Positions 1-64,000 of a DNA stretch of 64,000 nucleotides are shown one piece after another. The notes below the pieces were generated by a model. The model had not been told where the DNA came from, searched no databases, and was given only the letters and a program-made list of their open reading frames with translations. A program made the translations under genes and the position numbers. Positions within the stretch are counted from its first letter, which is position 1; each line of letters starts with the position of its first letter. The DNA lies in NCBI RefSeq assembly GCF_001194135.2, contig NC_068993.1, positions 55,477,165 through 55,541,164 on the forward strand. Direction: 5' to 3'. The stretch comes from Octopus bimaculoides. Taxonomy: Eukaryota.

Positions 1-143
1 ATTCTATACCAGTCATACACAAAGGCCAATTAACTTCACACAACCCCTTATCATCATCATCATGAAAATGATGATGATTTTGATCATTTCCCACGATTAT
101 GATGATGATATATACATAGATACATACATATATGTGTGTATTC

Positions 144-183
<40 letters not shown>

Positions 184-610
184 ATATATATCTGAAAAAA
201 AGGGATTAAAAAATTCAGGCAAATGTCAATAAAACACTCAGTTTTAAATGAATTTGCTTAACTAAATCAAATATATATTATTGGATATATTAATTAATTT
301 AAATATGTTCTGCATCTAAATATGTTGATTCAACAGAAATGACCATTGGCTTTGTATGGTGAATTCAACAATTAAAGATGTGATTTTCTCTATCCATATC
401 GTTATTATATATATATGTATCATGTAACCTCGTGGGCATCGGTACCATTTTCCTCTTTCTCCGTTCTTCCATTCTCCGAACTTTCCATCTTTCCGACGAA
501 GGGCTACGCCCGATACGTCATACACACACTCTCTCTTTCCTTTCCTGAGCGTCCAATAATACTATCCATATCACGTCCTCACTTTGTTGTTTTTTTGTTA
601 TTGTTTTTTT

Positions 611-613
<3 letters not shown>

Positions 614-684
<71 letters not shown>
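614..684. repeat. (TA)n microsatellite, representative of many (TA)n, (CA)n, (CAT/CAC)n, (TAA)n, (GAA)n tracts
   Basis: Direct reading; many N gaps are bordered by such tracts. Confidence 0.95.
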
Positions 685-694
<10 letters not shown>

Positions 695-3600
695 GACACT
701 CACACTGTTTGACCAAGTTGATTTGATACTCTGTTACAAAGGTCATCAGGTACAATGTGTTCTGTACTCCCTCACATTTACTAACCGAGAACAGGCACAA
801 GATCTCACATTTTGGCAATGGGGACCAGAGTTAATTAAATCATCCCCCACCACCCACACCCAGTATTTCACTGAAGTTTTATCATATCAATCAGTAAAAT
901 TGACCTCAGTAAGATTTGAACTCGAACATTATCAACTGCTAAAAGTTATATTGCTTATCATCAAAATGCCATGAATTCTACAACTTCGACTACCCTTAAG
1001 GTATTTTTGTCCATCCATTTCTCCATTGATCGCAATGTCTCAACACTACTGATTTCTATCAATCTACCCACCCCCCTCAGGGTATTCTATTCACCCTTCT
1101 TCTTCGTCTGCCACTCCACCACCTGAATATCAACAACATATTGATAAGAGATTTTTACATAATGACTTCTTGCAAATAACAACAAATACAAAAATAACTT
1201 CCAACAAAATATTCTAAATGAATGGCGATCTCTTTTAATTAGTTTCATCAAATCTCAATTAAAATTATTCTAACCTCATTATCTATTCTAACCTCATTAA
1301 CTGATCGATGCGTTTAGTAAGAGACTTACAGAGAAATTTCCTCAAAAGCTAAATTAACATTTGTATTCCTGTTTCTTCCTTTTTCTTTTTCTTTTTTTCC
1401 ATCTTTGTTCAAATCTTCATTCTACTGGAAAGCCACTTTGGTTTAGGTTCAATCTTCTCAAGAAACACCACAAACTGACAGCTGCAATTCAGGCAACAGT
1501 CGTTTTGTCTTTTGTTGTTTTTTTTTTCATATACAGTATTAAAAAATCAATATTGTGAGAAACATATTTAAAACCTATTATTGTTGTTGTTGATTCTGTT
1601 AGATTTTATTTTTATTTTTCTTGCTCTTACAGCACAACTTGAGCACAGCTGTGTATATTGAACATGCACAATGTTTTTGTTGTTACCTTTTAGTTGTATT
1701 CAAAGCACTTTACGTAATCTGTGTGCAATTCCAAGCACTGTATAATAGTGTATGCGCATATGTCCCACAATTTTAGTTATGTAATGTATGTGATGTACCT
1801 GTATATTATTTTCTGCAAATTATGTATGTATGTATGTGTCTCTTCTATTTTTTAATTATTATAAATCTTCCACTGAGGAGGGAGCCAGTTTCCAACAAAG
1901 ATTCAAGGTTCCATCTTTGGGATGTAGTTAACACAGACGAATTCACATTTGGAACTTGAGAAAAGTTTTGCATATTTTTACTGTTCCACTCACAGATTGC
2001 ACTTGTAATCTGTGTGTGTGCGTGCAGCTAGTTTGCATTACTAGTTTCAATCTGTATTAGTGTGCTGTGTAGGAGGAGGATAAAAAGAGAGAAAATGAGA
2101 ACTTGAGAGAGAGAGAGAGAGTGTGTGAGAGAGAGAGTGTGTGTGTGTGTGAGAGAGAGAGAGAAAGATATCTTGGCTGCTTCTTTGCATCTTTGTTTAT
2201 TTTCTCCATCTTCTTTTTCTTCATTACAATCTTAGCATCATCATCATCGTCACCATTACAACTATCGTCAGAATTATCCTCCGCCCCCAACCCCACCTAA
2301 TCTATTAATATCATCATCATCATTACAATCATCATCACCACCACCCTCATCATCATCATCATCATCACCACCACAACAACATAAAACAAAACCAAAGATC
2401 CAAAAATCCACCAAACTGTCACAGATATCAGATATAAACACTATTGATTTATAAATTATTGATGTTGTTGTTGTTGTTGTTATATTGTCTTAGAGGAGGT
2501 AAAAAAAAAGAACATTTCTTGCTTCAAAAAAAAGTCTAAAGAAATAAGATGAGAGTTGTTAATTCTCAATGTTCTGATGTTGTTGTTGTTGTTGTTGTTG
2601 CTGTTGTTGTTGTTGTTGTTGTTGGATTCTAATTTTCCTCCCCAGGGAAGATCTGAGAATGCAAGGTTGGCTTACATACTGCTAATTATCTCAATGAAAT
2701 AAATATAAATAAATGAATATATTATAATAAATAGATGAATATAATTAATCAATGAAGAAGAAGAAGAAGAAGAAGAAGAAGAAGAAGAAGAGGGAGGAGG
2801 AAGGAGGGGTGGAGAGGGGAAGGAGGGAAGTTGGAGAGGAAGGGGGGAGGAGAGGGAAGGAGGAGGCCAAGGACAACTACGACGAGGNNNNNNNNNNNNN
2901 NNNNNNNNNNNNNNNNNNNNNNNNNNNNNNNNNNNNNNNNNNNNNNNNNNNNNNNNNNNNNNNNNNNNNNNNNNNNNNNNNNNNNNNNNNNNNNNNNNNN
3001 NNNNNNNNNNNNNNNNNNNNNNNNNNNNNNNNNNNNNNNNNNNNNNNNNNNNNNNNNNNNNNNNNNNNNNNNNNNNNNNNNNNNNNNNNNNNNNNNNNNN
3101 NNNNNNNNNNNNNNNNNNNNNNNNNNNNNNNNNNNNNNNNNNNNNNNNNNNNNNNNNNNNNNNNNNNNNNNNNNNNNNNNNNNNNNNNNNNNNNNNNNNN
3201 NNNNNNNNNNNNNNNNNNNNNNNNNNNNNNNNNNNNNNNNNNNNNNNNNNNNNNNNNNNNNNNNNNNNNNNNNNNNNNTATATATGTATATACATATATA
3301 TATATATTGATAGTGAATCTTATTATTTGGCGGGAAGTAGTTTATTGATAAACTGGACAGTGGTCTAACTGAACAGGGCACAAACCTAATTAAGTTTTAC
3401 AGTAACCTAATTAAAGATGATATTGACCTAATTAAGCAGGAAAAATGGCCTCATTACACATGTGAGCAACTCAATTCAACTGAAACAGTACCCTAATGAA
3501 ACCAAACAGTCGTCTCATAAACAAAATATTAATAACAACATTAAGTATGCAGATTAAAACAAAAAAAAAATTGAAACAAACAATTAACAAACTTTAATTA

Positions 3601-3780
3601 ATAAAAAACACTAATTTTTGTTCGTCCTTTCTTTCTTTTCAATCTTGGTAGAAAATGAAGTAATTTCCTTCGTAAAATATATAATTATTACATTCCGAAA
3701 CATGTTATTGTTGTTGCTGTGATTGTTGTCAATGTTGTTGTTTAAAATCCAGGTCAGCCCTGCCCACCCAAGCAGAGTTT

Positions 3781-3990
3781 GAGGTGTGTCTTATATTCAG
3801 AGGAGGTGTTTCTTATACTCAGGAAAGGTGTGTGCCTTCCATTCAGCTGAGGTGTGCCTTTTTGCTATTCGCAGATGCTTCTTTGACTGTGTAAAGGTGT
3901 GTCCTTTGTTCAACGGATGGAGTTTTCTTTCTTCATGGACGGAGTTTACTTTCTTCATGGACGGAGTTTTCTTTCTTCCTGGACGGAGTC
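3781..3990. repeat. ~22-bp-period diverged minisatellite
   Basis: gaggtgtgtcttatattcagag-type units grading into ggacggagttttctttcttcat x3. Confidence 0.7.
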
Positions 3991-4722
3991 TTTTAATCTG
4001 TGGAGGTAGTCTTGTACTGAGCAATAGAGTGTATTTTCACTCAGTGAACGCAGCCACTTCAGTTAAGACTGCGATGAGTGATCAGTATCCTTGCAACCGA
4101 CAATATTCTGAGCCTCAGCAGGATTACAGAGTTGGGTGGCAAGGGAAACAGTCAGGATTTTGGTGAGAATGTCTCGCTGAAACAGAGAAAACAAAAGTTG
4201 TTCGATTACATCATGAGATATAGACGACACCATAATGCCATGTGGGACATAAGGTGTCATGAGATAGACTGTATGTCACCTTGGGCAAGTGTTTTTTTTA
4301 CTATAGCCCCAGAGCAACCAAAGCCTTCTGAGTGGATTTGGTAGGTGGAAACTGAAAGAAGCCCAGTGTACATAGATATTTTATCTTTTATCTTTTACTT
4401 GTTTCAGTTGTTAATCTGTAGCCATGCTGGAGCACTGCATTGAAGGGTTTTAGCCGAACCAATTGACCCTAGTAACATTTTTTTAAGCCTGGTACTTGTT
4501 CTATTGGTCTCTTTGGTAAACCACTAAGTCTACTAAATCCACTCACAAGGCTTTGGTTGGCTTGAGGCCATAGTTGAAGACACTTGACAAGGTGCCACAC
4601 AGTGAGCCTGAACCCAGGATCATGTGGTAGGAAAGCAAGCTTCTTACAACACAACCATGCCTGTACATGTATATAAGTATGCATGAGTCTGTGTGTGTGT
4701 GTGTGTTGTGTATGCGCCTTAC

Positions 4723-4806
4723 CTGTTCGCTAATCGGAGGAGGTAAAGGCATGTTCCCCAACTGCAGCACTGTCACATTCCCTCCGCTGTCACCGACCAA
4801 CAGACA
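4723..4806 (-). CDS. DNAI4: DNAI4 penultimate exon ([28 protein letters not shown])
   Basis: atttgcag/gtaagg, phase 0-0; no stop reached, so a further exon lies below 4723. Confidence 0.92.
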
Positions 4807-7800
4807 CTGCAAATAAAAATACAAGGACCAGCATTGTAACACATCATTACACACACTTATAATCACTACTACATCTACAAATGCTATCACCACCATCATC
4901 CTCCCCACCACCACCACCACCGCCAACATCACCACCACCGCCACCACCACCACCACCAGCATCACCCTCACCACACCAACATCATACCCACCACCATCAT
5001 CATCACCACCACCACCATCATGCCCACCACTACAATCAACATAATCACTACCACCACCACCACTACAATCAACATAATCACTACCACCACCACCACCACT
5101 ACTACTAAAGTAACAAAAAATCATGACATACCTCTGAATTTTTGGCAAAAGACACACAGGTAGGTGCTATAGGTGTATTGGTGCAGGAGAGAGGAGAGTA
5201 ATGAATGATGGGATCCAATCTGTGAAAATAAATAAGAACTTCATATATACAGGTGCAGGCATGGCTTAACAGAAATAAGTACTAAAATTCTTCAAGGTGG
5301 TGCCCCAGCATGGCCACAGTCTAATGACTGAAAGGATAAAAAGTAAAAGATAACAATAGACATAAATAAATTCCGGCAGCACCTAACACTATATTAATCT
5401 CAAATTTTTGCACAAAGTCAGCAATTTCAGGTGTCGGAGATAGTCAACCCCAGTACTCAACTGGTACTTATTTTATCAACCCCAAAACCATGAAAGGCAA
5501 AGTTGACCTCGGCGGAATTTGAACTCAGAACAAAATACCACTAAGCATTTCACCCGGTGTGCTAACGTTTCTTATTTCTTTATTGCCCACAAGGGGATAA
5601 ACAAAGAGGGAACAAACAAGGACAAAGGGATTAAGTTGATTACATCGACCCCAGTGCATAACTGGTACTTATTTAATCGATCCCGAAAGGATGAAAGGCT
5701 AAGTTGACCTCGGCAGAATTTGAGCTCAGAACATAGTGGCAAATGAAATACCGCTAAGCATTTCGCCCGGCGTGCTAACGTTTCTGCCAACTCGCTGCCT
5801 TATTGCAAAATAATATTAAAACAACTTACATATCCTGACTCAAGTCCCAAACTTCAACTTCATCATGGTTAACACAGGCAAAAACTGTTGATGATGTTGG
5901 AGACCATGCCACCGAATACACTGTTTTCTGTAATGTATAAAATAATGCATATTTTCTGTAATAATATAGTAACATTAATATGAGAGTGTGTACATGTATG
6001 AGTGTGTATATTTATGTTGCAAGTTACTTGGTTACCCTACCAGTGCTGGCAAAAAGCATCCAGTCCACACTGTAAAGTGGTTGGCATTTGGAAGGGCATC
6101 CAGCTGTAAAAATCATGCCAAAACTGACCTCGCCTGTGCTAATGCGACATAAAAAGCACTGAGTCCACTCTGCGGAGTGGTTGGTGTTAGGAAGGGCATC
6201 CAGCCATAAAAACCCTGCCAAAACAAACTCAGTAGCCTGGGGTAGTCTTCTACCTGGTCAGCTCCTGTCAACTGTCCTACCCATGCATGCATGGAAGATG
6301 GATGTTAAACGATGATGATGACGACGATGATCCTTATATACTTTACTCAAGTGAACGGATGTGGCTGAATGGTTAGGGCATTCAGCTCACTATTTTAAGG
6401 TCATGAGTTCGATTCCCGGCAGTGCATTGTGTCCTTGAGCAAGACACTTTATTTCACATTGCTCCACTCCACTCAGCTGGCAAAAATGAGTAGGACCTGT
6501 AATTCAAAGGGCCGGCCTTGTCACATTCTGTGTCATGCTGGATCTCCCGGAGAACTACATTAAGGGTATGCATGTCTGTGGAGTACTCAGCCACTTGCAC
6601 GTTTAATTTCACAAGCAAGCTGTTCCATTGATCAGATCAACTGAAACCCTTGTCATCATAACCAATGAAGTGACAATCATTTATATACACAGGGTGTTTG
6701 AACTAAATTTGACAGTTTATATAAAAAAGGAAAAGGAAACACAACATCCCGTTCAAAAAAAGAAAAGAATTTAATAAAATCAAAAACAACCAAAAAGACA
6801 TGGCTGGGAGATAAGAGTTTGCTCAAAGAAGATACTCTCAGCTTCCACTACAGCCTCAAGACAGCTCCAGAACCAGGCACATGCATTCCTCACTGTATCC
6901 TTGGGAAGGTCCGGAAACACCTCCTTAATCTTGGCCACCAGCTCAGCCTTGATGTTTCAGGCAGAGCATTTGGTGTCTTTCTTAACTGCATCTCACAAGG
7001 ATGAAAGGAAAAGCTGGTATCAGTGGGATGTGAACTTAGATCATAAAAAGCCAAATGAAATGTCACTAAGCATTTTATCTGACATGCTGTCAAGTTTGCA
7101 ATTCAGCCACCTAAAGGAAAAAGAAAAATAATAAAAGAAAGATAAGACAGAAAAGAAGTTTAAAAAAAAGTGAAGAGATAGGCATGTTTACCAAACGAAT
7201 GACTGTTTTCTCACTAGAAGTCTGTAGGTGTACTCTGCCTGGCCGTTCAGGTTTTGATTCCACAGCCTGAAATATGGAGAATTTGGTAATGGTCAGAAAT
7301 ATACCTAAGAATAAATGAAGAAAGTCTTTATAATGTGAAAGAGAAATTGAATAAATGCATCTCGAGATACAGATGTTGTTGTCTATCAGGAATTGGAAGA
7401 TATTTTCTCCAATTGACCATTTATAATTGAATTATTAATTAATATCATTTCCAGTTGCCACAGCATCCACAGATGAAAATAAAATATGAAACTGTAAAGA
7501 CTTACAATGGAAGAAAAGAACTTGAGAATTGGTACCAATCTGTTTTGGTGCCACAGTTTTACTGTCCAATCTCCTCCACCACTGAGAAATACATCTGACA
7601 GGAATGGAGACCATTTAATGCTATAAACTGGAGCCTGGAATAGAATATTGGAGAAGAAAAAGTATTGAGAGAGAGATGTGTGAGTGTAAGTGTTTATCAT
7701 ACACCTACACACTCTCACACACACACACGCTTACACACACACATCATCATCATCATTTACCATCTGTAGTCCATGCTGGCATGGGTTGGACGGTTTGACC

Positions 7801-8031
7801 AGGGTTAATAAGCTGAGGGGCGGCACCAGACTCCAGTCTGATTTGGCATAGTTTCTACAGCTGGATGCCCTTCCTAATGCTAACCACTCAGAGAGTGTAG
7901 TGGGTACTTTTACGTGCCACCAACACAGGTACCAGTTGTGTGACACCAGTATCTGCCACAAATACAATTCCATTTGGCTTAATGGATCTTCTTGTCAAGC
8001 ACAGCATATTGCTGAAGGTCTCAGCCATTTG

Positions 8032-8063
<32 letters not shown>

Positions 8064-9074
8064 CGTGAGAGAGTTAGGGGTTGGGGATTCAACCCACTAA
8101 GGGATAGTATCTATCCAGTATACTGCTGGGAGGGTACCCAATTATTGCTACACTAGTGCTATACTAANNNNNNNNNNNNNNNNNNNNNNNNNNNNNNNNN
8201 NNNNNNNNNNNNNNNNNNNNNNNNNNNNNNNNNNNNNNNNNNNNNNNNNNNNNNNNNNNNNNNNNNNNNNNNNNNNNNNNNNNNNNNNNNNNNNNNNNNN
8301 NNNNNNNNNNNNNNNNNNNNNNNNNNNNNNNNNNNNNNNNNNNNNNNNNNNNNNNNNNNNNNNNNNNNNNNNNNNNNNNNNNNNNNNNNNNNNNNNNNNN
8401 NNNNNNNNNNNNNNNNNNNNNNNNNNNNNNNNNNNNNNNNNNNNNNNNNNNNNNNNNNNNNNNNNNNNNNNNNNNNNNNNNNNNNNNNNNNNNNNNNNNN
8501 NNNNNNNNNNNNNNNNNNNNNNNNNNNNNNNNNNNNNNNNNNNNNNNNNNNNNNNNNNNNNNNNNNNNNNNNNNNNNNNNNNNNNNNNNNNNNNNNNNNN
8601 NNNNNNNNNNNNNNNNNNNNNNNNNNNNNNNNNNNNNNNNNNNNNNNNNNNNNNNNNNNNNNNNNNNNNNNNNNNNNNNNNNNNNNNNNNNNNNNNNNNN
8701 NNNNNNNNNNNNNNNNNNNNNNNNNNNNNNNNNAGCAGGAAAAAAAAATAATAATAATAATAAAGAATACATAAATGAAAAATGAAGGTATAGCATGTGG
8801 GACATGCAAAAATATAAAAAAGATATATGTCAAAAAACCCTTAAAAATACAAGGCACACAAAGAGCCTACAAACATTATAAATAGATAGCTATAGACACT
8901 CCAATGCATATATATATAAACCAGGTTGGCAAAATAACATAGTCTGCCACAGACACCTGTGCTTTAGTTCTTTCTTTTTTTGTCACTTTTGCTATGAATT
9001 AAATTAGTGAATTCAACGGGATACACCGGCTGCAAGTAGTTGGGTTCAGCATATTATCCTCCATTTTCTAATTG

Positions 9075-9117
<43 letters not shown>

Positions 9118-12100
9118 ACACCAACAACTCCAAACTCACCATAACATTTAACCAACCTAGTTTACAAAGATCTCTTAAATCTATGGACTTGAAGCAACCA
9201 TTCTTCATACAAACAACAGTGTCCTCAACTTACTGTGTGAGCATTGTAGGTGTCCAGATATTGTTCATTGTAGGAGAGAGAACATTTATGAATATGGCCA
9301 TCTTCTGTACCAACCATGTAACTGGAAAGAAAAAAAGACACACTATAATATTGGTTTCAAATTTTAGCAGAAGGCCACCAAATTCAAGGGAAGGGATAAG
9401 ATAAGCTGGTTGCACTCAGAACATAAAAACAGACAAAATGCTGCTAAGCATTTTGCCTGACTCGCTCATAACTCTTCCATGTTGCCACCTTGGGCTAAAC
9501 TATAACAACAGTAGTTTCAAATTTTGGCACAAGGCCAGCAATTTTAGGGGAAGTGGTTTGGTTAATTACATCATCCCCAGTACTTGACCTGTTCTTTATC
9601 TTATCAACTCTGAAAGGATGAAAGACAAAGTCGACTTCAATGGAATTTGAAGTCAGGAACATAAAAAGCAAGAAGAAATGCTGCTAAGCATTTTCTGTAA
9701 CACAGAAAGGTGTGGATAATGTATTCGTTTATTCTATTACTTCTTTCAGTCGTTTGACAGCAGCCATGCTGGAGCACTGCCTTAAAGGGTGTAGTGGAAA
9801 TATATAGTCAGTACAAGGTGTTGATGTGGTTGTGTGTATGTTCTTACATGAGTTCATAGGGAGATGAAAGAATAAATTTAAGATCTATATATTTACTCTA
9901 TAAAAATATATTTTATTTACTGGTCAATGATGATGCATAGAATCAAATCATAGAATCTAGTTGAATGAAGTAATCTATGCAAGGAAGTTCAGAGATAGGA
10001 AATGCAGAAATAACAGCTAAGTGGTGGTTTTCAGTCATGTGGTGTAGAGAAATAGACGGACATAGCAATGACGTGAATGGCTCTGAGTCTAATCAACTAT
10101 TAAGCGAAAAGCTGGGTTAGCAACCTGTTTTTATTGGAAATTTCCAAGAGAAACGCTAAGCTTCTTGAATAATTAAGAATCACGTCTCATGACATAGGTG
10201 CTGCGAGGAACTTTGAGAAGGGAGGTTACTCTATGATCTTTCTTGCAAGGGAGATCATTCAACTATTTAGCTACCTACACCACTACAAGGGCTTCAGTTG
10301 GAGAAATCGACCCTGGGACTTATTTTTTGTTAGCCTAGTACATACGCTATCAGTCACTTTTGCAGAACTGCTAAGTTACAGGGACATCAACACACCAACA
10401 TCAGTTGTCAAGCAATGGTGAGGGGACACACACACACACACATACACAGATACACACACACACATATATATATCTATATATATATATATGACAGGCTTCT
10501 TTCAGTTTCCATCTACCAAATCAACTCACAGGGCTTTGGTTGGCCTGAGGCTATAGTAGAAGTGGGACTGAACCTAGAACCATGTGGTTGGGAAACAAAC
10601 TTCTTACCACACAGTCACACCTGCACCTATTGTAGTGACCCTTTTAAATAGAAGACTTACATATTTGGGATGCCAGGTTCGAAACTAATACAAGTTCCAC
10701 AGGCATATCTTGATATATATGTTTCCACTCTCCTCTCCCGTAACTTTGGACCAACTTTGGCTGAACGGCCAATACGGCGTAGATGCATCATGTCTGAAAA
10801 AGGGAAAAAAGGAGAAAGAGTAACAGAACAATCTCTTAGAATAAAACAATCAAATCGAATGTTAATGGCATGGCTTGAGTGGGTGTCCCTGGGGCAGCAC
10901 TTGAGTTTACAGCCCTTTATTTCAGTGCAGCTTATATGTGCTTTTACAGTAGACCCAAAAGTGTTGCACCAGTGAAAATGTCTCCTGGGGTAGACTGTGC
11001 CACCTTGCCCCCCACCCCTGACTCCCCAGTTATGCTACTGTTGTATGTTGTTGTTATCAATGTTGAGGAAGCAAATCAAAGATGAAAAATGTCCTAGCTA
11101 CGACCATCCCATTATTTTGCACAACTAAGACTCATTGTCCAATGTGTCCTTCCTTTCTTTTCAAACAGGATGTTTTCACAGAAATTTAGTTGTTATTTCC
11201 AGTATGTTAAGCCACCACATAGAAATTCTCATTGGTTGCAAGATTGTTATTATTTCACTACTATTTCATCATCATCATCACCATCATTAACATCTGTTTT
11301 CCATGCTGGCATAGGCTGGTTGGTTTGACAATAGCTGGCAATCCAGAGAACTGCCCAAGCTCCAACTGTCTGTTTTGGCATGGTTTCTATGGCTGGATGC
11401 CCTTCCTAATGCCAGCCACTATCTTAACATATTTTCAATCATCTGTCAAAATTTTAAAGTAATATTCAGAAATTTAAGTACTCTGGGACTTAATGGGTTA
11501 ATTTTCATATTTTCTCCTGTTCCACTACAAACCAAAAATTATTCTTAACAATTATTCTGTTATTGCTCCAAGAAATTTGCATGATTTCTTCTTTCTCACC
11601 CCCTCTAATAAAAGAATATCAAACACACCCACCAGTACATTCAAATCCTTTGAGGATTGCCCAAGAGCTGATCCGACCATCTTTGGATATAGAGATGAGA
11701 TATTCCACTTTCTCAGACATCTCTGATCCTGAATCTCGTTCAATCCACTTCACTTCAGACACAGCTGCTGTGTGTCTGTGAGATGACAGGCTGAAAATAA
11801 CAAACATTTTCTATTAAATAGTTGTTAATACCAAAAAAACAACACAGCACCCATGACTTTCAGAAACAAGAGCCAAGGTGTGTTCTCTTTGTGTTGTTGT
11901 AAAGCACAAAATAAAGTTGTTCTTGCCTTGAGTTGCAATCGGCAATAATCCCTCCTAGCATCAGATCACAGGAAAACTAGCCAGACCTCACATTTGTAAC
12001 CATGTGTAAGATCTCCCAACCACTGGCCAACAGACCTACTCTACAACTGCTCCCTACACATATCTGGATCTCGTTGCAGACCCCATAAGAAAGAGGCCAT

Positions 12101-15100
12101 CTTCAATCTATCACTTCCTGACATGATATCATGTCGTCCCGCTTCCAGTCCCGTCGTGATGTCACGCCCTCTCCCATCCTTCCTTCACACTTTGTGTGCC
12201 ATCAGAACTCTGTGACTGTTCTGGCTTGCTTAGCAAAAAGTGGAATGTCTGTGCTCTGTGGTGGTCTCGAACTTCAGCACTTAGATTTTCACGGATTTGG
12301 TTTATCACAAGAGAAAAATGTGCAAATTTCAAGGATATTCACTTTTGTTCAAACTTAGTGGTATGATCTGCATGCAGGCTGATTAATCGATAAACAGGAA
12401 CATGCACATGTTAAATGCACACTCAGTTGTGGTTCATTCATAATACTGAACTGACAATTCAGCAAAAGGGGTTCAAATCCTAAGACCTGCAACACAAACA
12501 ATCAGGCCAGCTTCCTATCAAAAGATAATTACATCCCTTCGATCCACCTAGTTATGGGGGACACTGAAAAAAGGTCATGAAGTGCAGTTTTTCAAATACT
12601 TACCAAAATAATGGGGGAGGGTGTAAAACAAGGAAAAAAACAAAACAATAAACAAAAACCATCAACAAATTATAAAGACAAGATTAAAATATGTCTTACA
12701 AGCTAGTTTGGACTGGGGTGTTTGTCTTTAGTTTCATGTCATAGACTGCAATTCCACCATCATAGAAACCCACCTGGAAATAACAGACAGAATTTATGTT
12801 TATATACACTCCTCATCAATGCTATATGGCGATATGTGCATGTGTGTGCCTGTGTGGGGGGTGCATGCCTGTATGTATGTATGTGTGTGTGTGTGTGTGT
12901 GTGGGTATGTGTGCATCTGTATGTATCTGTGTCTGTGTGTGTATGTGGCTTAGTGTGTGCCTGTGTGTGGTGGGGTGAGAGAGAGAGAGAGAGAGAGAAA
13001 GACTGTTGCTCTTCTCTCTTCTCCAACACATTTGAAACTCCGAGGCAAATTAAATAAACAAATATTAGTTTATTGCATTGACACAAGGTTACAAATCTGC
13101 AAGTGAAAAGGGGTAGAATGAACCCTAGTCCTTATTTCAGTTTCATTTCTAGATCAACTCTAGAGAGAACCAAAACCACAGTTGATCCCAGGATGATCTG
13201 AACTCAGGATGTAGATAATCCAGTGTTTTACCAGACATTGGATATATTGCATCCAGAGCTCAGCTGCCTGGATCCGTTATCTCATTGTAACAACATGTTT
13301 CATAAACAAGCAGTAAATTAAGACAAGAAAGAAAATAAAATGATGGAGTGTATTTGGAAGACAATCAGCATAATGAAGCAGTCTGGGGTGGTGGTGGTGG
13401 TGGTGGTGGGACAAGGTTGGCAGCATCTTTTGATGCCAGTTCCATTTCATGTAAATAGTTCTTTCCAAAGTGTGAACCAATGCATAAATTATTCATGTGG
13501 AAAAAAAAAGGCATCAGTAAGTAATGCGTGGAATAAATTATCACCAGCCACTGGCATCATCATCATCGTCACCACCTACACCATCGCTGTTGTCATTAAT
13601 GCTATCGTCATCATCATCATCGTCACCACCACCACTACCATCACTGTCGTTATTGTTGCCATCATCGTCATCGTCATCATTAATGCCACAAACACAACTG
13701 TTTATATTATGCTTATGACCACATCATCATAACTATCATTTCTATCTTCGTAATCATTATTTTTTTGGTATGGATTAGAAAGTTGTCCATATCCATATGA
13801 ATTGTATGTGTGTATGTATATATATATATATATATATATATANNNNNNNNNNNNNNNNNNNNNNNNNNNNNNNNNNNNNNNNNNNNNNNNNNNNNNNNNN
13901 NNNNNNNNNNNNNNNNNNNNNNNNNNNNNNNNNNNNNNNNNNNNNNNNNNNNNNNNNNNNNNNNNNNNNNNNNNNNNNNNNNNNNNNNNNNNNNNNNNNN
14001 NNNNNNNNNNNNNNNNNNNNNNNNNNNNNNNNNNNNNNNNNNNNNNNNNNNNNNNNNNNNNNNNNNNNNNNNNNNNNNNNNNNNNNNNNNNNNNNNNNNN
14101 NNNNNNNNNNNNNNNNNNNNNNNNNNNNNNNNNNNNNNNNNNNNNNNNNNNNNNNNNNNNNNNNNNNNNNNNNNNNNNNNNNNNNNNNNNNNNNNNNNNN
14201 NNNNNNNNNNNNNNNNNNNNNNNNNNNNNNNNNNNNNNNNNNNNNNNNNNNNNNNNNNNNNNNNNNNNNNNNNNNNNNNNNNNNNNNNNNNNNNNNNNNN
14301 NNNNNNNNNNNNNNNNNNNNNNNNNNNNNNNNNNNNNNNNNNNNNNNNNNNNNNNNNNNNNNNNNNNNNNNNNNNNNNNNNNNNNNNNNNNNNNNNNNNN
14401 NNNNNNNNNNNNNNNNNNNNNNNNNNNNNNNNNNNNNNNNNNNNNNNNNNNNNNNNNNNNNNNNNNNNNNNNNNNNNNNNNNNNNNNNNNNNNNNNNNNN
14501 NNNNNNNNNNNNNNNNNNNNNNNNNNNNNNNNNNNNNNNNNNNNNNNNNNNNNNNNNNNNNNNNNNNNNNNNNNNNNNNNNNNNNNNNNNNNNNNNNNNN
14601 NNNNNNNNNNNNNNNNNNNNNNNNNNNNNNNNNNNNNNNNNNNNNNNNNNNNNNNNNNNNNNNNNNNNNNNNNNNNNNNNNNNNNNNNNNNNNNNNNNNN
14701 NNNNNNNNNNNNNNNNNNNCTCCCCTCTGAACTTTCCAGGAAGTTGTTCCTTCCACCTCTTCCCCTTCCTTTGAACTTTCCAGTAATTAATTCGCCCCTC
14801 CTTCCTTCAAAGAAGTAATTCCTCCCCTACTCCCCTTCCTTGGAACTTTCCAGGAAGTAATTCGCCCCCTCTTCCTCCTCGGAAATTTCCGGGAAATAAT
14901 TTCTCTTCCCCTTCCTTTGAACTTCCTAGGAAGTATTTCACCCCCCTCCTCAGAACCTTCTAGGAAGTAATTCCTCACCATCCTAGAAACTTTCCATAGC
15001 AGCCAAATCTCCCTCAAAACTCCCTACTGTATTAATGCGACAATTCTGCATATTATGTAGTTTGAATGAGAAACTGTAAGGCATGTGAGCAATTGGTTGT

Positions 15101-17614
15101 GTTAATGGTTGAAGAAAAGGGAATTGCATTAGAAAAAGTTTTAATTGCTGTTGTCGGTAAGTATGGGGGTTAGGAAAAAATAGAAGAGGCATTAAGAAGT
15201 TGACGTTAAGAATTGCTTTAACAGAAAATGAAGCTGTAAGAATTAACAAGAAAATTGTAGTATGTACCTACCGCTAGAAGGTTTGGGTAAGTTATAGAGA
15301 AATCAAGAGCTGTAACACCTGAACGGTGTGGGAACACTTTCTCGGGATACTGAAACAGAAAAAAGTAACACAAAATAACATTAGTTATGGCTGTTACTCG
15401 ATAATGTATGTGAAAATAATGCATGATGTAAACCCTTCATGCCTTCCGATTAACAGCCAAGAACTCCAATCAATAGGGATAGACACTGCATAAAATGAGA
15501 GACCGCTTCTGGTGAAGATCACAAAAATGAAGTTTTGGACATCCATGATGCTTATATCCAGTCTCAATGTTGATGAAGAGGACTGTCTTTGGGAGCCAGT
15601 TATCTGGCATCTGAATCACATAGCCAACCCAGCAGAAAAGATGATGAAGGATGAATACCACAAATATTTACATCCCAGCCCTCAGTTTTCCAGCTATTAA
15701 ACAACTGTAGTAGAATAACACCATGGAATAATGTTAACCTGACAGTACTAGTATTAAAGTCAAGCAATGTTTGAGGATATACAGCATGTAAGCTAGAATA
15801 ATGGAGTGAACCGTAAAGCATTTTCAGTCCAGTGAAACTGAAATTCATAATGAAAAGCTATTAACATTAATGAAAATTTTTTTAAGAAAGAGAAGGGAGA
15901 GAACTCAAAAAATTTCAATTTGAACCTCCTTACCTCAGGATTTTTCATGGACCAGCAACATGCAAGGCCATTCTTCTGGATCTTGAATTCAAACTCTCCA
16001 TATCCGACAGCAATGAGATCCTTTGAAACAAGAGAGTAAAATGACTTGTTAGTAGAGATTATTTCCATAGTGCTGCTTTATATTTCTTGCCACTTACTAC
16101 AGTTATATGAGGTACATTCTAGAAAGTGTGACATTTTTGTTAGTAGAGGCAGTTATAACTGTCCCAGATTATTGTAATTTTAGTATATCATTCTCTCTTT
16201 TTCACCCTTTCAAAGCCTAGCCAAGCTCATGGGCCCGGTTTCCTGGTTTCTATGATATACGTGTTCCCCCCCCCCCCCNNNNNNNNNNNNNNNNNNNNNN
16301 NNNNNNNNNNNNNTTCCCCCCCCCCCCGCCAGCTGGATGGGATGCCAGTCCATCACAGCATTACTCAAGAAACAGGAAGAAAGAGTGAGAGAAAATTGGG
16401 GCGAAAGAGTACAACAGGGGTTGCCGCCACCCCCTGCCGGAGCCTTGTGGAGATTAGGTGTTTCACTCAATAAACACACACAACGCCCGGTCTGGGAATC
16501 GAAACCGCGATCCTCCGACCGCGAGTCCGCTGCCCTAACCACTGGGCCATTGCGCCTCCACAGTATATCATTACAATACATCTAATCAGCTGACCTACCA
16601 ACTTTTGATATTCTATACTGAAGGCAACGGCTATAACAGCACTTTGAACACACCCTACAAAACACTGCTTGTTACAGCTGACCAGTTTGTAGGATGCAGT
16701 CAGGACATGAAGACAATTTGGAAGCACACTAGGCAATGAAGTTTTGTGTTGAACTGGGCAAAAATGCGAGAGAAACTTATGAAATGTTCCAGACTGCTGC
16801 TTATGGATTAACTTGTATAAGCTGAACATTTGTTTGTTACTGGCATAAGAGGTTCGAGGAAGTGGGAGATGACGAGGGGTGTGAGGAGGAGAGGGATGTC
16901 ACAACATCAGGAGTGATTAAGAAAATTCACAATTTTCCGGATAAAGACTGTTGTGTGTCGATAAGGACAATAAGCAAACGGTTTGGAGTTGGTGTGGTAT
17001 AACTGTAGACAGAATTATTTATGAGGATGTGAACATGTGCAAAATCTGTGCAAAGATTGTTCCCAGTGACAAACAGAAGGAAAGACATGTTGGTGACAGC
17101 AGGGAGATAGTTGAGCTTATTATCTCCTACACCATTTTGGTTTCAAGTCCTGCTGCATGGTACCATAGGCAAGTGCCTTCTACTATAGCCTTGGGCCGAC
17201 CAAAGTCTTGTGAGTGGATTTGGTAGAAGGAAACTGAAAGAAGCCCTTGTTTTCACCTTTTCGATATCAGTGAAGAATTTCACTGGAAAAGTATATATAA
17301 GATTGCCAAGAATTTATCTCTCTCATCAAAGATCAGTGGCTATCGGACGCTGACAAAGGGAAATAACCCTGAAACCTGGGTCCGTTCGTGCTACAGATCA
17401 TGATGGGAAGGATAACTTCCCTTGGCAAACAGGACACAGTAGTGTGTCGATAAGCCAGCTGGAGATGTCCTCCTGGGGCTAAAAGCAACAGTAACATCCA
17501 CCCCTAGGGGTCAGCCACACTTAAGTGGCAATATACTACACTTCATCGTGCAGTTACTGTTAATACTTCATTTAGAGAATTAACATATATATATATATAT
17601 TTGTGCATTTGTGT

Positions 17615-17646
<32 letters not shown>

Positions 17647-20600
17647 TTGTGTTTGTCTCCCACCACTACTTGACAGTCAGTGTTGGTGTGTTCACAGCCC
17701 CATATCTTAGCGGTTCAGCAAAAGAGACTGATAGAATAAGTACCAGGCTTTAAAAAAAAATAAGTACTGATGTTGATTCATTCAGCCAAAACATTCTTCA
17801 ACGAGGTGCCCCAGCATGGACGCAGCTTAATAACTGAAACAAGTAAAAGAATATACCCAAGTGTATATGCTAGTTATGATAACAATGATGATGATGATGA
17901 TGATGATGACAATGACAACAACAACAACAATGACGGAGACGAGTACAACAGCACTGAAGAAAGCAAAGAAAGCAGTAATAATACTCACTAAGTTAGAACT
18001 GTTCCATGCCATACAGCTGACAGTGTGACCTTTGGTCAGTGGGCAGGTGAAGGACCAGAGTTTCTGCAAGTTTGGTGACAGGTCCGTTTCACTAGCAGAT
18101 TCCTCCGCTTCGGAAGAATCAACACCTAGCGTATAACAGTTAACCGTTTGTTATAAAGTTTTATAGAATTGTGTGAAACAAACAAATCTTAACGAACCAA
18201 AATAATGATTTATCAAAGTAAATAAAATCAACAATGTATTAATTATTAGGAACAGAAGAAGCATTATCAATATCAAAGATCCAACTTAATACGGATACCT
18301 TTGCTTCCATTGCTAATGATTGATTTTTGATAAACCTGCTGGTTATTTGCGACATCGTCGTCATCATCACCATTTAATGTCCATTGTCCATGCTGGCAAG
18401 GGTTGGACAGTTTGACCGGAGCTGACAGGCCTGGTACTTATTCTATCAATCCCTAAGTTAGAACTGTTCTATGCCATACAACTGACAGTGTGACCNNNNN
18501 NNNNNNNNNNNNNNNNNNNNNNNNNNNNNNNNNNNNNNNNNNNNNNNNNNNNNNNNNNNNNNNNNNNNNNNNNNNNNNNNNNNNNNNNNNNNNNNNNNNN
18601 NNNNNNNNNNNNNNNNNNNNNNNNNNNNNNNNNNNNNNNNNNNNNNNNNNNNNNNNNNNNNNNNNNNNNNNNNNNNNNNNNNNNNNNNNNNNNNNNNNNN
18701 NNNNNNNNNNNNNNNNNNNNNNNNNNNNNNNNNNNNNNNNNNNNNNNNNNNNNNNNNNNNNNNNNNNNNNNNNNNNNNNNNNNNNNNNNNNNNNNNNNNN
18801 NNNNNNNNNNNNNNNNNNNNNNNNNNNNNNNNNNNNNNNNNNNNNNNNNNNNNNNNNNNNNNNNNNNNNNNNNNNNNNNNNNNNNNNNNNNNNNNNNNNN
18901 NNNNNNNNNNNNNNNNNNNNNNNNNNNNNNNNNNNNNNNNNNNNNNNNNNNNNNNNNNNNNNNNNNNNNNNNNNNNNNNNNNNNNNNNNNNNNNNNNNNN
19001 NNNNNNNNNNNNNNNNNNNNNNNNNNNNNNNNNNNNNNNNNNNNNNNNNNNNNNNNNNNNNNNNNNNNNNNNNNNNNNNNNNNNNNNNNNNNNNNNNNNN
19101 NNNNNNNNNNNNNNNNNNNNNNNNNNNNNNNNNNNNNNNNNNNNNNNNNNNNNNNNNNNNNNNNNNNNNNNNNNNNNNNNNNNNNNNNNNNNNNNNNNNN
19201 NNNNNNNNNNNNNNNNNNNNNNNNNNNNNNNNNNNNNNNNNNNNNNNNNNNNNNNNNNNNNNNNNNNNNNNNNNNNNNNNNNNNNNNNNNNNNNNNNNNN
19301 NNNNNNNNNNNNNNNNNNNNNNNNNNNNNGGGAGGAGGAGGAGGAGGGGAGGAGGAGGAGGAGGAGCAAGAAGAAGAGAAGCAACAGCAGCAGCAGCAGG
19401 AGGAGGTTTTATGAAGTGCATGAAATACTCACTAAAACTGACTGGTAAGTTGCGGTACTTGGCTAGTTTCGGTTGGTAAGTATTCAAATTGATTATTCTC
19501 TCCATCACGAATAGATCCCTTACAAAATTCATACTCTGAAATAAATATAAACATCTACTAAATATATACGTGCATATGGTATGTGCATGTGCACATGAAT
19601 GTGTGCATGTGTGCATGTATGCATGTGTACGTGTGCACCAGAACCGTAATTCAAGAGACCTGGTCACAGAGTCACTTTATATATATATATATATATATAT
19701 ACATACATATAGCAATGAGAAAATGGAGGAGAACATACAGAAGATTGCACTACTGGGCGAAGTGAAAGCATGCTATAAAAATAAGACTATTGCATCATCA
19801 TCATCATTATAAATCGTAATTGAACCAAATTCAATGACTGGTATCTGTTCCAGTTCATCCGATCAAAGGAACANNNNNNNNNNCCGCGATCCTATGACCG
19901 CGAGTCCGCTGCCCTAACCACTGGGCCATTGCGCCTGGTGAAATATATATGTTGTATTTACCTGTAATATCACTTCATCAATTTTCACAGGTTCATCCAT
20001 TGTTATTTCTTTGGCCAGTTTGGTAACTTTGGTCTGAGATGATATACTCGAATTTAGTGAAGACATCAAAGTGGATTTCAGAATGTCAGAACCTGAGAAA
20101 AACAATGACAGGGACACTGTAGACATTCATTTCAATTAATAGGCACAGGTGTGACTGTGCAGTAAGAAGTTTGCTTCCCAACCACATGGTTGGGCTACAG
20201 TAGAAGACATTTGCCCAAGGTGCTACACAATGAGATTGATGGTTTTGATTTACTGTCAGGTGACTTTTGGCCAACCCTGTATATATGACAGACATCTTTC
20301 CGTTTCCGTCTACCAAATCCACACAAAAGGCTTTAGTCGGACCAAGAATATATTAGAAGACACTTGACCAAGATGCCATGCAATGAGACTGAGCCCGGAA
20401 CCATGTTATTGGCTTCTTAACCAGTTGTTGTTGCTGTTTGGTTTCAGGTCAACCTTGACCAAGCTGACTTATGATCAGTTAAGTTCTAACTATGACCATC
20501 CAGTCTTTAAATACTATAAGTGACTACATTATCCAACGTTATCTTTGTTTACTAATACAGTAATTTGAGGGGTAATTTAGCTGCTATTTCTAACAAGTCA

Positions 20601-20787
20601 AACAACTTCATAGAGGCTACCTTGATTTAGTTTGTGCTCAGTTCTTTCGCCATCTGAAAATTTTCCCTTACAAGGGATAAGGCAAGGAATGACTGCTTCT
20701 ATAATGAAACCTTTGTTTTGTTTTGTAATTATTTAGGTTTAGTATTTGTACTTTGGGTTTTGCAAACGATTCTGCCAGCTCGTCACT

Positions 20788-20833
<46 letters not shown>

Positions 20834-23800
20834 GCAAAACGGGCTGATTACTACCTAGATCAGATTCCAGGAAACCCCAAAATGGCTGAAGTTCAAAAAA
20901 TAGTGCTCATGGGAACTGCCCATATCCTACGTAAAATACTGTCTATGTGATCTCAAATTTTAAAGCAAACACATAATTTTCTTATGGTTTCTTAAACATT
21001 CACTTGAACAAAACTGTACAAATACAAATATATGGTACCCTAGGCATAACACCTACATGNNNNNNNNNNNNNNNNNNNNNNNNNNNNNNNNNNNNNNNNN
21101 NNNNNNNNNNNNNNNNNNNNNNNNNNNNNNNNNNNNNNNNNNNNNNNNNNNNNNNNNNNNNNNNNNNNNNNNNNNNNNNNNNNNNNNNNNNNNNNNNNNN
21201 NNNNNNNNNNNNNNNNNNNNNNNNNNNNNNNNNNNNNNNNNNNNNNNNNNNNNNNNNNNNNNNNNNNNNNNNNCAAAACAAAAGTCAAACATAAAATAAT
21301 AATAATAAACACCTTTCGTTGTATTTCTTATCGTTTATCTATTTGTTTCAGTCGTTGGACTGCAGCCATGCTGGGGCACTGAAGGGTTTAGATGACACTA
21401 TCAGTCACTTTTGCCGAACCGCTAGGTTACAGGAACGTAAACAAACCAGCAGTGGTAGAGATGAACACACACACGAGCTTGTTTCAATTGCTCTTTACCA
21501 AATCCACTGTCATGCCATTGGTCGGCGTGAGGCTATAGCAGAAGACACTTGTCCAAGGTGTCACGCAGTGCGACTGAAGTCGGAACCCTGAGGTCGGGAA
21601 ACAAACCTCTTAACACAATCAAACTGGCACCAATAAAGAAAACTATTTGAAATATGTAAAAATTATGTAGAAAATTTGTCATCTTCTACAATATTGAGCG
21701 CACCTCCAAACACACACACACACATATTCTGTTAAGTAGTAGTTGGTAGAACACATGTCAGCAATTCTTCGACTATTAACAAATAATTGCTTCGTTCTGA
21801 AGCGTAAATATCGTTGATAAAGCCAGGAAGATGAAGACAGTTCAAGTGTAAGGGAGATAACTCCGACACTAACGTCAACTGGATAAAATCTAAACGGAGA
21901 GTAACTGAGTAGAAACAATACGAAGACGACGAAGTGTGGATGTTGACCGTAATGATAGGAATAGAGTGTAGGATGTCTATATAGATATGGTGTGTAAGTG
22001 TTAAAGAGGACAACAAACGTTGCTTTTCATCCTTTCGGAGTCGATAAATTAAGTACCAGTTGCGTACTGGGTCGTTCTAATCGACTGGCCCCTTCCCCAA
22101 AAATTTCGGGCCTTTGCCTAGAGTAGAAAAAATGATCGGCAAAATTCAAAGTCTTACAGCTGTTTCTGGGATATCCCAAGGAATGGGATGTTCTATCCTC
22201 AGAGACAAATAGGGAAAATGAGAAGGGTACAGATTAATGAAACGGCAACGTAGAGGACAGGAGAAAAAGAATAAAGAGGTGAAGAAAAAAGAAGAAAGAG
22301 AAGAAAAATGAAGAAAGAGAAGAAAAAAGAAGAAAGAGAAGAAAAAAGAAGCATAATAGTTCATGGTTCAACTTTCCAATCGTGTAGATGTTAGTCCATA
22401 AGTCCTTAGATGACTTGAGAGATGTAGAGACAGTGATAAATAATTTGGCAGTTGTTGACTTTAAAAGGAAGAATAACGATTCAAGTGCTTGGAGGAATGA
22501 CCTGTGTCCAATCAGGAGTACAATGAGAGTTGATGTGAAGAACTGAAAATAGAAAATTTGGTTCCTCTACCAACAACAATAGTATGGAATGAATGTGAGA
22601 ATCAGAAGTAGTTGTGGATGTTGAAGTAACCAAAGACAAGCTACTCAGCGATATTGTTAGTCCACATGACTTCCTAAGGAGCACAGGGCTAGTTTCCTGG
22701 TTTCTTTGACAAATATATATATTTTCTGCTGGATGGGATACCAGTCTGTCACAGAATTACCCGTTTTTGCCAGCTGAGTGGACTGGAGCAATGTGAAATG
22801 AAGTGTTTTGCTCAAGAACACAATGCATCACCCAGTCCAGGAATTGAAACCACAATCTTACTATCGTAAGTCCAACACCCTAACCACTGATGCATGTGCC
22901 TCTGCATTCAGTGATGTAGATGTCCTCAATGCAGGAAGAAATATAGCCAGAGTTAACAATTGAAAAGATTCAGAGCGTGGCAGAGAAAACTAATGTATTA
23001 GGAGAGGGAGAGAGAAAATAACCAGAGTAACTTAGGGGTGGGGAACTAGAGTAACTTAGGGGTGGGGAATCAGAGTAACTAGAGGTCTTTGTTGCTGATA
23101 TGTAGAAGAAAAAAGTAAGTACAATCGATATGTGTGCAGACACCACCTTTCAGAATGACATTTGAGAACAGAAGTGGTCGAAAGGATAAGGGTTGAGAGA
23201 TTCGTTGCTTTCAAGGAGAGGAAGAAAGGATGAGTTACTTGCATGTCAGCAAGAAGTGATGGATAGGGGTCTAGATTGGATTGCAGTTCACAGATGTTAG
23301 AAGAAAAAAACAATTGTCCAGCAGGTTTCGTTATAGATTTTGACATCTAAGGAAATATGGATGCTGTTGTACACCATAGGAGCACAGTTAACTCCTGTTA
23401 GGAGACTGGCACATATATTTGCAACAGACTGAACTCCACTCAAGTAATTTCATACGAAGGTTTGCCAAACAAAACCCAATTATTAAAAGGTACCTTAATT
23501 TGTGATAAGCAGTGTCAAAAATGCAAGACTCTACCTTCAGATTTTCTAGAGCCATACGATTCATCAAATGTTTGTTGGTCTCCTTTTTTCATGCTGCTTT
23601 CATCCAGAAAACTGACATTTTCTATCCAATCTTCATATTCTAGATTATCTTTCCTCACTGAAATTAAAGAAACGCATTTTGTTTGAGAATGAAAATTAAT
23701 ACCATCACCACACCATTATTTAATGTCCACTTCACTATACATGAGTGAGACGAATTTGGTGAGGTAGATTTTCTACAGCTGGAGGCTATTCTAGTCACCA

Positions 23801-24077
23801 GCCCCCCCCCCCGTTCCCAAAGAAGGAAATATTTCACCATGGAAAACTGGAAACAAACAACACCACATGTATGACAGTGATGCTCATTTACAACTATCAC
23901 ATGATGTCGAAACACACACACAATGGACCACCTACTCAGCAGCAATCCAGTAAATCCACCAACAGGGCCCAATTGAGCTCAGAAGCCTAGCAGAAGACAT
24001 GACGCCTGCTCAAGGTACTAAGCAGTGAATCCAAACACCCACAGCAAAGTTACATGCCTAATGTAGACATACATACA

Positions 24078-24117
<40 letters not shown>

Positions 24118-26367
24118 TGTGTAGGCAAAATTAATAGAGGTTGCAAAAGTGACAGAGGGTACTGACTAGCACCACTTTTGCTAAAGATAAGAGTTAAATT
24201 AATTCAAAGCCATTTGGATTCACATTTCAGGGGCACTTTACTTTCAAAGTATTTTCCCATTATCTGCCAGTTTGGTTGTGTAACATTGCAAGCAACATCG
24301 AACTTCACTTTCAATGTATTATATATATATNNNNNNNNNNNNNNNNNNNNNNNNNNNNNNNNNNNNNNNNNNNNNNNNNNNNNNNNNNNNNNNNNNNNNN
24401 NNNNNNNNNNNNNNNNNNNNNNNNNNNNNNNNNNNNNNNNNNNNNNNNNNNNNNNNNNNNNNNNNNNNNNNNNNNNNNNNNNNNNNNNNNNNNNNNNNNN
24501 NNNNNNNNNNNNNNNNNNNNNNNNNNNNNNNNNNNNNNNNNNNNNNNNNNNNNNNNNNNNNNNNNNNNNNNNNNNNNNNNNNNNNNNNNNNNNNNNNNNN
24601 NNNNNNNNNNNNNNNNNNNNNNNNNNNNNNNNNNNNNNNNNNNNNNNNNNNNNNNNNNNNNNNNNNNNNNNNNNNNNNNNNNNNNNNNNNNNNNNNNNNN
24701 NNNNNNNNNNNNNNNNNNNNNNNNNNNNNNNNNNNNNNNNNNNNNNNNNNNNNNNNNNNNNNNNNNNNNNNNNNNNNNNNATATATACCTCTTCTTTTTC
24801 TGCATATTAAGCAAGGACATTTCTCTGAGGTTACCAGGGTCCTGACCTCTTTCCTACTTACTAAAACATTCATATTTACCTCAAAACCTCTCAAATCTAG
24901 GTTTAGCCTCCAGCATGGAATTCCTTTTCTAAGTCCCTTATAGATTCAGCAATGAGAACTAGAGCATCAACATATATGCGTCTCCATGAAAAGTGAGTCT
25001 TAAACTCTTCAATAATGGCCTGTTGGCCTATGATAGATAAGAGAGGGCTGAGGACTGAACCTTGATGGAATCCTACCTTGATGACCATCTCTACAACTAT
25101 CTCTTATGGAGCTGCAGCTTTCCCTTTCTTCATGTCCTTGACTGCTTTATTCACAATGCTGCTGTCAACTTGAATTGCTGGGCCTTCTGAAGGGTGAGCA
25201 TAAGGTAGCCCCCTTTTAATCCTCTCACAATAGCACTTCTAAGCTACTTTCTTGTCTTCCATATCGGTGGTGAATATGCTTTCCTCATTCTGAATAAATA
25301 CACATCTCATTTATGAGGAATGAGCTAAAATAAAATTACACATTAACTGTACCGACCTAAGGCAATCCTCTCGTGCTGCTGGTTCAGAAGGAACCGTTAT
25401 TGATGGAGAAGTAATGTAGGAGAGAGAATGAGAGAAGAACACTGTCTTGTTTCTTGTACTATTTTATAAGGGATAAATGGAACTTACCACTGTCCCTTTT
25501 TTTCAATCGATATCTGTCATACATATCCCAACTAGAAACCTGTACACTTTGATCCTGGAATAAAGAAAAAAATTCACTTTTTGGTAATAATATCCATTCT
25601 CATTATAAGCACAAGATCAGAAATTTGGGGGAAGTGGTTAGTTGATTAAAGTGAACCCAGTATTTGACAGGTGCTTTATTTTATTGATCCCTCCAAAAGG
25701 ATGGAAGGTAAGGTTGACCCCAATAGGAACTGTACTTACAATGCAAAGAGCCAGAGCAACAGTATTTGAACTCAAACCATAAAACCAGAAGATACGCAGC
25801 TAAGCATTCTTCATCCAGCATGCTAATGATTCTGCCAACTTCCCACCTTCAATCATAATAATACTAACAGTTTCAAATTTTGGCACAAGGCCAGCAATTT
25901 CAGGTTTGGTGGAAGATTTTAATTCAGAACTTTTGAAAACAAAACGTTTGTACTACAGAGCCAGGGGTAGTTTCAGGCAGGTTGGTATCGAAAGGGTTAA
26001 TAACATGAGAAATATATGAAAACAAATTTCTACTAACCAAATGTTTGATAGGCAGAGTCTGTACAAGCTTCAGTTTGCGGGGGTCATTGAAGGTGTTAAC
26101 CCCCTTCGATACATAACGATCGTTGCCGACTCTGTTCTTCACCAACTGAAATAATTCAATAAAAATGAAAATATATTAAAGAAAGAATATGAAATGGGGT
26201 TCATAAAAAGCAATCAGGAATATCATTTTCAAAGTTGTCATTAAATGCTAAATTGATAAAGTGGGTCTTATTGAGAGTAGAATGTTGATGAAATATAGGT
26301 AATGGTAGAGTTGAATAAAAAGTTAAAATGTTGATAAAAAAAATTCAATAAATACAACAATAACGAA

Positions 26368-26412
<45 letters not shown>

Positions 26413-27242
26413 GAGTGAGAGAACAGTGCATGCCATCAAAGTGACACTGGGATAAAATATAAGAAACCCAGTATACCCATCATGACTACCCGTCTGATAA
26501 GAGTACACTAGCCATGCATTAACAGAGGATGTTATCCAAATTTGGCCCTACAATTATATGATATCTCTTTACCTCATGATACAGGGCATTCCTTTTCATA
26601 ACCAGTTTTGCTTCTTCAGTATCTTGCTGAACACAAGTTGAGATTAGTTCAAACAACATGAATGTCTCTGTCTCTTTCAGATGTATTTCAACTTCCTTTG
26701 TTAAATCAGTTTCTCTAAGAACTGTGGGTGACTCCGATTTTTCTACAACAACTGTAAATAGAAATTGAGATTGATCTTGTTTTTCTTTTCATTTATTGCA
26801 AATATCCTAAAGGATTTATGATTCAGTGTGACCATGTAATAGAGAATAGGAAGCTAGACATAGTCTTAATTGAAAAAGAAAACAAACTATGCAGGATAAT
26901 AGACATAGCATGCCCAGCAGACAACAAGGTATGTGATAAGAAAGAAAGAAAAGTCAAGAGATATGACAGGTTAGCTTGGGAAGTTAAGCAGTTGTGGTCG
27001 ATGAAAAAGGTAGCAGTAGTACCAATAATTGTCAGAGCCCTGGGAACAGTGAGCAAAAATATCGAGGAGCACATGGAACAAATAGGGGCTGTAATAAGGG
27101 TGGAGCACTTGCAGAAAACAGCACTGCTTGGAACCACCTGAATACTCCTGAAGGTGCTCGAAAAATAAGAGGTGTTACCTTAGTTCACTGGTAGTGAGCA
27201 GCTAACAATGCAGTACATCTCCAGCATTAGAAGCTGTGCAAA

Positions 27243-27290
<48 letters not shown>

Positions 27291-30200
27291 CCTTTCTGCT
27301 GTAGGCACAAGGCCTGAAATTTGGGGGAGAGGGGACTAGCTGATTACATTGACCTCAGTGTTTCACTGATACTTAATTTATCGACCCTGAAAGGATGAAA
27401 GGCAAAGTTGACCTCAATGCATGTGCCTGGTGTACCCTTATCAGATGGGTAGTCATGATGGGTATACTGGGCTTCGTATATTTTACCCCAGTGTCATTTT
27501 GATGGCATGCACTGCTCTCTCACTTAATAATACTAATAATTATAATAACAATAATACCTTCCCAGGATGGAATATCTTCAGTCTCAATAAACTCTTCAAT
27601 GCGATCATGGTGAGAAGTTGTATTAAATATAGATCTGGAAAATCAGTAAGTAGAGCAAATGTTTCAAGAACATAGTTTCGTTTGTTTCATTTTAGTTTAT
27701 GTACATATATATGTATGTATAACCTTGTCTAGACATCACACGATGGTTGTAAACGAGCCTCATCTGGAAACAAGTAAAGTTATTCATTTCTACTCTTTGC
27801 TGAAAAACATATCTATTTATGGGAAAATATTACCTTGTTTGGAACCATTATTGGGTTGGTAAGAAGAAGGGTATCTGGCAGTAGAAAATCTGCTTCAACA
27901 GATTCTGTCTGACTCATGCAATAGTCTACAGTTCCTGTAAATCATTGCAATAGAGGATTTCTCTTTGGAGTTACACTTAAACACAAGCTTACAGTTAAAA
28001 CTCTGTGGTCAGAACTGATGCTTGCAAAACTATTATAGGCTTCAACAGTTCAAAGAGAGTTCTTCCATTTTCTATTGACAAGTATGTTGTCTACTTAGGA
28101 CTTTCTCCCATGTGGATATGAGACTATCAAAGAATATAAAATTACAAAGTGCAAAAGAATATATACACATGAATGATACATACGTATCTACATACTCTTG
28201 AATGGTCATTGACTCTGACGAATTCTTCTGCTCTTTGATGGGTTTAGTTTTATTGTTTTTTTTTTTGTCCCATAGGGGTGTCCAAAAATCACCTGCCTCA
28301 TCTAGCAAGTTTCAAGGGGTTGCTAGTTTAGTCGCCATCAGCCCGGCCGTGCAAGAGATTGTACTGGGTTACATGATACAGTACTGCTCAAGTGCAACCT
28401 GACATTTGATTTTGATTGGTGATATGGTGTTCCAGTGATAATAATTATGAAGATGGTGTAAGATGATGCAGGAATGAGAAAGAAGTGAATACCCCCTAAT
28501 TAACAAACTTCAGTAAGTGTCAATGTGACTGAGAGTGATGACTTACCTTGAAAAAGGACCACCACTCACATTTGAAGATGCTGTTATGCCAGGTGCACTC
28601 TCAGGAGGCTGGAGAAAAAAAGACATAGAGTTGTGTATTTCTCACTTTCTAACTTCCTCTCACTCTATCTCCTTTTCATTCACTCTCTTTCACTTTCATG
28701 TTACCTGTTGCTACTAATCCAACACTCCTTCCTGTCAGCCATTTGTCTCCACAAACATCACCCTAGCCACACATCTTCAATATTTCTCTCTGCTAAGATT
28801 GTAAAGCCAGACACAAATCCTTAAATATGCTACCTACACTTGTATTTTCTGTGTCTGCCTCTATCTTGAGTCAAAAAAACACCTTTGCTTACATTCTACA
28901 TTTATTTGTTCTTGTTTTGTTGTACCAGTTTTTTGTCCCTGTCTCATTAGTTTTCAGTCTTAAGACTTTTTTTTTTTACAATCTCTGTTCAATGTCCCAT
29001 GTGATTTTAGTTGCAGACTTGTCATTGCTTTGTTTTGTGTGAACACTGGTACTTTTTAGATGAACACTACCAACCTTTTGCAAGTGGCAAAATCATAACG
29101 GTTCTGGATTAAAAGTTGCCTAATGAAATAGGTTACATATTCCTATACTATTCATAAGTCTAGTAAACAGAATTTTTTTAAAAAGTTCTATCAATCTAAT
29201 GTGTGCACCACAGTAACAATTCATTATGTTAGTTAATTGATCCTGATTTACATCCCAGTATTTCAAGTGTTTCTATGCAACATAAATTACAGTTACTCCC
29301 GCCTCCTTTATATGGAAGTGCAGGTTCATATAATGGTCCTTGAAATATAGCAAGCTGGCTGAATCATTAGCACATCAAGCAAAATGCTCAGCATCATTTC
29401 CTCCATCTTTACATTCTGCACTCAAATTCCACCAAGGTCTACATTATCTTTCATTCTTCTGAGGGTTGATAAAATAAGTACCAGATGAGTACTGAGTTTG
29501 ATGTAATCTACTTACCCCCTCCTCCAAAAATGCTGGACTTGTGCCAAAATTTGAAACCAATACTCCTATCTTTCAAGTCCCAGATAAATTTTGCTAAAGA
29601 TGTATTAGGTTATTTTTTCCTATCATCAAAAGAATTTAAGTGGTTACTCAACCTACCTGTCATGATTGGGTTTCTCAATATCAGTCTGATTTATACATCA
29701 AAAGCATCCCAGTGGTAGCATATGAGTCTTTCTATGCATTAATGACTTTGTTATCCAATGTACACACATACATACTTACACACATGCATGAGTACAAAAA
29801 TGCTGATGTTTCCACACAGTGAAAGACAAGTAAACAGTTCTGGTAGAATTAACAAAAAAGCAAGAATATTTACAAAGTAATTACTTACAGTTACAGCTTC
29901 ACCTTCAATTACATTACTACGTTTTCCTAACAGTGGTAGAGGAGTTACATCAATGTTGTTTTCATTAAATAGCTACAATGTAAATAACAAAGATTAGAGA
30001 AGTTCACTAAGGTAGCCTATTCAAGCAAAATAACTTGCCTGTTAAAATGGCCACTACTTTGCTCCAGTGTAAACTTCTCTTAATTGAAAAAGATTTAACA
30101 TGAGTGGCATTATGTTTGCAAAGACAGACACCTAATCATGTTAAACCTTATCCAACTTGATGAAGTATGCACTGAAACAGACCAGCAGCAACTTTAGCAG

Positions 30201-32334
30201 GCAAGCTATTTTCTATCAGTGGGCTCTCTTAGAAAAGATTTACAATTTTTGGACGAAAGCATCATCATTTAACATCCCTTTTTCCATACTGGCATGGATT
30301 GGACAGGTCAACAGGTCAAGATGAGGAGGAGGGGAAGATGAGGACGAGGGGAAGATGAGGGGAGGGGAAGATGAGGTGGAGGGGAAGATGAGGAGGAGGG
30401 GAAGATGAGGAGGAGGGGAAGATGAGGATGAGGGGAAGATGNNNNNNNNNNNNNNNNNNNNNNNNNNNNNNNNNNNNNNNNNNNNNNNNNNNNNNNNNNN
30501 NNNNNNNNNNNNNNNNNNNNNNNNNNNNNNNNNNNNNNNNNNNNNNNNNNNNNNNNNNNNNNNNNNNNNNNNNNNNNNNNNNNNNNNNNNNNNNNNNNNN
30601 NNNNNNNNNNNNNNNNNNNNNNNNNNNNNNNNNNNNNNNNNNNNNNNNNNNNNNNNNNNNNNNNNNNNNNNNNNNNNNNNNNNNNNNNNNNNNNNNNNNN
30701 NNNNNNNNNNNNNNNNNNNNNNNNNNNNNNNNNNNNNNNNNNNNNNNNNNNNNNNNNNNNNNNNNNNNNNNNNNNNNNNNNNNNNNNNNNNNNNNNNNNN
30801 NNNNNNNNNNNNNNNNNNNNNNNNNNNNNNNNNNNNNNNNNNNNNNNNNNNNNNNNNNNNNNNNNNNNNNNNNNNNNNNNNNNNNNNNNNNNNNNNNNNN
30901 NNNNNNNNNNNNNNNNNNNNNNNNNNNNNNNNNNNNNNNNNNNNNNNNNNNNNNNNNNNNNNNNNNNNNNNNNNNNNNNNNNNNNNNNNNNNNNNNNNNN
31001 NNNNNNNNNNNNNNNNNNNNNNNNNNNNNNNNNNNNNNNNNNNNNNNNNNNNNNNNNNNNNNNNNNNNNNNNNNNNNNNNNNNNNNNNNNNNNNNNNNNN
31101 NNNNNNNNNNNNNNNNNNNNNNNNNNNNNNNNNNNNNNNNNNNNNNNNNNNNNNNNNNNNNNNNNNNNNNNNNNNNNNNNNNNNNNNNNNNNNNNNNNNN
31201 NNNNNNNNNNNNNNNNNNNNNNNNNNNNNNNNNNNNNNNNNNNNNNNNNNNNNNNNNNNNNNNNNNNNNNNNNNNNNNNNNNNNNNNNNNNNNNNNNNNN
31301 NNNNNNNNNNNNNNNNNNNNNNNNNNNNNTATACATTTTATCTTTTACTTGTTTCAGTCATTTAACTGTGGCCATACTGGGGTACCACCTTGAAGAACTT
31401 TTAGTTGAATGATGAATCCACTCTAGTACTTATTATTTGTTTTTTTTTTTTTGTAAGCCTGGTACTTATTCTAATGGTAAGTACCAGGTACTTATTTAGA
31501 GCCAGTCCATCGGCACTGGCAACAATCTTGCTCGAATGTCTTTTCACGTGCCACTGGCACAAGTGCCAGGGAGGCGACCGCTTATTTGCACAAACATTTC
31601 ACATACAGTAGAAGATACTCACACACTGAGTCAATTAAATATTATAGTTTCTCTTCTCTCATAAATCTGATCTAATGATTTAATGGATTGCTTCAGAGTT
31701 GAACTTATAGCAATACATAATCCATGAAATATTCTTGTCTGATTTTGGATCTTACTTTTTCATATCAGAGTAGAAAGCCCTGCAAAACTCTTGGAACTGC
31801 CCCTCCTCCTTTAACTTACAAAAAAGAAAAATGAGTCTTCATGATTATTGCTATCTCTGAGATGATTAGGAGAACTGTAAGATATTGGTACTAATTTATA
31901 ATCATGAACACAAAAATTGCCTGCAGACTACATGAAGATGTCTTTCATTAAAAATTTATACTAGTTTTTAATGTTGAATGTCATAAAAATTGTCATAATC
32001 CTGCCAATGCTAGATAAATGAAGTTTCATAATTTTTTTTATTGGTCATCCATATAAGAGAGATTTCAAATTTATTCTATATTTTTATATTAAATTTACCT
32101 CCCTAACACTTGGAAAACTTCAGACCATTTTATGAGGGAAATAAAATTTTAAGACAATTATTCTTAGGACTAAGAGCAGACTTAAAGGAAACTTTATTCA
32201 AATGTTAAATATCAGAAAAAGTGAAAATATCTTGGTTGCTTCTCCTAAAACTGAGAATGATTATTCTTAAAATTCTAATAAAATCTCTAATGAACATACC
32301 GGTTTTGGTGAGTTTTCGTCGATTTTTGCTCCAT
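4723..32334 (-). CDS. DNAI4: Dynein axonemal intermediate chain 4 (WDR78; IC138-like WD40 protein), multi-exon gene span; terminal coding exon not resolved
   Basis: 20 GT-AG exons with matching phases give motifs such as [106 protein letters not shown], which match WDR78 as recalled. Confidence 0.93.
5132..5219 (-). CDS. DNAI4: DNAI4 exon (LDPIIHYSP...[10 protein letters not shown])
   Basis: tttcacag/gtatgt, phase 2-0. Confidence 0.92.
5387..5801 (-). mobile_element. Two tandem tRNA-derived SINEs of the family with the gactttgcctttcatcctttcggggtcgataaa core (Nin/Deu-like domain)
   Basis: Same core recurs at ~9400-9700, 25600-25900, 27290-27415, 29340-29570, 38300-38480, 42492-42700, 57120-57300, 63260-63490. 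Confidence 0.75.
5830..5927 (-). CDS. DNAI4: DNAI4 exon ([32 protein letters not shown])
   Basis: cattacag/gtaagt, phase 0-2, WD repeat. Confidence 0.93.
6030..6330 (-). mobile_element. (GAT)n-tailed interspersed repeat (LINE 3' end or SINE)
   Basis: ggaagggcatccagctgtaaaa...gatgttaaacgatgatgatg; copies at ~7740-8030, 11270-11420, 18350-18430, 50320-50480, 56770-56920, 57410-57620. Confidence 0.7.
6355..6680 (+). mobile_element. tRNA-derived SINE (gtgtccttgagcaagacactt family)
   Basis: A/B-box-like head ggatgtggctgaatggttagg...gttcgattccc; reverse copy at ~60190-60500; copy split by a nested insertion at ~57310-57740. Confidence 0.7.
6690..7010 (-). mobile_element. Tc1/mariner 3' remnant with TIR-like end
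   Basis: [33 protein letters not shown] translation; CAGGGTGTTTG terminus after a TA-rich site. Confidence 0.6.
7506..7634 (-). CDS. DNAI4: DNAI4 exon ([31 protein letters not shown]...FFSSI)
   Basis: tattccag/gtaagt, phase 0-0. Confidence 0.94.
9234..9321 (-). CDS. DNAI4: DNAI4 exon ([29 protein letters not shown])
   Basis: ctttccag/gtaagt, phase 2-0, most diagnostic WDR78 motif. Confidence 0.95.
10661..10793 (-). CDS. DNAI4: DNAI4 exon (DMMHLRR...[19 protein letters not shown])
   Basis: tttttcag/gtaagt, phase 1-2. Confidence 0.9.
11633..11790 (-). CDS. DNAI4: DNAI4 exon ([17 protein letters not shown]...[21 protein letters not shown])
   Basis: attttcag/gtgggt, phase 2-1. Confidence 0.92.
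12700..12773 (-). CDS. DNAI4: DNAI4 exon ([24 protein letters not shown])
   Basis: atttccag/gtaaga, phase 0-2. Confidence 0.92.
14720..15000. repeat. Diverged ~35-40 bp minisatellite with TTCYNRGAA palindromes, running into a gap
   Basis: Unit like gaactttccaggaagtaattcgcccctcttccccttcctt. Confidence 0.8.
15272..15349 (-). CDS. DNAI4: DNAI4 exon ([26 protein letters not shown])
   Basis: gtttcag/gtaggt, phase 0-0. Confidence 0.93.
15934..16020 (-). CDS. DNAI4: DNAI4 exon ([29 protein letters not shown])
   Basis: tttcaaag/gtaagg, phase 0-0. Confidence 0.94.
16203..16560 (-). mobile_element. Near full-length tRNA-derived SINE with Meta/V-type central domain
   Basis: tRNA-like head ggaggcgcaatggcccagtggttagggcagcggactcgcgg...ggtttcgattccc; central gatggactggcatcccatccag; 3' end agaaaccaggaaaccgggcccatgagc. 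Confidence 0.75.
16705..17125 (+). mobile_element. Mariner transposase N-terminal (HTH) remnant
   Basis: [45 protein letters not shown] with stops and frameshifts. Confidence 0.75.
17331..17399 (+). ncRNA. Type I hammerhead ribozyme motif, extended Schistosoma-like architecture, G8A core variant
   Basis: Stem I GATC-a-GTGGC-tat-CGGACG / CGTTCG-t-GCTAC-a-GATC; core CTGACAA; stem II AGGG-aaataa-CCCT; GAAA; stem III CC-tg-GG; GTC cleavage triplet 17380-17382. Confidence 0.78.
17989..18125 (-). CDS. DNAI4: DNAI4 exon (VDSSEAEE...[27 protein letters not shown])
   Basis: acgctag/gtgagt, phase 1-0, start of WD40 region. Confidence 0.92.
18454..18495 (-). pseudogene. Duplicated fragment of DNAI4 exon 17989-18125 with premature stop, abutting a gap
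   Basis: 40/42 identical to 17989-18030; TGG to TAG; donor site replaced by SINE sequence. Confidence 0.8.
19433..19535 (-). CDS. DNAI4: DNAI4 exon ([34 protein letters not shown])
   Basis: tatttcag/gtgagt, phase 0-1, strongly conserved motif. Confidence 0.93.
19884..19936 (-). mobile_element. 5' head fragment of the same SINE family, ~25 bp from a DNAI4 donor site
   Basis: Near-identical to 16505-16557. Confidence 0.75.
19962..20092 (-). CDS. DNAI4: DNAI4 exon (GSDILKSTL...KIDEVILQ)
   Basis: tttctcag/gtaaat, phase 1-0. Confidence 0.8.
20834..21310 (+). mobile_element. 5'-truncated R4/Dong-type (RLE) non-LTR retrotransposon inserted in a (TAA)n tract
   Basis: [38 protein letters not shown] (stop 20948-20950) then 3' UTR; (TAA)n on both sides. 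Confidence 0.7.
22150..23400 (-). mobile_element. Highly decayed Penelope-like RT remnant, interrupted by a SINE at ~22690-22905
   Basis: Scattered motifs LDVK.., DPYPS, CIEDI (YIDD-like), SDSH, IPFL in expected order across frameshifts. Confidence 0.35.
23535..23657 (-). CDS. DNAI4: DNAI4 exon ([11 protein letters not shown]...GSRKSE)
   Basis: aatttcag/gtagag, open frame, symmetric phase 1-1; low-conservation linker, could be skippable. Confidence 0.65.
24795..25260 (-). mobile_element. RTE-clade LINE reverse transcriptase fragment, degraded
   Basis: [11 protein letters not shown] and [13 protein letters not shown]...[12 protein letters not shown] (YADD-type motif decayed). Confidence 0.75.
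25488..25554 (-). CDS. DNAI4: DNAI4 exon ([22 protein letters not shown])
   Basis: ttattccag/gtaagt, phase 0-1, WD.YD motif. Confidence 0.88.
26038..26145 (-). CDS. DNAI4: DNAI4 exon ([36 protein letters not shown])
   Basis: tatttcag/gttagt, phase 0-0, NR.GND.YV motif. Confidence 0.9.
26411..26520 (-). mobile_element. (TAA)n-tailed short element, copy 1 of an inverted pair
   Basis: ~90% identical (manual alignment) to the reverse complement of 27416-27528. Confidence 0.75.
26573..26751 (-). CDS. DNAI4: DNAI4 exon (VVEKSESP...[11 protein letters not shown]...KRNALYHE)
   Basis: tttacag/gtaaag, phase 1-0, I.L.ETET and RN..Y motifs. Confidence 0.88.
26800..27244 (+). mobile_element. R4/Dong-type RLE non-LTR retrotransposon 3' fragment (restriction-like endonuclease domain)
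   Basis: [19 protein letters not shown]...[23 protein letters not shown]...VVPIIV.ALG.V...LQKTALLGT; ends directly at (TAA)15. Confidence 0.8.
27416..27528 (+). mobile_element. (TAA)n-tailed short element, copy 2 of the inverted pair
   Basis: See 26411-26520. Confidence 0.75.
27558..27634 (-). CDS. DNAI4: DNAI4 exon ([25 protein letters not shown])
   Basis: ttttccag/gtatta, phase 2-1 bridges neighbouring exons. Confidence 0.75.
28273..28420 (-). mobile_element. Tc1-like 3' end remnant with TIR
   Basis: TA-GGGGTGTCCAAAAATCACCTG terminus; decayed C-terminal transposase-like sequence. Confidence 0.5.
28547..28608 (-). CDS. DNAI4: DNAI4 exon ([21 protein letters not shown])
   Basis: tttctccag/gtaagt, phase 0-2, G.F.R motif. 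Confidence 0.82.
29889..29972 (-). CDS. DNAI4: DNAI4 exon ([28 protein letters not shown])
   Basis: ttgtag/gtaagt, phase 0-0, conserved DVTP.PL motif. Confidence 0.88.
30319..30441. repeat. 18-bp purine-rich minisatellite (gatgaggaggaggggaa-like) running into a gap
   Basis: Direct reading. Confidence 0.85.
31820..31874 (-). CDS. DNAI4: DNAI4 tentative exon 2 ([18 protein letters not shown])
   Basis: tcttacag acceptor and gtaagt donor, phase 2 to 0 fits flanking exons; peptide not recognisable. Confidence 0.3.
32300..32334 (-). CDS. DNAI4: DNAI4 putative first coding exon ([12 protein letters not shown])
   Basis: Only ATG near the promoter on the minus strand (caagATGG) followed by CG|gtatgt donor; no homology support for this divergent N-terminus. 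Confidence 0.5.
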
Positions 32335-32797
32335 CTTGGGCAACTAAATGAGAAGGGAAATATTTTTGGTCTGAGTAGAAGTTATTTAATGAAAAAATTT
32401 GAAGCTTGTTGGTTGTTTGCTTAAGTAGAGAAATCTTGTAGAAATATCTTGTAGACAAGAGTTGCTATGAGATACGCAGTGCGTGATCACAAGTCAATTC
32501 TGATTGGTCGACAGTAATTTCATGTGTGCCGTTCAATTATCCTGTTTTCATCTAAATTCCTGGGTTATTTATTCAAATAAACGATACTGCCATTGAACTT
32601 GAGATGAAAGAATTTTTTCAGTACTTTAAATTTGAGAAATTTTACCATATTTTTAACGATAATATAACATTAGAGGTTCTATTAAGCAAACTACTCGACC
32701 AATGAAATCATCCGTCTTAGCGAAGTTTGGAAAGTCCCTCCATTTTGTAAGCCTCAATCTGAATCGTAGTTTACCTAGCCCATAATTTATAATGAAA
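32335..32797. promoter_or_regulatory. Bidirectional promoter/5' UTR region shared by DNAI4 and MIER1
   Basis: Divergent start codons ~460 bp apart; ATTGG at 32503-32507, CCAAT at 32699-32703, X-box-like 32461-32475, YY1-like AAAATGGCGG 32795-32804, locally raised CpG. Confidence 0.8.
32461..32475. promoter_or_regulatory. RFX X-box-like site GTTGCTATGAGATAC
   Basis: Matches the GTTGCY-ATG-RG.WAC family; ~127 bp upstream of the putative DNAI4 ATG, a ciliary gene. Confidence 0.6.
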
Positions 32798-32812
32798 ATG
32801 GCGGAAGGCAAC
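32798..32812 (+). CDS. MIER1: MIER1 first coding exon (MAEGN); in-frame upstream ATG at 32792 also possible
   Basis: aaaATGGCGGAA followed by gttagt donor in phase 0; MAE start as in vertebrate MIER1. Confidence 0.72.
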
Positions 32813-35800
32813 GTTAGTATTCAATGATGTTTGTTGGAATTTCTCACTTTTAACCTTAAAAGTTTATCTAATTTCACTCAAATTCCCTTCAACGATCCCT
32901 AAAAGCCTTACACGTTTTTCAATCTGCTTAAAAGGCGCTTTGGGGGAATATGAATCCAACTAAATCGAATAATCTCTAGTGGGATTCTTGGTTCTAGCCA
33001 CTGCTTTGACATTGACTGAGAATCGTCCACTTTTAAGTTTAGTGCTTGCTCTAGCTTTGCTTTATTTTGACACTTTTCACAAGTCGATGTTTTCTCCACT
33101 GAATTGTTTTTCGTTTCATTTCAGCTCGGTGGCAGCGATTCAAGCAGCCCAGGTAAGTTGTAATTTGTTACTTCGACGGAGATAAGTTTAGCGTAAATCG
33201 TATGCAAATTAGGTCACTGCCTACCTCCACCTCTCTGGCAAGTGGCAAAATTGGATGTCGTGCTTTTTTTTTTCTTCTGCTTTTTAGTTTACATTCTACA
33301 TTAGAATGGGCAGAACCTTTTTTTTTTCCTCCCTGAAATACTTTTTTATTTACACCTTTTAGACTCGACGCCTCTAATAATTCGATTCTTTTAGGCCCCT
33401 GAAAATCGTGTGGAATTTGGCGGTGTTTATTTTTCTCCGTTTCTCTCACTAGTTTTTCCGTCTCTGCCAGGGAGGGTCTCACTCTGTAGTTTTTCTAACA
33501 TAAGATATACCTTCTGCTCTTTTTCTTTTCGTTTCCAATGTTTCCTTTAAACTGGCTTTATGTGGATCTATTTCATATAACGATCGATGCTTTTTACTTT
33601 CCATTTATCTCTACTCTTATCTCGGCAGTCAGTTCTCGCCACTTCAGGCCATTGTCAGATGTAGATAGACTTATATATAAACATATTATCCGAGTGATTA
33701 TTTCCTTCTTTATCATGGGACATCCTGAACTATCTCTACCCACCAAACTGGCGCCTAATCTTTCATACCACGTACACCAACTTCTCCCTACTTTCTAACA
33801 TCATATCCACACACTTCAGATCGGCAGAAATAAACAGCCAAGCTCCCTAAACTTAGATTTATTACCATTCTCTACATATATTTTCACTCTTTTCAATTTA
33901 TATAAATTTAATCAGTAAGATACGCAGTTTTTCCTCCTTCCATTTAGCGCTGCAGATTGAGTAAGCTGCTTGGTGAAAGGGCTCATACATGGAACCCTGT
34001 AGAATAAAGGGGTTCTCTAAAAATTGAACACATGTGACTTGTATAAACACAACTTTTACTTCCTCTTAATTAATATATACAATGGCTATTTATTGCCACC
34101 GTTCTCTGATTAGACATTCATTATTCTCCTTTTCGTAATATTCAGTTTTCTGTTGGAGATTTCCACGTGTAAATATTTATAATTAAGGGGACATAGTGGC
34201 GCGCACTCCCTAATATTTTCCCTCCCAACTTTCCAAGGCGGGTGGGACAGGGGAAGAAGTGCTTTATGTGGTTGCTTGTATATTTTCAATCTCGTTTCTT
34301 TCAACTCTGCCCCAATATTTTTTTTCACACACCTCTTTCGCTCTTCGCCGCTTTTTCATTACATTTCATGTTTAACAAACCCGATTCAACTTTTTTTTAC
34401 ATTTCTGTAATACCTTTTTTTTTTAATTTCGTGGATCTCTATCCGTGATGATGATGGTTGTGTGTATATATATCTATCTATATATATATATTTAATTTCA
34501 CGATCCTACATAACTCCGTTATTGTTGTTTTTCCTCTCCTGGTATGAGGTGTGATATTAACATTTATGTTTATTGTTCGACATAAGATTTCAGTTCTTAG
34601 GAATATTCTCCCACCTGCATTGTAGAAGTCTTTAGGAAAGGCATGAATTTCACAACTCTTCGTGTTTATATCTGTGGCTTCTGAAAACCTACGACTTCGT
34701 GTGCAAGTCATCACTAATTCAACTTCCTCCTTAGTTGTAATTGTTGTTCTTTCCTAAACAGAGGAGCCCGCCTACTCTTCCACAGAACCTATTGTTGACA
34801 TATATCGCGTGTTACATAGGGAAACATGGGTTTCCCTCTTCTATAATTTTAGATTTTTTTTTTCTTCTTTCATGCAAAATTTCCATACAAAGTTACAATT
34901 CGGAATACATTTCTGCGATTAAATCTAATATTTATTTATGGAAGCATTTGACTAACTCTGTGTGTGTTTGTAATAAGCGTATAAGCATGTTAAATTTAAA
35001 GACGTTAATTCTAATCATTACTTCGCTTTATCTAATTAAGTCTTTTTCCTTTTTAGAATATTAACGTAATTTAGTTATGTATATGAATGTGTTTATAGAT
35101 TTGATTGGGTTCTATTTAATATATATATATATATATATATATACACGCACATTCAATACATCCTCATCAAATCTATATACACATCCGGCATACTGTTGGT
35201 GATAAACATTAGTTTGTTTTATGTATTTATGGTTACCTTTTACTATCTAAGCTCTTAATAAATTTTAGTTATAATTTCTCAAGATGTCTTTTTGGCAAAC
35301 CCTTCTGATATTAGCCATAATAATGTGTCTCTTATTTTCGGAATAACTTCGCTATCCACACTACAAAACCAAGTTTTTAATAACTGAATTTGACTGATTT
35401 TTAAGTGGTTTCTTCTGCCGCTATTGTTGACGCTTTCTAACACTGCACAACCATTGTCGTGTTTTGTCTCTTAACGAAATTGTTTTGGTTGTGTCGCCTA
35501 TTCACACGTGGCTGGAACAATCTGAAAACTATNNNNNNNNNNNNNNNNNNNNNNNNNNNNNNNNNNNNNNNNNNNNNNNNNNNNNNNNNNNNNNNNNNNN
35601 NNNNNNNNNNNNNNNNNNNNNNNNNNNNNNNNNNNNNNNNNNNNNNNNNNNNNNNNNNNNNNNNNNNNNNNNNNNNNNNNNNNNNNNNNNNNNNNNNNNN
35701 NNNNNNNNNNNNNNNNNNNNNNNNNNNNNNNNNNNNNNNNNNNNNNNNNNNNNNNNNNNNNNNNNNNNNNNNNNNNNNNNNNNNNNNNNNNNNNNNNNNN

Positions 35801-36011
35801 NNNNNNNNNNNNNNNNNNNNNNNNNNNNNNNNNNNNNNNNNNNNNNNNNNNNNNNNNNNNNNNNNNNNNNNNNNNNNNNNNNNNNNNNNNNNNNNNNNNN
35901 NNNNNNNNNNNNNNNNNNNNNNNNNNNNNNNNNNNNNNNNNNNNNNNNNNNNNNNNNNNNNNNNNNNNNNNNNNNNNNNNNNNNNNNNNNNNNNNNNNNN
36001 NNNNNNNNNNN

Positions 36012-36065
<54 letters not shown>

Positions 36066-39000
36066 TGTGCGTGTGCGTGTTAGGAATGTTTAATTCGACT
36101 CTATCTGGTTTACCCTGCTCTTGTGTTATTGTTAAAACATCGGCGCTGGTCTTTCTGTAAAACAGCAGTCGTGAGAATTCCATTGCATTTTGGAATATTT
36201 GCTTTCCTATTGCTTGTTTTTGATGAGAGAGAGGGAATACTTGTTCTGTTATAAATTATCGAATTACTTTGGCTGATTCTGATGGAGCTCGGGAAGCTGA
36301 TATTTTAAACAACAATGCTGTGTGTATGCCTGCATGTATGTATGTATGTATATGCCTGTGTATATTTATGTGTGTGTGTTGGTTTTTGTATAGGTGGGTG
36401 GGGTGGCGGTTGAAAGGTGTTTGTTATTTCTCTTTTGCTCCCGCACACAAAGACAACATGTACACTCTCGCAGAACGAACGTACACTATTCAGTTTGTAT
36501 ACAATGTCAACATTGGGGCTTCTTTGTTTTGCGGCGACTCTGCACAATGTGTGATTGATGGAACGGAATGACGGCACCGATCTTTTGTGTGAAGGAAACT
36601 AACACAAAAATTAAATGTATGAGAAGAGGGAGCTGGTGTTTAAAATGCAGAAGAATACAAGTGGGGATATGAATAATAGCTCGCCAGTGGTATTAATTAA
36701 GCAAGTCTGTTCCTTAACTTATCACCGCCACCCTCTTTCCCTTGTATTCTTTTCCTGTTAAAAATCAGACAAGAACTGCACAAGAATGTTTTTATCTTTA
36801 ATAAGGGCCAATACAAAGTACGTTTTGTTGACTGTTATTAACTAAACCCTTCGTTCTTCAACAACAATAGGGAGCTCTATGTGGTCGCTCGACCTGCTAG
36901 AAATAGTTGTCAAATCTCTCTGAAACCCTTATAGATCATTAATCCGGTTAGTTACCATCTATTCCAGTAGTTTTTACACACACACACACATACACTCCAG
37001 CTAACCGATTGCCCTCCCTGTTTCTTCAATCTTTAGGAATCCTTGATTTCTTGTGGAGTCTTACTATATCCTGTTGTAGTTATAAAGAACCGCATATTCT
37101 TATGGTTTGACGATACATTGAAGATATTATTTGGGGTATAATCTAGGAGTTGTTTAGCTCCACGTCAACGCTGGCCGAGTAAACCTCTGATCTGATGCGT
37201 TCCAATCGTGGTCTGTTTTCTACCGAGTCGAGTAACCCCGTATAAATTGCTTCCTCATTCACTGGTGTATTGTATCGTTGTGTGATGTAGTACGGTGTTG
37301 TTTAATTAGTCCCAGATCGTTACCAATCCATCAGAGCTATGCTTAAAGGCATTCCAATCATGACCAACCAACCGTTCTATTCAAATAGTATTTAAGATTT
37401 GTTTTTAAGACAGTTTGAGATTTTGCTGCTGTTTCCTACAGGCCAGGTTGACCCATGTCGCTTCGTGGTATCCAGCCTAGTAAATATTCGTGGTTCTTAT
37501 CAATGAAGCGTTATATAGCATTGTACTGCACATGACATTGTCTCTGTTTATGGTTTATATAGCTGGGTCTAGTTTGGAGCTACGGCTTTTTTTCAGTACC
37601 CCTATGTTAGGTATATTTTTGTTTGTTTCGTTTTGCTTTCGCCTGGTACCTCTTTGGGGTGGACGTGCGAACATGTGTGTGCGTAAGAGACTGGTGATAG
37701 ACTGATGCTGTTTCCAGATCCTCTCGTATATTTCGACTTCTCGAAATAATTGTCCAATGTATGTGATGTGTGATATAAGATTCTGTTGTAATTCCATCTG
37801 ACTTCACAATTTACCTAAAGAATGTGCATTTTTGTACCAATGAAATACGTATTGTTTAGTCTCAAGTGATCTCTGGTTGAATAAGACTTCTGTTCAAAGG
37901 TGGCCTTAATGTTTTTTGTTTTGTTTTTTTGTCCCCCCCCCCCCATCTACAACCAACTTGTTCACAATGTCCTTCCTTTGTTAAACTTTGTTAAAGCGGT
38001 TTTGTGATTTGAGGGCGGTTTGGCTGCGATTTCTAACAGGCTGATCATTGGTTTGTGATTTGATGTGTTCTCTTCTGGTGTTTTTCACTTTGAATGGTAG
38101 ATTTTGTTCCCAAGACTCAGTTAAGTATTCTTTAACATATTTGTACCTTGACCGGAGCTGATTTCACTTGGTTGCCATTTTAAAAACATTTTTTACAAAG
38201 AAAATGATTATTTAGATGAAATGCTTCACAAAGTTTGTTTACATTTCACGTTTGTCTATAATTATTGTAAGTTTAATATCCAATCTGTTCCATTATTGTA
38301 GGTTTAGTAAAGGAGGTGAGCTGGTAGAATACAAAATGCCTTGCTGTATTTGTTCCAGTTCTTTACATTTTCAGTTCATAGGGGTCGATAAAATAAAGTA
38401 TTGGCTAAATACTAGGCATTGGTATCAACTAACACCTCCCCTCTGCTCAAAATTGTTAGCCTTGTGTCTCAGTCGAAAACTGTTATTGGTCTTAATATCT
38501 GGTCTTTATTCTGTTTTTCATTTAAGACAGAACCTCTCTCATTTAAACCTTTAAGCTAACCTATCAGTTATTCTTTATTACTTGTTTGGTGATCTCATTG
38601 AATTATCTCTACCCATTGAGCAAAGCTTAACTATTCTCTTGTCATATGTAGTTCCAGAGACAGTTGGGGTGCCACCATCTGTTCCCTGCACTCTTGTGCA
38701 CCACTCTCCCATCTATAGACTACACTTAGTTGCACCCACGCCTATCCATAACCCCATTAGTTCCTATTTTGTTATACATTGAAGTATAAGAAATAACTGA
38801 ACAGATGTTTTCGTTGGTGCTTTTTTTTTTAATGTCCTGGTTTTATTCAATGATTCCTAACTAATTTTGTTCCTCTTAATGTGATACACTGTAATGTTGT
38901 TGGCCTTTGTGTAAGACAGTAATCCAATTTCTTTCAGTCACCACAAACTTTTAAAACAAAACAAACTTGACCACTGCATGGTATCTTTTGTCCTTGTCTG

Positions 39001-42000
39001 TTGCTACATCACCCTTTAATGTTACATGCTAATCATTGCGGATGTAATTAACTTTTCTCTCATCCATCCTGAAGCTTGACCAACTCTGCCTGTCTTCTGG
39101 TAAGTGGAATAAGTAACGATGTACTTCCGAATGCTTATAGTTTCTGTAGATATTTCATCTTTGCTGTTAATTCAAGATTAGCTTAGTTGACTTCAGAACT
39201 AACATTTGTCATTCCCTTTCTGGGAAGAACTAGTTACAACTAGTTACCAATGATATTTCTAAGGGTATGTTAGTAAAAAAAAAAAATCTGTTGTTTCATT
39301 GTCTTAATATGGCAGCTTGTTGTCTATATTGATAGATCTTTTTTTTCCATAGCTTATTATCTTTGCAGCAGTGTTATTGAGCAAGTTTCTTTGTTTTTTT
39401 TATGTTAATAATGGGTTTTCCTAGACTAGGAAAGAGAGATGATTGGGAAATGTGATGTTTGGTTTAAATTGTTACAAGTTTCTGGTTGGCAGAAAACATT
39501 TACAAAAAGGGTTCCAAGTCGATGTAGCTTTAAGTTAAGATAAAGGGGAGATGGGGTGAGGAAGAGAGAATGAAGAGGATATCAACAGGTATGATTGGTA
39601 TACAGTCAACTAATTTAAGAGAAACAGAACCTGTTGACCAAAACAGAAGACATTAATGATGTCACTTGAACCATCAACTTCCTTAATTTACATTGTTTAA
39701 CCCTTTCGCATTCAGATTACTCTGTAATGCTTATCTATCCACATTGTTTTTAATTAATCATGCATAATCTCATAGCTTTGAGGTTTCAGTCATTGTTTAT
39801 TTTTAGAATGTCAATGTAGGGTATATGTGAGAAGCTAGATATGACCAATTTAAATATAAAACCAGTAGAATATATTGGCTGGATGTGGTTGGTTTAAATG
39901 CTAAAGTGTTAATGTTGTACTCACACACTTGCACTTTCACTTTATAATTTGCAGTTTTTAAGTCAATCCGAGGATCTATTGAATGGAGAGGAGATATGTC
40001 TCTTCTATGATAGTAGTGATTGTATATAAAAGGTAATAAATCTTGTATGCAACATCACTTTGGTTAACGTGTAATGAAGTTTAATAATGGAAAACAATGA
40101 ACACCTTCCTCCTCTCCCACCTTATTTACAGTCTTTACAGATGATATAATTGACTGGATGTAATATTAAACTACTGAATCAGAAATTCTTTTTGTGCTCA
40201 AACCACCACAGTTGCTGTTTTGTGGTGTACTTTGGCCAGACACTGAATTTTACATGCTTCTGTTCGCATTGCCTTCAGGAATGGGCAGTAGCTTTTTTAA
40301 TGTTACCTCATATAGACAGATCTGTTGTTTGTCCAGTTCCAAGATTATTTTCTCATCTAGTTCACATCATGAAAAGTTGAAGCTAAACTTCCACCACCAA
40401 TACTAGGGATCCCAGAATATCTTCATTTTAATTCACTCTTGTCTTCATGTGTTGTCATATAGTTGATGATTTCATAATATATATCTTTTTCTTTATCCAA
40501 TCCCTCCCACTTTCTTAGACAACCGGGACCAAGATTTTGCTCCTACTCGCGATATGATGAAGCATGAAGGCTATGATGATGAACGAACATTAGAAGAAGA
40601 AGAAGCTATGAGTGGTGGCAGTTGTTCTAATGAGCTTGATGAACTTCAAAAGGTTGGTTTGCATTTTACTTCTGGTTGCTGTTGTCATTTTTTTTTTCTC
40701 TACTTAATACCTTCTGCCCCCTCTAAATTTTAGCAATTTAAATGATACAAGAATAAAACAAGAAGCAAAGACAGCATTTATTTGGAAATATTTTTACTAA
40801 TCGATTTTATTTTAATTTTTTTTTATTTAATCCTTCTTGTGTGTTTCATATTACCTTCTTATTTGGTATTATGATTTTAAAGATATTTTTGTTTTGTTTG
40901 AATTTTTTTTTTCTTTCTTTCTTTAATTTGTCTTAACTTCCTGTCCATTCTAGTTTCACTGGTTGTGTTATCTCTTCCATCCCTTTCACAATATCTGTAC
41001 TGATTTCTTCTTCACTAGTCATCACCACTTCCTTGGGAAGGCGGAGTTTCTCTTTCTTTCTCTCTCTCTCTCTCTCTCTCTCTCATACACATTCATTCAT
41101 TTGTTCTTTCTTTCTTCTCTTCACACACACCAAGTAAAACAAGTCAGTGAAGTTAGACAACATCCAATTCTCTGTATTTACATGTCAGTTAAATTATATA
41201 ATGACTGTAGATTGGTTGGTTCAGTCCATGCCAGTGTGAGTATGTGTACGTACATACATGCATATATATATATATATATACATATATACATACATATATA
41301 CACATTCACACACACACGTAATGCAGAGCCAAATGTCATACTGTTTATAGAGCATGCCTTCAGATAAATGTCTATCTTTTGATTTGTATTTTTGTTTGTT
41401 GGGGAGGGGTGGTTGGGGTGGTTATTAACCTCTTCTTTTCACTTAGAAATTTTGGGGTCGTGTGTGTGTGTGTATACATGTTCACATGTGCATGTGTTTT
41501 TGTATCTCAAGATAAATTTGGTTCTATCAATCATGTAACAAAATATGGTCTCAGCCTCTATAAATTGCCAAACATCCACAGTTGGTTATCTCACTTTTTC
41601 TAACTTGTTCAACTGCTACTTGTGTATGCGTGTCGTGATCTTAATACATCCTTGCATTTCTTCAGTTCTTCAAATCCTCAGTCAGTAGTAAAGCAATGCT
41701 TTATGCAGTCAGCCATTTCCAGTTTTGAATATGTTGTTGGAATTACCTAAGCTTATATAACTTGCTGTGTTAAACTATCACTAAACATAATTACCATGTT
41801 GTATATTTAGAACAAGTCAGGTTTGCAACTGCTATTCCCACAGGCTCAGGAACAGAGGGTGAAGTGGGTCCAAGCACACCCGCTAACATTTAGGCAGGGG
41901 TTGTGAAAGTGCTTTGAACATCTTCCTGGAAAACTGGGTTTGCACCCACTTAGCAAATTTCACTCGCCCACACTTACAGGCATTCCTCCTATTCAAGAGA

Positions 42001-45000
42001 AGCTTTTAATTCAACAATGCATGTTGATACATTATATGATGCCTCTGTTTGCAAATAAACCAACTTGAACATTGAAGATTAAATCCTAGTGACGAATTAA
42101 GAAGAGCAGTGCTAGTGTTTTGTTACAATTTGTTAATCTTTTGACTGACTTACCGATATCCCATTAGTGCTGAAGGCTGCACATCTGTGTGAAAGATGCA
42201 CACACATGAAGCAGGATCTATGTGAAATGTAAGAATGTTTCATAGATACACTAGGAATATATTGTTGTTGCTTAACCCCAGGCCTGTAATCAGAGTTGTT
42301 CCAACCATAACCATCAAGTCTTTTTTTTTTTTTTTTTTTTTAGTCTTCGTTATTGAATATGTCCGTTCATTTTTAAGATAGTAGGATATGATTTGAGGGT
42401 GATTTGGCCACTGTTTTTAGCAGGTTTAGTAACCACATTGAGAATTCTTTGTTGGCTCATGTAACATCAGTTAATATATTTAGTGTATGTTAAGGCAGCG
42501 AACTGGCAGAATCATTAGCATGTCAGGCAAAATGCTTAGCAGCATTTCATCCAGCTTTGTTCTGAGTTCAAATTTCACCAAGGTCCACTTTGCCTTTCAT
42601 CCTTCCAGGGTCGATAAAATAAGTACCAGTTAAGCACTGGGGTTGATGTAATCTACTAGCCCCCTCCCCCAAAATTTCAAGCCTTGTGTTTGAAAGGAAT
42701 ATATTTAATGTGTAGTTGTAATATACAGAAGTACTGGTTAGATCACCATAACACTTGGAACTTTATTAGTTTGTCACCTATTGAGTGAAGACAAGAAGAG
42801 ATGTAGGGCTGTATTTACATCTCCTCAAAACTTTTATTTTGTATCCTTATGCTATCTTTTATGCCTGAGTTATGTTTGATTAAGCCTTCATTCTGATGTG
42901 TCTTAACTGTTCACATAAGAATGATTAAACATTGCTCACAGCTTGGTTTACCTAAAATTACTGCCAGACACAACTTTTATATATATAGATATATATATCT
43001 GTGTGTGTGTGTATGAGATTGTTTTGGTCAGTTTAAAACCTTGATCTCCAGTCTTCAACATGCACCAGAGTTGTATGTGAAGGAAAAGCAAAACAAACCA
43101 AAGGATATGGTGTTGTGCTTCATGATATCAAATCCGTTTCAGTTATTTCCTTCTTCCTGATCAAACTCACAAAAATCTACATTGTTTTCTTTGTGTAGTG
43201 ATTTAGGAATCCGTATCAAAATCTTCTTTGAGTGTTGGCTGTAATAAACTGGTGTCCTGTCTAAAGAAGGATTTATTTCTGATCTACTTAATACTGTTGA
43301 GTCCCACCTGCACAAAGTACTCGTCTATGACACGTCATCATGTGACTGACCAACTATCAGTTGTTACACATCACTGGTCACAATGTGCTTTGCGTCATTT
43401 TAGTCTTTGAATGACTCCACCCTTCTGGCTAGGTATGCTGGAGCAACATAAAATGAAGTGTTTCGCTCAAGAACACAACGTGCCACCCAATCTGGGGATC
43501 AAACCCGCAATCTAGTGATTGTGAGTGCAACTCCCTAATCACTAAGCCTCATGCTTTCACACGTTTTTATACACTCAAGAAATCTCCGTTGCATCTCCAT
43601 CACTGATACTCGTTAGAAAAGCATGTCAGATTTGATTGTTTCTGTTTCTTTTTTAACTATGGTGGATGTCTGTGTCTAGAAGCCTGTCCGCATGATAGAT
43701 TTAGTGCCCACACTGTCACTGTAAACATTTAAAGTTTTTAAACTTTATCAATATTCATTTTTAGTTGATTTTCTTTTTGTCTTGTTTGTAATAAACCTTA
43801 TTAACCCTTAATCACTGGTATGGTACATGTGAAGTCATTAATCTAATCTATTTTTCTTTGACAACTGACTCTTGATATGTAAGCATTTTATTTTTGTTTG
43901 TTTTTGTTTGTTTGTTTTTTTGTGATTTCAAGCTTTATTTATAAATGTGTGTGGTATGTGTGTATTTCATTTAATTAACTAACTTGTCATAAATGATAGA
44001 GAAACCAGAAGTATGTTGGATTGTTATTAAACTAAATACTCCTCCTTCTTGGATTCATTTTGTATTGTTCTACACACAGAAACATACAGGCAGCTGTGGT
44101 GTTATATTAAATTTAAGGTACACATGACACAAACGTCTTAAGGTAACAAGCACTATCAAGATCTTAACATTCAAGTATGAATAAGATATAGCATTGTATA
44201 TATTTCCAGATAAATTGCATATAAATATGTGTAATTTAAACATCTGTTGAATGCAACACATTTTGATTGATCTAATCTAAGGCAATAATACCCCACAAAG
44301 TGCTCAGTAAATGGTTAGCAGTAAGGTAAGATATTTAGGACGATGACATTAGTTGACATGATAAATATGGAACTGAGTCAGAAAGATCACATCAGTCAAA
44401 CACACATGAAAACAGCTATTTGGTGCTGAGGCAGAGCCTGATTCTGCTGGCTCAAACTGAACTCCCAACTTACATTGTCAACCAGCTTAAACACTCAAGA
44501 GGGTGATGAGAGCACACAATACATTGCAAACCCAAACAGGGCCTTTGATTAGCTTTGTTTTGAATGAATTGAGACTTACCTCCGAAGGACTCAACTGCTT
44601 GCTAAAACAGCAGCTGACACAAGAGTCACACCTGTTGTAGTGGGAGGAGAAAAATCATCACAACTGTTTTGTTATGTATTTCAACAGAAAATCTTAATTC
44701 TACACAGATCTATCTGCTGCCAATAGATACAAGATCTTGGATGAATTGGCACCCAATCCAGTAGATGTATGTTTAATCTCATCTACATTATAATGTAAAA
44801 CTGCTTGAAATGATCAATTTGTCTGATTTGTATTCTGTCACTTTATTTTCTAAACCAAACCCACCACCCCATCCTCTTTATTGCAATGATTAGTGTTCAC
44901 AATTTAATGATAAGTGAATTTTTTTTTTTAAGTAAATATTCTCTTATCACTAAAATTAGTTCAGATTTTGTTCATTTCTAGCAACAGGTGGCTATCCTAT

Positions 45001-48000
45001 AGAAATTTTGATAATAATTCTTTCATTTCACCTATTTCACCTGCCACACTTTACCCAATGTTGCATCCTGCCACCCTGGAAACTGCTATAATTTGAGATG
45101 ATATTTGGTTTCAAATAGAAGAATATTGACAAGTAACTCTACTCTAACAAAACTATGTTATAGTTTGCTTACTGGATAACACTCAGCACAGTTGATTTGA
45201 TTAGACATTTAACAGTAACACATTTCACACCACACAGGTAACTGGCTGTTTGACGGTAACACACCAACACCATTTTGTTTACTAATAGGATGTTTGATGG
45301 TAACACACCTGTTACTTAACTCACTAACTGGATGTTTGACAGCAATACATCTAATGTATCGGTTTTGAGTGGATTTTAGTCATAGCTAGGTTCACACGCC
45401 ACAATCTGTTGGGAAGTTTTGTATGAGATATCGTATGGCAGTCTGGATCTGTTGTGGAGAACTTTAACTACATCTGGGGGGAAACGGCTTCGCAACTGAT
45501 TAAAATGAAGTCTCCCTGAGTCTCACTCTGACCTGTAAGTGTGCTGCCTCCTCCTCTCTCTATCTCTACCATTCTTGCAGTGTTGTCCTCTGCTCTTCAG
45601 TGCTGACTGGTCTCATGCAATATTTCCACTCAGGCACTTCTTTATTTATCTCTGTTCTTTACTCATATCGTGTTCCCTATTTTTGGCCCTTCACCAACTG
45701 TTTGGTTCAGGCCTTCTTTTCCCCAAATATTTTGTCATCTGGTGTTCCCTCTTTGCACATGTTCAACTTGCAGCAGTTGAAGAAGAATGTTAATTACCAG
45801 TTCTCAGCAGACCTACACAGGTCCTAGTCACGGTCCCTTCCTCCAGACATGACAAATAAATAGAGAGAGAGAGAGAGAGTAAGGAGGCATGTTGTTTGAG
45901 ATGTAAAGTGCTTGGGTTGTTTTATATATCCAAAAGTTTTGGGAGTGGCAATGGAAACAAATGAGGTGAGTGATTCAAATTGTCAAATGTTTGTGTGTGT
46001 ATTTCTCTTGAATCTGTGTATATGTTTTGACAGCTGGTTGTGTAAAGGTGTTGTGACAGTGAATGTTGGTGGAACATACTGCAACTTGATTTTACTTAAC
46101 ACATTGTAAAAGACATCTGTATCTTCTTTCTCACTAATTTAATTACACATATACTTTGAAGGGTCTACGACCTGTATTGTAATTTAGTGTTTATTTTTGT
46201 GTGCTTAATCATGTATTTGAGGGAATTATGATTCTTTTTTTTTTTTTTTTTTTTCCAAATCTGTTTAATGTATAGCTTACTTTTGAGTTTGTTTCCAAAT
46301 ACTCTTTTCTCTAAATGCCACCTTAATACATGCTGTAAATTGTACCTACACTGGAATAGCTTACTCTACAGGTACCTACTATGTATTGTTTCATTAGATA
46401 CTGTCTACTTTCTCAGATATCTATACTTGATAATTACTTACACTATCCACTCCACTCTTCTGTATTCTGTGCCAATATACAAGGGTTAAATTATCATTCT
46501 TCGCTATTCAGCAATTATTTTGAATCCTTGGAGTTGTTGTAGACACAACGTGTGCATTTGTCTTCAAAAATAGGTGATTCTCCTAACCTTTGGTAAGCAT
46601 GTAAGCCAAGTGCTGCAAGCAAAAGAGAGTGGCCCCAATTTTTTTATCTCCTCAGGAACCTATTTATAAAATGAGCCATTGAAGGTTTGTTTGCCAATGC
46701 GTCTGTGGTATTTTGTGGTAAGATTTCAGCTCCCCATCCTTTAAAATCATTGGCTGGTATCATATCAATTGAGTCAGCTTTTTATTATTGATATTGTTGT
46801 TGTTAGTTAAAGGCTTTCTGTGACCTGATTTCTCAACTCTGGATGTCTTGCTAATTAATAGTCTTTGAAAATGCATCATATCGCATTATCTGTCCTACCA
46901 TTATAGGCCAGAAAATGGAAAGCTTTATTGTGTCTTGGAGTTTGCATATTGCTACACTGAGATTAAGATCCAGCTTTCAAAGAGAACAATAAATATATAC
47001 TAGTAATATACTAGTGTTAAAACAAAATACTAAGGTTTTTGTTAAAATAAAGTTTTGTTATTGCAAGTAATATTGTACAGAAGTTGCTGGCACAATCTTC
47101 CAATTATAAATATCTTTATATAGACAACATAGTTGTCTACTTCATGACAGCAACTGATAATTTTCTAAGAAATTATTGTAACTAGTGAATTGGCAGAATT
47201 GGTGGAGCATCAGACAAAATGCCTTGTGCTGTTTAATTAATGTAACTTTATCTTCATTGTTCAAGTCCCACCAGGTTCAGATCCTTCCAAAGGATTAAAT
47301 AAGTACTAATCAGGTACAGAGGTTAATCTTCTCGACTGCACCCTCCTCACACAAAACCATTCCTATTGCTTAGAGAAGGCATGAATGCCATGATCTCATT
47401 TTCCTGCTCCTTTTACTCCTAACTTTAAGGCAGTTGATGTCTGAATTGGTAGAGCATCAGACAAAACACTTCATCATATTTTAAGTTCAATTCCTGTCAA
47501 GTATTGGAATTGATTTAATTGGTTTTCCTCTCTTCTTTGGCCTCGTTCATCTAAACCTTGTAAATGGTTTGTGGCTCCGGGAGAGTTATAATTATTTAAA
47601 ATTCCAAATATGTCACCTGGCCTCTTAATCTTAAATCTTACTCATGGAGTTGAATAGCCTCATCTTTTTAGGACCTTTTCTCTCAACTGATATGACATTT
47701 TTCTTTGTTATTTGTTGTATTTTTTTTAACTGAAATTTTTTTTCTGTTTATTATTTATTTATTTATTTATTTATTACATCAAAACTTAAGATAATTTTTT
47801 TTTTTTATGTTTTGGGCTTTTCGTTATTTAAAACAAATTATTATTTTTTTTCATTTCCTGCCCCCACCCCTCCTGCCTACTCTCCACCAAACTCTCTTTT
47901 AAAGTTAAAAAGTTATTTCTGTAATATGTGTTGATAAGTTGAAATAAGTTTGTCACCTGTAGCTGTAAAACAGCAGCAAACCTTTTTACCAAAGACAGTT

Positions 48001-51000
48001 GAATATCTCCAGCTCTTAACACTCAACTGTTCAAACCATTCACTCACCTATTTGACCTCTCTCTCTCTCTCTCTAACTCAACCCTTTCATTCTCAAAGTC
48101 TGTTTATCTATATAAATATCTATTTTCTATTTCTATCTCTCCTCTTTCTTCCTATCTCCTCTCTATCTATCTATCTATCTCTTTCTCTCTCTCTCTAATC
48201 TAAATACTCCTTTTCACTGAAATGTTGTCTAATTAAGTTCTAAAGCCTTTTAATGAAGTATTGAAAACCCGAATAGATTTATACCAAATTTATTACCAGA
48301 CACCTGTCCATTGCCATGGGAAAGGACAAAATGACCGGCAAAATACAGCTTTTAAGGTAAATTCTCTCAATTTCTCGTCTGAAAAAAATTGAGATATTTT
48401 GCAAACCTAGTGCCATTCTGTTGCTCAGCAATAATGATATGATCTGTCATATGTAGTCTTTTTTATTATTATTTATCATTATTATTATTTTATTTTACTG
48501 TTATTATAGTTTCATTTATTTACTTTTTTTTTTTTTTATAACTCCCTTATCGCCAAATTTATTAATCTCTGCTTGTAATGTGTGTTCAGTGATCTGAATG
48601 TTTTCATATATATTTATTTTTTTTAATTGTCTGCTCACATTCATTCAATAGGCAACTTTTTTTTTCTTTCCGTTCATATTATTCAAGACAAAACCTGTTT
48701 CTGTATTGCCTTCCAGTTGTCCACTCTAAAGTCCTTCTATCATTTCTTAACTTGGTTTAATCTACAAACCAAGCAGCATGTTTCACTGCAATGATGATAA
48801 GATAGCCTTTTTCAAATAATGTACATTTTTCCAGTTTAATTTTTGTTTTGTTCATTTTTCTTTTTAGTTTTATATTTTAGTTATTATATCCTCATTTATA
48901 AGCACCTTTATTTTTTTTTTATCTCTACTATCTTTATTTGATAATTTTTTTTAAAATGTTTAAAAAGTCAGTGGTGTAGTTGTATTAGTGCTGTCTTTAA
49001 TTTTGGGGTAAAAAAAAAACCCATAAATGTTGACTCTTAAACACCAAATCTAATTATACCTTGTACTATTTATTCCAACTTTTGGGAAGAAGACACTTTG
49101 TCTTCAACATAAGTATGTGAAACTTCACTTGTTCATTTATTTCTTATTTTCTATGCCAGTCAGTTGTATGTATGTATGTATGTTTGTATGTATGTCTCTG
49201 TCTTGGATCCAACTCTTTGCATGTAGTAATTGAAAAGATGGATTAACAAATCTAATAATTATTGTTTCCCCACACTCTATGTTAATTTTTGGTGGCCAAT
49301 CCAAAATAAACTTTCCAAGAATATTGTTTGTAAATGTTTCAATCTTGTATTATAATGAAATAAATGTTTATTTCAAGAAAGTACTCATTAATACCTTAGC
49401 GGTAGGAATTAGCCTAAACTTAGAAATAGCTGGTGGGTAAGGTAAGAGTTGCTTTCGGATCAAATGCTACTCTACATTGATTAATAAAGCTATGTTAGAT
49501 ATACACCCACCGCACATTCTATTTATTATAATCAGGAAAAGATTTAACACTTGAAAACAAAACGTAATATTTCCGTGTATGTATTTCACACTAATAACTA
49601 CCATAGCCATTAATAGTTACTATAACTACCAATATCTTCTATCACTTCTGTAGCTACCAATAACTATTATAGCAGTCACCAATATCTTTCAAAACTGTGT
49701 TATGCTGTATGTCTGTATGTGTGCATGAAGTATTAATGGATTGATGAATTTCTGTTGCATTTTATTTTATGTATAAATGATTTTGTTTTTTTGTTTGTTT
49801 TTTTCCTATAAATCCATAGCTTACCTGGTATGTGACATGTTGATTAGACCCGGGTCATGAACGCATTATCTTTAAAACTGGAGTTGGTGGAGCTAATTTT
49901 TATTTGCTTAGTAATTATTGATAAAAAAAAAATATTTTGATTTCTAGATTTTAGTATTTTCTGGGATTGCAAAAGAAACACTCTTAAGTATTACTTACAT
50001 GGATGAGATTTGTCCCAAGTCTCAGGAGATATCCCCACCTCCCTGTCCTAGATTTGCCATGCAAGATACCACATGTACTCCATCACCACATAAAATCTGA
50101 GCTCATTTTTTATCTTTCTGCCTGCTAATTATTCTATTGGTCACCTCCGGATCATAAGCACACCAGCACAAGTTGTCAATTGGTGGTAGGGGACAAACAC
50201 AAAGGAACACACTCACACACGTACATATTGTCTGTCCTTTTATGCTTCATTCTAAGAATGCTTTTGGTCAAATTCTCTACACAAAAAATTACTGTCTGCA
50301 TTTTGGTAATTATTTTTAACGCTCAGGCACTTCCAGAAAGCACACGTGCTGGTGCCACATAAAAAGCACCTGTAAAATGGTTGGTGTTCGGAAGAGTATC
50401 CGGCTGCACAAACTTTGTGGAAACAAACAAATGGAGACGGGTGCAGCTTGCCAGCGATGATGATGATGATGATGATGAATAAAAGGCAATTTTATTTGCA
50501 AACTGCTCTGAGAATTTTTTTCTTTTCTTCACAACAAAATTTTACTTGTCATTAACTTAAATTCGTCTTAGGTTAAATTTGGGGAAAAATTTTACATTCT
50601 GATATTCTTATTAAGGTGTGTGGATAGCAGAATCAGCAAAATGCCTTGTATTTAGTTGTGTCCATTTACTTTTAGAGTTCAAATCTTACAGGTGTTGGAC
50701 CTCATCTATTGTTCTGATGTCAGTAAAAGACTCACCTCTTGTACTGGTGCCCATATCATTGACTTTATCCTCCACTCCCCATATTTGTGGTCTGATGCTT
50801 CTTGTAAAAATTATTAATAATTGCTATGCTTTTTAAAGCGGCAAGCTACCAGAATCATTAACACGCTGGACAAAACAGCGGTATTTTGTCCGTTTTTATG
50901 TCCTAAATTCAAATTCCACTGAGATCAACTTTGCCTTTTTGGATCGATAAGATAAGTACCAGTTGAGTTCTGGGGTCAATGTAATCGACTTACCCCCTCC

Positions 51001-54000
51001 TCAAATTTGAGGTCTTGCACTTTTTGTAAAAAATAATTCCTATGCTTCATAAGGCAACAAGCTGGCAAAACCATTGTTATGCTGGGCAAAAAATGGTTGG
51101 CGGTATTTCATCAATCTTTACAGTCTGCATTAAAATTTTGCCAAGGTTGACTTTGCCTTTCATCCTTTTGGTGTCGATTAAAATAAGGACCGGTTGAGCC
51201 CTGGGGGTCAATGCAACTGACTTCGCCCTCCACCCCTGTCCCCTGAAATTAATGGCGTTGTGCCAGAATCTGACACCAATAATTAATGTTTTGAATTCAA
51301 ATCCCCCAAGATCAACTTTGCCTTTCATCTTGCTGGAGGTTAATAAAATAAAGTACCAGTAAAGTACTGGGTTGGTTTAATTGATTAACCTTCCACTTTC
51401 CCCCTTCCCCCCACAAATTCCTGACCATGTGTCTATATTAGAAGTAATAATTATTATTAAGTTGGCAAACTGGCAGAACCATTAGTGTGTTGGTTGATGT
51501 TTTGCCTTTTATCCTGTGGGGTCTATAAAATATGCACCAGTCAAGCATTAAGGGCACTGTAATTGACTAGCCCTGCCTCTAAAATTACAGGGCTTGTGCC
51601 TCTAGAAGAAACTATTATTATTTATCATGTTTTTAAGATGGCAAGCTGGCAAAATGGTGAGCAGCATTTCATCATCTGCCTTTATGTTCTGAGTTCAAAT
51701 TCCGTTGTAGCTAACTCTGCCTTTCATCTTTTCAGGGTTGATAAAATAAAATACCAGCTGAGTACGGGGGGGGGGGGTTGATGTAATAGATTTACTCCCA
51801 TCGCCCAAACTTGCTGGCTTTGTACCTAAATGTGAAACCATTATTATCATTATTAATTCTTTAAGTATTATAGTTATTAATCTGCAAGTGGTAGATTAAA
51901 ACACTTTTTACGGTAACTAATTGCATACACCTGTGTTCTGAATTTCAATTCCACTAACACAGGCTTTGCCTTTTATCCTTCATGGTTTCATAAAATAAAT
52001 ACTTGTTAATATGCTGTTAATATTCACTCACCTGTATTTCCCCCCCCCCCTGCTCTAAATACTTCACTTTGAGCCTATGTTAAGAATCATTATTTACAAC
52101 TGTAGTCTTATCAAACTGTTTGCAATTAAACAATTATCATTCAATGAATTTCAATTTGGAAAATTTAATTCGCTGCAATTTATTGTATTGATGAGATATT
52201 TTTATATCTTTATAAATTATGCAAAACATTAAGAATGTCATTACTTTTTTTTTTTAATCAACTTTGTCTCTTTTCTTTAATACAATTACCAATGTCTTTT
52301 TAATGTTGACTCTATGCAGTTTGCATATTTATTTGTACATCTTATTTTTCAATCGAATTTTTAAAAGCTTGTCTGATTTTTTTTTCCTTCTTTCTCTCAT
52401 GTAATCTAAACCCTTCTGCATTGTTTCTTATATACAAAAATATTCCTATCTATATATATATATTGTGAGACATACATGAAAAAATGCACCTATATGTGAC
52501 AGAGGAAAAGGTCTCTACACAAAAATATAGATTACTTTATTATAACTGAATTTCTATTTCCATGCCTTATATTGAACATAAATTAACTTTTCCCAGAAAA
52601 GCAAATAAAAAGTGATGACAAATGGACTAGGAACTAAATGTACAAAGTTGTTCACGTCCAGGATTCCTTATAATCAGCTTTTAACTGTTTGCCATATATG
52701 GTAGAATAACTCTATTGCACATCCTAACCAAACAAAATATCACCATCATGAAAGACAATTTCTCTAAAGTAACACATTTAAAATATATTTATAAAATAAG
52801 GTTACCGGTGGCTTTAGGTGACACTATGAAACAATGCGAGACATAACTATTAATACTTCCCTTCCTCTTTTATTCTCTGTTTTCTCCATTTCTCTTTTGC
52901 TTTTTACCCCACCTGCTGTTTGTGGCTTACATGTCAGGGTATAGTCATTGCTTAGGTAAAACTACTTTACTACCCTAATCTGTATGAACTAATGAGAAGC
53001 CACTGAAAGAATGATGCCGAAGCCAGTATAGTCCAAGATATACAAAAGAATACTCGTTGGCCATAACTGGGACACTTGTGGTCACAAGACTGCTCAAACT
53101 GGACTCAGTGGTATGCAACAGTATGAGTACTCACTTCAGTGTTTTACATTTAAATCTCAGAACAGTGATCCTTATAAAGATCTATTCTAGCTGGGTCAGG
53201 TCTTACAGCTTAGTTTTATTTCTTGGCTATTCCTAGAACCCTTCATGTATTAAAATACTGTACCTTATTGTGGTATACTCAGAGTAAACCAAGTCTTACA
53301 CAATTTCATATCCTGTCTGTATCCATTTCACATATTGTTTATACTCTTGAAAATGGCATGAATATCGTTACTTCTGCCTCTTCCGTGAAGTTATTAAATA
53401 TAATTACCCACAGAGAGATTATACTGATGACAATTTCTCTGAAGAAAATAAGCTGGATGTTAAACAATATATTTTAATGTCTTCTAGTTCAGGATTTCAT
53501 TTATGCCACTTACAGAAACTGAAGTACTCCTTGCTCCTTCAGTAATAACTGTAGTAGTGTTTGTTTGTGGTAGTAGGTTCTGGCACTAAGCTTTGCTTTT
53601 TGTTTAAAAAAAAAGAAAGTGCTCTCTCATCACTCCTTTAATTTCTATCAGCATTATCTGTAACCTAGTTACTGCCTCCTTCTACTTAATATTATTGTGC
53701 TGAAAATGGTCAAATAATGGTGTGCCTATATCGAATGTTTGTACTGACCTCTTATTATTGAGTTGTTATCTAGGTGTTTTATGACTGAGTAGTTGACTGC
53801 ATGCATATATATATCAGTTGTGATTTTATATATGTGTATATATAATCTGGATCCTGACATTAGCCATTTGGCTGGAGTGTCAACAGTTTGTGCAATATCA
53901 CCCTGCCACATGCCTTATAGCAGCTGGATGGGCTGGACTCTAGAGGCTGGTCAATTAAAATAAAGTAGAATGGGAAAGACATTTGCTGTCCAGACTGAAC

Positions 54001-55708
54001 AGTGTGTGTGTGTGTGTGTTTGGCCCTATATCACAGATAAGGGTAGGTGGAAATTTTGGGTGGGAAACCAACTGTATGTCCACAGATTTGTGGAGTTATT
54101 GCAGGTTACCTGCAATAAGTTTGCCGTTAGAGATAGAGAATTAGCAAATCTTTTGGGAAAATTAATCTGTGTTCACATTTGACAGGCTGCCATCTTCCTG
54201 CCGATGTCCTATGATCTGTAATTATTGAAGAAAAGGTTTACCTGTGCAATTGTTTTCTTTGTCAATTTGTTTTTGACATTTTCTATAGGAAAATGTCAAA
54301 AGACCATTTGTGGCCTTTTTTTTTTTTTTTTTTTTTTTTTNNNNNNNNNNNNNNNNNNNNNNNNNNNNNNNNNNNNNNNNNNNNNNNNNNNNNNNNNNNN
54401 NNNNNNNNNNNNNNNNNNNNNNNNNNNNNNNNNNNNNNNNNNNNNNNNNNNNNNNNNNNNNNNNNNNNNNNNNNNNNNNNNNNNNNNNNNNNNNNNNNNN
54501 NNNNNNNNNNNNNNNNNNNNNNNNNNNNNNNNNNNNNNNNNNNNNNNNNNNNNNNNNNNNNNNNNNNNNNNNNNGGGGGGGTATTTTTAATTCCATGTGT
54601 AGCTGGTTTAAAGGATTGATCTCCCTCTTGAATAATTAATTTCAGTATTCTACTTATGCTTTATTCACTCCAAGAGGGATGAAACTAAGTCACGATACTG
54701 ACTATCTCTACATTGTTACCAAATCAACGCCTTGAATATACTTGAAGGAAGAATATCAGCCCATAACTAACACTTGCTGGCATTTAATTTAGTCTTCCTA
54801 CCTTCAATGAAAAATAAAATATATTGAGGTTGTATTAATCAGTTTTGACCTTTCTCTGTAAAAGAAAGAAACCTATTAGAGTTTGGGGGTTTATTTAGTC
54901 GTTTGTTTTTTGTTTTTTATTTTACTTTGGGACAATTTTTTTGTATATTTGTTATTTCTCCACTCCTTCGTTTTATATTAATCTAAATTTATCAGTTTTG
55001 TAGCACAGAGAAGTAATAAGCTACATGATTATGGCATTGCATTCAATAATTAAAGCAGGGGTGGCTATGTTGTAAGAAACTTGCTTCCCAACTACACGGT
55101 TCAAGGTTCAATCTCACTGCATGGCACCTTGGGCAAGTGTCTTCTACCATTGCCTCAGGTTGACTAAAGCCTTGAGTGGGTTTGGTAGACGGAAACTTGT
55201 TAGTGGATTTGGTAGAAAGAAAGCCGTCTTGTGTTTGTCCCCTACCACTGCTAGACAACCAGTGTTGGTGTGTTTATATCCCCGTAACTTAGTGTTTCAG
55301 CAAAAGAGTCCAATAGAATAAATAAGTGCCGGGTTTAACAAAAAAATATTACTGTAGTCGATTCATTTGGTTAAAAATTCAAGGTGGTGCCCAAGCATGG
55401 CTACAATCTAATGAGTGAAACAAATTAATGCTAAAAGATAAAGCATCTTAATGTTGTTGATATAGTTCTCTCTAGCTGTGGTGGAATGCATTGTTTTAAG
55501 TTGTCTTCATTTTCTTCCCCCACCCCATTCCAACTGATTCTAACATGTACATATTATATATAACATTATAGACCAGACCTGGGTTTGCATCTATTTTGCC
55601 AATTAACCATACACATGTCAATAAGAAGTAACTGGTTTGTTGATTGAATCCAATAATTTATAGCCTGGATTAGCAGTTTTTTTTTTAATATTCATGTTCT
55701 TTTGCATG

Positions 55709-55762
<54 letters not shown>

Positions 55763-56741
55763 GTTTTAAAGCCTTTTCATAATGATGTACTCCTCATTCA
55801 CCATTTTCATTTTTCAGCCTTAACAATTCATTAGTCCAATTACCCAGTTTTTCAAACCATTTTACTCTATAATTCTAGGACTTCTGGGATTTCGTTAGAT
55901 AGTACTTAGTAATTTAACCCATTTCCAATCAGATTTACTGTTTCTGGTAACACTATCCTATTGTTAGATGCTAAAGCCATTTGGCTTATCATGGACTTTC
56001 ACCAATACTTCTCACAGCTAACAAAATTATTGTTCCCTTCAGCCAAGCATCACATTTAAATAGTTTTTTATTCAGGCATTCAAGCTCTCATTTGTCATCA
56101 GTCACCATAAATAGCATTCATTGTGTGATTGTGTTACTCCTGTACCATACTTGCGAATGAGAGTTAATATATGCTTTGTTGTTTCACATTACTAATGTGT
56201 CGTTTATGGACAGAATTACATGTTGTCTTCTCTGAAACTTGCTTTCTTTTCTCATTTATTTTCTTATTTTATTTTGTTTCTTTCCAGGAGGGAGAAATGC
56301 CTTTAGAGAACTTATTGGCTATGTATGGTTGTAATAACAACACACCCGAGACGTTGGAGTCCAGCTGCTTTCAGGACACACGATCGAGTAGCGAAGAAGA
56401 GATTCTCAGCAGCCAAGACCTCACCCTAGACAAAGAGGAGATTGCACGTGACCTTCTCTCCAACAGTGATGAAGATGACAAAGAAACAAATGTAAACGAC
56501 CTTCTCGACAGTGTTTCATCGTCACAAACTGCCCGTCTACTTCGATGTGAGTTTCACCTCTCTTTACTTTCTTTTACTCTTACACTCGTTTCAGTCATTT
56601 GACTGTGGCCATGCTAGAGCACCGCCTTTAGTTGAGCAAATCGACCCCAGGACTTATTCTATCGGTCTCTTTTGCCGAACCACTAAGTTACGGGGACGTA
56701 AACACACCAGCATCGGTTGTCAAGCGATGTTGCGGGGACAA

Positions 56742-56773
<32 letters not shown>

Positions 56774-59700
56774 CATCATCATCATCATCATCATCATCGT
56801 TTAACATCCGCTTTCCATGCTAGCATGGGTTGGACGATTTGACTGAGGACTGGTGAAACCGGATGGCAACACCAGGCTCCAATCTAAATTTGGCAGAGTT
56901 TCTACAGCTGGGTGCCCTTNNNNNNNNNNNNNNNNNNNNNNNNNNNNNNNNNNNNNNNNNNNNNNNNNNNNNNNNNNNNNNNNNNNTTCCATTTACCAAA
57001 TCCACTCACATGGCTTTGGTCGGGCCGAGGCTATAGTAGACACTTGCCCAAGGTGCCACACAGTGGGACTTTTTTTAATTAAAAAAATTTTTTTTTAATT
57101 AAATTTATCATTTTAATTATTTAAGGCAGCAAGCTGATAGAATCATTCTCATGTTGCACAAAGTACTTGGCAGCATTTCTTTTGGCTCTATACATTCTGA
57201 GGTTAATTTTGCCTTTCATCCTTTTGGGGGTCTATAAAATCAGTACCAGTCGAACACTGGAATTGATATCATCGACCTCCCTCCCTCCCTTAGAATTGCC
57301 AAATGAAGGCATGCGACTTGGTTCGATTCCCAGCAGGACATTGTGTCCTTGAGTGAAACACTTTCACATTGCTCCACTCCACTCAGCTAGCAAAAATGGA
57401 ATGAATCATCACTATCATCGCCGTTTAATATCCACTTTCCATGTTGGCATGGGTTGGATGGTTTGACTGAGGACTGGCAAGCAAGGAGGCTGCACCAGGC
57501 TCCAATCTAATCTGGCAAGGTTTCTACAGCTGGATGCCCTTCCTACTGCCAGCCACTCCAAGAGTGTAGTGGGTGCTTTTTACGTGCCACTAACATTGGA
57601 GCCAGTCAGGTGGTACTGGCATGTGCCTGTATTTCAAAGGGCCATCCTTGTCACGTTCTGTGTCACACTAAATCTGCTTGGAGTCTACTTTAAGGCTGTG
57701 CATATCTGTGGAGTGCTCAGCCACATGCACGTTAATTCTGCTATAACCCCAGGCCAACCAATACCTTGTGAGTGGATATGGTAGGTGGAAACTAAAAGAA
57801 GCCTGTCGTGTGTGTATATGTTGTTATATCTATGTTACTTGGAAACAGGTAAGGATTGATGACAGGAAAAGCATCTGTCCAAAGAAAAGTGGGCATTATA
57901 AAACAACAACGATGATGATGATAGCAGTTAGCAAACAGATATTATTATATATCATGTATTAGCAACTAGCAGATGGCTGGTGTTTCATCTATTAAATATT
58001 GACAGCCAGCAAGCAAACAGCGTTGCTGTTGTTATATTATTTATTATTTATTAACTGCTAGCAGACAGGCAGTGTTGTTGTGATGGGGTGTTGTTATATA
58101 TTTACAGCTAGCAGACAGATATGTGGTGTTATTATGACGATGTTATTTATTATATATTAACAGCTAACAGTCAGACGGGCAGCGAAGATGATGACCCAGA
58201 TGATTATGATTACCAACCAGAAAATGAAGAAGATTGGAAAAAGGTAAATATTCTTCAAGTTTTGGTCGTTCTGCCATTGGAGTGTCAGAAACAGATTTGT
58301 ATTGTGTATAGTGCGGTTCAAATTCCATGAAGGCTGACTTTGCTGTTCATCCTTCTAATTGTGTACTAAAGACAACTATATCATATTCGGTTACAAACTT
58401 ATGCTAATGTGACATCTTTTCTTTGTATGTGCTTTGTTAGATAAGATTCTTTGTTTAGACTAGTGGACCACTGATTATATGATCAATGGTTCAAATCTGA
58501 AGCCAATATTTTTTTTAACCAGTCAGGCAAGCTGCTTCATCTTGCTTGGCTGGTTAAAAATTAGTTCTATACCTACTTCAACAAATTAGTTGCATTGTTG
58601 ATAGAAAGATCATTGTTAATCGGCTGTGTGTTTAATTATTAAATTGTCCCATTGTACAATTCCTCGGGAATTTGTAGTAGGTATAAGGCTAGTGATGAGA
58701 GGGAATTTACTGTAGTTTATCAGTATGTTGTTGAGAATGGTAAGACATTTTGCCCAAGATGTCATGCAATAGAATCAGAACCACAACCTCATGATTGCAA
58801 AACAAACTTCTTGACCACTCACTTATTCCATAATACCCTCAAGAGTTTCAGACCCGACTTCTCTGATGTTCTCCTTCAGTTGCACCAGGGTCTGCAGTTT
58901 CATCATAAACCCTCTCTTTCAGGTATCCATGACTGAGACCTTTTTGCGCCCAGCCATTCAAAGTAGACCTCACATGTGTTTCCAGCAAGATGAGGTAACT
59001 GCTCATACCACAAAGAGAAACAATGCAGTTGCTACGGCAGTGCTTTGGAGAGAGAATAATCTCCTGCTACGACAATGTCAGCTGGCCCTCACGTTGCCCA
59101 GACTTGACTAGCACGGAGTTTTTCTTGTGGGGATACCTGAAAGAGAGGGTTTATGTCAGCAAACCGGAGACACTGGTGCAACTGAAGAACGTCAATAGAG
59201 AAATCAGAGAAGTGGGGCCTGAAACTCTTGAGGGTGTTATGGTGCAAGTTTTGGAAAGATGAGGGGGCTTTAAACCGATCAGGATATGGGAAAAGTAGAG
59301 ATATTAAACGGTGATGAGATGGAAGCTATTGAGATTTCAACCCTTTTGTTACCATATATAATCCTGAAATTTACTCTTTGTTTCGGTTAATTTTGAAAAT
59401 AATTAAGAATTTATAAAAATAACTCTGTTCTTATTAAGCTGTTGTTTTAGAATATAAAGGGACATGAAATTATTACAGGTTTTTAATTTAGCTCACTTTG
59501 CAACAGGGAATTGGTGTTTTGGTCAGGTTGGTATCAAAAAGTTTAAACAATGGGAAGATGAAGGCTGTGGAGGTTTTAAACATCATCATCTTCATGGTAT
59601 TCTGAAAATCTTTTACCTTACCTCTTTCAGGTTATTCAAGTTGGTCACGACTATCAGGCTCAAGTACCTGAAGGACTTAGTTCGTATGGTGATGCACCAG

Positions 59701-62700
59701 GTAAGTTACTTAGCAAACCACCACCATTCCATATTGTTAGACAACTTGCATTGTTGGTAGGATGGTGTGAGAGGAAGAAAACACCAGGATTTCCTTTTGC
59801 TGTGTCATCCAGTGTCAAGAACTTCGAGCAAGTTCTCTGTTAGCCCACTTCACAAACTAGGTTCAACAACTGACTATAGCCATAACTTGGAAATGGGGAA
59901 CAGTACTCAAGGTAAGCTCTATGCAGGGTGTTCGACTATCAAAAAGACAATAGTTGAGTTTAGGGTATAAATTAATTTCACTGTGCTTTCTAAAAATCTG
60001 GGAATCTCAACAGTGGAAAGTATATAATAATTAAAAAGTATTCGTATAGATGTACACGTGGAGCTCTAGTGTAATGTAATGAATAAGATTATTCTGCAGA
60101 ACATTTTATGGGCATTAAATACTTGGCCACAATAGGGACCACAAACAGGATTTTCATTGCTGCTGTCTGAGTGTCATAACTAATTAACTACTGGCATTCT
60201 GTCAGTTATGACAAACAAGGGTTCCAGTTGATTTGATCAATGGAACAGCCTGCTCATGAAATTAATGTGCAGGTGGCTGAGCACTCCACAGACATGTGTA
60301 ACCTTAACATAGTTCTCAGGGAGATTCAGTGTGACATCGTTGGCCCTTTGAATTACAGGCAGAACTCATTTTTGCCAGTTGAGTGGACTGGAGCAGCGTG
60401 AAATAAAGTGTCTTGTTCAAGGACACAACATGCCACCAGGAGTCAAACTCGTGACCTTACAATTGTGGGCCAAGTACCCCGACCACTAAGCTATGCACCT
60501 GGGTTTCATGCATGTCTATGATAATAAATTACTACCATGTTTGCAGAAGATAGTGGAACCCCTGCAGTATATGTTGAATTTTTTTCTTTTTTTTTTTTAT
60601 CCTTATCTACTGATAAAAGGGTTTGTAACAATGTATGTCCTAATTTTTGGTTTATTCACAGCATATGAAAATGAGGACCGATTATTATGGGACCCCAGCA
60701 AGTTAGAAGATAGTGAAGGTCAGTCAGCTTTCCATTTATCACAGCACTGTGTGTGTTCAGAAGTATTTAGGTGACAGCTTTACTCTAATAGATATAGTAC
60801 TAAAAATACAAGTGTGCATTTGAGTTCTTCTTTTCCATTTATTTTCATGACTAACTGCTCAATACTGCTCTTAGTTATGTGTTACCTGGGATTGCTAGTA
60901 ATTTGACTGCTTTTAATATAATTTTATGTGGCAATCAGATTGTATCATTCATATATATATGTATCAGTAAAGAAAAAAAATTTTTTGATATTTCAATAAA
61001 CCCTTGGGAAATTTTGAATAGTTGAAATTGATTATTATTCAATTTCTGCTAAGATTAAGTTACTGCTAGTATGGATGTAATCTTCTATGCCATCTCCCTC
61101 CAAATAAATATGTGGCATTGTACGGTGGGGGGGGGGTCTCTGAAAGGGGTCTCAGGGAGTAGTGGCCCTGCCTTCCTGAGCTAGTTTTTCGCCACGTTTC
61201 TTAAAACTTGTNNNNNNNNNNAGTAAGCAAGGGCATGCTCCCTATAGAACATCCAGCTCCAAGAATGCCTCATGATAGCAAAGGAGAATGGGCACCAGCC
61301 AGCCCAAAGATTGGGGTAGGCTGTACCTGAAAAAGGGTGATGCCCAAAACCGGGTGAGATGGTGTGAGGGCGGTTGCTATAGCATTGAAGTAGATACAGC
61401 CACCCCCATTAACGGGGAAAAAACCCAGATTTAAAACACTGGATGATGATGATGTAGTGGAGGTGGATTGATCAAACACTGGGCTGAGTTTGAATCCTAC
61501 CACCTTGTGACTTTATTTGTTAGATAGAAACTGAAAGAAGACTCATCTATGTGTACTATCTTCATGCTTATGCATGTTGTTGTCACTTTCTCTTGTCAAC
61601 AAATCATCTGGGCACCTTATGTCTTCAAAGCCCTGGGGAATAAGGAATCTCCTGCTCAAGAAGCAGGGAAGGGATAATGTTAGGAATAGTATCCTGCTAT
61701 AAAATAGTACCTCAAATAGCTTATTCACCTAACTCGTGCAAGCATGGAAAAGCCAACATAAAAATCAATGAATGAATGAAATTCTATGTTTATGTTGTGA
61801 AAATGATTGTCTTCCTCAGTATGAATTTATCAGAAGAGTAAAGAATATGGAATGTTCTGTTATAGAAATATATCCAATAATTACAGCTATAAATTGAACA
61901 AATGACATTGCTGTAGTAAAATATACATTTATCTATGATTTGAAAAATGGCACTTTATTGAGTAAAAAAAAAATTCTTAATATGTAACGGTGTGTACCTT
62001 TGTAGATGACAATTACATTTACTAGTGGTAGAAGTCACACTATTTTATACTTTACTTTATTTAAGTGAAAGAATTAAGGTGGGACTTATACACAAGATGA
62101 AGCTAAACCTATGGAGGGAGAAAATTTTGTGCTAAGATTTGACATTCAGTTGGGAGTACAACTTGTACATGAATGAATATTCGATATATAAGAATGGTTA
62201 GGGCAAAACAGTGATAATTATATATTTCTGATTGTGCAAAATAATGAGAAGGTACACAATTTACATTGTTGCGTTTATCTCTTTAGCCAAACTTTTCGGT
62301 TTATTGTCTTTTGTGGCTTGGCCATCCCTCCCTTCTATGCAAAAAAACACTTGTTTATAAATATATATATATATTACTCTGTAGTATTTTGTTTTGATGG
62401 GGGGCTATTAGAATCCAGGTTTTGATTACTGTAAGATTATTTTGAGTTTGTTATAGCAATTGTCTGAACTATTCTGATTTCTTCTTCAGAGATACCAGTA
62501 ATGTTATTGGGATGTTATTCAATGCTTTCTTTCTTTTTTCGCTTTCTAGTTTGCAGTTACCTTCAACAATTCCAGGCTCAGAGTGTACAAAGTGCTGTCA
62601 ATAACGTTCCTACAGGAACACATGTTCGAGACGATGAACAGGTTGGTTAAATATACTTTATTCCTTTCTCATATAGATTAGCATCAGCTGAAGTGGTTAA

Positions 62701-63717
62701 CATCGCTCTTCATATTCTGTCATTTAGAAATGAAATTGGTTAAACACAAAACAAGCCATTTAAGGAGCCTCTTTATAGTTGTTCCACCTACTGGAAATAG
62801 CTGCAAAAAAGTTGATGTGAAAGAAATAATATTGAAAAGCTGCTGAAAGATGAAGTTTGTTTTCTTAAATGAACGTCTTTATTCCAGTTTTGATATCTTT
62901 GTATTAGTGTCTGTATGTGAGAGAGAAAGATATATCTGAAATTCTGTTTACTGTCTTTCACAAGGTGTATGCAAGAGGAAAAGTAACAGAATATCTTTCA
63001 ACAGCCTGACTATAGTTAAGACATTTCTGTTGAGGTTGAATTGCAGTGTTATATATATATATATATATATAAGAAAACGGTGAATGTTCTAGAATCTTCT
63101 ATTCACATTTTGGTACAAAAACCCAGATGATTCTTTTGATGTGTACCAACATTGTCACAACTGCCACAAAATGTAAATGGCTGTAATATATATACGTTGA
63201 TAAGGATGTTGCTTATTTGTGTAGTTTAGTACTGCTGTTGTAAAATTACCAAATATGGTAATATTGGTTTCAAATTTTGGCACAAAGCCAGCAATTTCAG
63301 GGGTGGAGGTAAGTCAGTTATACCAACCCCAGTGTTCAGCTGGTACTTATTTTATCAACCCCAGGAGGATGAAAGGCAAAGTCCACCTCAGCGGCATTTG
63401 AATTCTGAATATAAAGACGAACAAAATGCCAGTAAGCATTTTGCCCAGCATGTTAACAATTCTGCTAGCTGGCCATCTTTACCAAATATGGTAGACCATG
63501 TAGCTAAGTCTAGGCAGAGCTGTTATAGGATTGATTCCAAGGTGCAATCTGCTACTGATCTAAGGTAACCCTGTGTTTCCTCGTATTTTGTAGATATTTC
63601 TTTATTGTTTTTTTTTTCCTTTTCTGTTTTTTAAGGCACTTTATTTGTTGTTGCAATGCGGACATAACACAGAAGAGGCATTGCGAAGAAGGAAGATGCA
63701 AGCAGTATCCCCCACAG
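32798..63717 (+). CDS. MIER1: Mesoderm induction early response protein (MIER family; acidic N-terminus plus ELM2 domain), multi-exon gene span, continues past window end
   Basis: 9 phase-compatible exons give MAE..SSSP, DDERTLEEEE, EGEMP...LL.MYG, EDWKK-VIQVG.DYQA.VPEG, YENEDRLLWDP, H.RDDEQ-ALY.L.QC..NTEEALRR. Invertebrate single-copy co-ortholog of MIER1/2/3. Confidence 0.93.
33125..33152 (+). CDS. MIER1: MIER1 exon 2 (LGGSDSSSP)
   Basis: catttcag/gtaagt, 28 nt, phase 0-1, SSSP motif. Confidence 0.85.
40519..40652 (+). CDS. MIER1: MIER1 exon 3 (DNRDQDFAPTRDMMKHEGYDDERTLEEEEAM...ELDELQK)
   Basis: tttcttag/gttggt, phase 1-0. Confidence 0.93.
50833..52080 (+). mobile_element. Head-to-tail array of ~6 diverged SINE copies separated by ATT-rich tails
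   Basis: Repeated aaggc..gctggcag..ttcaaattcc..ctttgcctttcatc..gataaaataagtacc units starting near 50835, 51052, 51290, 51460, 51636, 51885. Confidence 0.75.
55050..55450 (+). mobile_element. SINE (ggcaccttgggcaagtgtcttctactatagcc...gtggatttggtagacggaaactgaaagaagcc family)
   Basis: Many copies on both strands (~4270-4370, 4530-4670, 10480-10625, 17130-17250, 20130-20420, 21480-21610). Confidence 0.7.
56288..56546 (+). CDS. MIER1: MIER1 exon 4 (EGEMPLENLLAMYG...QTARLLR)
   Basis: ctttccag/gtgagt, phase 0-1. Confidence 0.94.
56570..56760 (-). mobile_element. SINE (tcttttacttgtttcagtcatttgactgcggccatgctggagcaccgcc family)
   Basis: Copies at ~4385-4530, 9740-9790, 10290-10440, 21330-21480, 31340-31500. 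Confidence 0.7.
57920..58180 (+). repeat. ~50-bp-period degenerate tandem repeat made of copies of the MIER1 exon 5 acceptor junction
   Basis: Recurrent tatt.acagcta.cagacag motif at ~57958, 57997, 58050, 58098, 58155. Confidence 0.65.
58164..58243 (+). CDS. MIER1: MIER1 exon 5 (SNSQTGSEDDD...EEDWKK)
   Basis: attaacag/gtaaat, phase 1-0, EDWKK motif. Confidence 0.88.
58925..59275 (+). mobile_element. Tc1/mariner transposase catalytic-domain remnant with DD41D (Visitor/rosa)-type spacing
   Basis: FQQD..TAHT [1-nt frameshift] ...WPSRCPDLTSTEFFLWGYLKERVY..KPETL..LK. Confidence 0.75.
59631..59700 (+). CDS. MIER1: MIER1 exon 6, ELM2 start (VIQVGHDYQAQVPEGLSSYGDAP)
   Basis: ctctttcag/gtaagt, phase 0-1, I.VG..YQA.IP ELM2 signature. 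Confidence 0.94.
60662..60718 (+). CDS. MIER1: MIER1 exon 7 (AYENEDRLLWDPSKLEDSE)
   Basis: attcacag/gtcagt, phase 1-1. Confidence 0.92.
62550..62641 (+). CDS. MIER1: MIER1 exon 8 (VCSYLQQF...GTHVRDDEQ)
   Basis: ctttctag/gttggt, phase 1-0. Confidence 0.9.
63636..63717 (+). CDS. MIER1: MIER1 exon 9 (ALYLLLQCGHNTEEALRRRKMQAVSPT)
   Basis: ttttttaag/gttcgg, phase 0-1, ELM2 C-terminal helix. Confidence 0.92.
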
Positions 63718-64000
63718 GTTCGGCTAATTTCTTTAAAAACTATTTGAATTGCATTTTAATTTTAAAACCCACAGTATGTGGGCACAAAATCCATTAACGC
63801 ATTCACACAAACAAACACAAAAACAATTGACATTTAGTAAATTAATATTTTATTGTGACATCTTCTCCAATCTCAGTCTGATGCAATACTTTCAAAGTCA
63901 CCAATGCAAAGTATACTTTTTAAATCAATTAAGTGTAACTCTATAATATGTATATCCAATTTTGTTTAAAAAAAAAGAAAAAAATTGTTATTTCTATCAC

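What the first reader, a model, noticed from the sequence alone, without database searches (positions are those of the whole stretch)
17331..17399. Extended type I hammerhead ribozyme with Schistosoma-like tertiary architecture hidden in a DNAI4 intron
Seen in sequence: every hammerhead element is present in order. Stem I is CGGACG(17344-49)/CGTTCG(17383-88), extended across a TAT/T internal loop by GTGGC/GCTAC and GATC/GATC. The core is CTGACAA (17350-56), stem II is AGGG-AAATAA-CCCT, then GAAA, a minimal stem III and a GTC cleavage triplet. ACCTGGGT is self-complementary with G-U pairs, as in dimer-forming type I hammerheads. Established knowledge: the 3-nt UAY bulge 6 bp from the core plus an AAUA-containing hexaloop is the layout of the S. 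mansoni Sm-alpha hammerhead (UAC bulge, CAAAUA loop), where loop-bulge contacts give fast cleavage. Inference: the only core defect is G8 to A, breaking C3-G8; it is a CG to CA change, the expected CpG decay product, so this may be a decayed copy of an active family. It lies antisense to DNAI4.
Basis: partly seen in the sequence, partly recalled or inferred. Interest (0 to 1): 0.85.

Follow-up and report, generated by a model that had tools for sequence, protein, structure and literature searches.

The report
Decayed hammerhead ribozyme copy in intron
A 69-base stretch in an intron of a dynein gene has the full layout of an animal-type self-cutting hammerhead RNA but carries a disabling change in its catalytic core, so it is most likely a dead single leftover of a small mobile element, not a working ribozyme.

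Summary
It matches the geometry of experimentally cleaving animal type I hammerheads (HHRs). That geometry is a 6-bp proximal helix I, a 3x1-nt internal loop, a distal helix, a 4-bp helix II with an A-rich hexaloop, a 2-bp helix III with a self-complementary tetraloop, and a GUC site.

It has two defects.

A strict descriptor finds only this site in the window. The chance expectation is about 5e-4 per window. A covariance model built from four verified animal HHRs ranks it first, at 16 bits and E about 0.03. Rfam reports nothing, but Rfam also misses a perfect-core HHR found in a metagenome contig, so that negative is uninformative.

The motif caps a 126-nt hairpin inside a 333-nt, highly structured, single-copy insertion. 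The insertion sits at the (TA)n microsatellite of a SINE, which is itself nested in a dead mariner. All of this lies antisense in a DNAI4 intron.

No other copy could be found, so family membership, covariation and activity remain untested.

Best reading: an inactive relic of a retrozyme-like or Penelope-like element hammerhead. This is a known kind of element, and interest is modest.

The parts
17331..17399 (+). Hammerhead-like motif with type I topology. The distal helix I is GAUC/GAUC plus GUGGC/GCUAC, and the internal loop is UAU x U.
   Evidence: The sequence is shown. It is the only descriptor hit in the window. The 69-mer folds at -25.8 kcal/mol, z = -3.96.
17344..17388 (+). Core hammerhead. 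Proximal helix I is 17344-49/17383-88. The CUGACAA box is 17350-56, with A17355 at position 8. Helix II and its loop span 17357-70. GAAA is 17371-74. Helix III is A17374-U17381 and C17375-G17380, with loop CUGG. The predicted ancestral cleavage site is 3' of C17382.
   Evidence: Model R1 matches it full-length (positions 1-44) at 16.0 bits, E 0.031, with all 12 pairs standard. It is the top hit in the window.
17303..17428 (+). Long imperfect hairpin in which helix I continues for about 33 more base pairs. The hammerhead-like core sits at its tip.
   Evidence: The + strand of 17300-17435 folds at -53.5 kcal/mol (z -6.5). The - strand folds at -43.8 (z -3.0). The pair list shows 3 G-U against 1 C-A.
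17251..17583 (+). Insertion 'X': 333 nt, 42.6% GC, hairpin-rich and single-copy in the window. It carries the motif. It may be two pieces: a 40-nt hairpin at 17251-17290 and a 284-nt unit at 17300-17583, with GTATATATA between them.
   Evidence: In the alignment of five SINE copies, only this copy has sequence between 'GAAGCC..GT' and the (TA)n(TG)n tract. It has no other copy in the window. It folds at -111.6 kcal/mol, z -6.05.
17136..17250 (+). Head of an abundant SINE copy. This is the host of the insertion.
   Evidence: BLAST against other copies in the window and alignment A1.
17584..17865 (+). The (TA)n(TG)n microsatellite and tail of the same SINE copy.
16694..17127 (+). Decayed mariner-type transposase remnant (N-terminal DNA-binding part) that is interrupted by the SINE.
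   Evidence: tblastn with P0001 gives 4e-21. blastn to L001 gives 5e-35. Pfam HTH_48 matches at E 0.004.
15934..16017 (-). Nearest recognisable DNAI4-like exon downstream in gene orientation. It matches human DNAI4 residues about 494-526.
   Evidence: phmmer against PDB chain 8j07_k2 gives E 1.2e-10.
26573..26731 (-). DNAI4-like exon upstream in gene orientation. It matches human DNAI4 residues about 222-276.
   Evidence: phmmer against 8j07_k2 gives E 2.8e-4, and against Chlamydomonas IC138 gives 1.1e-4.

Best explanation
The motif is an inactive relic (a pseudo-ribozyme) of a canonical animal type I hammerhead. A small structured retroelement of about 284-333 nt brought it here. That element was of the non-LTR retrozyme / Penelope-like-element kind. 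It inserted at the (TA)n microsatellite of a SINE copy inside a DNAI4 intron, on the antisense strand.

In its ancestral, intact form the RNA would have folded into three helices around the CUGANGA/GAAA core. The helix I internal loop (UAU x U) would have docked on the A-rich loop of helix II. The RNA would then have cut itself 3' of C17 (C17382), probably most efficiently as a dimer through the self-complementary helix III. That cut releases unit-length RNA, which can be circularised and reverse-transcribed.

The present copy has lost the G8 that pairs with C3 and is needed for catalysis. It also has a weakened A-U pair at 10.1-11.1. I therefore infer that it does not cleave at a meaningful rate and has no effect on DNAI4, whose pre-mRNA carries only the reverse complement.

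What is shown: the sequence layout, its statistical excess over chance, the nesting of elements, the strong predicted folding, and the gene context.

What is inferred: the descent from an active family, the type of element, the decay path and the present inactivity.
For: (1) Every structural element sits at the spacing seen in HHRs that were shown to cleave. These are coral, mussel and two axolotl sequences (supplement of PMC7229834) and Sm1/N79.
- All have a 6-bp proximal helix I and a 4-bp helix II.
- Axolotl and Schistosoma have a 3-nt x 1-nt(U) internal loop. Ax330 and Sm1/N79 also have a 6-nt CAAAxA loop 2.
- Mussel and Ax353 have the same 2-bp helix III plus tetraloop.

(2) It is the only descriptor hit in the window. 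The expected chance rate is 5e-4 per window, or 4.5e-6 with the canonical loop and distal helix.

(3) Covariance model R1 was built only from the four verified HHRs. It ranks the site first in 128 kb at 16.0 bits, E about 0.03. In 542 kb of unrelated contigs pre-selected to contain a perfect core, the best full-length score was 15.6 bits.

(4) The same helix III (GAAAC-CUGG-GUC) occurs in a perfect-core HHR with a 9-bp helix I and a 5-bp helix II, in metagenome contig L085.

(5) The carrier is a discrete insertion of retrozyme-like size (170-400 nt) and GC content (<45-50%) (PMC7229834). It folds far better than shuffles, z -6. It sits at a (TA)n tract, the kind of microsatellite target reported for Penelope-like elements (PMC8557442).

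(6) Three departures from an ideal HHR are CpG-to-TpG/CpA changes. They are G8A, C11.1U, and loop 3 CCCGGG to CCTGGG, which would restore a perfect palindrome like those of all four reference HHRs. The window is strongly CpG-depleted, with an observed/expected ratio of 0.35.
Against: - The invariant G8 is A, and the 10.1-11.1 pair is A-U. By sequence alone this is not a hammerhead.
- Rfam reports no hammerhead, even at E<=10 in a 91-nt search. This is weak evidence, because Rfam also misses L085.
- The custom model E-value is only about 0.03-0.1, and the model rests on four sequences.
- No second copy of the insertion or the motif was found. The searches covered the window, 5.8 billion predicted proteins by six-frame query, and metagenome contigs.
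- The unit is single, not tandem, and no reverse transcriptase lies next to it.
- The helix I extension could simply be a DNA-level inverted repeat. The G-U versus C-A asymmetry of 3:1 is too small to show selection at the RNA level.
- The CpG-decay argument is post hoc.
- I do not know how many windows the first stage screened.
Confidence: 0.6

Rival explanations
1. It is a chance look-alike. An unclassified, palindrome-rich insertion happens to carry a hammerhead-like string with one core mismatch in the loop of a long inverted repeat. There never was a ribozyme.
For: - The core is not intact: G8A, and A-U at 10.1-11.1.
- Rfam reports nothing.
- The custom model score is borderline: 16 bits against 15.6 for the best background hit.
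- No relatives were found anywhere.
- The insertion is full of short palindromes and both strands fold well, z -6.05 and -4.5. Helix I therefore needs no RNA-level explanation.
- About 22 one-mismatch descriptor hits are expected by chance in a 2.7-Gb genome, and the number of windows screened is unknown.
Against: - The expectation per window is 5e-4. It drops to 4.5e-6 once the canonical 3x1 loop and distal helix are required, which is about 0.2 per genome.
- Even if the hairpin is taken as given, a random 33-nt loop still has to supply the core, helix II, helix III and the GUC at exact spacing.
- The match to the Schistosoma/axolotl geometry covers features that the statistics did not use. 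These are U in both strands of loop 1, an A-rich hexaloop and a self-complementary helix III.
Confidence: 0.3
2. It is a working ribozyme as it stands. Examples would be a dimer-dependent or slow-cleaving variant that tolerates C3-A8, acting on an antisense transcript of the DNAI4 intron.
For: - The peripheral architecture that gives fast cleavage in natural HHRs is complete.
- Helix III can form an 8-bp intermolecular duplex.
- A natural axolotl HHR with a U-U mismatch at the base of helix II still cleaves, although weakly (PMC7229834).
Against: - From established hammerhead biochemistry (my own knowledge, not tested here), G8 pairs with C3 and takes part in catalysis. Single G8 substitutions lower the rate by orders of magnitude.
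- There is no evidence of conservation, of other copies or of transcription.
- With only one copy at this locus, the dimer route has no partner.
Confidence: 0.04
3. The stretch is a leftover of the neighbouring mariner transposase reading frame (for example GAAACCTGGGTC = E-T-W-V of the 'DE(S/T)W(I/V)' motif), so its resemblance to a ribozyme is incidental.
For: - A mariner remnant ends at 17127, just upstream.
- By eye, translations of 17300-17560 can be lined up with mariner motifs.
Against: - Frameshift-tolerant protein-to-DNA alignment against the family consensus, and DNA alignment against a related copy (L001), both score within the range of shuffled controls.
- Pfam finds no transposase domain there.
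- The stretch lies inside a SINE copy, not in line with the mariner.
Confidence: 0.03

Closest known systems
Canonical type I hammerheads of animal non-LTR retrozymes and satellite-like repeats (axolotl HHR_Amex1/2, newt satellite 2, Schistosoma mansoni Sm-alpha/Sm1)
   Same: - Type I topology.
- A 6-bp proximal helix I, then a 3-nt (U-N-Y) x 1-nt (U) internal loop and a distal helix.
- A 4-bp helix II capped by an A-rich hexaloop: CAAAUA or CAAAAA in the known ones, AAAUAA here.
- A helix III of 1-2 bp with a self-complementary tetraloop that allows dimers.
- A GUC/GUA cleavage triplet.
- A carrier unit of about 330 nt with low GC.
   Different: - G8 is A and 10.1-11.1 is A-U.
- The loop 3 palindrome needs two G-U pairs.
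- It is a single unit, not a tandem array.
- No other copies are known.
- Helix I continues as an unusually long duplex of about 45 bp.
- It is intronic, whereas vertebrate retrozymes are reported as depleted from introns (bioRxiv 10.64898/2026.07.22.740005).
Mussel (Mytilus galloprovincialis) retrozyme hammerhead
   Same: - Mollusc.
- The same helix III design: GAAA-C-NNNN-G-UC.
- A 3-nt 5' side of the helix I internal loop.
- A 350-390-nt carrier.
   Different: - The mussel core is intact and the RNA cleaves in vitro.
- There are thousands of tandem copies.
- There is no sequence similarity outside the core.
Minimal type I hammerheads in pseudo-LTRs of Penelope-like elements
   Same: - Short helix III with a palindromic loop.
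- Association with retroelements that favour microsatellite targets such as (TA)n (PMC8557442).
   Different: - Those HHRs lack the loop 1 / loop 2 architecture seen here.
- No RT or GIY-YIG reading frame lies next to this copy.
Metagenome contig Ga0099809_10884631 (L085:1296-1340), a perfect-core type I hammerhead
   Same: Identical GAAAC-CUGG-GUC helix III and type I topology.
   Different: - L085 has an intact CUGAUGA box and a G-C pair at 10.1-11.1.
- It has a 5-bp helix II with a tetraloop, and a continuous 9-bp helix I without an internal loop.
- Its flanks are unrelated.

Membership tests
Hammerhead ribozyme, type I | Conserved box CUGANGA (C3 U4 G5 A6 N7 G8 A9) | tested here: not met
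   The sequence is CUGACAA, with A at position 8. The other five fixed positions match.
Hammerhead ribozyme, type I | Conserved box GAAA (G12 A13 A14 A15.1), with A15.1 paired to U16.1 | tested here: met
   GAAA lies at 17371-74, and A17374 can pair with U17381.
Hammerhead ribozyme, type I | Cleavage triplet N-U-H (here GUC), followed directly by the 3' strand of helix I | tested here: met
   G17380 U17381 C17382, then CGUUCG pairing with CGGACG.
Hammerhead ribozyme, type I | Three helices around the core, with helix I open-ended | tested here: met
   All 12 modelled pairs are standard in the R1 alignment. The descriptor also hits the site.
Hammerhead ribozyme, type I | G10.1-C11.1 pair closing helix II (near-invariant) | tested here: not met
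   The pair is A17357-U17370. One natural but weak axolotl HHR has U-U here, so the rule is not absolute.
Hammerhead ribozyme, type I | Score above the Rfam gathering threshold for a hammerhead model | tested here: not met
   No hammerhead hit at gathering or at E<=10. Calibration: the same scan misses the perfect-core HHR in L085 at E<=1, so the test has low sensitivity for this subtype.
Hammerhead ribozyme, type I | Helix I / helix II tertiary-contact architecture of canonical animal HHRs (internal loop 6 bp from the core; A-rich loop 2) | tested here: met
   The geometry is identical to Sm1/N79 and the axolotl HHRs: a UAU x U loop after 6 bp, and hexaloop AAAUAA. Whether the contact itself forms cannot be tested with these tools.
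Hammerhead ribozyme, type I | Covariation of the helices among homologues | tested here: inconclusive
   No homologue could be retrieved, so there is nothing to count.
Hammerhead ribozyme, type I | Site-specific self-cleavage | not testable with these tools
   This needs in vitro transcription. I infer that the native sequence is inactive because of G8A.
Animal non-LTR retrozyme | Unit of about 150-450 nt with low GC that folds into a compact structure | tested here: met
   333 nt and 42.6% GC. MFE -111.6 kcal/mol, z -6.05.
Animal non-LTR retrozyme | Head-to-tail tandem copies (dimers to multimers), each with an HHR | tested here: not met
   It is a single unit. There is no second copy or second HHR in the window.
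Animal non-LTR retrozyme | Many dispersed copies in the genome, and expression as linear and circular RNA | not testable with these tools
   The source genome and its transcriptomes are not available here.
Penelope-like element pseudo-LTR | Adjacent RT / GIY-YIG reading frame or pLTR arrangement | tested here: not met
   The neighbours are a mariner remnant and a SINE. Pfam finds only HTH_48 in 16650-17600. No RT-like ORF lies nearby.

The most novel reading that the evidence does not exclude
The relic marks an undescribed family of retrozyme-like elements in this (probably cephalopod) genome. The family would carry a Schistosoma/amphibian-type canonical hammerhead. Intact siblings elsewhere would still self-cleave and produce small circular RNAs. 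The unusually long helix I rod and the (TA)n target would be its distinguishing traits.
Probability: 0.3. Interest if true: 0.4.

Novelty: new member of a known kind. Interest (0 to 1): 0.2.

Why it matters
If it is a real relic, it adds one more lineage to the already long list of animals whose genomes carry type I hammerheads in small retroelements. It also gives a query (the 333-nt unit) for finding intact, possibly circRNA-producing siblings in that genome.

This dead, antisense, intronic copy should have no effect on DNAI4.

There is also a methods point. Rfam hammerhead models, as run here, miss animal-type hammerheads with a minimal helix III, even when the core is perfect. A negative Rfam scan should therefore not be read as absence.

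Tried and rejected
1. Rfam scans at gathering, and at E<=10 on 551-nt and 91-nt stretches, gave no hammerhead. The scan was later shown to be insensitive for this subtype.

2. Mariner reading-frame remnant. I tested whether 17251-17583 continues or duplicates the neighbouring mariner reading frame. Alignments that looked convincing by eye were no better than shuffled controls. I rejected the idea.

3. A concatenated six-frame translation of the insertion was searched against 5.8 billion proteins and gave no hit at E<=10.

4. A degenerate pattern of the motif found 0 matches in metagenome contigs. A looser pattern gave 120 loci. Of these, 119 lack the helices and one (L085) is a genuine-looking but unrelated HHR.

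5. MAFFT alignments that included the distal helix or N79 were structurally wrong. Only the trimmed four-sequence alignment was usable.

6. Comparing the energy of the hammerhead fold with the MFE was uninformative. The candidate's HHR fold is 7.7 kcal/mol above its MFE, but verified HHRs are also 3-10 kcal/mol above theirs.

7. tRNA-derived origin: ARAGORN found no tRNA in 15500-18500, and Rfam found no tRNA hit.

8. There is no similarity of the insertion to the coral or mussel retrozymes, to L085 or to L001.

9. A search for a named DNAI4 orthologue to identify the species found no candidates.

10. Literature searches found no report of hammerheads or retrozymes in cephalopods.
Full report
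**Observation.** The window sequence at 17331-17399 reads GATC-A-GTGGC-TAT-CGGACG-CTGACAA-AGGG-AAATAA-CCCT-GAAA-C-CTGG-G-TC-CGTTCG-T-GCTAC-A-GATC.

In hammerhead (HHR) numbering the parts are:
- Strand 2.6-2.1: CGGACG.
- Core: C3 U4 G5 A6 C7 A8 A9.
- Helix II: AGGG/CCCU, with loop AAAUAA.
- G12 A13 A14.
- Helix III: A15.1-U16.1 and C15.2-G16.2, with loop CUGG.
- C17 is C17382.
- Strand 1.1-1.6: CGUUCG.

There are two departures from consensus, not one. G8 is A, and the 10.1-11.1 pair is A-U.

**Is it more than chance?**

I wrote a descriptor from five reference hammerheads. It requires a 6-bp helix I, CUGANGA, a 4-bp helix II, a loop of 5-6 nt, GAAA, a helix III with 4-8 nt inside, and U-H.
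- With up to two core mismatches allowed, the candidate is the only hit on either strand of the window.
- With the window's base composition, the expected number of hits per 64-kb window is 1.5e-5 with no mismatch and 5.2e-4 with one mismatch.
- If the 3x1 internal loop and a distal helix of at least 5 bp are also required, the expectation is 4.5e-6 per window. That is about 0.2 per 2.7-Gb genome (the formula was checked by simulation).

I also built a covariance model (R1). It uses only four animal type I hammerheads that were shown to cleave: coral Amil224, mussel Mg353, and axolotl Ax353 and Ax330. Their sequences come from the supplement of PMC7229834, the alignment is A4, and the model was built.
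- With filters off, R1 ranks the candidate first in the window at 16.0 bits, E about 0.03. The match is full-length and has no non-standard pair.
- The next hits, at 12.8 bits or less, are fragments with large deletions.
- In 542 kb of unrelated contigs, each chosen because it contains a perfect core string, the best full-length score was 15.6 bits.

Rfam gave no hammerhead hit at gathering, nor at E<=10 in 551-nt or 91-nt searches. I calibrated this negative.
- A pattern scan of metagenome contigs returned one convincing perfect-core type I hammerhead, L085:1296-1340. It has a 9-bp helix I, a 5-bp helix II and the same GAAAC-CUGG-GUC helix III.
- R1 gives it 25.8 bits, yet the Rfam scan does not report it at E<=1.
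- The Rfam negative is therefore uninformative for this subtype.

**Context.**

The locus is a nest of mobile elements.
- 16694-17127 is the decayed N-terminal part of a mariner transposase (tblastn 4e-21; blastn 5e-35 to a related copy; Pfam HTH_48).
- That remnant is interrupted by a copy of a SINE that occurs many times in the window.
- Aligning five SINE copies shows that only this one has 333 nt (17251-17583) between the end of the SINE head and its (TA)n(TG)n microsatellite.
- This insertion carries the motif. It has no other copy in the window.

On the minus strand, three reading-frame pieces match human DNAI4 (PDB 8j07 chain k2):
- 26573-26731 matches residues about 222-276.
- 15934-16017 matches residues about 494-526.
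- 7509-7634 matches residues about 704-744.

**The insertion itself.**
- It is 333 nt long with 42.6% GC.
- Its + strand folds at -111.6 kcal/mol (z -6.05). Its - strand folds at -105.6 (z -4.5).
- Helix I of the motif continues outward for about 33 more pairs (17303-17340 with 17390-17428), so the hammerhead-like core caps a 126-nt hairpin.
- That hairpin (folded as 17300-17435) is 10 kcal/mol more stable on the + strand. This rests on only three G-U pairs against one C-A, too few to prove selection at the RNA level.
- The left junction can also be read as a 40-nt hairpin (17251-17290), then GTATATATA, then a 284-nt unit. In that reading the unit is flanked by TA repeats on both sides. Target-site duplications cannot be recognised in such a tract.

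**Comparison with known hammerheads.**

The four verified sequences and Sm1/N79 all have a 6-bp proximal helix I and a 4-bp helix II. In detail:
- Axolotl and Schistosoma have a 3-nt 5' loop starting with U (UGC, UUC, UAC) opposite a single U. The candidate has UAU opposite U.
- Their loop 2 is CAAAAA or CAAAUA. The candidate has AAAUAA.
- Mussel and Ax353 have helix III as C-NNNN-G. The candidate has C-CUGG-G.
- In all four verified HHRs, the segment from A15.1 to U16.1 is a perfect palindrome. The candidate's ACCUGGGU becomes one (ACCCGGGU) if a single CpG-to-TpG change is reversed.
- G8A is a CpG-to-CpA change, and C11.1-to-U is a CpG-to-TpG change.
- The window's CpG observed/expected ratio is 0.35, so such changes are the dominant mutation type here.

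This decay argument is suggestive but post hoc.

Animal type I hammerheads are known to reside in non-LTR retrozymes. These are tandem units of 170-400 nt with low GC, expressed as circular RNAs (PMC7229834). They also reside in Penelope-like elements, which favour microsatellite targets (PMC8557442). Recent work derives animal retrozymes from Penelope-like elements and finds them depleted in introns.

**Most likely explanation (confidence about 0.6).**

This is a dead copy of a canonical type I hammerhead, delivered by a small structured retroelement.

In the ancestral state, the transcript would have folded around the core, with loop 1 docking on loop 2. It would have cut 3' of C17 and released unit-length RNA for circularisation and reverse transcription. 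The short self-complementary helix III suggests cleavage as a dimer.

In the present state, G8, which pairs with C3 and is required for catalysis, is lost. That role of G8 is established hammerhead biochemistry and my own knowledge; I did not test it here. The base of helix II is also weakened. I infer that the copy has no meaningful activity. DNAI4 pre-mRNA contains only the reverse complement.

**Rivals.**
- A chance look-alike in the loop of an inverted repeat (about 0.3). In its favour are the broken core, the borderline model score, the absence of relatives and the unknown number of windows screened. Against it are the low chance expectation and the agreement in features that the statistics did not use.
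- A ribozyme that is active as it stands (about 0.04). This is unlikely because of G8A.
- A remnant of the mariner reading frame. I tested this and rejected it, because alignments that looked good by eye did not beat shuffled controls.

**What I could not do.**

No eukaryotic genome collection was available. Copy number, family consensus, covariation and orthologous loci are therefore untested. A six-frame protein search, two metagenome pattern scans and a search for a DNAI4 orthologue gave no relatives. Comparing the hammerhead fold with the MFE was uninformative, because verified hammerheads are also 3-10 kcal/mol above their MFE.

**Verdict.**

This is a probable fossil of a known kind of element. 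Interest is 0.2. The classification is 'new member of a known kind', pending a genome-wide search.

Noticed in passing
L085:1296-1340 (metagenome contig Ga0099809_10884631): A perfect-core type I hammerhead with a 9-bp helix I, a 5-bp helix II and helix III GAAAC-CUGG-GUC, in AT-rich DNA that looks eukaryotic. My model gives it 25.8 bits, but the Rfam scan at E<=1 does not report it. The model's own default filters also lose it.
   Followed up: partly
window 16694-17127 (+): A decayed mariner-type transposase N-terminus with stops and frameshifts. It is 45% identical to P0001 and 65% identical in DNA to a fuller copy in ENA contig L001. That fuller copy is also frameshifted.
   Followed up: yes
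window 4269-4586, 10318-10562, 17136-17865, 20295-20382, 21340-21568, 31341-31473, 55117-55423, 56652-57071, 57736-57803: At least nine copies or fragments of one SINE family with an internal (TA)n(TG)n microsatellite. They are about 75-90% identical to each other.
   Followed up: partly
window 16330-16560 (similar stretches at 19884-19936 and 22728-22889): A second repeat family whose minus strand looks tRNA-like by eye. ARAGORN calls no tRNA there.
   Followed up: no
window, whole: Strong CpG depletion (observed/expected 0.35) with an excess of TpG+CpA (1.27). There are also 13 runs of N (assembly gaps). Two of them, 16279-16313 and 18496-19329, lie close to the locus.
   Followed up: partly
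window 26818-27141 (+) and 58652-59262 (+): Open reading frames that look like retroelement and Tc1/mariner-type transposase C-terminal fragments. The first lies next to the DNAI4-like exon at 26573-26731. Neither was searched against family libraries.
   Followed up: no
window 17356-17370 and 17409-17423: The helix II hairpin (AAGGGAAATAACCCT) is 80% complementary to a segment of the right arm of the long hairpin (AGGATAACTTCCCTT). This gives a possible competing pairing, or hints at an internal duplication within the insertion.
   Followed up: no
L020:10-44 and 121-155 (contig JACCDO011112995.1): Two matches to the core pattern lie 111 nt apart on one strand, which suggests a tandem repeat. 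The flanks do not form helices I and II, so this is probably not a hammerhead.
   Followed up: partly
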